From positions 37,247 to 101,246 of the forward strand of contig CDRNVI010000189.1 of the NCBI GenBank assembly GCA_977017575.1: a DNA stretch of 64,000 nucleotides, read 5' to 3'. Origin of the DNA: Paramoeba atlantica. Taxonomy: Eukaryota > Protista > Discosea. Shown one piece after another: positions 1 through 64,000 of the stretch. Numbering within the stretch: position 1 is the first letter of the stretch; each line of letters opens with the position of its first letter. Under the pieces are notes generated by a model. It did no database searches. It saw only the letters and a program-made list of their open reading frames with translations, and was not told the origin of the DNA. Both the position numbers and the translations under genes were made by a program.

Positions 1-3000
1 ATGTTTTTCTCTCATATTCAAAATGACTGATTTTCCAGCAGATGTGTCACGTGACTCATCTGCAAATTCAAAAAACTCAGCAGAATCAGTAAATCCTTCG
101 GCGCAATTGCTTGAGACAATAAAACGATAGTTCATCAAACGACTTCCCAAACTCACAGCATCAACTCGAGAATTACAGATTGGAACATTTACACAGAGCC
201 AATCAATGAGATCAAAGGCTGCAAATCGAATCATTTTCTTTTGTTTTCCTTTTGAGTCAGATTCATGGAGTCCGAATCTAAAGAGAGGTCGAAAAGTGAG
301 TGAGTCTTTTTGAAAATAGTGAAAAGAAAAAGGAAAAAAGAAAAGAAAAGAAAAGAAAAGAAAAACGTTGAGATCCCCTTCTCAGGGTTTTTCAAATCTT
401 CCACAATCTTCTCCAAATCCAAATAACCCAACATCTCCACAGGCCGCTGGTCTTGTTTTGGTTCCCCCAACAAGGCCAACACGCTCTCCAACTCTGCTCT
501 CAATTTTTTCTTCTTCTTTGGCAAAAGGTCTAAAACATTATAATTTACAATATAAAGGTGTAATAAATGATACGAGTGTTTTTGAACAGGGATCCGTTCC
601 GGGGTAAATGGCTGTCGAATGCTATGTTTTGATGAAACTTGTTCATAAAAGTTGATCATTTTTGGCTTCATTTCGAGAATGTATGAATTACAACATTTCA
701 TGTATCCTTCTTTGTCTCCAAACTCGACTAGTGATGCGAGATTTTGAATTAACTAGATGGAAAAGATTAAGTTTTAAAAATTTTAAAAAACCATTCAAAA
801 CAAAAAACAATGAAAAACAGATAAATAAAAAATGATAAATAAAAAAAAATTTACCTTCGCAATCAAAACAAGAAATCTTCGTAAACTATCAGAAGGAGGA
901 TTCGCCCTCAATCCAGGAAGAGTCTCAGGAGTTGCAAGAGCAGGACACAAAAACCTCAAAAATAAAAATCCACTCAAAACATTATGTATTCCCGCAGAAA
1001 AAGCACGTATTACAAATCGTTTCAGATATGCACAAATTTGGAGAATTGGGACTGGGATGCTTGGTACAGATGCAAATACTAAAAAGAGGAGTCTTGTCGT
1101 CCAGTTTAAGAGAAAGGAGATATGGGTGGATAAGTTTGCAGGGTCTTCTTGGAAAGAAAGAATGAATTTTTCTACCTGGAAATTTTATGGGATTAAAAAA
1201 CATCGCGTTTTGAAAAAAATAAAAATAAAAATAAAAATAAAAATAAAAATAAAAATAAAAATAAAAATAAAAATAAAAATAAAAATAAAAATAAAACAAG
1301 ATCAAAAAAAGAATCAAAAAAAAAATCAAAACCCCTGCTTCTGCAGATTCAATTTCACAAAAAAAATGTTGCAAAATATGAATTAAATAATCTTTCCCCA
1401 CTTGATTGGCAAACAAACTCAAAGTCTTGATCACTAAAGTTTGTCCTCTGAATAAAAGATCCATTGACTGTGTCCCAATAATTTCTATAAAAAGAGTATT
1501 TTAATAAAAAACCCAATTCCCCTTTTTCTCTTTCTTTCTCTTTCTTTCATCTCTCTTCTCTTTAAACAAAAAAAAACCTTTCCAAAGAAGACATTTGAAA
1601 AACTCGATCACTTTCTCATTCCACATTAGGACAGCCAAAAGAGGATTTGCAAGTGAACTCGCATCCTCAAAAGTGACCTGAAATTAAAGATCAGAAAAAA
1701 AACCTTTTCCAAAAAAGAAAAAAGGGAAATAAAAATCGTAGAACAAATAACAATTTCAAAAAACAAAAAACAAAAAACAAAAAACAAAAAACAAAAAACA
1801 AAAAAAACAAAAAAACAAAAAAACAAAAAAACAAAAAAAAAAAACAAAAAAACAAAAAAACAAAAAAACAAAAAAAAAAAAAAAAAACAAACCACATGAC
1901 AAAGATGTTCCAAAACAGAAAAACGATGACCCACCAACAACTTCTCCAAAGACAAATATTGTCGAAAAGAATCATCCCCCTCAAAAGTAATATGAAAATA
2001 TAAAAGCCCTCTCTCTCTCCCATTCTTTCCTTTCTCTCCCTCTCTCTCTCCCTTCTCCTTCTCTCCCTTTCCTCCCTTTCCTCCTTTCCCTTCTCTTTTC
2101 TGATCTTTTGTTGGAAGAAGAATTTCTGATGATGATCCTTTTGTGAGTAAGAGAGCTCCTTCATTTTGTTCTATTTTGTAAGATTCAGAAAGAAGGAAAG
2201 AGAAGATTTGTTTGAAAATAAGAAAGTTGAAAAATGAAGTTTAAAAGAAAAGATCAGAAAGAAGATTTTTAGAAAAGAAAAAAGAGAAAGGAAAAAAACC
2301 AGGGCAAATCTCCAATACTTCTCTCTTAATATCACCACTTTCCAACTCCGAAATTGGCAAAGAATAAGAAGCAAGATGATAATCTTTCTTCTTTTTCTTA
2401 TCCACTTCATATAAATTGATTATTACAGTTGATCTTAAATCTGTCACCAAACTATTCGAAAGAAATGTTTTAATTTTACTTTTTTTCAGAAATTTTCTTT
2501 GTTCTTTTGGTTCTCTTTTCAAGAAGACCTTCATTTAATAAAGATAAAAGAAAGACAAACAAGCAAAATTGTTCATTCCACTGAGCAACAGGACCTGGTT
2601 TGTTAGTTGTGATGTATTCTTTATCCTCAAAATGGATTGTCGAATAATAAAACATTGAGCCTTTTTAATAAAAATAAATAAAAAGAATAAAAATATAAAA
2701 TTAAATCACAATCATACCAAGATCAGAGCCTCCCAAAAGAGCAACAAACAATCTCCCCTTACTCTCCATAGCCCACACAACTTGTTCAACCTAAAAAAAT
2801 AAAACATCAGTAAAAAAAACCCTTCTCTTTAGAAAGAAACCAAACCAAACAAAACAAAACAAAACAAAACAAAACAAAACAAAACAAAACAAAACAAAAC
2901 AAAACAAAACAAAACAACAAGGCAACAAAAATCAAAACAAAAATCAAAACAAAACAACCACAAACAACCAAACAAAGAACAAAACCTGCTCTTTTAAAAT

Positions 3001-6000
3001 ATTTTTATGTGGTGGTTCACAAATCTCATCTTCAATCCAATCATTAAGAGAATCATCAGAATGAGATTCATCATCAAATTCTTCATCCTCATTGTGAATC
3101 AAATCTTTGAGTTTTGTCCCAAACTTTCTACTTTTGGTCTGTGAAAAAAATCAGATTGTCAGGAAATTGAAAATGTTTTATGGAATGGGCAATTGATAAA
3201 CTAAATGAAAAAGAGCCTATGACTTTTTTTTGAATAAACAATTAAGAAAAAATTGAATTATTTCGTAAAAAAAAGAAATCAAACACAAACCCGACTCTTT
3301 TTTGCAAGAAAACTGCTCAAAATATTCTGAAACTTCTGAATTAAATAAAAATAATCCAACGTTGTTGTTAAATCGTCACTCTCTACCGAATCCAACAAAG
3401 CCAATTTATATTTCGCCAAAAAATCGACCAATTCTGTTTTCCATGACGCATCAAGAAAAGATCTACAGAGAGGAACAAAAGAATAAGTAAACAAAAGATG
3501 TGACTTGAGAGAAAAAAGAAAAGAAAAAAAAGGGGGGGAAACCTGGGTCCTTCTTCTCCACCTTCCCAGACACCTCTTCCTGCTTCAACCAAATCCCTCC
3601 CAATGTGGACCACCTAAGTTTGTGATTCCATCAATTTCAAAAAAAAAAGGAGAGTTGAAGAGAAAAGAAGAGAAAAGAAAAGAAAAGAAAGAGAGAAAAA
3701 AAAACTAGATCCAAAAAAAAATAAATAAATAAATAAAAAACCTGTTCACAAAACCCATCAAACAACCCAAAACAATCCCTCAAAACCTCATTAACAACTG
3801 AATTATTGGCTTCACGAAACTCAGTCTTACAACAAAGCTTCATCAACAATCTGCCAATCAACTTTAATCCATTTCGACTCCCACTTTCTTCTTCAATTGA
3901 ATATGTTGCCACCATTGGAATAAAATATCGTAAAAAAATAACAGCACCAACAGCCCAATGTGACAACGGTGTCCGCTCAACCCTCTCAGCAACTGAATTT
4001 TGTCTCACAACTTCAACACATCGATAACAAATGACACAAAGTCCACGTGGCAAATTCTCTGCAGCCTCTAATAATTTACTCACAACTCTTTGTAGTGAAT
4101 TTTTTAGCTGTTTCGTTTTGGGTTCAATCTCATCAATCTCTCGATTTAAAATCAAGTCACATTTTGATTTTGTCAACTTCAATCCTAACTTCAAAAGCGG
4201 TTGTAACAAAGCCATTCCTGGTCCTCGAAATGGCTCCAACAAATGTTTCAACAAACACACGCTTGGGCTTGTTTCCCTCATCAACAACGCAACTTTTTTA
4301 TGTGACTCCAATTCGGAACGAAGCTCAACAAAAAAGAATCCTTCTGGATCACCATGAAGATCAAGTAATACGGCCATTAAAAAGGTCAATCGGAGCGGAG
4401 ACGCTGGAATTCCAATTAAGGTTACCAAGAAGGTCCGGGCCAATAAGTGGCTATGTGAACGGAGGATGAGAGAGAGTTGTACAACTTCTAAAACCCAAAA
4501 CGAATCAGTTTTGTTAAAAAAAAAAAAAAGTTGGAACAACTTTTCTTGCTGTTTTTTGAAGAGGTTTTTTGGTTTTTTGAAAAAAATCTTTCAAAAAATG
4601 GAAGAAAAAAAACCTTGTTTTTGAAGAGTTGAATTCGAAGTTCGTTGGCTTAACTTCACTTTTTTAATCCCAGAGGAAGAATTTGACCTTGCCCTGGTCA
4701 ACAAACCACTACTCAGCGTCTTTGAAGAAGAATACTTTGGCAAAGAAAGCTGTGGGCACTCTTTTCGAAAAGAATGTTTTAGATCTGAAATTCTTTCCAA
4801 CGCCACTTCCATTTCCTCGCTCTTCAAATCATCCAAACCCATGACGTATTTTCTCATCACATACCCATGAATAAGAAGAATCTTTCCAAAAGAAGTAACA
4901 GATTCTCGATCATCTCTCTCAGGAATTTGGCCTTCTGGTTCTTGGTAATGTTTCCCAAACTCCATAAAACATTCCATTTGAAGCTCCCGATTTTCTTCCT
5001 CCAACTCGCATAAACTAACTAAAAATAAATCAAGAAACTGATGACCTTCCGCGACACTTTGATTGGCAAACTTCATATTTTCTTCTTCAAAAGTTGTCCC
5101 ACTTGCTAAAGCTTCGACCATCTTCGCAACAAATTGAAGCAATCTCTTCATCGGCTGATTTGTTGCCAAATGAAGTTCGTCAGTTGAAGTGAGAGTTGGG
5201 CAAAGAAAGTCCAAAAAGAAGAAGCGAATGATTACTTTCTTAGCGAAAGTCTCTCCAAATTTCTTGGTCATCAAGACAGTCAGACAAGAACAAAAATTAA
5301 CTAATTGAGGGGGGAGAGTATCCACAGACCCAACAAGCATCTTTAAAAACAACCGAAAAGCACTCTCAATGCTTTGGCAAGTCGCAATCTGAACGCCCTC
5401 TTGCTCTCCAGCATGAATTAAATCTTTAATTTCGTTCAGTTGAGAGACTTGTGCATATAAAAACGACCCAACGATTGGTCGGAGATAACGAGTTCCGAAA
5501 AAATAGATGAACTTTTTGATGAAGAGAGACCCCGGTGAGTTTGGTAAGAAGAGGTTATCTTCTGTTTTGCACTCCACTTCATACTCCGATACAGCTTTTT
5601 TTTGCAACAAAAAAAGAAGGGGGAAAAAGGGGGGGAAAAGGTGAGAAAAGGTGTCAAAAAAAAAATTAAAATAATATTTCTAAACCTGTCACCCCAATGC
5701 TTGCGAGACCATACATGGAACAAACTCCATAAAAATAAGCAACAGTTTCATTTAGAGTTGAACCATGATCAATTTCGAAAAATGAGCGCATTGCGACAGG
5801 ACAAAGTAAGAAGAGATTCAAAGACTTTTCAAGAGAGGAAACAGCAGAAATTTCCGAATCAATGACCACGGCTGGTGGGAAACCAACCTAAAAAATAACA
5901 CACATAATTAAAAATAATCAGAAAAAAAAAGTTTTTCCACCCCCAAGAGAGAAACTAAAAAAATAAATCCTAAGAAAAAAGAAGAAACCTTATGAGGTTC

Positions 6001-7653
6001 AGAAATAGACACTCGCTTCTCCTGATGCCAACGAAGAGGAAGCAAATCAGACGGATTTGATGAAAAAGATTTGAAATGATCAAGACTTGGGTCACTTAGT
6101 GTGGCGATTCGATTAGTATCAGCTCGAACTGTCTCTAATGGACTCATTTTTCTTCTCAATTTTGGGCCAGTGGAGCTTCGATTTCGTTGGATAATTACAT
6201 CAGGGTCGGACGAGATTTCAATTGGAGCGCTAAAAAATAAAAGAGAGAGAGATGAGAAAAAAAAAATAAAAGGAACAAAAAATAAAAACACAAAAAACCA
6301 CGAATTTTCGATATCAAGTAAACTCTCTCTCAGTTGATCAAGAGTTTCAGTCCCAAAAATTGCTGCCTTCCCTTCTTTCGCTTTTGCAGTAATTGTGTCC
6401 TTCATCAAATCATATTTTTGTGTCAAAATTCGAAGAAAATAACTCACCAACTCCCTTAAGCGACAAAAATTTTGTGGTCCTCTCTTTCGGTCAAAGACTA
6501 GATCTCGATCCATCATCCCGAATTGGATCCGACAAGTTTGTAAAATTTCTGATTGCTCTGGAGTGAGTTCTTGAGAACCAAAATCTTTGAGAGCAATTTG
6601 AAAATATGGCTGGCATTCCAATAAAACATCGTTTGTTTTTTTCATATCCTCACTTTCAAACCATTCCCCCATGGCTAATCGACGAAGTAAGTAAGCCATG
6701 ATAGAACTCAAGTATTCAAAGGCAGGAGCAACATCAACAAAAAAGTAGGAAGGTTTTGCGAGAGCTGGAGCCAAAAAACGGGCAAAGAAACGAGCCAAAA
6801 AGACATGAGGAGGGGTTTTAGAGAATTTGTTGGACATTCTTTTCGTCAAAATCGAAAATATCATTTCTTGTTCAGGAGATATGAGCTGTACTGACCCGGT
6901 CAGGAGTTTAATAAAGACGAAAAACAATTCCCCAAGCTTTTTTCGAAATTCTGGAGATTGTGATTCGAAGGTTCCTGGTCGAACACGCCCAAGATCTTGT
7001 TGGAGAAGAGCTTTAAAAACGGTCGATAAAAGTGCAGAATAATAGTTTGCCCCAGCTCGGAGATTGAAAGAATCAAGAAAATTGGCAACAGCTGAGGAAC
7101 TGGTGAAAAATTCTTTGTCATCATCCATAATTCGGATCTCGTGATCAATGAGCCCTGTGAGAGGGGAGGGAATCACAAAAATGAGAGAGAGAGAGAGAGA
7201 AAGAAAGAGATATTTGTGAAAATCAAAAAGAGGAAATGTTGATTTTGTTTGTTTTTTTTTTGAGAAAAAGAAGAAAAAAAAGTGAAGGAAGTGTTACCTA
7301 ATAAAGCTTCTTGTGTACAATTCATCTTTGCACAAAATTGATAAAAAAGGATTGGGAGTGTGTCAGGATTGAGATCGGCAGTGTGTGTTAAGAAAGAAGA
7401 GAGTGTCAGAGGGGTTGTGACAAAACGGCAGAGAGAACTTTGGAGTTGAATCACACCTTGTGGTGAGATGTTGCTGTTTGTTGTGGAAAATGAGAAGGAA
7501 TCCTCACTTGTGGAAAAGAGTTCGTCACTTGACTTCTTTTTGGAGAGCTGTGGGAAGAAAAAAAGAAAAAATTAATGTCAAAAAAAAAAATCAAAAAAAG
7601 AGATAAATTTTTACCTCATCTTTATCTTTGTAGTAGATACTATCAAAACTCAT
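1..7653 (-). CDS. Multi-exon protein: three degenerate RasGAP-like domains, C2, canonical RasGAP, DEP; 3' end runs off the window
   Basis: Exons can be joined in frame by GT-AG introns from an ATG at 7653 (MSFDSIYYKDKDE|LSKKK). GAP-like blocks: ~6500-7100 (FFARFLAP), ~4990-5560 (FFLDFLCP), ~3745-4330 (LMRET, IFLRYFIP). C2 at ~2380-2660 (PVAQWNEQF). Canonical RasGAP at ~620-1560 (LLFRGQT, SGFLFLRFLCPAL). DEP at ~60-290 (FAAFDLIDWLC..SRVDAVSLG..FTDSAEFFEF). The start codon is tentative. Confidence 0.75.
1215..1296. repeat. (AAAATA)n microsatellite in an intron
   Basis: Perfect hexamer run; produces the spurious KIKIKI/YFYFYF ORF segments. Confidence 0.95.
2847..2915. repeat. (AAAAC)n microsatellite in an intron
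   Basis: Direct pentamer run seen in the sequence. Confidence 0.9.
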
Positions 7654-8203
7654 TTGGGAAAAGAATTTGTGCTCCAAGCACAAACCCAATCAACTATTGA
7701 AGAGAGGAGGGAAAACCAAAAATAGAAAAGGCGGATCAGGAAGAAAGACAAACACAAAAAAGAACAGGTTGTTGAGTGTTTTGTGTGTTTTTGTGTTTTG
7801 GTTGTTTTGTGTTTTGGTTGTTTTGTGTTGTTGTGTTGTTGTGTTGTTGTGTTGTTGTGTTTTGGTTGTATTATGATTTGGGTGTTTTGTGTTTTGTGTT
7901 TTCCCTTCCGGCTGAAAAACACAAATAGAAGGAGAAAAAATCAACAAAAAAAAAGGTTTTTCGCACCAAAAAAAGCAACCGAAAAAATTCGATTTGCTTT
8001 TTTTGTCTTTTTTGGTTTTCCCACTCTTTGAAAGTCGAGACTTCGTTACAAACAAAAACTGTTTGAGAAACAGTTCAAAAGCAAAAGGGGATTGGTTTGT
8101 CCATGGCACAACTTTCAAGAGGATTTTTTTTTTTTTTTGAAAAAGATTCCTCGACTTTTTGTTTTCTTCTCTGGTTTGTTTTTTTTGTTAGTTTGTTCTT
8201 AGT

Positions 8204-9223
8204 TTATTTGAGATAACGAGAGGTAAAGGGCCATTTGACAACACGAGATTGAATTGCACTTTCATACACAGCATCAGATTGAGAAGAGGGGTCAGAAGCA
8301 GATTCTTCAGAGGAAGATCGATTGAATTGGACGTGTTCTAGAGACTTCTTCCACCCGTGTTTCGCAACATAAGCATCAAAAGCATCTCCGTCAAGTTTCA
8401 AAAAAGATTGGAGGGTGTTCTTCTCAATGGTTTCATAAGTAATAACGATTTGATTTGAAATGTCTATTTGTCATCATTTTCAGAGATTCTCTCAAAACAA
8501 AAAAAACATTTGTCTCTCTTTTCTTACTTTTCAAAAAAAAAAGATTTTCAGAAATTGAATAAAAAAACACAAACACTTTCGAATAGAATCATAAAAGCCA
8601 GAGACAGAGCTGAGAAGAGAGGAAATTTTATCGAGTTCTTCCCAGACTAAATGAAATCGAGCAGTTCTCAATAACTCAGCAACACGAAATAAACTTGGGA
8701 ATGGTCCTTCTCCATGCTTGGGGGGGGTGGAGTTCGATAAGTTCATCGAAAATAAGAAAGGAGGGAGAGAAAAAAAGATTTCAAAAAAAAAAGAAGCGAT
8801 TTTCAAACACAAACCAAAGGTTGTGGAATAAGATAAACACAAAGTTGAAAATCATTTGCAGGAAATTGCATCAAAGAGAGAGCCAAAATCAAAGCAATCA
8901 AATCATTTTGTCTTTGTTCGGGATGAACTTGGTACAACTTTAATAAAAGGAGATTGGCTTCCAAATGATAAAGTTGTTCTTCAGCTATAGAATAGATAAT
9001 TCTATGTTAAAAAAAAAAAACTCTTTTCCAAAAAAGAGTGTCTCTCTCCTCTTTCACAAAAAACCACCAAACAACCAACAAAAAAAAGCAGCCAACAAAA
9101 AAAAAACAACAACAAACCCTCAACTTTGACAAAAGATTGGAGAGAAGGAATTGCATCAAGCCCTTCTTGACCAAGTCGATACTTGGTCTCTGAAACAAGT
9201 TTACCAATCTTTGCCAGCGCCAT
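8204..9223 (-). CDS. EIF3K: Eukaryotic translation initiation factor 3 subunit K (multi-exon)
   Basis: Spliced product contains YHLEANLLLLKLYQ, PANDFQLC, LLRTARFHLVWEEL, GFYDSIRK, ITYETI and YVAKHGW, colinear with eIF3k motifs (YDLEANLAVLKLYQ, LPHTDFTLC, GFEDSVRK, ITYQHI, KYGW). Confidence 0.9.
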
Positions 9224-9501
9224 CTCTTCTTCCTTTGTACAAGAAACCGCCGAACGAGAAAACAGACGACAAACTTGATACTTTTCGGGAAAAGGATTTT
9301 GGAGTCTTTTTGATTTTTTAAAAAATATTTTTTTAATTGAAATTCGCATACAAAATTGGAAAGAACAATATTTTAAAAAAATTGGCTCGACTTTTTTTTC
9401 GTTTTCTTGCTTGTTTCGGAGAAGGGAGGAAAAAGGGTTGGCGTTGTCGAGGTTTTATCTCAAGACAAAAAGGAATCTCTTTATTCATTTTGTCGAAAAA
9501 G

Positions 9502-10626
9502 ATGAAAGATGAAGATCGAATTTATAAGTATGGTATGAAAAAGATCGAAGAACAAAAAAGAGAAAAATGTCAACACAAGACCGTTTATTCTCATGAAAAT
9601 TTGGCGAGTTATATCAACAGTCTCTGCTGTGATCACTCCGTCGTTGCTTTTTCTCCAACCCACATCATCTCTTCTTCACCATCGTCACCATCTTCCTCCT
9701 CTTCTTCACCTCTTTTATCTCCAACGAAATTACCTTCTCAACCATCGGAAAAACGAATCATCTTTGAAATTCGAGAACCAAGAGGAGAAGTTGATTATCC
9801 AGCAAATTATCCTCAGAAGACAACCACACCAGTCGTCAAAGAACTTCGAAAAGTATTGCCTCATTACCAACACAAACCAAACCGAAAGTTTGTTGATTTA
9901 ATCAATGGTCATTGTGAAACAGTTGCAATTGCCTTCTCAGAGAGGGTCCTTTTATCTCTCAACCATCGACAAGATGACGATCTTCCATCCGCGCAACAAA
10001 CTCGAAAGAGGAAAAGAGGAAAAGAAGAAGAAAAAGAAGAAGAAGAAGAAGAAGATATTCTTCAAAGAACATACTCAGAAGTATCTCAAACCTTGAAGCG
10101 TTCTTCGGTTCCTCAACAACTCTCTTTCCTTTTCACTCCAGAATCCAGAGGCAGAAACACCGAAACGAACAAGGGAAAATCAAAGTGTCGCCAATATCAG
10201 ATGTGGGAACCTCTCCTCCCTTCTGTCTTGAAAGAAAATCTCTCCGAAGAAGAGAAACAGTTTCCTCATTTTCTCCGCTCCTTTTTTGCAGGACTTTCAC
10301 AAACAAAACTAGACAATTTGGAGGAGATTATTCGGACAGCCAAAGAGAATATCTTCGCTCTCCCCTTGTATGTTGCTAATTACATCTGGGATGGAGATGA
10401 ACTCACTGAAATACAGATGAAAGATACAAAACACGAAACAGCAATGTATTCAGTTCACTGTATTGGTCTTGTGGTTGACAAGAAAAATGGTGAGCTTTAT
10501 CTTGCTGATCCAAATGGTCCTCTCATACCGGGTGCTTCAATGGAATTTTTCCAAATCCCTTTTGAGCCCCTTCCTCCCTCTGAATGGTCTACTTCGATCT
10601 CTCAGTATGATCGTGATCATCAATGA
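9502..10626 (+). CDS. Intronless hypothetical protein (~374 aa), possible papain-like Cys-His-Asp hydrolase
   Basis: Long ORF; the likely start is ATG 9502, head-to-head with eIF3k. Motifs NGHCETVA, HCIGLVVD and LYLADPNG. The fold call is inference. Confidence 0.6.
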   Translation: MKDEDRIYKYGMKKIEEQKREKCQHKTVYSHENLASYINSLCCDHSVVAFSPTHIISSSPSSPSSSSSSPLLSPTKLPSQPSEKRIIFEIREPRGEVDYPANYPQKTTTPVVKELRKVLPHYQHKPNRKFVDLINGHCETVAIAFSERVLLSLNHRQDDDLPSAQQTRKRKRGKEEEKEEEEEEDILQRTYSEVSQTLKRSSVPQQLSFLFTPESRGRNTETNKGKSKCRQYQMWEPLLPSVLKENLSEEEKQFPHFLRSFFAGLSQTKLDNLEEIIRTAKENIFALPLYVANYIWDGDELTEIQMKDTKHETAMYSVHCIGLVVDKKNGELYLADPNGPLIPGASMEFFQIPFEPLPPSEWSTSISQYDRDHQ

Positions 10627-10800
10627 AAAAAAAAAAAAAAAGGATGAAAAGACACACCCAAGTCAAAAAATAAAAAATAAGAATCAAAAAAATAAAAGAA
10701 AATGTGAGGAGAGATTTCATTCCTCTTTTGTTTGCATCTCTCAGCAGAAGGGTTTTTTTTTTGGTATCAAAAAAGTTTATTTTTGGAAGAGTGTTTTTTT

Positions 10801-12830
10801 TTAAAATTTGTTGAAACCGACTGAGGAAAATGTTCGACCTGTCCCTAATTTCAAGCAATTGAATAATCTTTCACTTCAAAAAAAAAAAAGGAGAAAGAGA
10901 GAAGAAGGGGAAAAAAAGAAAGAGAGGGATGAGAGAAAAAAGGGATGAGAGAAAAAAGGGATGAGAGAAAAAAGGGATGAAAGAAAAAAGAAAAAAAAAA
11001 GAAAAAAAAAGTTCCAAAACCTCCTGCATCTTTAGAAAACAATCGCCCACAAGTAGGATTCGAAAATGAATGGGAAACAGCGAATTCTAGCAACAATTTC
11101 ATATAAGGAACTTCTCTTCGAGAATGATCTGGGAGCACACCAACATGAGCAATTTCCACTTCGCCAGGATTTGAGCGATTTAATTCGATAAAGCCTGCAG
11201 GACACCCATTGACATTCAAGACACCGAAAAAGATATTAGGGTCACTTAAAATGGCTCCAAGTTCGTTATCGAGCATGTTTGAACGTGCGTTCCATCCTTT
11301 GACAGCGCCAATTGTATTATATAAATAACGATAGAATGAGATAGTTGGACTGGCTTGACCAATCGACAATTGAACAGCACCATTGGGGGAGATAGGAATC
11401 GAAACGTCATATGGAGCAGAAAAGAGCTCAAAGTTGGTCCCTTCTTCACCATCAGCCTCTTCACCATCATCACCAAAACCAGCCATACGATCTTCTTGAT
11501 TATCGGCTTTTCCACGCCATTCTTCCAAGGTTTCTTTCATCTGATTACCAACATCAAGCATCTTCTTTTCATCCGCTGTTGATTCCTCTTTTGAAACACA
11601 CGCTTTAATCCAAGGATGTTCAAGAGCTTGTTTGGCAGTGTATCGCGCATCAGGGTTGACAACGAGAAGATGATCAATAAAGTCTTTGGCAGAATCAGTA
11701 ATGTGCTCCCAATAATCTTCTTCATACTCATAAATTCCAGATTGAATCATATCGAGAAGATCTCGAATATCGGGTGAAGCAAATGGAGGGTACCCACAGA
11801 GCAGAATATACGTAATCACTCCAATGGACCATAAATCAGCTTGTTTCCAATAACCCATTCCTTGGAGAACTTCTGGTGCGACATAATTTGGAGATCCAAC
11901 AACTGTTTGAATCAACGTATTTGAACCAACAACTTTTGCCAAACCAAAATCACAAATTCGAATATCTAAATCGTCGTTCTCTTTGTACAAGAGCAAGTTT
12001 TCTGGTTTTAAGTCACGGTGAACGATTTTGCGATCATGAAGATAGTCAATTCCAGATAAAATTCGTTTAATCAGTTCTGCGGCGTATCGCTCTGAATAAG
12101 CCCCCTTGTTCAAAATTCGTTCAAATAGTTCTCCTCCTACTGCGATCTCTGTAACAATATAGAGATTATCTTCGTCCTCGTACACTCCTTTCAGTTTGAT
12201 GATACTTTCGTGATCGATTGTTTTAAGTACTTCTACTTCCGTTTGTAAGCTCTTTGGTGAGACTTCTTTTCCAACTTGACTCTTGTCGATGACCTTGACC
12301 GCAACTACTTCGCTCTTCTCTTTTGCTGTTCCTCGGTAGACCTAGAAATTTTTTTCGGGAAGAAATTGGGGAAAAAAAAGGAGAAAATTTTAATTAATTG
12401 ATGAAAAAAAAATTAAATTTTGAGCGAGATTCAAGGAAAAAAAAACAATCCTCTCTTCAAAATACGACCCAAAAACTCAAGAGAGAAAAAACTCATTGAA
12501 AAAACTCAAAAAAACAGAGAGAGCGAAGGGAGGGGAGGGGAAGGATGAGAGGAGAGAGAGAGAGAGAGAGAATGATGATTCAAAAAAAAATGAAACCTTC
12601 GCAAAGGCACCAGTCCCAAGAAGATCAGCTTCAGACCAAGTAAAGTGTTCTTTTACGTTTGAAGAACAACCATCAAGAAGCATAACCTTCTTGTCCCCGC
12701 CCTTTTGATCCGAGATCAAGTCAATTCTCCTCTTCCTTCTCTGTCCAGAAGACTTCTTCGTTCCCTTCTCCTTCTTCTCTTTCTTTTCTTTAGTTGTCTT
12801 TTTTGTCTTTTTTGTCTTCTTCTCGTCCAT
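10801..12830 (-). CDS. CaMK-family Ser/Thr kinase fused to a C-terminal GNAT acetyltransferase-like domain
   Basis: LGTGAFAKV|YRG, VAVKVIDK, HRDLKPEN, DFG, YVAPE and DLWSIGV are all intact. The same ORF continues into FYRYLYNTIG..W..R..LDNEL, GFIEL and EVEIAHVGVLP. A short last exon GTGRTFSSVGFNKF* ends at 10801. Confidence 0.88.
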
Positions 12831-13288
12831 GGTGAGAGATTATTATTAGTTCTATGTGTTCTTTTTTGTTTGTTTGTTGTTTGTTGTTTTTGTTTTTGTT
12901 TTCTTGTGTTTTTAAAACTTTTTTTCTCTCTCTTTTTTACACTTCACCTCCGGGTTTTTCTCCCTTTCCATTAAATTAGCCCCAATTTCGTTTTAATGGG
13001 CCGAATTAGGAGCAAACAACTTCTTTTTCAAACATCCGAAAAGACTCGAAACACTTTTTTGGAGGTAAGATTTTGTTTCTGAGAAATTGTTGGCCCGAGA
13101 AATCGGATTGAGCGTTGAGCGAGATGAAAATTTTATTATTCTTGTCAAGAAAAATTGAAAAGAAATTCTTTTCCTCTCTTTGTTTTTTTTAAGAGATTTT
13201 TAAAAACCTCTCTTGATGAAAATCAGTCGACTCCTCTTCGTTCACACATAAGAAAAGGTCAACCGTTTGTTTTTTTGCAACATCATTT

Positions 13289-14046
13289 CTATGGAGAATA
13301 TTGTCCAAAGGCAGGGAAAATTCCAGTGAATGTTTCCACTGAAATTGTATCTGGATCCTGATTTTTTTTTTGTTAAAAAACCAAAAAAAAAAAGAGAAGG
13401 GATTTTTGATAAGCACTAACCCTTTGAAGTTGAATCACAACTCCTTCAGCGTGGTCGGTGATGTTGTTCAAGGTAGTTTTTTCGACAGCTCGAAAGTACA
13501 GTTGAAATCGGTACAACTGAGTTTCGTAAGATGCTATGAAAAACGCTTGAGTCTCTCTTTTTCTTCAATTTGAACATAAAAAATTTCCAAAAAAAAATGA
13601 AAGACAAACGAGGACACAACGCGACGTAGGGGTAAACCTCATCCCCATCAATATTTCCAAGAGCAGATGCATTGAAAGGAAGAGAACCAACAACAGGAAG
13701 ATCGGTTACTGCCCAGTGCAAGTAAGTATACCCAAGACCAACTTCGGCGTCTGGATCGTCAAGAACCATAACAGCGCTCATTGCATTTCCTGGGGGTTGG
13801 CCCCACTTCATCGCTGGAGAAGCGCTTTCACCTCCTGGATATCCGAAGGGAGAATAATCTGCTGTGGGACAAGTGTGGATCTGCTTTTATCATGAGATGT
13901 GTGGAATGATAACGGTCAAAACAAAAAAAAAAAAAGAGACAAACATTTGATAGAACTCCATCAGGAGCAAAGTTCACAGGAGCAAAAAAAGCAGATGTTA
14001 ACGCCACAAAAAGAAACAAGAACACGCTTTTTTCTTTCCAGTTCAT
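13289..14046 (-). CDS. Secreted PEBP-fold protein, YbhB/YbcL (Raf kinase inhibitor-like) type
   Basis: Signal-peptide-like N-terminus (VFLFLFVALTSA); SPAMKWGQPPG, VLDDPDA, YLHWAVTDLP, YVALCP, LYRFQLY; four exons. Confidence 0.75.
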
Positions 14047-14292
14047 CTTTTTTGAGGAGGAGGGAAGGGGTGTGACAAGAAAAAAAAAGTCAAAGAGTTT
14101 CGAAAAAGTTCTTTTTCTGTGGAGTCCCCCTGAAAAAAATAGGACACCGTTTCCCACCGTTTCTCTTTTTTTCAACTCGCACTTTTTTTCAGTTTGCTCT
14201 CTCTTTTCCTTCTTTTTGTTTCATTCTTATCAACTTTCGTTGTCTCTTTTTTTTCTTTTTTTTTTGTTCTTCTCTTTTGAGTTGGGGCAACA

Positions 14293-17200
14293 ATGAAAAA
14301 TGCATTTGGTGGCCATAAAGATTACATGGAAGAGAAGAAGCGAAAATTAGATCAACAATTCCAAAGTCGTTTTTCTGATGACCCTTCTTCTTGTTCGATC
14401 CTCTCAGCGAAGGATCTTTCGAAAGAAAGTTCAATTCAGTTTTGATTCTCTCTTTTTTTTTTTCAATTGGAAAAGATTGGAGAGAGAACCAAAAAAGGAG
14501 TTGATCATTTATTTTTGATAATTTTCTTTTTTCTTTCTTTTGAAAGAGATGGAATCTTCAGAGGAGTTCATGTTTACATTACTGGGTTTACTGATCCGCC
14601 CCTCCCTGAGCTTCAAAGTTTACTTGGTTCTCTTTCCTCTTTTCTTTCTTCTTTCCTCTTCCTCTTCTGTTCTGTTCTCAGTTTAATCGATGAAATACAG
14701 GGAAAAATGGTGGAAAACATGAACAATATTTATCAAAGAGAGTAACACACATTGTTGCTTCAAATTTGCCTCTAACAAAAGTCAAAGAATGGAAAAAGAA
14801 AGGGTTATTTTTTTCTCTTGAAAGGAGCGAGAGAAAGAGAAAAAGAGATGAGATAGATGTTGATAATCAATATCAGAATTCGTCAGTTGAAAATTGTTTC
14901 TCCTCACTGGTTGGTTCATTCCGTGGAGCAAGGCCGTCTCCTCCCTTGGATTCAATATGATTTGTTTAAATCATTACAAGTATTCATTCTCTTTCCTTTC
15001 GTTTTTCTGATTCTTATTATTCTTCTGGGGATTCTTTTTTGTTTAATTTTTGTTTGAACAAAGAGAGGTGGAGAATTCTCAACAGGAGTATCGTCACTTT
15101 ATCGAGTCGAGGCATCAACCAAATCCTATCTCAAACCATTTAATCCGCAAACTGATCTTGATTCTTCATTTATTCGAAAGGAAAGTCAGGAAAGGGGAGA
15201 AGAAAGAACAGAAATCAAAGAACGGGAACAAAATCAAGAAAAAGAACGAGAAAACAAACCACAGAAGAAAAGAGAGGAACAACAAAATAGATTCGAACAA
15301 AAAACAACAGAAAAAAAGAAAGAAACCCAGACGACAATCAAGAAAACTATCAAACAAAACCCTCCACAAAAGATGAAACAGATTCCAAACCCAAGTCTTA
15401 CAGCAGTGGATGATGACTTTATCAAAAATTATTATAACCATTCCCGGTTACATCATCTTTCAACTTGGAAACAAAAGTTTAGAGATGAGATGGCGAAGAT
15501 GGTAGAAGCAGAGACGAGACTTTATTATGATCCAAGTATTGCTTCGACTACATCAACAACAAACCCTTCAACAACAACATCAACAACATCAACAACATCA
15601 TCATCAACAACAAAGAAGACTCGACTTATTTGCCATCTCGATTTCGATTGTTTCTTTGCGTCAGTGGCGATGAGATATCAACCTGCATTATATGGAAGGC
15701 CAGTGGCTGTTTGCCATTCTACTTCTCGTTCTTCTACTTCTACTTCTCAGATTGCTTGTGTTAATTATGTTGGGAGAAAGTTTGGATTGAGGAATGGGAT
15801 GTTTGTTGCTGAGGTATGGTTCTATTCCATTTTTCGAAGATTTTTGTTTTGTTTTATTCTTGTTCTTGCTCTAAAAATGAAATGTAAATTAAAATCCCCT
15901 CCTCTCTAAACCTTCCTTTTCTATTTTATCTCTTTTTAGGCTTTCAAGAAATGTCCAGAACTTGAAGTTGTTCCTTATCAGTTTCCGAAATATGAAAAAA
16001 TTTCAACGATGTTTTATCGATTTTTATTAAAATATTCCAAAAAAATCCAAGTTGTGAGGTTTTCTATTCTTTTCTTTCAAGCAATGAAGATTAATTTAAT
16101 TAGTTAGTCAATTAATTTATTTTTTATTAAATGTAGTGTTTTCAATTATATTTTCTGTTTGAAACTAACCTTTGTTCTCTCCCTCTTTATCAACCAATAG
16201 TTGTGATGAAGCCCTGATAGATATCACGGGATGTGAGAATCCAGAGGCGCTTGTTTTAAAAATAAGAGAAGAAGTGTTTCAAAATTGTGGTTGTAATTTG
16301 AGTTGTGGGATTGGAACAAGTATTCTTGTTGCCAGGATGGCTTGTCGGTTTTTCTTTTCATTCCTTCATCATCTCTCTTTTTCTTCCTTTTTTCTCTCTT
16401 TTTTCTCTCTCATCGCGATTCCTCCATTTTGTGTCTTTAGAAAAGCAAAACCAAATGGACAAAAATTGGTGTTGCTTGATCAAACAGATGAATTTGTTGC
16501 ATCAATGCCAATCTCTTCTCTTCCTGGTTAACTTTCAAGAACTTATTTTATGGAAATTCGATTTTCTGAATAATTAACAAATTTGATTTCAGGTGTTGGG
16601 AGAAATATACTCAAAAAAATCGAGAAATTAGTTTCGCCTCAAATCCAGAGTTGTAAAGATCTTCGAAGTATCCCAAAAAATGTTCTTCAAACTCATTTTG
16701 GAAAAAAAGTGGGGGAAGGTTTGTGGGGAATGTGTCGGGGAATCGATGAGAGAGAGATTGTTACTGGTTCTTTTTCTTTTGAATTCTTTTCTCTTTCTTT
16801 TTTCTGATTTTGGGTCTTTTTATTTTTTAAAAACCTTTTTTTTTCAGATTGGTCTCGAAAATCAATTGGAGCAGAAGTAAATTGGGGGATGAGATTCACT
16901 GAACAAAAAGAAGTCACAAACTTTCTCAAGCAACTCGTCACAGAAGTCGTCTCCAGAATGAGAGAGTCACGTGTTGCTGGTCTTCGAGTGACCATAAAAG
17001 TTAAGAAAGCAAAGAGAGAAGGAGATGGGGAGAGAGGAAGGGGAAAAAGGAAAGAAAAGGAACGTGGAAAGAATTTGGAAGAAGAGGAAGAAGAAGCAGA
17101 AGAGGAAAAAGAGGAAGAAGACGAGATCGATGCAGAAGAAAGAGGGGAGAGAAAAATTATCCAGCCATACAAATATCTAGGACATGGACCGTGTCATAAT

Positions 17201-18658
17201 TACAGCAAATCAATGACACTCCCCCAATTCACAAACACAGAAAAAGTAATCTTTTCGACGAGTAATATTTTGTTAACTGAGTTAAAAATCTTGCCTGTGG
17301 AGTTGAGAGGGTTGGGAGTTCATATGAGTAATTTAATTACTGTTTCTGAGTTGAGCGGTTTTTCTGGGGAGGAAGGAGGAAGAGAAGAGGGGAATGAGGA
17401 AGAGAGAAGAGGCGGAAAGAGGCATCAGTCGACGATTTTTGAGAAATTACTGGAGAAACAAAAGGATCGTGAAAAAGAAGAAGAAAAGGAAAGAGAAGAA
17501 AGAAGGAAAGGAAAGAGGGAGGTGGGAGATTCTTCAAGTGGGGAGGTGAAACAAATGAATATTGATGCTATTGAAGGAGGGGATGGTTCTCGATTCTCCG
17601 AAGGTGCTTGTTTTGTTCCTCCTCCGACCTTATCTCAACTTGATCCAACGGTGATTGATGTCCTCCCGGAAGATATTCGGAGAGAGATTGATAGAGAATA
17701 CGGAAGGTCAACAGAGGAGAGAGAAGGCGACAATGAAGATGATCATCTGAGTTCTCTTGTCCATTTTGTTGATTTGCCTAATTTCTCTCAACTTGATGAA
17801 AGTGTTTTGGGGATGCTTCCTTGTGGATTACGGAAAGAAATTGACATCGAATATTGGAAAAGAAAGAAGAACAAGAAGAGGGAAAGAGTGATTGAGGGGC
17901 AATTGTTCTTAGAAGATCGGAACCCGCCAAAGAAAGCCAGACAACAAACACTTCGTGAGACTGGATGTCGAGCTTATGCACAAGAAGGGGATGATTTTGT
18001 TCTTCCAATTGCACATAAGATCCAAAAAGAATTCGATGTGGAGATGCTGTTGACCTTAAGTCCTTCGCTTATCACAGAGACACTTGAGGGAATGGGTTAT
18101 CAACGCCAGGATATCTCTGATATTTTGAAATTGAAACACAGGCAAGTGGATCAGACAGATATTCAACAACCACACACCCCTCTTCAGCGATTTTCCCCGG
18201 TTCAACATCGATCACCAGATAGAGCTCAACAACAACAACAACAACCACAACCTCAACTTCAAAGAAACCAACAACCAATCCCACAATTAATCCAACACCA
18301 CCAACAAATTACACAACAGCAACATCCCACCCCTTCAAACAGAACAATTATCAAGCATGCGCCATCATCACTTCTCTTCTTTCACAGTGAACCAATAGAT
18401 TTCGAATTTCGTGCCACAGTCAAGAAATGGATGGGAAAGACTCTCCATCCCTCTCCTCTCCAACAAACAATGCTCTCTCTTTTCTTACAACAACTTGTAT
18501 TTGAGGGAAACTTGGAGGGTTTGCAATTTATGGTTCGGTTTCTCTCTCATTTTGCAGAGGATAAATTTCCACAATGGAAGAGTACTGTTGCGAAAGTTGT
18601 TCAGGATGTACAGGAGGCAGTTGTTTCAGTGTTTGGTGGTTCCCTTTTGGTGACTTGA
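14293..18658 (+). CDS. REV1: Y-family translesion polymerase / dCMP transferase REV1 (multi-exon)
   Basis: FGGHKDYMEEKKRKL N-terminus; BRCT (IFRGVHVYITG..THIVASNL..WLVHSV); SRLHHLSTW; HLDFDCFF; S|CDEA; GHGPCHNYSKS; two UBM-like repeats (SQLDPTVIDVLPEDIRREI, SQLDESVLGMLPCGLRKEI); C-terminal domain ending in TGA. Confidence 0.95.
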
Positions 18659-19029
18659 TTTTTCTTTCTCTTTTATCTATTTTGTGAAATATCCCCCAAT
18701 CGAACCGAAAAAGTTCTTCACATTTTTGAGGACGATTAGGAACTTGAGTTTCTGAAACTGAAATTTTCTTCAAAAAAAAAAATCCCATTGAAATGGGCTT
18801 TTATGAATTGGAGAAAACTCAATAAAATTCTCAACTTCAACACACTGTTTTTGGTCGAAGCCTTCGAAAAGGGAATGAAACTTATTTGATCTTTTTTACA
18901 GTCAAAATAAATGCAAAAAAGCTTTTACTCCCTTTTCTGGCGCTCTTTTTTTGGAGCCTTCGTTTCGTTTAAAAAAGTTGAAAAAAAGCGTCTGAGTTTA
19001 GAGAAAGGAGAGAAGAGAGAGAGAAAGGG

Positions 19030-22000
19030 ATGGAAGAAGAAAAGAGAAAGAAGAAAGTTGTGATTAAAGGAGAAGAAAAGAAGAAGAAGAGAGTTGTGGT
19101 TGGGATTGTTGGAGTGAAAGGGAGTGGGAAAAAGACTCTGTTGTACCAAACTTTGGCACGTTTTGGAGATCTCAATTCTTTTGGGATTCGTTGTCCATCA
19201 AAGTAATTTTATTTTTTTCATTTTTTTTTTCTTTAAAATTCTTTCCTCCTCTTTCTTCTTTCTTTTTTTTATTCTTATGAAATTTTGATCAACACAATTT
19301 TTCTCGATTCAGTGATGATCTCTTTTCAACTCTTTGGACAAACACTCGCAACTTAATAAGTGGAGCAAGAAAGGCAAGCCACCAAGGAAATGATGATCTT
19401 TGGAATACAATTAAAGATGTTGCTGATTTTAAAATTGGTTTTTCTTCAAAGAATATTGATCTTATTGCTCCTCTTTGGGAAAGAGTTATGACAAGTGTAT
19501 GTATTTTTTCTCTTCTTTCTTCTCTCCCCTCCCTCCTCTCTTTTTCTCTCTTCTTTTCTCTTTTTCTTTTTTATCCCTCTCTCAAATTTACACACCATCT
19601 CTCTTTTCTTTGATTCACACCCCTCATTCTTTTTCCTTTTCTCAAAAAAAAGGGAGACAAAACAAAAGAAGCCGTTTACAGATCATGTGTCGGATCACAA
19701 AGATTGTCTCCATCTTGGGAATCACTTGCCATTGCCATTCCTCGGATTGTTAAAGAAAAAGAAGCATTTGAAACAAAATTTGAAGAGTTGGTTCAGGCGA
19801 AAGTCGATTCTTTGAAGAGGATTCAGGCTGATTTGAGTTTGGAGGGGAGTGATTTTTCTTTTGTTGTTCCTGATTCTGCTCAGGTTTTTATTTGCTTTCT
19901 CATTTTCTTTTCTTTTTTTTTATATCTATTTTGATTAAGTTTATTAATCAATTTATTTATTAAAATAAGCAGAATGAGGAACTCGATCTTCGAATTTTCA
20001 CGGTTCCAATGAGCGATTTTAATGATACGTCATCTCCAAATCAAAATCTTCTCAAAGGTTTTTTTTTTTTAATAACAAGAAATTATTTGTTTTCCCACCC
20101 AAAAACAAAAGAGTAAAATTATTTTACCAAGAAACCCAACACAAGAACAATAATTGAAAATCCGAAAAATATCTTTCTGATAAGTCTCTCTCTTTCCCTC
20201 TCCCCAAAAAAAAACAACAGAATCATACCAATCTTGGCAGAAAACATCTTCACTTTCCCAAACCCCAACAATCCTCTTCTTCACAGGATACGATTTATTC
20301 AAAAAAAAGATCCAAAATGGAATACAATTAAAAGATTTTTTCACTGATTTTGAAGGTCCAAAAAATGATCCCCTAGAAGCTCTCCATTTCATAATCCAAA
20401 AATTCTCTTCTGCATCTTCTGTTGAATTATTAAAAAATGGACATGTCATTCTGTGTGTTGGATCAGCTCTTGACCCAACCTCCATCTCCAATTTCCAGCG
20501 TGTTTTGATTCCGTTTTGTCAAAGAAAATCGTTTCAAAATCTGCCACATGTTGCGTTTGATTTGACCCATCCTGAGATGGCTCTCTCTATTACCGATTCA
20601 AACCCTCCATCAAATGAAGTCCAACTACTTCAGAATCTCTTCTTTGAATCTTCTTCGAAAGATATCACCCTTACGGCCATTCCCAATTTCGAAACCGCTC
20701 AACTATCATTCAAACACCAGATGAAATGTGCAGATGGAGCTCTAAACTTTTTCTCAAACCCATTCGTGACGACAAAACGACTCGATTTAAAATATTTAAA
20801 ACGTGGTTCAATGGACGAAGCTACCTCAGCATGGAAAAAGATCAAACCTGAAAATTGTAATGAAGGAACAGTTGGTTTTCGTCACCCAACCATCACAAGT
20901 TTCTTTGGCGTCTCTTTAGACCCCCCAGCGTTCGTAATGGAATATATGGAGGGGGGAGATCTTTCTTCTTATTTGAATGAACCACTTGGTATTCTTGGTG
21001 ATTTGGTTCGTGTTCTTGAAACGTTGTGGCGTGCGGTCGGTGTTGTCACAATCCAGCGAGAAGTTGCGGAAAAGACTTTGAAATCTGTCCCACTGGATCT
21101 TAATTTGGAGACATTGTGTCATGGTTCATTTCAATTCGAAGCGATTCCAAAGTTTAAAAAGTGGAGAGAGATGTTGGATGTTTGTCCAAGAGCGGGGAAA
21201 AAAGAAAAAGGAGAGGTTGAATTGTTGGAAAATAGTGTCACGCGTGCTTTGAATGATTTTTTGAAAGATCCAAATGATAAAAGGAAGAATGAAACTGTGG
21301 GGGAGGTTATTAAGGATGTTTCAACTTTGGGAAGGAGACATGGATCTCTTGTTGGTTTGTTTTTGGATGTGTTTTTTTAATTTTTTTTTTTTGGTGGGTT
21401 TTTAGGGTTTTAATTAATTTTCTTGTTTTTTTGGTTTTTCAAAAAGAAAATACTTTCATTTTTCCAGAAGATTTATTAATCTTAAAATTAAAAACTCACT
21501 CATTTTGTGGAATAGGTGATGTGGATTGGAATATTCGATTAAAGATTGCTCTTGATGTTATTTCTGGAATTCTCCATCTTCTCTCTCGCTCTCCTTCAGT
21601 CCTTATGTCTGATTTGAGTGTATTCTTTTTCTTTCTTTGATTCTTTTTCTTTTTTTTCTTTTTGAAATTTTAATCATTCTTCATTATTTAGTCTTCAATG
21701 ATCTTATTGACAAAAGATCCGTTAAAGATCAAGATTGACGATCCTGAGTGGATTGTCGCGCCACTCGCAAAGGTTTCCTTTCATTTTCACTCTTTTTTTT
21801 TTTGGAATGAAAGAAATCTCTTTCTTTTAATACTTTTCGAATCTGATCCAATTTTTTTCATGATTTAGTTGGTGTATTTGGGACCATACCAAAAACTGAT
21901 TGAGGTTGGGAAGATGGAAGGTGAAGTGTCTTGGACTGCTCCTGAAGTTCTTCGTGGACATTCCCCAACTCTTCGCTCTGGTTTGTTTGGAAAATCTTTG

Positions 22001-24834
22001 TTAAGTTTTAAAAAATACACAGACTGAAGAGATTTTTTAATTATTTTGGAATTTGTTTAATTGGTCTTCATATGAATCAGCTCAATTGGTTGATACTCAC
22101 ATCCACTTTCTCTAGTTGTTTACACAGTAGGAATTCTTCTCTGGGAACTCTGGACATGTCAGCGCCCATACGACACCTTAATTCGAGAGAGTGGTGTTAC
22201 AGCTGAGGAAACCCAAAAATTCTTAAAATCATTTGTATTAGAAGGAGGACGACCGTCCTGGTTTTTTTCCCTTTTTTTTTATTTCCTGTTTCCTCTTTTC
22301 CCTTCTCTTCTCTTCCGCTCTCTTCCTTCTCTAACTATTGTTTCTTTTCCAAAAAGGCCACCAATTAGCACAGATCATGTTCGAACTTGTCCACCAGAAT
22401 ACCGAACACTTGTTGAAGCATGTTGGACAGAAAACTCTGGTCTGAGACCAAGATTTAAAGAGTTAATTCATGCTTTGTTACTTGTTTCTTCGAGTTTAGC
22501 GCCGAAATTACACTCTGAATTAATTAAACAACCTCACTTTGTTGATTATTGGGTTGCTGGAGAGGGAAGAGAGCCCAAAAACTCTGGTAAAGAATCGAAG
22601 GAATTAGAAGGAGAAAGATTTGTTGTTATTCCTTCCTCAAAGAAAGAGAGTGTGGCGGAGGAAGGTGACGGTCCTGAGATCAAAGCAGCACAAATTAGGT
22701 GGGTTTATTTGATGACAAATTTGGCCAAACAAATCTCTTCTGATGGGGGTCCTCTTGTGAAAGATTTGGAGTTTTCTCTTTCATATCTGACTTTGGGACA
22801 AGCGGTGCTTTTTCGGAAACGAATATCTGCAACTTTTGGAGTTCAAGTTTCGTCTGATAATATTTTACGGTCTGCAGGAGATGGTTTCACAATTGGAAAG
22901 TTTTTGGAAAGATATGTCCTTTCGCTGCGTTCGTTTCGAAGGTGGAGAAAGAAATTGAGACAACTTTTTGAAGAGTTGGACAATAGTGAAGAGTTGGTCA
23001 AAAATACTGACTTTTTTAATTTGAAATTGGAAGAATTGAATCTTCGGTCGAGTGAACTAATTGCTCTTCAAAATTTAATTGCGGATCGATTTGCTGTTAT
23101 GATCCCGTCTGGGAAAATGTTTCAAGTTGTCAAAGAGGGGAGAACACTTGAGGATTTTTTGGAACAACATCTTTTGCCACATCGAAACCGTCTCGAGCGT
23201 CGCAGCAACGTGGACGACAAGTTCCAAAATCGAGTTTTAAATCTCTTTGCATCTCTTGAGAATGGCGATCAACTAATCAAAATGACCGATTTTATGGATC
23301 TTTCTCTGTCGGAATTAGGGTTATCTTCTTTACAAATGGTTGGTTTACAAGACGCCATCTCAAAAGAATTTGGAGTTTTTGTACCATCTGGATTATTGTT
23401 TGAAGCTGTGGCAACTAATTTATCCATTTTCCAATTCTTTAAAAAATATGTGATTGCTTCTTGGAAGAGAGCTGTTGAAACAGAGAATCGTCAAAAGTCG
23501 TCACACTCTACTTCACCGAAATCTGGACGTGACGCCGAGGCCAGTCGACTCTCTCCTCTCAGCGAAGTTGATGCGCTTCAAATCCGAAACCTATTTGGAA
23601 AAATCGAAAAATGCAAAGAAATTTCCACCAAAGAAGATTTTTTACAAATCCTTCTTTTGGACATGAATATGAACTCAACAGATCTGGTTTACCTAAAAAA
23701 TACAATCTTTTTCGATTTTGGGGTCTATTTACCATCTGAGGTTATATTTCAATCTATGACCGAATCGATTACAATTGCGGATTTTTTTGTGAGACATGTT
23801 TTTGAGAAGTTGCCAAGAGAGAGAGGAGGGGAAGAGACGGGGAGGGCGAGAGGAGGAGGAGGGGTTGTTGTTACTGAGCAGGATAAGGCTGAGATTTTGA
23901 AGACTTTGATGACTTTGGGGTCTTTGAGACCGATTGGGTTTGGTGTTTTTTTTTATTATTATTATTTTATTAGTATTATTATTATTTTTTATTTTTTTTT
24001 TATTATTTTTTTTTTTCGTTTATTTATTTATTTATTTTATGTTTTTTTCTTCCTTCTTTTCTTACTGTTGATAATTTTATCATAATAAAAATAATTCTTT
24101 TCTCTTAAACAGAGAAAAAGAAGGATATGAAATGTTAAACATGTCGTTGGACTCATTTTATATGAACTCACTGGAATTAGTTGGATTTCAAAATGCAATT
24201 TCTGTCGCTTTTGGAGTCTTTGTTGCATCTGGCGCAGTATTTGATGGTTTTTTTCTCTCTCTTCTCTTCTTCTTCTCTCCTCTCTTCCTTTTTTAGAGTA
24301 TTTTTTTGATTAACTACTTCCTCTCTCTACCTCAATCTCTATCTTTTCTGTATTTATTGTAGGAGTCGCAAAACAAATGACAGTTATCGAATTTTTTGAA
24401 AAATATGTTTTTGAGGCAAGAGTGAAGAAATCAAAAAGAAAGAGAAAAGTACAGAAGACTCATCTCAAAGAAGAAGAAGAGAGAGTTTCTTATATAAAAA
24501 GAAATAAGAGAAGTAGCTCTTCTTCTTCTTCTTCTCTTATTTCTACCTCTGCTTCTGATCTTGGTCGAAGTGCTCACTCTTTTGCTTCTTTGAGTTCACT
24601 TGTACAAAAATCAAAAAAGAAAGAGAAAGACAAAGAGAAAGACAAAGAGAAAGACAAAGACAAAGACAAAGACGGAGAGATAAGGTTTCGGGTTGGGAGG
24701 AGTGATGGGTTTGCTTTGGAAAAGAAAGAAGAAGAAAGAAAGGAAGGAGAGGTAAGAGTAAGAAAGGGAAGTAATGCAGCTTTTTGGGTTTTTTTTCTTT
24801 TTTCATTTCCTTTCTGTTCTTTACTCCTTTCTCT

Positions 24835-24874
<40 letters not shown>

Positions 24875-27800
24875 CCAAACACTCACAAAACAACAATAAT
24901 AATAAATAAATAAATAATAGAAAAAACAAAACAAAAGACCACGCGCAAGTCTCGTTCTCCCAGGTGGCCAAATTCTTGGAGAAGAAGAAGAACTCGAAAA
25001 TATTGAGATTGAAGCTCTTGAAGATGAGAGAGAGAGAGGAGAGAGAGAGAGAGATTTTGTGAAAGAGCATGATCCTGATGTTCATTTGATTGATCCAAAG
25101 ATTTCTGTGGAGCTTGAAACGTTCTATTTGGAACGATATGGTTTATTTGGATTTTTTTCTTTTTTCTTTCTTTTTTCTTTCTTGTTTTTTATTATTATTT
25201 TTTATTATTATTATTTCCTTTTTATTATTATTTACTTTATTTATTATTATTAATGTTTCCTGATCTATTCTTCCATTCCCCCTTCCAAAAAACCCTCTCA
25301 TCTTCTTCTTCTCCCTCTCCAAAAGGCCTCCTCGGGCTCACCCCAGACGAAATAATGCAATCACCCTCCCTAGGCCAAGCACTCCTAACCCGTACATCAA
25401 GAAACCCAAACCAAACCATCCTCGTTTGGATTGGTACAAAAGGAAATGAAGAAGAAAGTATTACAATTGGGGAGTTGGTTCGAAATGCGAAGTTGATTTG
25501 GGATGAGATGAAGAAGAAAGGGATCAAGAAGGGGGATCATGTTGCTTTGTGTTTTGCGCCGTGTTTGTTGTTTGCTCAGGCGTTTTTTGCCTGTGTTTTT
25601 GCAGGTTTTTTTATTTTTTGTTACAATCTTTCTTTCTTTTTGTTTTTGAAAATTAAATTTTTTTTCCCTTTTTTAATCTTATTTTCTAACTTACAAATAA
25701 ACTAATTTTTTTAAATCTTTAAATTAAAAAAAAATACAAAATAGGAGTTGTATGTGTCCCAGTATACCCACCAGAACCATCCGCAGCGTTCACAGTCACA
25801 AGATTTATAAATATTTGTCGAGATGCCGAGTGTAAATTGATTCTTTCTCACTTTATGTGTACTTCTAGAATTGAAAAAGTTGTTGATTTGGGACTTGGGA
25901 CTACGGGAGGAGAGAAAGGAGAGAAAGGGGAGAAAGAGGAGAAAGGAGAGAAAGGAGAGAAAGGAGAGAAAGGGGAAGGAGAAGAAAAAGGAGAAAAGAA
26001 AAACAAAGGATCAAACGGATTAGATCAATTCCAATGGTTAAATACCGATTTTGTCAAAGAAAAAAGGGAAGAAAGTTTTGATTTTGATTTTGAAATTGAG
26101 TCACAAAATCATGATTCGCTTTGTTTTTTGCAATTTACGAGTGGGTCCACTGGCTTTCCAAAAGGGGTTATGGTTCGCCATTTGGGGATTTTGTTGGAGT
26201 GTGTCTATTTGCCACCAGCTCGTTGTCACGCGCTTTGGCTTCCTCATGTTCATGATCTTGGTATGGCTCTAAATTTTTTGTTTATTTTATTTTATTGATT
26301 TTTCTTTTCTTTTCTTTTATTTTGTAAAAAAAAGGTGTTTAATTTTTTTTTTTCATAAATAGGGTTGCTTTGTTTAATTCAGGGGGTATTAATGAGCCAT
26401 AGAACATACTTAATGAGTCCTGTGACGTTTGTTCGAGCTCCTCCACTTTGGGTTTTTTTGTCAAGTGAAATTCGAGCGAATCAAATGATTGGTCCTAATT
26501 TTGCATTTGAGTTGTGTGCATTGAAGTTTCCACGTGAGGTTTGTTGTTGGATATCAGAATTATTATTTTTCTTTCTTTTCAGTCTAGAACTTTTTTGAAA
26601 AATTGTTCTCTTTTTTTTTATTCAATTTAATTCTAAAAATTAAACACTCGTTACAACAGGGACTAGACAAAATTGACCTCTCATCAATCCAATACGTCAC
26701 AAACGGAGGCGAACCAATGAAAAAAACAACAATCGATTTATTCACCAAAACATTCAGAAATTGTGGATTCATCGAAACAGGATTTGTAAATGGGATTGGG
26801 ATTGCTGAATTTACTCTTGCTTTGACATATCAACAAGCCACATACACTGAAATTATTATTGATGTTGCAGAATATAAGAAGAATGTTGTTGTTCCTGTTG
26901 GTAGTGGTGGTGGTTCTGGGGGTTCTGGGGGGGCGTTGAATTGTCTTTCTTTGATTGGTGCCACTCTTCATCCTGGTATTTTTTTATTATTTATTTTTAT
27001 TTATTTTTATTGATATTTATTTATTTTTATTTTTTTAAATTTTTATTATTGAATTTTATTTAAAAATTTTATTCAAATTTTTGACAACAAAATCTCTTCT
27101 GATTTTCCCCCTTCTCTTTCTTCTCTCTCTCCCTTCCAGATGTGACATCCGCAGTAGTCGATCCCGAAACAAAACAACGAGTCCAATCAGAACACCATAT
27201 CGGAGAAATATGGCTCCAAGGACCGACAATGACAAAAGGATATTATTTACAAGAACAAAAAACGGAAGAGACTTTTCGAGCCAAGATTTTGGGGGAAGAA
27301 GAGAGGGGTTGTTGGTTGAGGACTGGTGATTTGGGGTTTGTTATTGGGAGGAAGATTTATCTTTCTGGCAGATATAAGGTTTTTTTTGTTTTTTTGTTTT
27401 TGTTTTGTTTTTTTTGTTTTGTTTTTTTTTCTTTTTTGTTTGTTTTTTTTTTCTTTATTTTGATTATTTTATCTCTCTCTTCCTTATCTCTTCATAAAAA
27501 TAATTCTTTTCTTTTTCGTAGGATGTAATCATATTAAAAGGACAAAATTTCCACGCTGTAGATATTGAAGAAGTTACAAGAGCAGCTTCACCAGCCATTC
27601 GTCCTGGTTGTGTCTCTGCCTTTCATTTTACTCATAAAAGTTTTGATTGTGTTGGGATTGTTGCGGAGGTTTGTCTCTTCTTTCTCTCTCTCTTTCTTTT
27701 TTCTCTTTCTAAATTTTTTTTTGATTATTTTTTATTGCTTGTTCTCATTTTTGTCTGTGATAGGTGAAAAATGATCAAGCAGACGAAGCAGAATTAGAAC

Positions 27801-28033
27801 TTATTTGTCAGACAATCCAAACGGCATTGGCAACAAACATGGGAATCATTGTAAATCTCATTGTTTTAATTAAATGTCGCAGTATCCCTAAGACAACGAG
27901 TGGGAAATTGCAAAGAAGTTTGGCAAAGAAAATGTATTTTGAAAAGAAATTAAAGATTTTGTTTGAGAGGGAGTTGTATGATGAGGAAGAGGAAGATGAT
28001 GAAGATGATGAAGATGAGGAAGAAGAGGAATAA
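19030..28033 (+). CDS. Large multi-exon fusion: degenerate G-alpha-like domain, TKL pseudokinase, 5 ACP-like repeats, fatty acyl-AMP ligase
   Basis: GVKGSGKKT P-loop; ILFFTGYDLFKKKI; HPTITSFFGV..VMEYMEGGDL; WTAPEVL; GILLWEL; repeats such as ELGLSSLQMVGLQDAISKEFGV; LQFTSGSTGFPKGV; GPNFAFEL; GEIWLQG; LRTGDLG; IPKTTSGKLQR. Phase-compatible GT-AG introns were found at the junctions checked, including TGG|gt ~24788 to ag|AAA 24920. That this is a single transcript is inferred. Confidence 0.72.
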
Positions 28034-28145
28034 AAAAGAAAGGAATAGAAAAGTTTTTGGTTTCAAGACTGTAAAGTGAAATTATTATTTTTATTTTTAT
28101 TTTTTTGATTTTGAAATCTTAAGAGAGAGGGAGAAAGGAAAAAAA

Positions 28146-28222
28146 GAATAAAATTTTCACATCAACAAAATATCTCCAAAAATATTTCAGTTTTGATATT
28201 CTGTCTCATCATCTTCTCATTT
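28146..28222 (-). promoter_or_regulatory. SECIS element (type II), deiodinase copy 1
   Basis: Minus strand reads ATGA GACAGAATATC AAAA CTGAAA TAT TTTTGG A GATATTTTGTT GAT: AUGA/GA core, 11-bp helix II, AAAA bulge and apical mini-stem. Identical to the copy 2 element. Confidence 0.88.
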
Positions 28223-28347
28223 TCCAATTCTCCCTTTCAATCTCTTTTTCTCTTTTTCAATCAAACAAAAAAAGATCTTCTCTCTCTTTTCTCTTCTCTT
28301 CTTTCTTCTCTCTTCTTCTTTAATCTTCAATATTGTTTTCTTCTTTG

Positions 28348-29022
28348 TTAATTCTTTTTGAAATCTTTGATCCATTGTTTAAGAGAAGAAAGAGAATAAT
28401 GAAAAGGACCAACACCACCAACATAAACAATCTTACGATCTAAAACAACATACAATCGTTCAGGAAGAGCAGAAAACATCAAATCAACTCGGTTGTCCAT
28501 CAAATCAACAACCAATGGCCCTTCAACTTGATACTTTTCTTGAAATTCAAACGCAAGTTTCACTCTTTCTTCCATTGTTCGAGGTTGACAAAACGTAATC
28601 TCTGAATGGACATGCCATTCATCAATTGGATGAGCTTCTGAAATGTAAATGGTCACAAAATCAATCGATTTTTCAAATTCAATCACCAAGTTCCCAAAAT
28701 TTGCGATCTTGGCTGCGAATGGACCTCAGCTCATCGATCCGAAATTCAACACAAGAGGTCGATCTTTCTTCCCAAAAGTTTCAAATAATCTCACGTTTTG
28801 TTTTGATTTTGGGTCATACACTTCGATATCTTCTTCTCCAATTTCCATTCCAACACTCCAAGGGAACTGGTTTCTCGCTTCCAAGTTCAGAAGAAACCCT
28901 TTCATCTTCTCTTGATCCGTTTCGACTCGTTTGTCATTCTCTCGGCGGGGACAGGTCACTGATGGGTGATCTGCTTCGCAATAGAGGCATTGGCCTCCAC
29001 AATCGAGGTCTGGTAAACTCAT
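28348..29022 (-). CDS. DIO: Iodothyronine deiodinase-like selenoprotein, copy 1 (224 aa, Sec at codon 99)
   Basis: ORFs 28726..29022 and 28348..28689 are in one frame, separated only by TGA at 28726-28728. Reads RPLVLNFGSMS-U-GPF, then IYISEAHPIDEW, VDLMDN, ALPERLYVV and YVGGVGPFHY (DIO hallmarks). SECIS downstream. Confidence 0.92.
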
Positions 29023-29319
29023 TTCTCCCCTTTCTCAAGAAGAGGAAGAGAGAGGAAGAGAGAGGGGAGCAAACTGAAAACAGAAAACAAAAAATTGTTC
29101 TCACTACGAATCGAAATGGGGTATTTTCATTTTTATTATTTATTATTATTGTGCGAAAATAAAATATTAATTTTTTTTGAAAACCTGATAAAAAATCGAC
29201 TTGTTTTTGTGTTTTTTGTGGAGAGGAAAAAGAGTGCGAAGAGACAAGAAAAAAAGAAGAAAATAGCTTGAGAGATAAGAGATTCATTTCCTTCAGTTCA
29301 CTCATACAATCACGACCAC

Positions 29320-30075
29320 TTATGCCATCTGAAAAGTATAGAACTCGTCATCAGATGTAATGTCAAGATCGAGTATCTTGCACTTATTCGAGAAATCGGT
29401 GGGTGTTCCTTGAGGAAAGGGGGCCAGCTCCGGGAAACTACATTCCATATCAGGGTCATCCTCACCACAAAGCTCCGATTGATATTCGATTGTGACATCA
29501 CATGGGGAATCATCTGCGCAAGTGTAAAGAGTACAACCTGCGGGGTAATCATAAAGGCCTTGTGTTGCTTCAGTAATCTCAAGGAAAGGCTTGGACACTT
29601 CGATTGGTTTGCAGCCGCTATCTTGTGCGATGTCGTTGTAATAATCGGCTGAAAGAGAATGTTACTTTCAAGATCCATTTACAATGACGAAAAAAAAAAA
29701 AAGGAAGAGAAAAGAGAAAAGAAATATCCAACCAAATTCTTGAGTCACAAAGGCTAGGGCAGTTCTTTGGATAGAGAGAGTATGATTCAATAGAAAGCGC
29801 CAGTTTTGGTGGATTTGAACAAAATCAAGATTAGAAGTACCCACAATGACAACCTGCTCATTTTGCCATTTTGTATTGATTTTGCAACCTTCACATGGGT
29901 CAATATCCTTATTCTCTTCACGACCTTGACAAACACCACGAGAACGGGACGCTTCTTGATGGGGTAAAAGGGACCTGAACGAGAGGACCTCTTTCATACG
30001 GGAACGAATATCTTGTTCAGCCAAAGCAACCGCTGTGCAAAGGACAAAAAACAAAAGCAAAGACAAAGACTTCAT
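29320..30075 (-). CDS. Hypothetical secreted Cys-containing protein (2 exons)
   Basis: Signal peptide MKSLSLLLFFVLCTAVALA; a phase-1 intron joins QEF|ADYYND to ORF 29320..29598. No family recognised. Confidence 0.65.
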
Positions 30076-30389
30076 CGTACTTTGACAAGGAACTATGACA
30101 AAAGAAAGGTATGGGGTTGTTGTTGTTTGCAGGAGAGGAAAAAATAAAAACAACGTCAGGTGCAGTTCTTTTCGGGACAGGAGGAAAAAGAAAAGAAATT
30201 TCGCAATTGGGCCCTATTTTAAAAAAGGAAAGTCAAACGAATAGTTTTTGGGTCCGGAAAAACTTTTTTTTCTTTATGTTTAAAAAAAATTAGGTTTTTC
30301 GTTCTCCGAGGTGGATGGCACAACGGAAAACAAAAATGAGAAACACACACCAAATAGAGTTCATTTGAAATTTTTTGATTTTTTTTGTT

Positions 30390-31721
30390 TCATTTTTTTG
30401 GGCTATCGTTGAGGGGAATAGTACAAAGAACAGGATAATGATCAGAAGGATAAAAGCCATCTCTCCCTTCAAAGGTGACAACTCCAACCCAATCACAAAT
30501 TGTCATATCAGTATTTTCCCTCTCTCTTTGTAAAATCCAATCAATGTGCAAATCTTGAGGGAACAATGGAAAAGGGAAAGAACCAGGAGATATCAAATGG
30601 AGAAATGAGGTGAAAGTTCCCAACAAAGTTCTTTCATAAAAAGAAGAAAATTTGAGCCCAGAAAATCCATGAAAGGTTGTCGTTGTTGAAGCACATCTTT
30701 CAATATCCCCACCAGAATTATTATTCCCACCTCCAACCCACACATCCCTCCATTTTCCAAGTCCATCCAACCCCTTTCTTTCATCATGATCTTTGCTATT
30801 CGAATTTGAGAAGAGGATTTGGTGGATATCAGAGAGTCCAGATACTAATAAAGAGTGAGAATTTCCTCCTCGAACCGTATTAAAATCACCAGTTAAGAAA
30901 ACTCTTTCATTTGAAGGAGTTGGTAACATTTTTTCGATTTGTTTCGCGAGAAAGAACGTCTGCTGCATTCTTCCAAGCTCTGAAAAAGGATCGAGATGTG
31001 TATTGAAAACGTAAAAGGAGAAAGTAGGAGAAGAAAGAGAAGTAAATTTTCCCCATGTGCAAGATCGATGGAACCTTGCATTGGGAGAGAGAGACTGTTT
31101 GTGAGGAGTGGGAGAGAGAAAAAAGACTCCCGAGTCAATCATTTTGAGAGTTTGGGGATTGTACATGATTCCACTTTGTTCTTCTCCTCTTTGAAAGTAC
31201 GAGCGATAAGAGAGTGATTTGGCCAAAAAAGTGATGCTTCCTAAAATCAAAAGTCAAAAATAAAAAAAAGAAAAGAAAAAGAAAAGAAAAAGAAAAGAGA
31301 AAAGAAGTTTTCTTTTAATTTACAAACCATATTCTCCTTCTTGAAAACCAACAAAATCAGGACGAGTGGAACGAAGTAAATCAAGAGCTCTCTCTCTTCT
31401 CCCATTCAACCAATCATTCTGCGATCCGTCAACAATCCCTGCCCCTCTCATGTTATAACTCATAATTTTAAGAGAGGAATGAGGGAGAGAATGTCGAGGA
31501 GAACAATCTTGGTTTCGAGATGGTGTTGGAGGAGAAGAGAGAGAAAAGAGAAAAGAAGCGAAGATGAGACAAAGTATCAGAAAGAGAAGCGATCGGTAAT
31601 ACTTTTTTCGAAAAAGAGAAAGAAACAAGAAAATGAGAGGGGTGAAAATGAGAAGGAGGGCTGTGTTCCAAATGAGACCAATTCCCAATTTTTGGGTTCC
31701 TCTGATGATTATCTCGTTCAT
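30390..31721 (-). CDS. Endonuclease/exonuclease/phosphatase (EEP) family protein with N-terminal TM helices (2 exons)
   Basis: LKIMSYNMR, DFVGFQE, VFNTHLD, LTGDFN, HIDWIL and YPSDHYPV are the EEP catalytic motifs; hydrophobic N-terminus. Confidence 0.88.
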
Positions 31722-32305
31722 TTCTCTCTTTTTACTCTTTTATGTTTTGTACTCAGAAAAGAAAGGAAGATCAACTCCAGAACAAACTCGAAAAACAAAG
31801 TGGTAACGAAAAAAGAGGCTAGACTAAAACAAAGAAAGAATCCCAATGACAATCCCATCCACAAAACAAGTCGAAAAAAAAAGAAAAAACCAAAAAAGAA
31901 AAAACCAAAAAAGAGAGAGACGAAAAGAGGAAAGAGAAAACACGTGTTGGCTTTCCCCCAAAAATGAAACGGGATTTCAATGAAACGAAACACGATTTTC
32001 TTAGGTGAAAGAATTAGGGAAATAACTCTCACTCTTGTCTTATTTTCATTTCTTTTCTTCTCTTTTTCTCCTTTTTTTCTTCTATCTTCTTCACTCCTTT
32101 TTTCTTGCAACAAAAAAACGCAAAAAACAAGTCGATTTTTTTCGGGTATTCAAAAAAAAATTAATATTTTATTTTCACACAACAACAATAAATAATGAAA
32201 ATGAAAATACCCCATTTCGATTCGTAGTGAGAACAATTTTCTGTTTTCGGTTTGGCTCTTTTCCTCTCTCTTCCTCTCTCTTCCTCTTCTTGAGAAAGGG
32301 GAGAA

Positions 32306-32980
32306 ATGAGTTTACCAGACCTCGATTGTGGAGGCCAATGCCTCTATTGCGAAGCAGATCACCCATCAGTGACCTGTCCCCGCCGAGAGAATGACAAACG
32401 AGTCGAAACGGATCAAGAGAAGATGACTGAACACTTGAAGCTGGTCCAGTCTCGAAACCAGTTCCCTTGGAGTGTTGGAATGGAAATTGGAGAAGAAGAT
32501 ATCGAAGTGTATGACCCAAAATCAAAACAAAACGTGAGATTGTTTGAAACTTTTGGGAAGAAAGATCGACCTCTTGTGTTGAATTTCGGATCGATGAGCT
32601 GAGGTCCATTCGCAGCCAAGATCGCAAACTTTGGGAACTTGGTGATTGAATTTGAAAAATCGATTGATTTTGTGACCATTTACATTTCAGAAGCTCATCC
32701 AATCGATGAATGGCATGTCCATTCAGAGATTACGTTTTGTCAACCTCGAACAATGGAAGAAAGAGTGAAACTTGCGTTTGAATTTCAAGAAAAGTATCAA
32801 GTTGAAGGGCCATTGGTTGTTGATTTGATGGACAATCGAGTTGATTTGATGTTTTCTGCTCTTCCTGAACGATTGTATGTTGTTTTGGATCGTAAGATTG
32901 TTTATGTTGGTGGTGTTGGTCCTTTTCATTATTCTCTTTCTTCTCTTAAACAATGGATCAAAGATTTCAAAAAGAATTAA
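32306..32980 (+). CDS. DIO: Iodothyronine deiodinase-like selenoprotein, copy 2 (224 aa, Sec at codon 99)
   Basis: ORFs 32306..32602 and 32639..32980 are in one frame (offset 333 nt) with TGA at 32600-32602 in NFGSMS-U-GPF. Same DIO motifs as copy 1; SECIS downstream. Confidence 0.92.
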
Positions 32981-33150
32981 CAAAGAAGAAAACAATATTG
33001 AAGACTAAAGAAGAGAAAGAGAAGAGAGAAGAGAAGAGAAAAGAGAGAGAAGATAGAAGAAAGAGGAAAGAAGAGAGAAGATCTTTTTTTGTTTGATTGA
33101 AAAAGAGAAAAAGAGATTGAAAGGGAGTTCAGAGGAAGAGAGAATTGGAA

Positions 33151-33227
33151 AATGAGAAGATGATGAGACAGAATATCAAAACTGAAATATTTTTGGAGAT
33201 ATTTTGTTGATGTGAAAATTTTATTCT
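33151..33227 (+). promoter_or_regulatory. SECIS element (type II), deiodinase copy 2
   Basis: ATGA at 33163-33166. GACAGAATATC (33167-33177) pairs with GATATTTTGTT (33198-33208), followed by GA at 33209-33210. AAAA at 33178-33181. Mini-stem CTGAAA/TTTTGG. Helix I AATGAGA/TTTTATT. Confidence 0.9.
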
Positions 33228-33810
33228 TTTTTTCCTTTCTCCCTCTCTCTTTTCGAGACTCCAAAACTGGCATTTCCAAAATCAAAATAATAATTTCACT
33301 TTACAATCTTGAAACCAAAAACTGTTCTATTCCTTTCTTTTTTATTCCTCTTCTTCCTCATCTTCATCATCTTCACTCATCAGACAACTCCCTCTCAAAC
33401 AAAATCTTCAATTTCATCGAGATCTTCAACTTCGCGAGATTCTTTTCGATAATTTAAAAAAAAAACGATCACAAATCGAAAAACGCGTTCTTTTCTCTAT
33501 CCTTTTTCGAGTTGTGACACAAGGGGTCACAAAGACAGGAAGAAAACTCCAAAAAGAAATGGAACATTCTCAAACCAACCAGAAATTTCATTCCTTTGGA
33601 TAAGAGATCTCGATGGCCGCAAAATCGAGAAAAGAGAACAGAAAATTCGGGAATAAAAAGACCCAAAAAAAAGGGAACAGAAAAGAAAACCATTTCCAAA
33701 AATCCTTTTTCTGTTTTTCTCCAAAGCAGAAATTTTTAAATTTTTGCGGTTTTTATTTTTTGGTTTCGTTTCTTGCGCACAATTTTTCTTTTCTTTTGTG
33801 GTGGTCGAGG

Positions 33811-36212
33811 ATGTTATTTCGATTGGTTTTGGTCTTTCTTTTCTGCGCTCGTTGGTCTGTGGGAGAGCGACAATATTGCCATCCTGGTGAAGATTGCTGG
33901 CCTTCATCTGATGAAGTCCAAAAACTTGTGAATTCTCTTGATCCATCCGCTCCTCGTTTTTACTACTGGCAAGGTATCTTTCCTCTTTGAACGATTCTTT
34001 TTTGGATGACGCAACTTCAAACAAAACTTGAGAGATGAGAGAGAGAGAGAGAGAGAGAGAGATTGAAGAGAGAGATTGAAGAGAGAAAAAGAGGGGTTGT
34101 GTTGGTTGGTGTTGATTAGGGTTGGTTTTGAATGAATACTTATTTTTTTTCTCTCTCTTTTTCATCAGGTCCAGGATATCGACGTGTTGGTCCAACTCCA
34201 ATTTTCAGCCCTAATCACCAACCACTCTTTGGACTTGGAGAACAATCAATGGATCCTCTTTATCAACCATCTGGTGATGATTTCAATACTCCTTGTTTTG
34301 CTCCCACTCCATCATCACCACCACGACTTTCCAAGGATTCCCCTTCTCTCCCATTTGGATCTTCTTCTTCTTCTTTCTCTCCATCTTCTTCTTCTTCTCT
34401 TTATGATGAGATGGATTTGAGTTCTGAAATATCAGGATTTTATGGTTCAGATTATTGTCGTGCATCAACTCGAAACAATCCATTGAATGGATCTGTTCCA
34501 GCGTTTGTTGTTTGGCCTCTCACCGTTCAACATATTCAAACATTAATCCAGTTTGCAAATGATCATGATCTTTGTGTTTCAGTTGCTGGTTTCTTTTTTC
34601 TTTTTTCTTTCTTCTCTTTTCTTTTCTTTTCTTCTCTTTTCTTGTAAAATTGAATTCTCAAAAAAGAAATAAATTAAAAATGACAAAAAAAAATAGGAAC
34701 TGGACATGACTACCTGAACAGACACAGTTGTGAAGATTCTCTTTTCATTCGAATGGGACTTTTTAAAGATATTGAATGGGTTGATGGTGATCAAAACCAC
34801 TTGCGAATTGGTCCTGGAAACGTGTTTGATGAACTTCAAGCTTTTGCTATCACTCGTAATCGTTATATTGCGAGTGGTTGGGTTAAGTTTTGTGTCTTTC
34901 ATTTTTACATTTTATTTTCGATTTATTTTCGATTTATTTTCGATTTATTTTCAATTTATTTCTCTTTTATTTCTCTTTTCTTTTTTTCTTTTGGGTTTTT
35001 TTTTTTCTTTTGGGTTTTTTTCTCAAATTTTTCTTCCAATATCAGCACTGTTGGGATTGTGGGTTGGAGTATTGGAGGAGGACATGGTCCTTTTGCTCCT
35101 TCTGCTGGTCTTGGTGTTGATAATGTTGTTGAGGTTTCTTTTTTATCTTCTCTCTCTCAAATCTCTCTTACCTACCACCACTCCCCCTCTCACCCTCTCC
35201 TCTCTTCTTTTTTTTTGTTTTTGTGAGGTTTCTTAAAAACGATAATGATTGATTGTTTTTGAAAAAGGTGGAAATGATCACCGCTGCTGGTGATGTTCTT
35301 GTTGCAAACTCCCAACAAAATACTGATGTGTACTGGGCACTTCGTGGTGGAGGAGGATCAACTTGGGGAATTATCACATCAATCACAGTTCGAACTCACG
35401 AAAACCCTGCAGAAGGTGTCACAACATCTGCTTCAGTGTGGAGTGGGACCTTTTGTGAACGAGGACCAAACAATTTGGGTTTCTTTGAAAAACTGATTAC
35501 TGAGTACATTCAATGGACCCTTGATAAAGACACACGTTGGGGAGGATATGCGTACTTCATTACTCGAAAAAGCGATTCTACTGCATCATGTGGAGTGAAT
35601 TGGTTTAGTTGGATCAACTATGTTTTCCAAGGAGCTGAGACTGATCCTGAATTTCAATACGCTTTGAATAATTTGAGTGCTATTGGTGGAATTCATGAAA
35701 CCAATACCTCTCATTGGGACAGCTGGGCCCAGAGACTTGAAATCGAAAGAGTCGACCCAATCTATCCTGTTGAAGCTTGGCCAATTATTCCTGGAGATAC
35801 TGTTGGTGGGATTCCTTCAACGACTGTAACTCGTGAATTTGCAACAAATGGAACTCTCGCTGAATATGTGATTGGTCAGGTGATGCAATGTAAAACAACA
35901 GGAAGATGTGGGTTTCAGCAGTTGTATCAAGATATCACTGGAAATATTGGATCTCAACAACCACAAAATGTCTCAATTTCAGAGGGAATGAGATCTGATC
36001 TTTTTCATTATGCTCTCGATTTTACAACAACCCAAAAGCAACTTCAGGAGGCTTTGCGTTTGGGTCGTGGTGCTTATTTTAGTGAAAGTGCGCTCGAAAT
36101 GCCCAACTATGAGGAAGTCTATTGGGGTGAGAAGAATTACAAGACTTTGAGGGAGATCAAAAAGAAAATTGACCCAACTCAACGTTTTTGGTGTCGCCAT
36201 TGCGTTCAATAA
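33811..36212 (+). CDS. Secreted FAD-linked oxidoreductase (PCMH FAD-binding plus BBE domain), copy 1 (multi-exon)
   Basis: Signal peptide; CHPGEDCWPS; VA|GTGHDYLNR (covalent-FAD His motif); TVGIVGWSIGGGHG; WALRGGGGSTWGI; GAYFSE..YWG..Y..L..IKKKIDP. Confidence 0.9.
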
Positions 36213-36601
36213 ATTGTTCTTTGAACTCTTTCAATTTTATTATGCTCGTTCTTCGTCTTATTTCTCTTCTTCTTTTCTAGCTTATTTTTCAAAACAAAAG
36301 ATGGCATTTTTTTTGAAGAGAAAAAGAAGGAAAATCTACAATCCCAGACACTAGAAACTTGAGAATGGGGAGGAGATATTCCCCAACAGGAATGCAAATT
36401 ACTTTTTTTTGTTAAATCGCCAGCCGAATCGCCAGCCAGCAAACCAAGCAAAATTCATGACCAATTGGTGTAAATGGAAGTTTCTTGAATCAACTCGGCA
36501 AAGGGTTGAGTGAACAAATAACGTTCTTCAAAAAAAACCTTTTGAAATAAGTTAAGAATTTCAAGAAACAAAAATATAAGAAACAAAGAAAAACCTTGTT
36601 T

Positions 36602-39145
36602 CTATTCTCTCCTTTCACTCTCCAATTTTCTTCTCTTTTCTCCCCCTTCTTGTTCTTCCCTCTTTCTTTTCTTCAACTCTGCTTCTCCCCCCACTTCCTC
36701 TTCTTTTCCCATTTCTTCTTCCTCTTTCTCTGACTCTCCCTTCTTTTTTCCAAGAAGGATTTTTTGTTCCAAATTCGATCCCAATGTTGCTAAGACCTCT
36801 GGACGAATTTTATTTGCTGAAAGCCTAAAAAAAAGAAAACTGTTTTGAGTTCTAATTCAAAGAAGAAGAGGAACAAAACAACATACTCCAGAAAAAGAAT
36901 AGTATTATTTTCTTGCAAAAGTTGTTCAAATTCTTTGCCAGTTTTATCGCTTAAACGATTATCTGCCAACCTAAAAATAATTAGATTCAAGATCGACTCC
37001 GATCAATCACAAAAAGTAAAAATCCACTCCATAAAAACAAATTGGAATCTCCACAAACAACCAAAACAACACATAACTTCAAATAATACATCACAACACA
37101 ACCTTGGATCAAAGAAAGATTGTCAAAAAGAACAAAATCAAAGAAATATCTAAACCAGAGCTCTTTCAAAGAAGTATTTTGGCGCAAAGATTGAGCTAAT
37201 GCCACACCCCCTTCATCTTTGATCATGTTCCGATCCATTCTATACATCTCTTCATGAGAAAATATTGGAAGAAAAAAGAAAGGAGATCAAGGAAAGGAAG
37301 ACCTGAGCATTGTTAAAGATTTGTTTGTACTGAGACACTCTGCAATTGCCTTTGCCCCATCATCTCTTATCTGACAGTGATCCAAACTTCAAAGGAAAAA
37401 AAAATGAGCGGAATGAATAAAAATCCAATGAAGAAAAAGAGAAGAAAAGGGAAGAAAAAAAACCTGAGTTGTGTGAGAGTTTGATTATGGCAAAGACATT
37501 TACTAATCTCTTTTGCTCCAACAAAAGTAATCGGATTTGCTCCCAAACTATTGGTAAAAAATCAATTCTCGATACATAATCACTCTTCTTCCTCCTACAA
37601 AAATAAATGGAATTGATTGGCTCAAGAATAACAGTACAACAATGGACACAACACTCCAACAACACTATAAAGGTTTTTCTTGAACAACAACAGCAGCAAA
37701 TCCACCAACCAATCATCTTTACCCAATACACACAAAAAAATAACCTCAATTTTTGAAGAGATGAATTTTGCATCAACATTTTTGAAAACTCTTTCACTCC
37801 TTCATCTCCAATATCATTACTATCTAACCTTTTTCAAAAATAAAAAAACTTAACTCAAATACAAAAAGGAAGAATATTGAAAGAGGAAGAAAAAGAAGAG
37901 TCAGACAATGGAAAAGAGAAGAAAGAGAGAGAGAGATACATTAAAGAAAGGAGAGTAGAATTCTTGGCTAAAGAACGAGCTATTTGAGCGGCTCCGGGAT
38001 TATGGGCACCATTTGTTCTCACACTAAAAAGAAAGAAAAATTGAGACGATTCGAAATCACTTTTGAAAAAGATTAATTTAAAAAATTGGGTGGAATGAAA
38101 GGATCAAGTGTGCCTTTTTTCCTTGATTCTTATTGAAACTCACTCTCCTGGGAGATAAAGGAGGGGGAAAACAGCTCAAGGAAAAAGGACCCAAAAATCG
38201 AACAAGGTGGCACAGCAAAAAATGGCATCTTTGAAGTTTGATACGAAAAGAATTGTTTGTGAATTTATTCTTATGTGTTGCTAATTTTTTAAATAATCGA
38301 TTCTTAATACTCTGATTGTTGAATTCTTCTGGTTCTTTCTTTTCATTATTAATCATAGTTCAAATAAAAAAGAAAAGAAACTTGAGAGATGTGAGAGTTA
38401 CATTTGAAGCTAAAGCTGCGCTGAGATGACTCATGCCATACACCCCAATATCATTGGCACTCAAACTATTTCAAAAGAAGCATTTAATGAGAGGAAATAT
38501 CACAGAAAAGATATTTTTTCTTTGTATTTTTTCTGAAAAAAATGTTATAATTGGTTCAAAAGAAAGGGGAAGAGATGGTGTTGGAAAAAGTGGGCAGAAC
38601 AAAAAGAAAGAAGGGAGAAAGAAAGATTCCAAAAAAAAAAAAAAGAAACAAACAAACTCGAGGAAAGTGAGAGGAGATTCAACTTTGAGGAGTTTACTGA
38701 TAAGTTCTGTTCCAAAATCTCCAATAGCTCTTCCTCTTAATCTACAATTCGATAATATTGATTCGAAAAAGGGTCAAGAAGATGGAGAGAAAGGAGAAAG
38801 AAAAGAATGAAAGAGAGAAGAGAGAGGGAATCGGAGAAAAAGGAAGAGAAATGAAGGAAAGGAGAGAAAAGAGAACACAAGAGAGAAGATGACTGGGTTG
38901 TCAAGAAGAATCTTGGTTAATAATTCGATTTCTTGATCTTCAATCGCTTTTTGAATTCTGAAACAAATGAATCAAAAAACATTTCAAAAAAAAACTGAAA
39001 AGAAAAAACAAAAACAAAAACAAAAACAACAACAATCAAGAGACCTCCAAGAAGAAGAGAGAAGAGAAAGAGAATATTTTTCCAAAATAGATTTCTCTTC
39101 AAACAAAAGGTCTTTTTCTCTCCCCTTCTCGTTTTCTTTGTCCAT
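36602..39145 (-). CDS. RNI-like leucine-rich repeat protein (many short exons)
   Basis: Repeated ~28-aa units: LSANDIGVYGMSHLSAALASNVTLTSL, LDSNDIGDEGVKEFSKMLMQNSSLQKL, MDRNMIKDEGGVALAQSLRQNTSLKEL, LADNRLSDKTGKEFEQLLQENNT. Start approximate. Confidence 0.75.
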
Positions 39146-39843
39146 TCTTTTTTTCAAAGTTCCCAAAGAGAAGAAGAAAGAGGAGAGAGAGAAAGTTTTC
39201 AAAAGCAAAACAATCAAAAAAATTTGAAGAAAAAAGACACAAAAAAAAACCAAAAAAAAACCAAAAAAGCCTTCGAAAAAATAGTCGCAAAAAATCTTTC
39301 TCTCATTTTGAAGATTTTGTTCCCTCCTCTTTGATCTTTCTCTTTTTATTTGGGTTCACCCAAAAACAAAACGAAAAAACATGGTTCCTCGAAAGAAACA
39401 AAAATTTGACAAAAAGATTTGGTCCCTCAGCTATCCTCGAAAGATTTCCAGAAAATGCTTCTGCGCAAATTCTTTCCTTTTTCTTTCTCGTTTTTTTTGA
39501 GTGAAGATAAAACTCAAAACATCCAAAAAACGCGGTTCCTCGAATGAAAAAAAAAGGTTTTTTTCGAAAGAAACAAAACTTTGACAAAAAGGGTTGGTCG
39601 CCCGCTATCTCCGGAGATTTCGAGAAAAATTCAGGAACTCCAAACAAAAATACCCTACTCCCGAAAAATAAATAGCCAAAATAGGCCAATGGAATAAGGG
39701 AGTGGGATATTTTTATCAATCCAAATAAGGGGGAGATGTGTTTTCTTCTTCTTGTCTTTCTCTTTTTCTCGTCCCCCTTTGTGAAAACGGTTGGGACTCT
39801 TTTTTTTTTTTGTCTTTTGGAAAGGTTTTCTTTGTCAAGCAAG

Positions 39844-40317
39844 ATGGGAGGGAAATTTGTTGGAAAAGTTATCGGCTTTTCATGTATTTTTTCGATCGCG
39901 TTTTGTTGGGCAATGACTGGTGAATTGACTCAAAATCTTCAAACACCAGGAAGTGAAGATTATTATCCCAAGGTTTTTTTTTTTTTCTTCTTTTCCAATT
40001 TTTTTTTTTTCTTTCTCTGATTTCGAAATGAAAAAAAAAAAGGCATTCTTCATTACCTATCTAACAACTTCTTCTGGGATTGTCTGGTTAATTCCGTGGC
40101 TGATTTGGAAATTTTGTGGTCTCTACATCTCAAAGTGGACACCCACAGAAAGAAAGATCAATGCAAAGAGAGAGTTTTTCTATGCCAAATGGGCACCAGC
40201 TATGATGTGTGCAATTACTGGTCTCAATTATACGTGGTACTTATCACTTAAGCATACCCCTGTGTCTGTGAATTCTGTGATCTATAATTGTGCTGCGGTT
40301 TGGAGATTTTTTTTTTG

Positions 40318-40348
<31 letters not shown>

Positions 40349-41303
40349 CATTTTTTTAATCAAAACCTTTTTTTTTTCTCCTTATTAGATTGAGGTCTTC
40401 ATCATCTCGGTCCCTTTATTGAATGAAGGAGTTTCGATTCTCAAAATTGCTGCAGTGGGGGTCTCCCTTACCGGAGTTGCGCTCATTGTCTTCCTCGAAC
40501 CATCAGATCCTGATACAGATGAAATTGAATCCACTTGGTATGGTTATCTGCTCCTCTTATTATCTTTGAGTATTTACGCTTGGCAAGAAGTCAGCATTAA
40601 GATCTTATCCTTGAAAGCCGCCAAAATCGGTTCAAAGATGGAAGACGACGATACCAATGTCGATGATGAAGAACCAATTCCTCGAGAAAAAATTCAATTT
40701 TTCGAATCGGAACTCCAAAATCCAACTTCAAAAAAAGGAACGATCCAAGACCTTGACGACAACAGAGAAGAAACCCTTCCTTTGGTTCCCAACCAGAATC
40801 AAGATAATGATGATACAGTCACCAAGTTGGCGAATACAGCTTTCTATATTGGAGCATCTGGTTTTTGCAATATGACGATGATGGTGTGGATGGTTGTTGT
40901 GTGGAATTATGCTGGATGGGAAAAATTTGAATGGCCCTCTCAAAGTCAAACAAATCTTCTCCTCATCACTTGTGGTTTGAATGTCATAATGATGTTTTCA
41001 ATCTTTACGGGGACCGCGTTCTTGTCGCCTTTAATGGTGTCTCTTGGCTCGTTGCTTGTGATTCCAATGACTTTCCTTTTGGACTTTCTTTTCCACTCTT
41101 ACTATCCAGCACCAATCGTTTGTGTGGGAATGGTGTTGATTCTTCTGGGATTTTGTTTCATAGTCACAGCAAATGAAAAAGCGTCGAGTTATTCAGAACC
41201 CCCAACCTCCAAAAGGCCTCTCGACACGGTCCTCTACAACGTCTTTCATGAGTATCATTTTTCGAAAAATGAAGAAGAGGGAGAAAAGGAGGTTGCGGCT
41301 TGA
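39844..41303 (+). CDS. EamA/DMT-superfamily transporter, SLC35F-like (3 exons)
   Basis: About 10 hydrophobic segments; NYTWYLSLKHTPVSVNSVIYNC; LNEGVSILKI; SPLMVSLGSLLVIP. Confidence 0.85.
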
Positions 41304-41595
41304 TCAATTTGGAAGAGATTTTCAAATGGAAAGTTCCTTCTTTTCAAAAAAAGAAAAAAGTCGGTCAAACGTTCAATTACCACACCTCACCACCCTCTTC
41401 ACTCGTCCTCTCTCCAAAAAGAAGAGAAGAACAAGGAAGAGAGAAAAACAAAAAAAAATGACGTTTTGGCTTTGTAGAAAATAAAGAGCTCTTTTTTTTT
41501 AGCTTTTTTTTCGTGTTTTTTTTTTCTCTCTTTTTTTCTCTCTTCGTCTTTGGCGAAAAAAAGAGAGACTTTCTTGAAAGAAAAAGAAAAAAAAA

Positions 41596-43621
41596 ATGGA
41601 CAGAACTGATAACGACCATCTTCATTTTGCTGTTTTGGAGTATTTAGGGCAATTGCGTGATCAAACAAAAGATGAAGATGTTTCAGGTCTTTTGATTTTT
41701 TTTCCTTCCCTTTTTTCCTTATTGTTTTTTTTCTTTCTTTTCTTCTCATTTCTCCTTTTAGCACAGTACACAGCTTCTATCCAATGTTTGGAATCAGTTT
41801 TTCAACTTTCTCTTTCCAATGTCTCTCTGAAAAGCAAGCACTCTCTCTTCCCCCAATCTCTTCCCTCGGTCTTTCAGAAGGGTCTTTCGGAAGAGGAAGA
41901 TGAAGAATTTAAAAAGAAATTTCATCTTTACATCGAAAAGTTGAATGCTCGAAAGTACTTTGATGTTCCTGCTGATGAGTACAAGATTCGTTTTGAGAAA
42001 GCCAAGTTAAAATTTAAAGAGAATTATGAAAAAAGTATCAAATCAAAGAAAGTGGAAGGAGGAAAGGAAAAGGAAAAGGAAGGAGAGAAAGAGGTCGTCG
42101 AAAAAGTTGTCACTGAGGAAGATAAAGCAAAAGCTGCTGGTTTGAAAAATCAGGTTCTTTTTGGTTCTTTTATTTTTCAAAAAGAAAGATATTCTCTCTC
42201 CTCTTCTATCTTTCCTTCATTCCCCTCTCTTTGATCCTCTCTTCTCTTTTGTTTTTGTGCACCCCCCAAAAAAAGACATTTTTAAGATCAAACAAAAACT
42301 TCTTCTTCATTCACAACTCCACCTAAATGCCAAAAAAAAACAGGGAAATGAAAAACTGCAACAAGGAAATTTTTCCGAGGCTGTACAATTGTATTCAGAG
42401 GCGATTGGGTTAGTTCCTTCTGAAAGCATTTACTATTGCAATCGAGCTGCTGCTCTCACCCATCTCCAACAACATGAAAAAGTATATTTCTTTAATCTTA
42501 TTTTGAAATCATTTTCTTTTTTTTTTTTTTTTGTTTTTGTTTTTTTAATTTTTGAGGGATAATAGGCACTTGAAGATTGCCAAAAAGCGATTCAAATTCA
42601 ACCTGGTTATTCGAAAGCTCACAGTCGAATGGGGTTTTTCTTTCTTTCTCTGTTATTTCACTCACTGTCTCAATTAATTTATTGAATACAAAAAAGAAAA
42701 AGACTGAAGATTTTTTTTCCTTTCTTTTTTAGATTGGCATACTTTAACTTGGGAAAATATCAACAGAGTGTCGAAAGTTACAAAAAGGCTCTTGAATTTG
42801 ATCCAAATAACAGCCAAATTAAACAGGCCTTAGAATCGGCTGAACAAAAGTTGCGTGAACAACCAGTCGCACAAGTATAATTCTTTTTCCTTTTTTTTGG
42901 TGTGATGAACTTTGATTGAATTGAATCAAAATAGGCCTCCTCTGGACCACCAAGCCAGCCTGATTTCTCGGCTCTTTTAAATAACCCGGCAATCAGCTCA
43001 ATGGCCCAAAACTTTGCTCAGTCAATGGCAGCTGGTAAAAAATTACTTTCAATTCAGAACAAGAAAAACACAAATAAGTTGACCTCTTTCTTCAAGGTGG
43101 ACCACCAGGAGGTGCGGCACCAGGTACTCCAGCAGAAGGCGCGGCACCAGGAGGTGCAGGAGCGGAAGCAGGAGCGGAAGCAGGAGCGGGAGCGCCTCCT
43201 CCAGGAATGCCAGATTTATCTCAACTGATGCAAAACCCTCAACTTCAGCAGATGGGTATGTGTTGTCTTGTTCTTTTTTTTGTTTGCTGTTCTTTTTCTC
43301 TTTTTTTGACACAAAATCGTTTTTTCAGGTTTGTCTTCTCTTATGAGTGACCCAAATATGATGTCGACAATGCAACAAGCAATGAATAATCCTGCTATTC
43401 AATCAATGTTCTCATTCATTCTAAATCTTTCTTTCTTCTGATTTATTTCCTCTATGCTCAGCAAAAGCTTTCTTTTTTTCAGGGTTCAGAATTTGATGCA
43501 AAATCCTGAGGGGTTAAACAGTCTTCTTGGCTCACTTCCACAAACACCACCACCAGCCCCAAATTCTGGTCAAAATAGCTCTGGAAATTCTGACCCTTCT
43601 CCTCCTCCTTCAAATGAATAA
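41596..43621 (+). CDS. SGTA: Small glutamine-rich TPR co-chaperone (SGTA/Sgt2) (multi-exon)
   Basis: N-terminal dimerisation motif (AVLEYL..ASIQCLESVF); three TPRs (LKNQ|GNEKL..YSEAI..YYCNRAAA; AHSRMG|LAYFNLGKY); C-terminal NNP/MQNP repeats. Confidence 0.88.
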
Positions 43622-43858
43622 TCATAATAGTAATAAAAATAATCATAATCATCACAATAATAATCAATGAAAATTCTTTCTCTCTTCCCCAAAGTACCAG
43701 AAAAAAAAAAAAAATCCCTCACCTATTTTTCTTTCCCCTCCTTCAACAACCGCGCACCTTCTTTTTTCTTTTTCTTTCTTGTGTGTGTGTTGTGTTCTTT
43801 TTCTTTTTTTTTCTTTTCCTTTTTTCTCTTCTTCTGTTTTAGGGTGGCGCAGTTCACA

Positions 43859-44491
43859 ATGAGCATTAACCAGTACGATGTTGCTCGTTTCGTCCAAGAA
43901 GTCGGTTCCGTCTTTGAGACTCATTGGGATCTGAACCAATTTCAACGTGAGTTAAATGCGTATGCAAACTTCTTTGATCAATCAGACTTCGATGACAACT
44001 CCGAATTCATTGATGGTTTGACCACTCGTTTGCGATCGAGCTACGAAACTTTCTCGCTCGAAGAAGGTGATATTCGTCAACTTGAAGGGATTCATCAAAA
44101 GATCAGAGATAACTCTCAATTGCTCAGTTCCAAGTTGCAAACAATCCCTCCTGCCCAGGAGAAAAAGAGAAAGGAAGTAATTGCGCTCTCTCAAGAAGGA
44201 TCTCACGAGGAGATCAAGCAATTTATGTTGTTTCACCAAGAAGAACGAAGGAAATTGGATGAGGAATTCAAAGAAGTTGAGAGTCAATTGAAAGAGGCAG
44301 AAGAGGAACTCCAAGTTCGTTTAAAGAAAGAGAAAGAGTTTTGGGAACGAGAACATGAACAAATTTTTAAAAGAAACCAAGAATCTGTCCAGGAATTCTC
44401 AGAACGATACAAATATCTTCATGACCTCTGGGTAAAAGAACAAAAAGAGGAAGCGGCGAAGCATCTCACTCCTCAGTTGGAGGAATCGTGA
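43859..44491 (+). CDS. Hypothetical coiled-coil protein (~210 aa)
   Basis: Intronless ORF from ATG 43859; E/K/Q-rich helical C-terminal half. Confidence 0.6.
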   Translation: MSINQYDVARFVQEVGSVFETHWDLNQFQRELNAYANFFDQSDFDDNSEFIDGLTTRLRSSYETFSLEEGDIRQLEGIHQKIRDNSQLLSSKLQTIPPAQEKKRKEVIALSQEGSHEEIKQFMLFHQEERRKLDEEFKEVESQLKEAEEELQVRLKKEKEFWEREHEQIFKRNQESVQEFSERYKYLHDLWVKEQKEEAAKHLTPQLEES

Positions 44492-44855
44492 GAAGAGAGA
44501 GAGAGAGAGAGAAAGAAGTTATTGAGTTATTGTGTTGTGTCTGTTGTGTTGTGTGTGTGTTGAAGAAGAAATTCTTTATTTTTTGAAAAACTTGACAACA
44601 GAAAAAGATAGAATAATTTTTGATCATTTTTTTTCAAACCCTTTTCTTCTCTTTGCTTTTGTTTTATTCTTTTCTACCTTCACCAAATGTGATACTCGAT
44701 CCAACAAAAAAAAATCTTTTCACTCGATTGTGTGAGAAGTGGATTTCTTTTGAAGGCAAAATTGAACAAACACAAAGAAGAGGCTGATGATCTGTCCACC
44801 CCGTGTTTGTCTTTCTTTTGACAAGGAGAGAGAGACAAGAGCTTGTTGTGTGTTT

Positions 44856-46418
44856 TTAGTTGATGGGTTCATACTCATCACGCTCTTTTTTCTTTTGGTA
44901 AGCGACATAACCAACTCCAAGAAGAACCAGGATCGCAAGAAGAGCTCCAATTGTGATAGCAATGATCGCCCATGTTTTCAATCCGTTGTTTGGACTCTTG
45001 GGAGATGGCGGAGGACTTGGTGATGGTGGTGGGCTTGGGCTTGGTGATGGGGTGGGGATTGGTGTGGGAGGAGGGGAAGGTGAAGGAGGAGGGGAAGGAG
45101 AGGGGAAAGAAGAAGGGCTTGGCATTGGGGGTGTAGAAGGGAAAGGAGAAGGAGTAATGGAAGGTGAAGGAGTAGTGGATGGAGAAGGGGACGTGGAAGG
45201 AGAAGGAGAAGAACCCGTGGAAGGGGAAGGAGACATGGATGGAGAAGGAGATGCAGAAGGAGAAGGAGAAGAACCTGTGGAGGGAGAAGGGGACGCGGAA
45301 GGTGAAGGAGACGCAGAAGGAGAAGGAGAAGAACCTGTGGAAGGGGAAGGAGACATGGATGGAGAAGGAGATGCAGAAGGAGAAGGAGAAGAACCCGTGG
45401 AAGGGGAAGGAGACGCGGAAGGTGAAGGAGACGTGGAAGGAGAAGGAGAAGAACCTGTGGAGGGAGAAGGGGACGCGGAAGGAGAAGGAGACGTGGAAGG
45501 AGAGGGAGAACCTGTGGAGGGAGAAGGGGACGCGGAAGGTGAAGGAGACGCGGAAGGAGAAGGAGAAGAACCTGTGGAGGGAGAAGGGGACGCGGAAGGA
45601 GAAGGAGAAGAACCTGTGGAAGGGGAAGGAGACGCGGAGGGAGAAGGGGACGCGGAAGGAGAGGGAGAAGAACCTGTGGAAGGAGAAGGGGAAGCAGAAG
45701 GGGAAGGGGTAGTGGAAGGGGAAGGAGAAGCGGAAGGGGAAGCAGAAGGAGAAGGAGATGTAGAAGGAGAAGGAGATGTAGAAGGAGAAGTGGAAGGAGA
45801 AGGGGCAGCAGAAGGAGAAGGAGATGTAGAAGGAGAAGGAGAAGCGGAAGGAGAAGGGACTGTGGAAGGAGCTGGAGAAGGACTGGGTGCAGTAGGAGTC
45901 GGAGTAGGAGTTGGGGTTCGAGTAGGAGTTGGAGAGGGAGAGGGAGAGTTGGGTGGCTCAATTGAACATCCTGGACCAAGAATTGGGTTGTTCGTTTCTG
46001 GGGGGTATCGATAAGTCTTACCACTTGATGGATCTGTCCATTCATAGTAACTCTGAAAATTCTTATAGTCACTAGAATTCCATTTTGCATCTTTGATCTC
46101 TGCTGTGACTGGCATCTCAATGACACTCACAGATCCAGCAGAATATTGACACCCTGTTTGGCCATTCTGGTGATTTATATGCTCACAAGTATTTCCTTGA
46201 TTGCAACCACAAGTTACAGTTCCTCCAAGATCTGGACAAACATAAAAAAAGAGAGGGGTAAAAGTTGAGGGATTGGCACCATCTTGGACAAGCGAGTATC
46301 TCACATCGCTTCCATCACCTTTGATATCGTCGACTGTCGATTGGATATGAACAAATTCGTTCGTTTGTGACTGGACAAGAATAACGAAGAGGGAGAACAA
46401 GACGAACGAACGAAACAT
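44856..46418 (-). CDS. Type I membrane protein: signal peptide, Cys-containing N-domain, Ser/Pro stalk, TM helix, short tail
   Basis: 520-aa ORF; ~330 aa of SPSPS(A/T/M) repeats; [27 protein letters not shown]; tail ends YEPIN. Confidence 0.9.
45000..45950. repeat. Coding tandem repeat ([14 protein letters not shown]-type units)
   Basis: Imperfect ggagaagg-based tandem units inside the 44856..46418 CDS. Confidence 0.9.
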
Positions 46419-46712
46419 CTTCTTTCGAAAAGGCGTGTTAATTCCTTCAGAAAGATTGATTTGAACTTGAATTTCTCTTTGAGGCTCAGATTGAAACTCA
46501 AAAAGAATTCACAAAAACTTTTTGCGAGAAAAAAAAAGGCAGAAACCTATCCAAAAGGGGTTTGGCGCTTTTGCATTTTTTCTTTTTCTGATTTACCGTT
46601 TTTTTGATCATCTTTTTTATTCAAAGAAAAATAAAAAGACTCAAGGACTTTCGACCCTCTTTTCACGTTTGGTTGCTTTTGTTGCAGATTTATTGATTCT
46701 CTCAAACAATGC

Positions 46713-49016
46713 TCAAATGCAATGACGACACCAAAAACGTTGAGTTGGGTCAATTTTCTTTTTGATCTCCCTCAAAGTCTTGTAATTCTTCTCACCCCAA
46801 TAGACTTCCTCATAGTTGGGCATTTCGAGCGCACTTTCACTAAAATAAGCACCACGACCCAAACGCAAAGCCTCCTGAAGTTGCTTTTGAGTTGCCGTAA
46901 AATTGAAAAGATAATGAAAAAGATCAGATCTCATTCCCTCTGAAATTGAGACATTTTGTGGTTGTTGAGATCCAATATTTCCAGTGATATCTTGATACAA
47001 CTGCTGAGACCCACATCTTCCTGTTATTTTACATTGCAGAGCTTGATCAATCACATATTCAGCGAGAGTTCCATTTGTTGCAAATTCACGAGTTACAGTC
47101 GTTGAAGGAATTCCACCAACAGTATCTCCAGGAATAATTGGCCAAGTTTCAACAGGATAGATTGGGTCTACTGCCTCAGTGAGAAGTTTCTGGGCCCAAC
47201 TGTCCCAATGAGAGGTATTGGTTTCATGAATTCCACCAATAGCACTCAAATTATTCAAAGCGTATTGAAATTCAGGATCAGTCTCAGCTCCTTGGAAAAC
47301 ATAACTGATCAGACCAAACCAGCTAACGCCACATGATGCAGGAGAATCGCTTTTTTGAGTCGTAAAGTATGCCAATCCTCCCCAACGTGTGTCTTTATCA
47401 AGGGTCCATTGAATGTACTCAGTAATCAGTTTTTCAAAGAAACCCAAATTGTTTGGTCCTCGTTCACAAAAGGTCCCATTCCACACTGAAGCAGATGTTG
47501 TGACACCTTCTGCAGGGTTTTCGTGAGTTCGAACTGTGATTGATGTGATAATTCCCCAAGTTGATCCTCCTCCACCACGAAGTGCCCAATACACATCAGT
47601 ATTTTGTTGGGAGTTTGCAACAAGAACATCACCAGCAGCAGTGATCATTTCCACCTTTTTCAAAAACAATCAAATCAATGGTGGGTAAGAGAGATTTGAG
47701 AGAGAGAAGATAAAAAAGAAACCTCAACAACATTATCAACACCAAGACCAGCAGAAGGAGCAAAAGGACCATGTCCTCCTCCAATACTCCAACCCACAAT
47801 CCCAACAGTGCTGATATTGGAAGAAAAATTTGAGAAAAAAACCCAAAAGAAAAAATAAAAAAAAAACCCAAAAGAAAAGAGAAATAAATCGAAAATAAAT
47901 CGAAAATAAAATGTAAAAATGAAAGACACAAAACTTAACCCAACCACTCGCAATATAACGATTACGAGTGATAGCAAAAGCTTGAAGTTCATCAAACACG
48001 TTTCCAGGACCAATTCGCAAGTGGTTTTGATCACCATCAACCCATTCAATATCTTTAAAAAGTCCCATTCGAATGAAAAGAGAATCTTCACAACTGTGTC
48101 TGTTCAGGTAGTCATGTCCAGTTCCTATTTTTTTTTGTCATTTTTAATTTATTTCTTTTTTGAGAATTCAATTTTACAAGAAAAGAGAAGAAAAGAAAAG
48201 AAAAGAGAAGAAAGAAAAAAGAAAAAAGAAAAAAGAAACCAGCAACTGAAACACAAAGATCATGATCATTTGCAAACTGGATTAATGTTTGGATATGTTG
48301 AACAGTGAGAGGCCAAACAACAAACGCTGGAACAGATCCATTCAATGGATTGTTTCGAGTTGATGCACGACAATAATCTGAACCATAAAATCCTGATATT
48401 TCAGAACTCAAATCCATCTCACCATAAAGAGAAGAAGAAGAAGATGGAGAGAAAGAAGAAGAAGAAGAAGATCCAAATGGGAGAGAAGGGGAATCCTTGG
48501 AAAGTCGTGGTGGTGATGATGGAGTGGGAGCAAAACAAGGAGTATTGAAATCATCACCAGATGGTTGATAAAGAGGATCCATTGATTGTTCTCCAAGTCC
48601 AAAGAGTGGTTGGTGATTAGGGCTGAAAATTGGAGTTGGACCAACACGTCGATATCCTGGACCTGATGAAAAAGAGAGAGAAAAAAAATAAGTATTCATT
48701 CAAAACCAACCCTAATCAACACCAACCAACACAACCCCTCTTTTTCTCTCTTCAATCTCTCTCTTCAATCTCTCTCTCTCTCTCTCTCTCTCATCTCAAG
48801 TTTTGTTTGAAGTTGCGTCATCCAAAAAAGAATCGTTCAAAGAGGAAAGATACCTTGCCAGTAGTAAAAACGAGGAGCGGATGGATCAAGAGAATTCACA
48901 AGTTCTTGGACTTCATCAGATGAAGGCCAGCAATCTTCACCAGGATGGCAATATTGTCGCTCTCCCACAGACCAACGAGCGCAGAAAAGAAAGACCAAAA
49001 CAAATCGAAATAACAT
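46713..49016 (-). CDS. Secreted FAD-linked oxidoreductase (PCMH plus BBE), copy 2; inverted duplicate of 33811..36212
   Basis: Near-identical reverse complement including introns. Similarity starts just before the ATG and ends at the stop codon. Confidence 0.9.
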
Positions 49017-49252
49017 CCTCAACCAACCACAACACAAAAAGAACAGAAAAAGGGATTTGTGTCCTTGGGGAGAGCCTTTTCCCTTTCACACCAAGACTGA
49101 TGAAGTGTGTCGTCGTCCAACTTCGAAAAATAAAGGTTTCGTTGGAAAAGGTTGAGGAGCACTGGTCCGGTCCCAAAAAGAAAGAGAACCTTTTTGGGCT
49201 TTTCCGGAAGAAAAAGAGACTTGTGTTTCAATTTTTGAACAAAAATCTTCGT

Positions 49253-50791
49253 TTATTTTCTGGAGATTCGAAAAAAAGGATTTTTAGCTCTCGTATTGCA
49301 AGATTGGGTGCACGACGGACAATCATTTGTCTCATAAGAACCATCAAAATTATAACCAGTAATATTCAAGCACTCCACCAAACAAAGACAAGATTCTTCT
49401 GTTGGATCAATCTGGGAAGAATAAATACAACATTCAAAAGAAGAATACTTACAAACCCCACACGAAAATTGTGTCACATTACAACAATCTGGCAAAGGAC
49501 AATCCCAGGGATTGGCAGTCAAGTCCAACTTCTCAACAGAACAAAATGTTGACGGAACTGTCCCATTCAGGGAATTATTGTTCAAATGCAAAACACGAGT
49601 TGGCGGATTGTCTGAAAGAGAAGGAGGAATCTCTCCTGAAAATTGATTAAAATCAATTCGAAACGACAAAAGGTTTTTCAAAGAAGAGAAAAAGTTTGGA
49701 ATGGATCCACTGAGACGATTGGCAGTAAAATGAAGACTTTCAGCAGAACGAAGACCTCCAAGAGCCAATGATAAACCCCCAACCAAATTATTTTTGCTCA
49801 TTTCCATCGAAATTAACTGATTTAACGAGCCAAGTGAAGAAGGAAGTCCACCAGTCAGATTATTGGCAGCAAGTTGTAATGAAATTACAGAAACACCTTC
49901 TTTATCACATGTGACACCATACCAAGGTCGAATGAAATCGCAAGGGGAAGTAGGTTGAAGCCAATTTGTTTTTAAGAACCATCGTGAGCCTTCTGTCTGA
50001 TGGTACAGCTCTTCCAACACATGACGTTCGGAAAGAGATGGAACAGGAGATGGTTGTGGAGACGGAACAGGAGATGGTTGTGAAGATGGAACAAGAGTTG
50101 GAACAGGAGTCGGAACAGGAGTCAGAACAGGAGATGGAGATGGAAGAGGAATAGGAGATGGAATAGGAGAGGGAGACGTAGTTGGAGATGGAACAGGAGT
50201 TGGAACAGGAGTCAGAACAGGAGTTGGAACAGGAGTCAGAACAGGAAATGGAGATGGAAAAGGAACAGGAGATGGAAGAGGAGATGGAAGAGGATTAGGA
50301 GATGGAATAGGAATAGGAGACGGAATGGGAAAGCCGGGTAGCCCGGTTGAACATCCTGGGCCAAAAATTGGGTTGTTCGTTTCTGGGGGGTATCGATAAG
50401 TCTCACCATTTGATGGATCTGTCCATTCATAGTAACTCAGAAAATCCTTATAGTCAGTAGAATTCCATTTTGCATCTTTGATGTCGACTGTGACTGGCAT
50501 CTCAATGACATTCACAGATCCAGATGAAAATTGACACCCTGTTCGACCATTGTCATACACCAGTCCACAAGTATTTCCTTGGTTGCAACCACAAGTTACA
50601 GTTCCTCCAAGATCTGGACAAACATAAAAAAAGAGAGGAAAAGTTGAGGGATTGGCACCATCTTGGACAAGTGAGTATCTCACAAAGGTTCCATCACCTT
50701 TGATATCGTCGACTGTCGATTGGAGATCAAGAAAAAAGTTCTGTGACTGGACGAGAACGAAGAGGGAGAACAAGACGAACGAACGAAACAT
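49253..50791 (-). CDS. Secreted protein: same N-domain as 44856..46418, Pro-rich linker, plant-type LRR block, Cys-rich C-terminus
   Basis: 512-aa ORF; LRRNT-like LEELYHQTEG..W..KTNW..PC..WYGVTC; LxLxxNxLxGxxP repeats; LTANPWDCPLPDCC cap; no TM helix. Confidence 0.88.
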   Translation of the reverse strand: MFRSFVLFSLFVLVQSQNFFLDLQSTVDDIKGDGTFVRYSLVQDGANPSTFPLFFYVCPDLGGTVTCGCNQGNTCGLVYDNGRTGCQFSSGSVNVIEMPVTVDIKDAKWNSTDYKDFLSYYEWTDPSNGETYRYPPETNNPIFGPGCSTGLPGFPIPSPIPIPSPNPLPSPLPSPVPFPSPFPVLTPVPTPVLTPVPTPVPSPTTSPSPIPSPIPLPSPSPVLTPVPTPVPTLVPSSQPSPVPSPQPSPVPSLSERHVLEELYHQTEGSRWFLKTNWLQPTSPCDFIRPWYGVTCDKEGVSVISLQLAANNLTGGLPSSLGSLNQLISMEMSKNNLVGGLSLALGGLRSAESLHFTANRLSGSIPNFFSSLKNLLSFRIDFNQFSGEIPPSLSDNPPTRVLHLNNNSLNGTVPSTFCSVEKLDLTANPWDCPLPDCCNVTQFSCGVCKYSSFECCIYSSQIDPTEESCLCLVECLNITGYNFDGSYETNDCPSCTQSCNTRAKNPFFRISRK

Positions 50792-51131
50792 CTTCTTTCG
50801 AAAAGAATTTCTCTTTGAAGATGGCTCAGATTGAAACTCAAATGTCAGATGGCGGTCGAACGGGGCAACTGAGTTCTCCTCTTTTAGGGAAAGGTGATTT
50901 CTTCAACAAAACCAATTTTATCTAAATATATTTATTTTCGGCGAATGAATGATTCAGCGTGCTGACGTTCACTTACCAAAACTTTTTCTTTGCTTTTTCT
51001 TCTTTTTTCAAATCTTTTTTCGATCAGGCGCAAGATTCGTTCCACGTTCGGTCAGATTTTCTTTGTGTCTTCATTTTGGTTTGGGAGTCCTCCCTTTGCA
51101 AACTCAAGATTTGTTTTTCCAAAGAGCAGGG

Positions 51132-54100
51132 ATGATGCGTTCTTTTTTGGTCTTGTTTTCTGTTTTCTGTTTGGTCCTTGGGGATGAAAGTATTGTTATC
51201 TATGATGGTGTGACAGGAGAGCTCGAAAATGCATTTCAAGATTGGAGGTGATTTTTTTTTTCTTCCTTCTTTCTTTTTGTCTGGTTTTTTGCTGAATCAA
51301 TTTCAAGTTGGGCCACAGTCAACTTGAAAGATCAGGCTTATGTTGCCCCAGGAGATCAATTCAGTTGGAGTTTCGTCGTTCAGGATTATCAGGCACTTTA
51401 CATTGATGGCTCCTTTGGTGCGTTTCACACTTTGTCTCATCTGGCTTTTCTTGTCAACGGGGGCAAGTACGTTTTTTTTTTCTCCTCCTTTATTTTTTTC
51501 TTTGTTGAACAAAGTTTGTGACAAAAATGTTTCCACCAGAAACGGATCTCAACCCGTTCACCTGTCAATTTTAAATGACCGGGGGGTAGTTGGTAATTCA
51601 GTGGACCTGGAGGACTATCTTCCAGACAAAGTTCTCACAGCAAATGAGGTTTCAAAGAGAATATTTTTTGTTCATCTTTTTTTGGCTTCTTTCATTTTTT
51701 TTTCTAAAAAATCACATGCAGTGGCAAACAGTTTCTGTTCCTTTCAAAGATTTTGATCAACAAGGTGCAATTGAGAAAGATTCACGGTGAATTTTGTTTC
51801 CCTCTGTTTCTTTTTCTTTCAAGTTTTATCTTAATTTGAAATCAAAATAGAATCAGAGGAGTATGGTTTCAAGCAAGTACACCGGATAATGCTGGGACTG
51901 TTTATCTTGATGATATTAACTTTTCCGTTCTTGGTGACGCCTCGATGGCTACGATTAAGGTAACTCTCTTCCAAACAAAAAGAGGGAGAAGAATAGGAGA
52001 AGAAATGTATTTTTAACTGATAGATATTTTCACTTTTGAACAGATCGATAAGAGCATTCAGAAAACAGTGTCTCCTTTGATCTTTGGGGTCAACTTAGGA
52101 GATGACACTGAGTTAATTGCTTCCAATAAATACACTCTCAACCGTCGGGGTGGCAATGAAGCCAGTCGGTACAATTGGCAAGTATTTATTCTTTTTTTCA
52201 ATTTTTTTCCTCTGTTTTCGTTTTTTCATCAAGTTTTTTTTAGACTTCATCATCGAATCAAGGACAAGATTGGTATTTTGAGAATGTTGTCGATTCGATT
52301 CAAACATCCAATGGATCTTCGTTCTCTTCTCTTTCATTCTTTTTCTCTTGTTCTCTCTCTCTCTCTCTAATCCTTCTCTTTTATTAGAGCAGATGACTTT
52401 ATTAACACAACTTTGAATGCTGGAGCCCAACCTGTCTTGACCTTCCCAACAATTGGTTTTTCTTTTCTTCCTTTTCTTCTTTTCATCATTTAGTGGGTGG
52501 AGATTAAAACAACTAATTTGTAAAACAAGGTTTTGTTTCTAAAAATCGAGACCCTACTGTCTGTGGTTTTTCGGTCGCAAAATATGGAGAACAGCAGAGC
52601 GAGAATAACGGATGTGGAAACGGCATTTTCCCAGTTTGAATTTTTTCTCATCATTATCACAAGAAGAAATTTTTTCCTGTTTAAATAGTAATATGGTGAA
52701 CACAGAATGGAAGTTACGTTACAAATAATGACCCCGCTGATACTTCAATTGTGTACCCATTTTATTGCTTATAATTTAATATTCTCCTTGATTTTAGATT
52801 ATTGACGTTCTTTTGTCACGCACACCACAAAAACATCAAAAATATTTTTTTCGATCTTATTAAAAATCACTTAAACTAGGCGACTCCAGACTCAAATCTT
52901 GATTGGTTAAGTCATCTTCTGGAGACCTTCGGTCTGGATGTGACTCAAAATCTTATTGCTGATTTGGATAACGAGCCTTCTCTTTGGAGTGTTCTCTTTT
53001 CCTATTCTTGTGTTCATACTTTACCCCCCTTCAATTTTCTTTTGTTTTTAATTTGGATTCACAGAACATGCATCGCGACATCCACCCCAGTCTTGTGGGT
53101 TATGATGAGATTTGGAATCGAACTGGTTTTTATTTTCTTGTGCTCACTGCCTTTTTCTTCTTCATTCCCCATTCTCACCATCAAAACTAAATACTTTAGT
53201 TGAATATGCCTTGCCAATCAAACAACAACCCAATTTCAGTCCAGTCCAGCTAATGGGCCCCGTTTTGGGAGATTGGTGCAGTTTTATGTTCTCTGGAATC
53301 GATGGTTGTCGTGACGGACCAGATCGGGAAGCTCATGGTGATTTACCTCAGCTTGAGTGGTTTATCAAGTTTCTCTTTTCTTTTTGAATTGTTTTTTCCT
53401 TCAGTTTCTTTGATCTTATTTTTTTTTCAACAAGACAACTGGGCGAGTATGAAAATCAGACAGGAATTCGATTGATCGATATCATTGATATTCATTTCTT
53501 CCCACAAGAGCTAAATGTCGTTTCAAGGTTTTTCTCGCTATCTTGAGGAGATTTGGGAGAATTTTTTTAAACTAATGACCGAGTTTTTTTTCAGTCAAGA
53601 GGATCCTGAAACTATTGCTTTGCGACTTCAATCAACAAGGAGTCTTTGGGATCCCTCCTATATTGGTTTTTTTTTTTTTCGAATTTTTTCTTTTTTTGAG
53701 ATCCCTTTTTTTGGTTTGCCTTTTTTTTTTTTGATAATGAAGAATACAGACCAGAGCTGGATTAATGAACCAATTTACATTCTCCCACGAGTTCAGTATT
53801 GGATCGACCAATATAGTCCCGGACTCAAAATTTCTGTTTCTGAATATAGTTGGGGATTTGATGATATTGCGACTGCTGCTGTTGCTGATGCTGAGGTATT
53901 TTTTGATTCAGTATCTTTTGTTGAGTTTGTACAATTTAAAATGGAACAATTTACCTGTTTAATGTGGTTTAGGTTTTGGCTATTTTTGCTCGAGAGGGCG
54001 TTTCAGTTGGTGCGAAATGGCAGATTCCAACCTCTGGTTCCTGGGCCGAAGAGAGTTTTGCTATCTTCTTGAATTATGATGGAAATGGAAGCTCTGTTCC

Positions 54101-54757
54101 CCTTACGAGCATTGGTGCTTTCTCGAATGACGTGGTTTCTCTCCTTTCTTTTTTTATGTAAATGAATCAAAAAAAGAGGAACAATTGACAAGAAACAGTC
54201 TTTAATTTACAATCACACCCAAAAAATTATTGTGTGCTGTTTGTTCCCTCTCTTCTTTCTTCTCATTTTAAATTTCTTTCTTCAGGATTTTCTTCCAGCT
54301 TACAGCTTCGCTGGGGAGAAAGGAAATTATGTCTTGTTGATTAACAAAAATCCAACCACCCGGGTTTGCAAAGTTCCTTTAATTTAAACAGAAGAGAAAG
54401 GAAATGAACGAAGAGAGAAAAACAAAAAACAAAAAAGACTAAAATAGAATATTGGAAAATAGGATGTGCAAGTGGATTTGTCTGATGATTTGTCTGGGCA
54501 AGTTGATACTTATTCTTTTTGTCCTGACCATCGCCTTAGTCAAACCAATTCTGGTTTTTGAATTTTCTTTTTTTTTTTCTCTTTTGTTTTTTGTTTTGTT
54601 TCTTGATTTTTTTTCAAAATCTTCTTTCTTTATTCTTTCTTTCTTCAATTTCACTCTCCATTGATTCTCAAACAAAATAGGTTCATATCAACAAGGAAAG
54701 TACCAGACAACTCTGGAAGCTTATTCTGCTTCTTTGTTGGTCTTCCAAAACAATTAA
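51132..54757 (+). CDS. Secreted glycoside hydrolase family 44 (endoglucanase/xyloglucanase) with an N-terminal CBM-like domain (many exons)
   Basis: Signal peptide; VSPLIFGVN; RRGGNEASRYNWQ; NQGQDWYFEN; LDNEP; HRDIHP; IDIIDIHFFP; RLQSTRSLWDPSY; GLKISVSEY; IFAREGV. These are GH44 motifs, including both catalytic Glu contexts (NEP, SEY). Confidence 0.85.
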
Positions 54758-55025
54758 CAAAAATAATTGGATTTGATTTCGTTTTTTTTTCGAATCAGGA
54801 TGGTTAAAAAAATAAACCTTTTTTTTTGATGTGAAATTTGTGAAATTCACTTTTTTGTTGCCTGTTTTTTCGCTTCTTTTTGGCGCAATTTTCCACCGGT
54901 TTGAAAAACCTTTTTACCACTTTTTTTGGGGACTTTTTCTTTATCTTTTTCTCTTCAATTCATTTTCTTTGAAAGAAAATCTCCTTGTTTTCTCTTTTTC
55001 TTTTCTTTCTTTTCTCAAAAAATTA

Positions 55026-56218
55026 ATGTCCACAAAAAAGAAAGAAGAAGAAGGAGATTCTGTTGATCATCTTGATGATCGAATTATCGTCTCTGGTGCT
55101 GATGTTATGTCACACGCTGATGAACATCAAAGGTTGGTCATTCCAAAAGAGAGAAGAGAAAGAAAGGGGAAGAGAAAAGAGGGAAGACAAAAGGAAGAAG
55201 AATGGAATAATTTATCTCTTTTTGTTTCTCTCTCTTCTCTCTCTTCTCTCTTTCAGAAATTGTACAGGAGAATACGTCCAAGTTGGAATAAGAAATGAAA
55301 AATATTGTTTTTCTCGAATCAAAGATGGCAAAGTTTGGAAAGGAGCCATCTTTTATCAAGATCCTTATTGGAAGATTTGTCGAAATGGTCATGGAATGAA
55401 TTGTTATGGTTGGAATTTTAGTCAACAACCTTTGGTTTTTATTTTCTTTTTTCTTTTTTCTTTTTCTTTTTTTTCTTTTTTTTTCTTTTCTTTTTTTTCT
55501 TTTCTTTTTTCGATTTTTTTTTTGATTTTTTCTATATTTTTATTTGTTGTGGAAAGAAAAACAATTTAATTTTGGATGATAAAACATGATTTTAATTTTT
55601 AAAGAAGAAACAGTTTATTATTTTGTTTTTTCAAGATCTTTATTGGAGGTATCAATTATGTTGTAATTTTGATCCAATTTTTTTTGTTATTTTTATGAAT
55701 CAAAGAAAAACTTCAAAGTTTGACAAAAATCAATTTCTATTTTGAACAACAAGATCTCAGAAAGAAAATCATCTTTTTCAAAAATTCAGTTCAAAAAAAA
55801 TTGCTTCTCATTTTTATTTTATGTAAAAGGAACAAACATCAATGTATCCACCTTTTGGGAAATGGGAAAAACTCAACTCATCAGAGAATGATCATCCTCG
55901 AGATATTGATTATTCGAATCTCCATCTTGAACAAATGGTTTTTTTTTGTTTTTTTTTGTTTTTTGTTTTTTTTTGTTTATTATGATTGTTTTTTTTGTTT
56001 TTTTTTTTGTTTGTTTTTTGTTTTTTGTTTTTCTTGTTTGTTTTATTTTCTTGTTTCTTTCCTTTTTCTTTTTTTGGATTTTATTTGGGAATTCATAATT
56101 TGTTTTGATTCAATTCTTATTTTTTATTCAATCATTCGATTAGACAAATCGATTTTTCTAATCTCTTTCATTTGTTCCTTAGAGTGGAGTTAACATTAAA
56201 CCAGCAAAAAGAGGATGA
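55026..56218 (+). CDS. Small hypothetical protein (5 exons)
   Basis: Phase-consistent exons: MSTKKKEEE..HQR|NCTGEYVQVG..QQPL|IFIGGINYV|EQTSMYPPFGKW..EQM|SGVNIKPAKRG*. Confidence 0.5.
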
Positions 56219-56401
56219 TATATTTAATTTTTCTTGACAAAACAAAAAATTATTTTGAAACATCAAGAAAAAAGAGATCATGAGAGAGGAATAAGAACCA
56301 AACAGATCAGGAAAGAGAAGAAGGAAAGAAAACACCAAATTTTTCTTTCATTTTCTCATTGAATTTTTCTTTCTTTTTCAGAATAATAAAAATTGTTTTC
56401 T

Positions 56402-59400
56402 TTAGCCATTTCCACCATGAAACAAAGACTGAGATTTTTCATAGAGACAATCCTTGTCAAAGTCACAAATATTAGAGCTTAAACTTTTAAAAACAAATCT
56501 TCTCTTTCTTTTTCTCTCATTTTCTCTCTCTCTCTCTCTCTCTTCTCTCTCTTCTCTCCTCTTTCAGAAACAAAACAACACAAATCAAAAAAAACCTCAA
56601 CATAATCAGGATCCAAATTAAAAACAGACTCAAAATTCTGGACCAAAGAAAGACTTGGGAGAGGAACATGAAACATTGGAGTTTTATACCTTAGGTACCC
56701 ATTTATTGATTTTCCCACCATCTGTTTTTATTTATATTATTTTATTTTATTTTATTTTATTTTATTTTATTTTATTTATTTTATTTATTTTATTTATTTT
56801 ATTTATTTTATTTATTTATTTATTTATTTAGTAAATTAATATTATGAATATTTTCTTATTTTCTTCTTTATTTATTGTTATTATTTCTTTTTTTTTTTAT
56901 GTTCTCGTTATTCTTTAATGAGAGAAAGAGAGAGGAAACTAACCTCCATAAATTCGTAATTGAGTTTCTCCCCTTCAACAATCTTCTTATTTCCATCGTA
57001 CATAAATCGGAGTTCACGTAACTAAAAAAACCCAAGAATCTTGAGGACAAGAAAGGAGAAAAGAGAGAGAGAGAAAAGAAGAGAAAGGAAGAGAAAAGAA
57101 GAGAAAAGAAGAGAAAAGAAGAGAAAAGAAACTCATACTTTGGGGGCAAGCCATGGAAGTACAGGAGGAGTTGCCTTCTCAAGTAAAAGAATATATTCTT
57201 TGTAGTTCTTTTGTGGTGCTAAATAGCCTTCCATCTTTCTTGCTCTTCGAAGTGACTATTATTTTTTTTTTAGAAAAAGAGAGAAACAATATCATAAAGA
57301 GGGAGAAAAATTTACCTTATAATCAACAGAATACCAGAGTGGCTTTAGACGTTGGATACAAGCATTAGAAAGAACAGAAAGAACAGCGGCCATTCCCTCA
57401 AAATTATTCATCTTTTAAAAAAAGAATTAAAATTAAGAAAAAAAAAGAAAATCACCAACAGAATAATAAAATAAGAAGAAAATACAAGAAATAATAAGAA
57501 AAATCAAACATTTTTCAAAGACCTCGCCAACTCAATAATCTTAGTAAAATTATCAACACGTTCATGGACAGAAGGGGCGTCCAATACTTCACAAACTAAT
57601 AAAAATGAAATACGATTGAACAAAACACTCAATGCATTAATATGTGGAGCTCTTTCCATCCTTGCTTCTCCCTTAAAGAAAGAAAATCAGAATGAAAAGA
57701 AAGAATTAAAGAAATCAAATAAATAAATTCAACAAACAAGCAAAAAAAACAACAAAAAAACACCCAAACAAACAAACAAAAACAAACAAAAAGAACCTGC
57801 CAAGAACCATCATGCAACTCAGAAGGACCAATAGAACTAAAAACACGAAACATTACAAATGTAATACCATTCGCCAATTCTTGTACAGTGTAATCTCGAA
57901 ATAAACCAACTTCAAAACTCTCACAAAAGTTGGTTTTTGATTTTGGTAAAAATCCTGTCTATTTTTTTTTCATTTGAATTATTCATTAATTTTTCAAAGT
58001 CAAACATTTTTCAAACAAAAAATAGAGAAAGAATAATAAACCTCGACAATAGATCGATAGAAAGGCATTGCTGAATCCATTTCATTCTCGGAGTGACTTT
58101 TCAGTAATTGGAGCTTTATAAAAAGTTTTAAACATGAGAAGGAAGAGGATGGAAAAGAAAAGCAAGGAAAAAAAAAGCAAAACCTTCAAATGGTTCATCT
58201 GGTGGTCTTTCACTTTGCCCAAGAAAGAGGCAATCGTTCTATTGACGAAATAAACAAAACACCAAAACAAAACCCAAAATAGAATCCACCAACAAAAGGA
58301 CAAACAACAACAACAACAAACAACAAACAACAAACAACAAACAACAAACAACAAACAACAAACAACAAAAACAAAAACAACAAAAACAACAAATCATACA
58401 CTAATAGAAAAACAAACCGAAAAAACTTGGGATCCTGCCTCTCATACAAACCACCAGACAAAGAAAGCCAAATCTTCAAAATGAAACACATTGCCTCACA
58501 TTGCTCTCTCGCCCAAGTCTCAACAATAATCAAATCTTCAGGTGTTTGTAATGATCCCTTTCTTGAAAAAGAAGAAGAAGAAGAAGAAGAAGGAGAAGAA
58601 GGAGGAGATGTAGACGAATCACTTCTGGAAGTTATTTCTGAGCTTGAAGTTGATGAGTCGTCATCTTGAAGAGGACTCCTTTGGGAAGAAGGAGAAAGAA
58701 GGGGGGTGGGAGAAGGGGAATTGGTGATTGGTTTACTGTGGGGAGAGACTGGTAATCCTTCTTCTGTGAAAAAAGAGAGGAAAGAAATTTTGAATGTGCT
58801 GCACAAAAAAAAGACGTTTTGAAAAAAGAAAAAAGAAAAAAAAAGAGATACCAAGAGTGGAGGAAGCAAGTTGATATCGTGCTACACACTCATTGAATAA
58901 TTGTTCCTTATTTTATCCCAAAAGTCAAACAAAATAGAAACAACAAAAAAGCGAGAAGAGAGAAGAAGAAAAAAAAAAAACCTTCAAAATCCCAAAATTG
59001 GAAAAAGAACAAAAAAATTCAGAAATTTGAGACACACGATGATTTGAATAAAGAGAAATAACAAAAGAAGTAATCTCAGGAACCTCACTCGCCGAGAACA
59101 AAAACGGAGAAACTGGACCAGGAGACAGATCCACACCACCATGATCATGACTTTCCCTTCTTGAAGAAGAAGAAGAAGAGAAACTCAAAGAAGGAATATG
59201 ATGATGATGATGGTGGTGATGATGTTGAGTTTTCTTTGCAACATGAAAGTCATCGTGAGAGGTTTTGTTCTGTTGAGAAGAAGATTGTTTAATTATGGGC
59301 AATGAGTTTGTATTTGTTTGAGCTTTCACAGAAAGACCTCTTGGACGTGTCTTTTTTGAAAATCCAAAAGTATGAGAGTGATGGGGGGTCAACAAGTCAG

Positions 59401-59482
59401 TGGAAGAATGATGAGGAGAATGAGAAGAAGTATCAGAATGGTTTGGTGTTTTGCTGCGTTGAAGGATTTCTAACAAATGCAT
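56402..59482 (-). CDS. RasGEF (CDC25-domain) protein (multi-exon)
   Basis: QELANGITFVMFRVFSSIGPSEL..W; APHINALSVLFNRIS; MNNFEGMAAVL..IQRLKPLW; KNYKEY..PPVLPWL; LRELRFMYDGN. Start approximate. Confidence 0.85.
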
Positions 59483-60183
59483 GCTTCCGTGGTGATGGTG
59501 TTTGTGTTTTTTCTCTTCAACACGTTGTTTTTGTTCTTCCCTAAAAGAAAAAAGTCAACCACTCAAAGTTTTAAATCCAAAACAAACAGCAAAACAGAAA
59601 AAACCCAGAGATTTCATGGTCCATAATCGTAAAAATCAGATCTTCTCAAGAAGCAATTCAACAATTTCTTTTCTCTCTTTTTTTCTCTCGGACGTGTGAA
59701 TGCAAAAAAAAAACAAGATTTTGGAGAATTAGAACCGTGACACCCTCCGAAAAAAATTCCAAAAAAACTCTTCACGCACAAGCAAATGAAATTTCGACGA
59801 AATTTGTTGAGAGTTTTTTTCGTTTTAAGAGTTACGGCCCTGGGTACTTTTTTTTTGCCATTTTTTTTAGTTATTTTTTTCTGGTTTGTTCGACTGGGTT
59901 TTCGAGTTTTTCATTTTTTCTTTTGAGAAGAGAAGAGGATTTTTTTTTCTTTGTTCTTCCTTTCAGAACCAGTTCGGTTCTTTTCTTCTGAAGAAAAAAG
60001 ACACAAGCAAATTAGACGAAACATGAACGAAATTTCAAGAAAATTTCAAAAGCGCCCCCAATGAGGGTCTTTCTTTTGTAACTTTTTTCGAGGTTTCTTT
60101 TTTTGTTTTTGTGAATTTTTATTCCATTCCATTTGTTTGGTTCTGTCATTGTGTTGTAGAGTTCGCTTTTTGGTTTGAAAAGG

Positions 60184-63100
60184 ATGGAAGAATCTTTTGA
60201 AGATTTTTCTGATTTAGACACCTTTTCCATTTGTCGAAGAGAGGATGAAGAAGGAGAGTCTTTTGCAGTTTTTGATCAAAAAGGAAAGAAACTTGGAGGT
60301 TTGTTTTTTTCTTTTTCTCGTTTCTCCGAAAAAATTTCTTTTCTTGGAAAAACTAATTTTTTTTTTTGTGTGAGATTAGCTGTTGCGGTTCGTTTGTTTC
60401 AGAAATTTTGTCGTCGAGTGAAACATCATCCAGAAGATGTCTATCTCAAAGTCGATTTGTCAGGTCTTTTTCTTTTTCATCTTAAGGTGTCCGGGGGGGG
60501 TTTGGTTTCTTTTTCTCTCTCTCTTTTCTTTACTCAAAAAAAGTTTTTCTTTTTTGTTTTGTTTTAGATAATCACTTAACCAATTCAGAACTCCCGCTCC
60601 TCACCACAGTGGTGAGGGAGTACCCGTTTATTCGTTCACTTAATTTAACAAAAAACAAATTCAATTCTGAGTATGTTTTTTCTTTTTTCTTTTTTTTTTT
60701 TTTGAATTATTAATTTGGAGAGCGAGACTGTTTGTTATCTGTTGATGTTTTTCTTCTTCCTCTCTTTTTTTTTTTTTTTTATCTCTCTCTTTTCATTAAA
60801 CATTTTCCTTTAAAGTAAATTGGCACCATTATTGGAGGCTATCGCAAACAAACTCTACCATTTAGAAGAGTTGTTGATCGACAAAGGAGGTTCAGTTGAA
60901 CGTATTCTAAAAGGGCTTCTTTCTAGTAATCGATCTTTTCGCCTTGTAAGATTTTTTTTCTTTTTTCTTTTTTCTTTTTTCTTTTCTTTTTTCTCTTTGA
61001 TTATTGAAGTGGGATAACTGAATCAGGCACGAGAGGGAAAAATTGCTGAAGTTCGATTTGAAAATCGAAAATTATCAAAGTTCCCCCAAATCACCAAATT
61101 AAATCTCTTGACACACCTTTCCTTAGCCCATAATTCCCTCAGAAATATCCCTTCTTCCGTCGGTAATCTTATTCATCTCCAGGTAAACTTTTAATTTGAA
61201 AAAAGAAGAAGGAAAGAGAATGTTAAATTTAAAAACCAGTTTTTATTGTTGAGCCACAACAAGATCTCAACCCTCAGTCCTGCAATATCTCTTTTAAAAG
61301 GTCTGTTTTTTCTCTAAAACAAAATTGTGTTGTATTTTTTTTCTTGAGAGAGAACTGATTTTTTCTTGATAGAACTCCGTGTTCTCAAGTTAGACTCAAA
61401 TCGTCTCCGGCGTATTCCTCCTGAAATTGGTATATTTAATTTGTTGCCTTTTTTTTTACTTCATTTTCAAAGACCTTTGAGGCTTCTTTGGGTTTTTTTT
61501 ATGGGACTCAAAATTTTTTTTTAAAAGGTTTATTACCCAACCTCGAATCAATTGACTTCTCGAACAATTCTTTGAAACGAGTTCCAATTGCCGTTGCCTT
61601 GTTTATCAAGAAAGTCAATGCTCTGAATACTTTTTCAAGCAAGGGATTTGAAGAACAGAGCAAAAAGAAAGTTGAGCCTGAAGTTTTTCACCACTTTATA
61701 AAAAGTAATCCCGTTCATCTTCGTTTTAACGGTTTTGACTCAGGTTTTTTCAACATTCTCGTAATTTTTGATATTTTCTTTGATCGGATCTCATTGTGAG
61801 CAACACCCCCACAGAATGTAGTAGTAATAGCGATACCTCATCAAGTAACAAAAAGGCTCGCTTTTTTTCAGACGAAGAATCATGCTCGGATGATTCATAC
61901 GAGATTCTTAAAGTCGAGCGTTGTGATTCACATTCGACCCAATTTGATGAACACACAATCGCACACTTCTTACACCGGGAAATTCACGAAGAAAAGAGTT
62001 TTTATGAGTCCCAAGATTTTGGGTACAACGTCGACCAACAGCGGAGGAGAGAAATTCAACTAATTGGAAAGAAAATTGTAAGCAATGCTGAAGGTTTTTT
62101 TTTGTGTTATTTTTTTTTTGGGAGGGAGGGGGGGGGGAAGAGATATTTTCTGTTTTTTTACTAAACTTTTTTAACCCCTTAAGATTTTGTGAATCATTTT
62201 GTGCTCGTGGCGTTGAACTTGTGGAAGAATCGAAGTGGTCCAAGTGATCCAGGATATAACTCTTTTCTCTCATCCATTTTTCGATTGTTTGATCCTTCTA
62301 CCAACCACCATTTGATGCCTCTCGCCGAAATTGTTGAACAAGATCAAGAAGAACATTCCTCACATGAAGAACATCACTCACATGAAGAACATCACTCACA
62401 TGAAGAACATCACTCACATAGATTTCATTTGTTCAAGAAGAAGGGTCATCGCCATCACAAAAAGGCGAGAACAAGTTCGAGTTTGATTGAGTTAGGTGCC
62501 ACCAAGAAGGGAACACCAACACCACCAACAACGAAATTTCAGGAATACCATGACTCAAACCTTCTTTTTATTTTTGAGGGAGCAATGGATGTGTATTTGA
62601 AACACCTTTCCCAATTGTCTCTTTTGTTTCGATCTGATTGTTTGCTAGCCAACTTCATTCATTTATACATCAGGAGAGAGGGGGCAAAGTATCTTGATTT
62701 TCTATTTGCCCCCTTTTTTGCGATGGTTGTGATGGATGGTCATGTTGTTGACCTCAACGCTTCTTCAACAAGGAAAGTGCGTTCCATATCAGTAGATTCT
62801 CATCACCAATTCATGTCTTCCATTTCTGACTTAAAGCAGAAAAAAAAGAAAAGGGTGATAACTCCTCCTCCTCCTGCTACTAGTGTTGGTGTTGGGACAG
62901 AAGAAGAAGAATTCGTTTCTGAAGCAACAGACAACTCTGATCCTTGTGAAAAAACTTCTCAATCTTTGTTGTGGAAAAACCAAGAGAGGTTTACCTGGAT
63001 ATGTCGGTCCTTTCTCTCCCGACTCTATAGCACTGTCCACCTCATTCCCCCTTCCATTCGCTCACTACTTCGTGGGATTGTTGACATAACTTGTCAGAGA

Positions 63101-63712
63101 TTTAATGAACCTGAGACACCTAATGTTGTTTTAAGTGGGATTTTTTTCTTGAGGTTTCTGTGTCCCGAGTTTTTGGAGAGAAAACAGCAGGTTGAGAAGG
63201 AAATTGTGAACGAAGGGAATTTGGAGCAAATTCGGTCTACTTGTTTGCATTTTGTGAAGTTTTTGCAACATTTAGCCAATGGAAACTCAGAGTTTGTGGG
63301 AGAAATGCAGTTTTGTGGACTTTTGGTTGAACAAGGGATTTCTAAGATGCATTCTTTTTTTCGTGATTTGATTTCTGTTGATACTCCTCCGGTTCAATTC
63401 GATTTTTCTTCTTGGTTTCGAGATGTACAGGTTTTTGTGATTTTTGTGATTTTTATTTTTTTTGTCTCCATTTTTTTTCTTTCGAATTATTGAACCTTTG
63501 AATGACAATTCAATAAATAGATCCAACGTGTGCTTCCGAAACCACAAGAACATCCAACCACCTTTGGTGATGCGATCAATGTGTTTGCTGATATCCTTCA
63601 CGGTGTTCCTTCTGAAAAAGAAGCCGACTTTGTGATTGAAAGTGATCTTGTGATGTTACAACTTTTGGCGAAAGGAATGGTTTCTCAAATCGAGGAGGTA
63701 ATAAAAGAGTAA
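60184..63712 (+). CDS. LRR plus RasGAP protein (multi-exon)
   Basis: LRRs (LSLAHNSLRNIP, LLLSHNKISTL, LKLDSNRLRRIPPEIG); RasGAP LLFRSD (Arg finger), GAKYL, GIFFLRFLCP and VKFLQHLAN. Confidence 0.88.
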
Positions 63713-64000
63713 TCTTCAACAACCCGCGAGCTGTTTCTTTCAAAAAGTTTCATTCAGAAAAACCTTTTCCTCAAAAGTACCTTTTTTAGCATCTCAAAAC
63801 GCTTTTTTTTTGAGAAAAGCGCGTGGAGATGTCACTGAAAACTGTCGTGTTTTTCGTGAAAAATGCCTGACATAACTATTTTGTTGTCAGCAACATTTCC
63901 CTCTGTTTTTCAGTCGGAGTTGGTGTGATCTTTCAAGAAAAAAAAAGGCGTGACTCCCCAGCTATTTTGGTTCGTTCGTGTGCAAGGTCCACGCACCACA

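What the first reader, a model, noticed from the sequence alone, without database searches (positions are those of the whole stretch)
19030..28033. Apparent G-alpha-like / pseudokinase / ACP x5 / fatty acyl-AMP ligase fusion protein
Seen: one strand with no intervening stop once phase-compatible GT-AG introns are removed, carrying four modules that do not normally occur together. Known: FAALs activate fatty acids and load them on ACP phosphopantetheine for PKS/NRPS, and G-alpha and TKL domains are signalling modules. Inference: a signalling scaffold wired to acyl activation and loading, for example a lipid sensor or a regulated acyl-ACP factory. No KS, condensation, thioesterase or reductase domain is in the window, so the acyl acceptor is unexplained. 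I do not recognise this architecture from any described family.
Basis: partly seen in the sequence, partly recalled or inferred. Interest (0 to 1): 0.9.

Follow-up and report, generated by a model that had tools for sequence, protein, structure and literature searches.

The report
Dead G-alpha/kinase fused to ACPs and FAAL
A marine amoeba-type genome seems to encode one 2,190-residue protein joining an inactive G-protein-like domain, an inactive kinase, five acyl-carrier domains and an intact fatty-acid-activating enzyme; no such combination was found in the databases and papers searched, but the last joint rests on sequence analysis only, not on RNA.

Summary

Profile searches support all four modules:
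- **G-alpha:** only the C-terminal third is recognisable, and its GTP-binding motifs are degenerate.
- **Kinase:** TKL-type and catalytically dead (HRD is MSD, DFG is YLG).
- **Carriers:** five ACP-like repeats, four with the serine at the pantetheine position. One was modelled as an ACP fold.
- **FAAL:** complete, with adenylation motifs A3, A7, A8 and A10 canonical and A5 nearly so.

The G-alpha/kinase and kinase/ACP joints each lie inside a single exon, so they need no splicing. Only ACP5-to-FAAL depends on predicted splicing, through a 73-codon exon (24921-25140). That exon has no start codon but clear codon bias (0 of about 10,000 wrong-frame windows reach its score).

I put a single gene at about 0.8.

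Apart from a second copy of this locus, only one protein among 1.84 billion representatives has this odd ACP type: a paralogue in the same organism with a dead adenylation domain, an ACP, a ketosynthase and three such ACPs. It is a candidate acyl acceptor. Function is inferred. This is a new variant of FAAL-ACP loading systems.

The parts
19030..28033 (+). Whole predicted gene: 20 exons, 19 GT-AG introns, 2,187 aa (2,199 aa with donor 24788). Exons: 19030-19202, 19313-19496, 19653-19883, 19973-20057, 20221-21354, 21468-21619, 21692-21772, 21869-21980, 22116-22260, 22357-23937, 24113-24246, 24363-24751, 24921-25140, 25326-25604, 25745-26260, 26363-26538, 26660-26975, 27140-27378, 27522-27668, 27764-28033.
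   Evidence: Assembled and translated without a stop. Every exon has a positive codon score in frame. A second assembly, L001, is 99.8% identical; all indels fall in predicted introns and the two exonic SNPs are synonymous.
19030..20540 (+). Degenerate G-alpha-like domain (about aa 1-330, exons 1-5). The P-loop at 19102-19140 has Lys where the Mg-binding Ser should be. No DxxGQ motif is present. NKxD reads TGYD. There is no N-terminal Met-Gly lipidation site.
   Evidence: PF00503 G-alpha, 49.4-50.9 bits (cut-off 48.8), on 20221-20441 only, profile positions 236-306 of 333. PDB 6ne6 Galpha7, E = 1.8e-5. Exons 1-3 give only generic P-loop hits or none. Motif states were read from the model protein.
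20745..22504 (+). TKL-type pseudokinase (about aa 400-815, exons 5-10) with an insert of about 120 aa after the hinge. The catalytic loop HRDLKxxN reads MSDLSSSM (MSD at 21605-21613). DFG reads YLG (21875-21883). APE is kept.
   Evidence: PK_Tyr_Ser-Thr fragments, profile 58-96 and 226-258. blastp E = 1e-20 over 198 aa to TKL kinase domains of P0004, spanning the spliced exons. Alignment of the catalytic residues.
22697..24421 (+). Five tandem ACP-like repeats, 23-32% identical to each other: R1 22697-22945, R2 22946-23185, R3 23213-23467, R4 23561-23812, R5 23873-24421 (crosses introns 10 and 11). The Ser at the phosphopantetheine position is kept in R2-R5 and lost in R1. The preceding Asp is replaced in all five.
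   Evidence: PP-binding, 29-33 bits on R3. A profile of the repeats hits almost only carrier proteins in the PDB, weakly (E = 0.03-1). Alignment with canonical ACPs puts the Ser in register. AlphaFold model of R3 has pLDDT 90.5, and the 50 best Foldseek matches listed are nearly all acyl or peptidyl carrier proteins or carrier-containing complexes. R5 is restored in frame by splicing.
24422..24751 (+). Low-complexity linker (Ser run, Lys/Glu/Asp repeats) at the end of exon 12. The exon ends at 24751, or at 24787 with the alternative donor.
   Evidence: Model protein.
24752..24920 (+). Predicted intron 12. The donor is GTAAGA at 24752 or GTTTTT at 24788; both are in frame. The acceptor at 24920 is A-rich and weak. 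The intron contains a (CT)n run and three overlapping AATAAA at 24901-24914.
   Evidence: PWM scan. A 2-bp length difference at 24843 between the two assemblies. AATAAA count. Non-coding codon score.
24921..25140 (+). Exon 13, the bridge between ACP5 and the FAAL. It has 73 codons, no in-frame ATG, and a TAG immediately upstream.
   Evidence: Codon score +0.183 bits per codon in frame (other frames -0.34 and -0.93), and +0.307 over the last 29 codons. 0 of 5,000 dinucleotide shuffles, 0 of 1,333 non-coding windows and 0 of 9,840 wrong-frame 219-nt windows reach the observed value.
25141..25325 (+). Predicted intron 13: T/C-rich (78% pyrimidine), with its acceptor at the first AG after the tract. 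It contains the in-frame ATG at 25253 that a separate FAAL gene could use.
   Evidence: The acceptor at 25325 is the best in 24600-25400 (10.6). The donor at 25141 scores 9.0. A 1-bp indel and 3 SNPs separate the two assemblies. The alternative N-terminus 25253-25325 scores -0.006.
25326..28033 (+). Complete fatty acyl-AMP ligase (aa 1541-2187, exons 14-20). Motifs: A3 TSGSTGFPKG (26137-26166), A5 IGIAE, A7 LRTGD, A8 GRYKD, A10 PKTTSGK (27887-27907). It ends in an acidic tail. A Gly/Glu/Lys low-complexity insert lies in exon 15.
   Evidence: The seven exons match adenylating-enzyme profiles in colinear order, and six of them match FAAL families (PRK09192, PRK05850, PRK12476, FadD32). Rough summed scores are about 150-173 bits for FAAL families against about 82 for the best acyl-CoA ligase family. 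Pfam AMP-binding and AMP-dom_DIP2-like. Motif search.

Best explanation
One nuclear gene of an intron-rich, AT-rich protist encodes a soluble protein of about 2,190 residues. Other agents' notes call the organism a marine amoebozoan.

From N to C the protein holds a G-alpha-derived pseudo-GTPase, a TKL-derived pseudokinase, five tandem ACP-type carrier domains, a disordered linker of about 190 residues, and a catalytically intact FAAL.

Proposed mechanism:
1. The FAAL adenylates a fatty acid.
2. Like other FAALs, which do not use CoA, it transfers the acyl group to the phosphopantetheine arm of its own carrier domains. The long linker lets it reach them in cis.
3. The acyl-ACPs are handed to a partner in trans. 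The best candidate is the paralogous protein of the same organism: dead adenylation domain, ACP, ketosynthase, and three ACP-like repeats of the same unusual type.
4. The dead G-alpha and kinase domains act as docking or regulatory scaffold, not as enzymes.

Shown here: the open spliced frame, the domain identities, the loss of catalytic residues in the G-alpha and kinase parts, and the retention of motifs in the FAAL. Inferred: splicing of exons 12-13-14, pantetheinylation, cis loading, the trans partner, and the scaffold role.
For: - Gene model without a stop.
- The G-alpha C-terminus and the kinase N-lobe share exon 5. The kinase C-end and ACP1-4 share exon 10. These joints therefore need no splicing.
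- Exon 13 looks coding, has no start codon, and is phase-compatible on both sides.
- All 13 indels between the two assemblies lie in predicted introns, and both exonic SNPs are synonymous.
- FAAL motifs are intact and FAAL families are the best matches.
- ACP fold, PP-binding hit and conserved Ser.
- Pseudokinase alignment.
- The same odd ACP type occurs with an adenylation-like domain and a KS in a second gene of the same assembly.
Against:
- The acceptor at 24920 is weak (2.7).
- Intron 12 holds three AATAAA after a CT-rich stretch. This resembles the one 3' UTR of this species examined, from the L005 gene.
- An in-frame ATG at 25253, and another at 25356 just before the FAAL core, could start a separate FAAL gene.
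- All five carrier repeats lack the Asp of the DSL motif, and R1 lacks the Ser.
- No orthologue with this architecture was found, so conservation cannot be used.
Confidence: 0.55

Rival explanations
1. Two adjacent genes. A G-alpha-like / pseudokinase / ACP x5 gene ends by read-through into the CT-rich stretch (stop at 24911) and is polyadenylated at the AATAAA cluster. A separate stand-alone FAAL gene starts at ATG 25253 or 25356. Exon 13 would then be untranslated leader.
For: - Three AATAAA at 24901-24914, and AATAAA also follows the real 3' ends nearby.
- A CT-rich stretch followed by AATAAA resembles the 3' UTR of the L005 gene.
- The acceptor at 24920 scores only 2.7.
- The spacing of 340-445 nt equals the 372 nt between the REV1-like gene and this gene.
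- The Met at 25356 sits where FAAL profiles begin.
- No transcript was seen.
Against: - Exon 13 has strong frame-specific codon bias, is stop-free, and has no ATG.
- The read-through tail 24752-24910 and the alternative N-terminus 25253-25325 score as non-coding.
- A 2-bp length difference at 24843 would shift that tail's frame.
- Both flanking introns are phase-compatible, and 25325 is the best acceptor of the region.
Confidence: 0.17
2. One gene, but the five ACP-like repeats are pseudo-carriers: never pantetheinylated, acting as helical spacers or interaction modules. The protein would then be a FAAL carrying three kinds of dead domain. It would load a free-standing ACP or another nucleophile, or act like the DIP2 FAAL-like domains on lipids directly.
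For: - The Asp of the DSL motif is replaced in all repeats (RS, SS, NS), and R1 has no Ser.
- Only R3 passes the Pfam threshold.
- The carriers sit upstream of the FAAL, which is the reverse of usual loading modules.
- The two other N-terminal modules are demonstrably degenerate.
- The paralogue shows that dead catalytic domains are tolerated in this protein family.
Against: - The Ser is kept in register in 4 of 5 repeats here and in all 3 repeats of the paralogue, despite only 23-32% identity between repeats.
- The ACP fold is predicted with confidence.
- The same repeats accompany a KS that keeps its Cys and His residues.
Confidence: 0.22
3. Decaying pseudogene or assembly chimera with no functional product.
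For: Many catalytic motifs are lost in the N-terminal half. No homologue of the whole protein was found. Almost nothing of the stretch was found in the one probable RNA run of the species (share 0.02).
Against: - A 6.6-kb frame stays open across 19 introns.
- Codon bias is present in every exon.
- Two assemblies differ by 30 changes, yet none is an exonic indel or a non-synonymous change.
- The FAAL motifs are intact.
Confidence: 0.04

Closest known systems
Bacterial FAAL-ACP loading modules (for example mycosubtilin synthase MycA, or FadD32 with the N-terminal ACP of Pks13)
   Same: A FAAL-type adenylation domain sits in the same system as phosphopantetheine carrier domains. The best PDB match of the repeat profile is the MycA loading region, 6kfu. 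The FAAL exons match FadD32 and FAAL families best.
   Different: The carriers lie upstream of the FAAL and number five. There is no KS, C, TE or R domain in the protein or in the ORFs scanned in the window. The gene is eukaryotic and intron-rich, and is fused to G-alpha-like and kinase-like domains.
Tandem-ACP arrays of PUFA synthases and protist type I PKS
   Same: Several ACP domains in a row on one polypeptide. Canonical tandem-ACP proteins (P0006, P0010) are among the few distant hits.
   Different: No KS, AT, KR or DH domain in cis. The repeats are far more divergent (23-32% identity) and lack the conserved LGxDS motif.
DIP2 (DMAP1-binding domain plus two FAAL-like domains), a eukaryotic regulator of diacylglycerol species linked to PKC signalling (PMC9342972, PMC12055004, PMC8460268)
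   Same: A eukaryotic FAAL-type domain used outside PKS/NRPS pathways and tied to signalling. The C-terminal exon hits Pfam AMP-dom_DIP2-like.
   Different: There is a single FAAL of the bacterial type with canonical motifs, no DMAP1-binding domain, and carrier domains are present.
Roco/LRRK-type proteins of amoebae (Roc GTPase - COR - TKL kinase)
   Same: A G domain and a TKL-family kinase domain on one polypeptide. The nearest kinase relatives found include a Ras/Roc-plus-kinase protein, P0004.
   Different: The G domain is of the G-alpha type, not Roc. There is no COR domain. Both domains lack catalytic residues.
Paralogue in the same assembly (L005 6307-12733): degenerate adenylation domain - ACP - KS - three ACP-like repeats
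   Same: Apart from a second copy of this locus, it is the only protein among 1.84 billion representatives with the same unusual ACP-like repeat. It is also coupled to an adenylation-type domain. It comes from the same species.
   Different: It has a KS and no G-alpha or kinase part. Its adenylation domain has lost the A3 P-loop and the A10 lysine, whereas the FAAL studied here keeps them.

Membership tests
Fatty acyl-AMP ligase (FAAL, ANL superfamily) | Adenylation core motifs A3, A5, A7, A8 and the A10 lysine | tested here: met
   TSGSTGFPKG, IGIAE, LRTGD, GRYKD and PKTTSGK are all present in order. A5 has Ile where Tyr or Phe is usual.
Fatty acyl-AMP ligase (FAAL, ANL superfamily) | Closer to FAAL than to acyl-CoA ligase profiles, including the segment that holds the FAAL-specific insertion | tested here: met
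   Six of the seven exons hit FAAL families, colinearly. Rough summed scores are about 150-173 bits against about 82 for the best CoA-ligase family. About 55 residues fill the gap between profile positions 346 and 397 of PRK09192. The scores are per exon, so no curated full-length cut-off can be applied.
Fatty acyl-AMP ligase (FAAL, ANL superfamily) | Rejects CoA and transfers the acyl group to holo-ACP | not testable with these tools
   Needs an enzyme assay.
Acyl carrier protein / PP-binding domain | Profile match and four-helix carrier fold | tested here: met
   PF00550, 29-33 bits against a cut-off of 20.8, for R3. The model has pLDDT 90.5, and the 50 best Foldseek matches listed are nearly all carrier proteins or carrier-containing complexes. 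The alignment used for the model included canonical ACPs, which favours this fold.
Acyl carrier protein / PP-binding domain | Conserved Ser of the (D/N)S(L/I) motif at the start of helix II | tested here: inconclusive
   The Ser is in register in R2-R5 and absent in R1. The preceding residue is R, S, N and N, never D.
Acyl carrier protein / PP-binding domain | Phosphopantetheinylation | not testable with these tools
   Needs a PPTase assay or mass spectrometry.
Heterotrimeric G-protein alpha subunit | Pfam G-alpha profile above the gathering score | tested here: met
   49.4-50.9 bits against 48.8, but only profile positions 236-306 of 333. PDB 6ne6, E = 1.8e-5.
Heterotrimeric G-protein alpha subunit | Intact G1-G5 nucleotide-binding motifs | tested here: not met
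   In G1, Lys replaces the Mg-binding Ser. No DxxGQ motif is present. NKxD reads TGYD. These were read from the model protein and the alignment to Galpha7. I conclude a pseudo-GTPase, not a working G-alpha.
Heterotrimeric G-protein alpha subunit | Helical domain inserted between G1 and G2 | tested here: inconclusive
   About 200 residues separate the P-loop from the TGYD position, as in G-alpha and unlike Ras. Exons 2-3 give no G-alpha hit.
Protein kinase, TKL group | Kinase fold | tested here: met
   blastp E = 1e-20 over 198 aa to TKL domains. Pfam fragments match both ends of the domain.
Protein kinase, TKL group | Catalytic residues: HRD Asp with the loop Asn, and the DFG Asp | tested here: not met
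   HRDLKxxN reads MSDLSSSM, so the Asn is lost. DFG reads YLG, so the Asp is lost. It is a pseudokinase.
Type I PKS / PUFA synthase | Ketosynthase and acyltransferase in the same protein | tested here: not met
   Neither domain was found in the gene or in the ORFs of 170 aa or more that I scanned.

The most novel reading that the evidence does not exclude
The protein is a fatty-acid-state sensor. The cis FAAL charges the tandem carrier domains according to fatty-acid supply. The acylated arms then bind the dead kinase or dead G-alpha domain (or release them), switching a signalling scaffold. This would be comparable to acyl-ACP reporting lipid status to LYR proteins in mitochondria. It would be a new way of coupling lipid metabolism to signalling through pseudoenzymes.
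Probability: 0.1. Interest if true: 0.85.

Novelty: new variant of a known kind. Interest (0 to 1): 0.6.

Why it matters
FAALs are known as entry gates for fatty acids into polyketide and lipopeptide lines, and in DIP2 as regulators of signalling lipids. Here an apparently active FAAL and a carrier array are welded to two pseudoenzymes of signalling origin.

If this is one protein, it is a natural case of assembly-line chemistry recruited to a signalling-type scaffold. It also comes paired with a paralogue that has the opposite pattern, a dead adenylation domain with its ketosynthase catalytic residues retained. That pairing suggests a division of labour that can be tested directly.

It also adds to the sparse record of FAALs in protists. 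Those reported so far are fused to PKS or NRPS modules or have no described partner domains (PMC12820801, PMC8460268).

Tried and rejected
- **Read evidence.** These lie inside intron 6. Only local scripts read the whole window, and they masked that stretch in print.
- **Transcripts in the JGI collection.** Scans with exon 13 and exon 14 found nothing relevant: only two GC-rich bacterial contigs, L003 and L004.
- **Orthologues.** The representative search with exon 10 found only the locus's own ORF from a second assembly, the paralogue, canonical tandem ACPs and kinases. Word-index searches with exons 10, 15 and 5 returned only the locus's own ORFs or nothing.
- **Atlas searches.** They gave generic kinase and ACP clusters.
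- **G-alpha in exons 1-3.** No hit.
- **Literature.** No paper among the 3-4-term searches describes this domain combination.
- **Composition argument dropped.** I first took the pyrimidine-rich composition of 24752-24920 as evidence for an intron. I withdrew this after seeing that a 3' UTR of the same species is equally pyrimidine-rich.
- **Rejected model.** Exon 13 reading through to the stop at 25251, with the FAAL starting at 25253. This would leave no room for a promoter.
- **Not attempted.** I did not submit the spliced protein to remote tools, because it has no reference and would have had to be typed.

Full report
**Setting.** The window is AT-rich (about 35% G+C) eukaryotic DNA with many short introns that are pyrimidine-rich on the coding strand. 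Notes by other agents call the genome a marine amoebozoan, named Paramoeba atlantica in one note, with a kinetoplastid endosymbiont. I did not verify this.

A second assembly of the same locus exists: ENA ERZ24900291, contig ctg3963l, fetched as L001. It is 99.8% identical to the window.

**Observation.** From the stop-free segments of the + strand I built a model of 20 exons and 19 GT-AG introns of 72-185 nt. It runs from ATG 19030 to the stop at 28031-28033 and translates to 2,187 residues without a stop.
- A codon-usage log-odds model trained on 21 other ORFs of the window gives every exon a positive score in the predicted frame and negative scores in the other two frames. Introns and the flanking intergenic DNA score negative or near zero, at most +0.12.
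- Between the two assemblies, all 13 indels in the gene lie in predicted introns. The only two exonic differences are synonymous.

**Which joints depend on splicing.** Exon 5 (20221-21354) alone carries both the G-alpha match and the kinase N-lobe. Exon 10 (22357-23937) alone carries the kinase C-end and ACP repeats 1-4. Those two fusions are therefore direct readings of uninterrupted frames.

Splicing of exons 6-10 is supported by a colinear blastp alignment to TKL kinases, E = 1e-20 over 198 residues. Splicing of introns 10 and 11 restores the fifth ACP repeat in register.

Only the ACP5-to-FAAL link rests on prediction alone. The path is exon 12, intron 12 (24752 or 24788 to 24920), exon 13 (24921-25140), intron 13 (25141-25325), exon 14.

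**The critical joint: evidence for one gene.**
- Exon 13 is 73 codons long, preceded by a TAG, with no in-frame ATG.
- It scores +0.183 bits per codon in frame, against -0.34 and -0.93 in the other frames. Its last 29 codons score +0.307.
- Three null sets fail to match it. None of 5,000 dinucleotide shuffles, none of 1,333 non-coding windows and none of 9,840 wrong-frame or antisense 219-nt windows of the same gene reaches the observed score. For the 87-nt window, 0.05% of wrong-frame windows do.
- A coding exon without a start codon must be spliced to an upstream coding exon. Both candidate donors of exon 12 are phase-compatible with 24921.
- Downstream, the donor at 25141 scores 9.0. The acceptor at 25325 scores 10.6, is the best in the region, is the first AG after the pyrimidine tract, and matches the phase.
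- The alternative C-terminal tail (24752-24910) and the alternative N-terminus (25253-25325) score as non-coding.
- Length differences of 2 bp and 1 bp between the assemblies fall in these stretches.

**The critical joint: evidence against.**
- The acceptor at 24920 is weak (2.7).
- Intron 12 ends in three overlapping AATAAA after a CT-rich run. That is also what a 3' UTR of this species looks like.
- The Met at 25356 sits where FAAL profiles begin.
- The spacing would fit a normal intergenic gap of this genome.

The only probable RNA run of the species holds 2% of the sampled words. Both scans of the JGI collection were saturated.

I put one gene at about 0.8. A short isoform ending at the AATAAA cluster is a further possibility.

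**G-alpha-like domain.** Pfam G-alpha reaches 49.4-50.9 bits, just above the cut-off of 48.8, and covers only profile positions 236-306. The best solved structure is Galpha7, 6ne6. Exons 1-3 give only generic P-loop matches or nothing. The P-loop has Lys at the Mg-binding Ser position, no DxxGQ motif is present, and NKxD reads TGYD. I read this as a pseudo-GTPase of G-alpha origin.

**Kinase domain.** The alignment to TKL domains shows HRDLKxxN replaced by MSDLSSSM and DFG replaced by YLG, with APE kept. It is a pseudokinase.

**Carrier domains.** There are five repeats of about 85 residues, 23-32% identical to each other.
- R3 passes the PP-binding threshold.
- The repeat profile hits almost only carrier proteins in the PDB, though weakly.
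- Aligned with canonical tandem ACPs, the Ser of the GLDSL motif is in register in R2-R5 but absent in R1. The preceding Asp is always replaced.
- An AlphaFold model of R3 has pLDDT 90.5. The 50 best Foldseek matches listed are nearly all carrier proteins or carrier-containing complexes, with probability up to 0.99 and TM about 0.6. The input alignment contained canonical ACPs, which favours that outcome.

**FAAL.** The seven exons match adenylating-enzyme profiles in colinear order, and six of them match FAAL families. Motifs A3, A5, A7, A8 and A10 are present; A5 has Ile where Tyr or Phe is usual. The segment that holds the FAAL-specific insertion has the length expected for a FAAL.

**Relatives and context.** Against 1.84 billion representative proteins, exon 10 found only four kinds of hit: its own ORF from the second assembly, one protein with the same odd ACP type (P0002), canonical tandem ACPs, and kinases matching the kinase tail.

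P0002 is a contig from a JGI sample, which I take to be a transcriptome; its origin as RNA was not checked. Its 90%-identity cluster mate, P0014, lies on the same ENA assembly as L001 (contig ctg3944l, fetched as L005). The JGI contig matches it at 99.4%.

That locus (L005 6307-12733) reads as follows:
- an adenylation domain that has lost the A3 P-loop and the A10 lysine;
- a PP-binding domain;
- a ketosynthase that keeps its Cys and the HGSGT motif;
- three ACP-like repeats of the same type;
- a Lys/Glu tail.

So the organism has two proteins sharing this carrier type. One has an intact FAAL and no KS. The other has a KS whose catalytic residues are retained and a dead adenylation domain. 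This gives a concrete, testable candidate for the missing acyl acceptor.

In the window itself, the ORFs of 170 aa or more that I scanned (about 30 of 34) carry no KS, condensation, thioesterase or reductase domain. The neighbours are a REV1-like gene, a kinase, two BBE-like oxidases, RasGAP genes, an LRR protein and deiodinase-like genes.

**Comparison and novelty.** The chemistry should work like a bacterial FAAL-ACP loading module, and the array resembles PUFA-synthase tandem ACPs. It is not a member of either system, because KS and AT are absent.

It shares with DIP2 the use of a FAAL-type domain outside PKS/NRPS pathways in a signalling context (PMC8460268, PMC9342972, PMC12055004). It shares with Roco proteins the pairing of a G domain with a TKL kinase.

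A recent survey of FAALs reports eukaryotic FAALs fused to PKS or NRPS modules, plus others whose architecture is not described. It mentions no fusion to kinase or G-protein domains (PMC12820801). My term searches found no paper describing this combination.

I rate it a new variant of a known kind. Interest is moderate to high. It is limited by the missing RNA proof, by the lack of orthologues, and by the frequency of odd fusions in protist genomes.

Noticed in passing
L005:6307-12733 (ENA ERZ24900291 ctg3944l, same species): Paralogous gene with few introns. It carries an adenylation domain with the A3 P-loop and A10 lysine lost, a PP-binding domain, a ketosynthase (Cys and HGSGT kept), three ACP-like repeats of the same unusual type, and a Lys/Glu tail. 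The JGI contig L002 covers its 3' part at 99.4% identity.
   Followed up: partly
window 24897-24920: An (AATA)n run gives three overlapping AATAAA at the 3' end of predicted intron 12, just after a variable (CT)n run. It may be a polyadenylation site producing an isoform without the FAAL.
   Followed up: partly
window 27995-29263 and 32064-33381: Inverted duplication of about 1.3 kb at 91% identity. Each copy carries a deiodinase-like (T4_deiodinase) gene immediately downstream of the FAAL gene.
   Followed up: no
window 44859-46508: G+C-rich (0.57), strongly G- and A-skewed stretch with long overlapping ORFs on both strands. It looks like a low-complexity repeat rather than ordinary coding DNA.
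   Followed up: no
window 35253-36209 (+) and 46716-47669 (-): Two ORFs of 318-319 aa, each with a berberine-bridge-enzyme C-terminal motif at the same position. They look like paralogous FAD oxidases.
   Followed up: no
window 3640-5610 (-) and 62189-63490 (+): Several RasGAP-domain ORFs at both ends of the window.
   Followed up: no
L005:1-3353: The end of a called product of 3,332 residues with many subtilisin (Peptidase_S8) and P_proprotein domains, followed by a LanC-like gene.
   Followed up: no
It is T-rich low-complexity sequence inside predicted intron 6 (21620-21691).
   Followed up: no
P0003, P0004: The nearest relatives of the kinase C-end are proteins with six and three tandem TKL kinase domains. 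P0004 also has a Ras/Roc domain.
   Followed up: no

Follow-up and report, generated by a model that had tools for sequence, protein, structure and literature searches.

In the window, by which we mean the whole 64-kb stretch of Paramoeba atlantica DNA analyzed here, two loci are very probably genuine selenoprotein genes, each encoding a deiodinase-like protein of 224 residues with selenocysteine (Sec) at residue 99. According to the ORF list and its translations, each copy consists of 98 aa, an in-frame TGA and a further 125 aa, and the existing gene calls split each gene into products of 98 and 112 aa. The initial annotation had proposed, at the TGA positions given in Table 1, two duplicated Sec-encoding genes with site-specific recoding, which automated annotation would split. 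Both TGA codons lie where it placed them, the gene calls are indeed split, and the copies proved to be carried by the arms of an inverted duplication. Moreover, the proposed recoding is supported by SECIS-like elements, by synonymous-only drift after the TGA, by TGA codons in relatives and by normal stop usage.

Table 1. Positions of the two putative selenoprotein genes and of associated features in the window
Feature	Positions	Strand	Basis or remarks
Copy A, putative deiodinase-like selenoprotein gene, intronless, 224 codons	28348..29022	minus	ORFs, Pfam on both pieces, translation
Copy A codons	ATG 29022-29020, Sec-TGA 28728-28726, TAA 28350-28348	minus
Copy B, same gene as copy A in opposite orientation	32306..32980	plus	ORFs, Pfam, translation, Dio3 match
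Copy B codons	ATG 32306, Sec-TGA 32600-32602, TAA 32978-32980	plus
Putative Sec99 codon of copy A, in-frame UGA, motif FGSMS-U-GPF	28726..28728	minus	ORFs, Pfam, Dio3 profile match
Putative Sec99 codon of copy B, in-frame UGA	32600..32602	plus	ORFs, Pfam, Dio3 profile match
Inverted duplication, left arm	27946..29220		Repeat search and alignment
Inverted duplication, right arm	32111..33415		Repeat search and alignment
Divergent 27-nt block, codons 41-49 of copy A	28875..28901	minus	Counterpart in copy B: 32427-32453
SECIS-like element, copy B	33147..33235	plus	RNAfold and pattern scan
SECIS-like element, copy A	28137..28225	minus	Repeat I4 (99%), RNAfold, pattern scan
Cys/His motif C12-x2-C15-x3-H19-x4-C24-P25, copy B	32339..32380	plus	Alignment, BLASTP
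Cys/His motif, copy A equivalent	28948-28989	minus

Inverted duplication and selection on the two copies

At its outer end (33278-33415), the right arm retains the relic 3' end of an acyl-AMP-ligase gene, and this gene itself ends at 28033 on the left side. A recent duplication, or else gene conversion, best explains the two copies. Their isolated coding differences number five, all of them synonymous transitions and four located downstream of the TGA; with an expected synonymous share of 0.34, finding five of five synonymous has a p value of ~0.004. At the level of sequence comparison, the coding region is evidently under purifying selection. In addition, one 27-nt block differs between the copies at 21 of its 27 bases, with identical flanks and with length and frame preserved, and both versions are also present in contigs of other runs. 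Inspection by eye for an inversion or a template switch as the source of this block revealed no convincing candidate.

Deiodinase domain and position of the TGA codon

The pieces upstream (N) and downstream (C) of the TGA were searched separately, rather than as a joined read-through protein. The 125-aa C pieces match the Pfam family T4_deiodinase (PF00837), and not AhpC/TSA or Redoxin, with an E-value of 1.5e-28 and 100.2 bits (cutoff 27) over profile positions 116-234, and the 98-aa N pieces match the same profile weakly (E 0.018 and 0.034, positions 72-112 and 82-112; 14.8 bits). Since positions 72-112 before the TGA are followed by 116-234 after it, the match is collinear across this codon. 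In the solved structure of Dio3 (4TR3), a profile built from the N pieces matches residues 15-56 (E 2.9e-5) and the C piece, beginning at its second residue, matches residues 59-179 (E 1.5e-19), so that residue 57, the position of Sec, coincides with the TGA. The N piece alone had no match in PDB, so that the profile was needed on this side. The solved structure of Dio2 (9H48) likewise matches both pieces, the C piece with E 5.4e-20, and again has its Sec residue at the TGA. Around the TGA the two pieces fit both Pfam and Dio3 free of gaps, and the family motif at the start of helix 1, FGS-x-[TS]-U-x-P-F, is present as FGSMS-TGA-GPF. Pfam and 4TR3 thus agree with the earlier claim that the TGA occupies the catalytic position with deiodinase similarity on both sides, weakly so for Pfam on the N side. 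Judging from these matches, the two copies belong to the iodothyronine-deiodinase family, and the Dio3 comparison indicates that neither piece by itself makes up a complete thioredoxin fold.

SECIS-like elements in the 3' UTRs

Both genes carry a type-II SECIS-like hairpin, identical in sequence, in the 3' UTR. In copy B it comprises a core AUGA at 33163, an 11-bp helix II, an unpaired AAAA, a 6-bp mini-stem and a 3' UGAU ending at 33210, and positions 33147-33152 pair with 33230-33235 to form helix I. The core begins 182 nt past the TAA and 560 nt past the UGA in copy B, and 138 and 516 nt past them in copy A. Across the hairpin region the two copies show 99% identity, and the spacer preceding this region contains indels of 29 and 15 nt. 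We scanned the window with a SECIS pattern of our own (NUGA, a paired arm of 10-13 nt, AA/CC, a loop, the complementary arm and GA), which yielded just two matches in 128 kb (both strands), one in each sense 3' UTR and both with 11/11 pairs; Markov shuffles gave a mean of 1.72 matches. The MFE and centroid structures computed by RNAfold agree on helix II and the mini-stem. Taken together, the pattern scan and RNAfold agree with the layout expected of a eukaryotic SECIS in the 3' UTR, namely an AUGA/GA quartet, a helix II of ~11-12 bp, an unpaired AA and a helix I.

Even at E<=10, Rfam scans of 27500-34000 and 33100-33260 matched SECIS_1 to neither element, and returned only weak miRNA and C/D-snoRNA look-alikes, the latter being expected for a K-turn motif. 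SECIS_1 also misses or under-scores the elements of relatives (best score 22.3 bits, in L006, against a cutoff of 35), and the Rfam negative is therefore weak evidence.

Homologs in other organisms and metagenomes

A word-indexed search for homologs retrieved, for the C piece, the window's own pieces and only three fragments, and for the N piece nothing beyond the window's own; the profile of N pieces added a single fragment, from MMETSP0161. The nearest relatives comprise seven loci (L003-L009), six of them distinct (L006 and L007 are near-identical), and all have TGA at the same codon. SECIS-like hairpins picked with the same pattern as the window elements lie downstream in five of these seven loci. 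The closest by architecture are a transcript of MMETSP0161_2 (L008, eukprot CAMPEP_0201538820), an organism which we take to be Neoparamoeba aestuarina, and a metagenome contig (L003). Both share with the window proteins the Cys/His motif, the lack of a membrane anchor, the TGA, the variant QP-x-T-[LM]-EER and 3' UTR SECIS-like hairpins, although identity in the deiodinase domain is just 43-51%. The transcript differs in that a loop is inserted past the first helix, the tail is rich in Ser and Pro, and two SECIS-like hairpins stand in tandem.

Proteins of the same family were also found at 80 soil metagenome loci (L010-L089), where all 75 scorable loci have TGA at the catalytic codon. Unlike the window proteins, they have hydrophobic, membrane-anchored N-termini and the motif FGS[FY]T-U-PPF, with 33-43% identity. 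Their contigs are long (up to 193 kb) and prokaryotic-looking, and on such DNA one would expect a SECIS of another, bacterial type.

Reading of the TGA codon

In what is probably RNA, 28324-29035, and with it the entire coding sequence of copy A, is represented by a contig of 743 nt from run X1, in which the TGA is neither altered nor spliced out. X1 contigs on a neighboring gene stop at 31241 and 31327, the exact borders of a GT-AG intron, and this exon-limited coverage, rather than any record, argues that X1 is RNA. The ends of the 743-nt contig are set by low-complexity repeats, so that it speaks for the UGA but not for a single transcript carrying both UGA and SECIS. Copy B is covered by contigs of runs X2 and X3. 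No tRNA was found in the window by ARAGORN.

We propose that UGA99 would be read as Sec by the ribosome by virtue of the type-II SECIS hairpin in the 3' UTR, which, by analogy with other eukaryotes, may recruit SBP2, eEFSec and Sec-tRNA. Sec is presumably inserted at this codon, and the host amoeba presumably possesses Sec machinery of its own.

Were the TGAs to act as genuine stops, we would be dealing with pseudogenes or split genes whose only product is the N piece of 98 aa, possibly accompanied by a 112-aa piece with a start of its own. Such products are what gene callers report, Rfam recognizes no SECIS on either element, and the Sec machinery of the host is something that we infer; nevertheless, this explanation is very improbable, given that the same TGA stands at the catalytic codon of both copies and of every near relative, that changes past it are synonymous only, that either piece would be left with an incomplete fold, and that the hairpin is exactly conserved while its spacer decays. 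It is hardly credible that a variant code or a near-cognate tRNA places Trp or Cys at the UGA, with no selenocysteine involved. Some database translations of relatives do show W at the site, owing to the use of other genetic codes, and stop reassignment has been described for kinetoplastid relatives (PMC12153298). However, the window DNA is amoeba-type with spliceosomal introns, and not kinetoplastid, and its REV1 ORF (16889-18658) ends in TGA three residues past the REV1_C domain, which confirms, for this gene, the previous view of TGA as an ordinary stop elsewhere in the window. Moreover, this is the position at which a known selenoenzyme family has Sec or Cys, and a SECIS-like element is present.

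N-terminal region

For the selenoproteins proposed here, no hydrophobic segment or membrane anchor was detected: the maximal Kyte-Doolittle mean over 19 residues is 0.92, compared with 3.05 in the anchored relative L006. The absence of the N-terminal anchor of animal deiodinases is best explained by a soluble protein. C12, C15, H19, C24 and P25 are invariant in the alignment of the window copies with L008 and L003, and the motif shared by these proteins reads C-x2-C-x3/4-H-x4-C-P. Pfam found nothing in the N-terminal 40 aa at E<=10, and an Atlas search with residues 1-45 gave no usable match. Because the window proteins have x3 spacing, whereas the CCHC zinc knuckle (PF00098) is C-x2-C-x4-H-x4-C, and have no profile match, the motif is here called zinc-knuckle-like; L003 can be read as x4. 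The Cys2-His-Cys motif probably binds zinc. A more speculative and rather unlikely idea is that the window copies form, together with the MMETSP0161 transcript and one metagenome contig, an undescribed soluble branch of deiodinases, in which a zinc-binding knuckle replaces the anchor and docks on a nucleic acid or protein partner. If true, the cellular role of this branch would be unlike that of any studied deiodinase; it might, for example, lie in the handling of halogens or of redox state by marine paramoebid amoebae with their kinetoplastid endosymbiont.

Active site and possible chemistry

The active-site scaffold is retained as Ser-x-Ser-Sec, Tyr-x-x-Glu-x-His-Pro-x-x-x-Trp and the Arg of PERLY. 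The proposed proton relay of deiodinases involves Ser, Thr, Tyr, Glu, His and His (PMC11592359). The window proteins retain Ser, Tyr, Glu and the first His; Thr (the residue before Sec in the vertebrate enzymes) is replaced by Ser, and the second His (Dio2-His182/Dio3-His219) by Pro, as in the protist relatives. Furthermore, Dio3-Cys168 is replaced by Met and Dio3-Cys239 by Pro. As the relay His and the accessory Cys residues are replaced, deiodinase-type chemistry is not assured.

Most likely, the selenolate would attack a carbon-halogen bond reductively, a peroxide or a disulfide being the alternative target, and the enzyme would then be re-reduced by thiols. We consider the chances of dehalogenase chemistry as such to be about even; the initial annotation had suggested a halo-aromatic substrate. 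A somewhat less favored, though serious, possibility is that these selenoproteins are peroxiredoxin-like selenol oxidoreductases acting on peroxides or disulfides, with the deiodinase fold reused. The fold is itself peroxiredoxin-like, with insertions resembling those of alkyl hydroperoxide reductase according to the Dio2 study (PMC11592359), and, compared with the vertebrate enzymes, the window proteins lack the second His of the relay and the two accessory Cys residues. No thyroid hormones are known from amoebae (PMC2375036), and the family is very common on soil metagenome contigs, always with TGA. Against this stand the assignment to T4_deiodinase and the retention of the deiodinase-specific loop YI-x-EAHP-x-D-x-W, of Ser-x-Ser/Thr-Sec and of the PERLY Arg.

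Comparison with known deiodinases

This study corrects two gene models split by ORF callers and adds a second amoebozoan lineage with probable Sec-deiodinase homologs, which would imply a Sec-insertion system belonging to the amoeba host itself. Since it is small and soluble and its Sec-to-Cys mutant should probably be easy to express, the anchor-less form may serve as a model for the role of deiodinase-fold enzymes in the absence of thyroid hormones, a question dating from the 2007 report on Dictyostelium.

A literature search gave no match on a Naegleria deiodinase or on Dictyostelium dio3. The Sec-containing homolog of thyroid hormone deiodinase cited by the initial annotation is indeed known from Dictyostelium discoideum, an organism with no known thyroid hormone, and has a type-II SECIS whose apical bulge contains unpaired A's (Lobanov et al. 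2007, PMC2375036). As described, it resembles the window genes as an amoebozoan Sec deiodinase homolog with a type-II SECIS. However, in the Dictyostelium element a conserved UGUA precedes the core and the mini-stem is very long (PMC2375036), whereas those in the window have GAAG before the core and a mini-stem of six pairs, and the arrangement as an inverted pair distinguishes the window genes. The vertebrate enzymes Dio1-3 (represented by 4TR3 and 9H48) have the same fold and active-site motif, with Sec at the same residue, and the equivalents of their Ser, Tyr, Glu, His, Trp and Arg275 are kept; the window proteins differ from them by the replacements described above. Thus, this kind of gene has been known since 2007 from Dictyostelium, and the twist here is an anchor-less form with a Cys/His motif added at its N-terminus.

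Assignment of the TGA codons to the catalytic selenocysteine position

Each of the two deiodinase-like genes, which form a mirror-image pair, consists of a 98-aa ORF ending at TGA and an in-frame stretch of 125 codons running to TAA. Both halves of both copies, each searched as a separate piece, matched the Pfam family T4_deiodinase, weakly for the N-terminal pieces (E values of 0.018 and 0.034, at profile positions 72-112 and 82-112) and strongly for the C-terminal pieces (E 1.5e-28; 100.2 bits, with a cutoff of 27; profile 116-234). The C-terminal piece also matched the structures of mouse Dio2 (9H48, E 5.4e-20) and Dio3 (4TR3, E 1.5e-19), its second residue aligning with chain residue 59 of the latter. 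A profile built from seven N-terminal pieces covered residues 15-56 of 4TR3 (E 2.9e-5), which places the TGA codon on residue 57, the catalytic selenocysteine, within the predicted motif FGSMS-U-GPF. The initial annotation had described in-frame TGA codons at this position in both copies, with deiodinase similarity on either side; the ORF listing and the structure matches agree with it to the base, and so do the Pfam matches. It had also regarded TGA as an ordinary stop elsewhere in the window, and indeed the REV1 ORF is ended by TGA, three residues past the REV1_C domain. Recoding is therefore site-specific, and reading UGA as Sec is a correct annotation fix for both genes.

Features of the deiodinase-like pair and the surrounding region
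Feature	Coordinates	Strand	Remark
Copy A gene	29022-28348	minus	TGA at 28728-28726; ends at TAA
Copy B gene	32306-32980	plus	TGA at 32600-32602; ends at TAA
Duplication arm containing copy A	27946-29220		inverted
Duplication arm containing copy B	32111-33415		inverted
27-nt block, copy A	28875-28901	minus	codons 41-49, KGFLLNLEA
27-nt block, copy B	32427-32453	plus	codons 41-49, TEHLKLVQS
SECIS-like hairpin, copy A	28137-28225	minus	138 nt after TAA
SECIS-like hairpin, copy B	33147-33235	plus	182 nt after TAA
Lower helix, copy B hairpin	33147-33152 with 33230-33235	plus	RNAfold
snoRNA look-alike, copy A hairpin	28137-28219		weak Rfam match
snoRNA look-alike, copy B hairpin	33152-33236		weak Rfam match
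Acyl-AMP-ligase fusion gene, true end	28033		adjoins copy A
Relic of the 3' end of that gene	33278-33415		about 90-140 nt, outer end of right arm
Gene between the arms	30390-31721	minus	a single intron at 31241-31327 (GT-AG, about 87 nt)
Cys-rich protein, two ORFs	29310-30153	minus	probably joined by an intron

The coding sequences of the two copies show five isolated differences, all of them synonymous transitions and four located after the TGA. Given a synonymous share of 0.34 among random transitions, the probability of an all-synonymous outcome is about 0.004; the stretch after the TGA is therefore under coding constraint. Moreover, the hairpin region is 99% identical between the copies, whereas the spacer from TAA to the hairpin carries indels of 29 and 15 nt; the hairpin is therefore under sequence constraint.

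Conservation of TGA in related loci

An exhaustive HMMER search with the C-terminal piece gave 1666 matches (E<=0.001), with a top identity of 48-51%. Most of them are fragments of 110-130 aa that start directly after the catalytic site, and the full-length matches have W or C at this site, W being TGA translated under another code. For seven loci of near relatives (L003-L009, with L006 and L007 almost identical), the retrieved DNA has TGA at the catalytic codon in every case, and five of the loci have a SECIS-like hairpin after the stop. One of them, L008, is a transcript of MMETSP0161_2, as shown by the identical eukprot fragment; it comes from the closest relative and has two tandem, near-identical hairpins (909-962 and 1001-1052) in one 3'UTR despite a single UGA. 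Another, the metagenome contig L004, contains two tandem deiodinase-like selenoprotein genes (45-674 and 841-981), with a SECIS-like hairpin in the 166-nt spacer between them. Among 80 related loci taken from JGI metagenomes (L010-L089), TGA was present at the catalytic codon in 75 of the 75 that could be scored. These are mostly genes for membrane-anchored deiodinase-like proteins, the majority from soil and several on contigs of 10-193 kb; the group looks like a large selenoprotein clade, probably of prokaryotes.

SECIS-like hairpins downstream of both genes

An identical hairpin lies 3' of the TAA codon in both copies. It consists, in order, of a 5' AUGA, an 11-bp helix (nine Watson-Crick and two G-U pairs), an unpaired AAAA, a 6-bp mini-stem, the complementary arm and UGAU; the helix and mini-stem are found in the MFE and centroid structures alike (RNAfold). 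A simple self-written SECIS pattern, run on both strands of the 64-kb window, matched only twice, each time in sense orientation within the 3'UTR of one of the two genes. First-order Markov shuffles gave 1.72 matches per window on average, and for a single specified stop codon the probability that such a match lies within 250 nt by chance is estimated at about 0.003. The Rfam model SECIS_1 reported neither copy's element even at E<=10, which is a weak negative because the model also fails on the elements of the relatives save one (22.3 bits, with a cutoff of 35). Weak Rfam matches to C/D-box snoRNAs over the hairpins (SNORD25, 18.2 bits; snoR31, 19.4 bits) presumably reflect the kink-turn with UGAUGA…UGA that is common to both RNA classes.

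Probable expression and probable history of the duplication

The region is covered by five public sequencing runs, and run X1 among them is RNA only by presumption. A 743-nt X1 contig spans 28324-29035 without gaps and with the TGA unaltered. At the neighbouring gene, X1 contigs end at the two intron borders read from the sequence, and intergenic stretches have no X1 coverage; this coverage pattern fits RNA. Where the X1 contig stops at the deiodinase gene there are low-complexity repeats, which is also true of the DNA-like run X2; these ends are therefore uninformative on transcript ends or hairpin linkage. The contig combines the 27-nt block of copy A with the bases of copy B at four of the five variable positions, which suggests that strains differ here or that the two copies have exchanged sequence.

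Copy B is probably derived from copy A, because copy A adjoins the intact acyl-AMP-ligase fusion gene and the right arm has only a relic of it. The in-frame 27-nt block is unlike at 21 of 27 bases in otherwise near-identical copies, and both versions also occur in contigs of other runs. Since the copy B block resembles L008 (TPEHLK), that of copy A looks like the derived version; no inversion or template-switch source for the block was found. The gene between the arms has a C-terminus (…SDHYPV…) that resembles endonuclease/exonuclease/phosphatase proteins by eye, with no Pfam match at E<=0.001. The protein encoded by the two ORFs at 29310-30153 is small and rich in Cys, begins with a signal-peptide-like stretch (MKSLSLLLFFVLCTAVALA) and has no Pfam match.

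Active site and comparison with known deiodinases

We compared the active-site residues with the Dio2 and Dio3 structures, taking residue roles from PMC11592359. Kept are Ser and the Arg of PERLY, together with four residues of the YI-x-EAHP-x-D-x-W loop (Tyr, Glu, the first His and Trp). Among the changed positions, Ser replaces Thr before Sec, Met replaces Cys168, and Pro replaces both Cys239 and the second relay His (at the latter, Pro is also present in the protist relatives). Taken together, the residues favor deiodinase-like dehalogenation as the most likely chemistry, only somewhat ahead of a generic selenol oxidoreductase role.

The DNA of the window is of a eukaryotic, amoeba type, with spliceosomal introns, RasGAP and REV1 and about 36% GC, and contains no tRNA genes. 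From the deiodinase-like genes themselves and from other Amoebozoa, in which Sec machinery is present (Dictyostelium, PMC2375036; Acanthamoeba, PMC8038987), we infer that the host would also possess it. Animal deiodinases and the membrane-anchored relative L006 have a hydrophobic segment, whereas none was found in the window protein. Its N-terminus instead carries C12-x2-C15-x3-H19-x4-C24-P25, which also occurs in the same place in L008 and L003 with all five positions invariant in the alignment, at an overall identity of no more than 24-46% to the window N-terminal piece. The motif was not recognized in a Pfam search, and its spacing is one residue shorter than that of a canonical zinc knuckle, so it may be called only zinc-knuckle-like. 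We found no literature report of Sec deiodinase genes in paramoebid amoebae or of a deiodinase with a Cys/His motif. A Sec-containing deiodinase homologue whose SECIS element is of type II was described in Dictyostelium in 2007 (PMC2375036), which confirms the precedent cited in the initial annotation; the two genes are further members of this known kind, with a domain arrangement that is possibly new.
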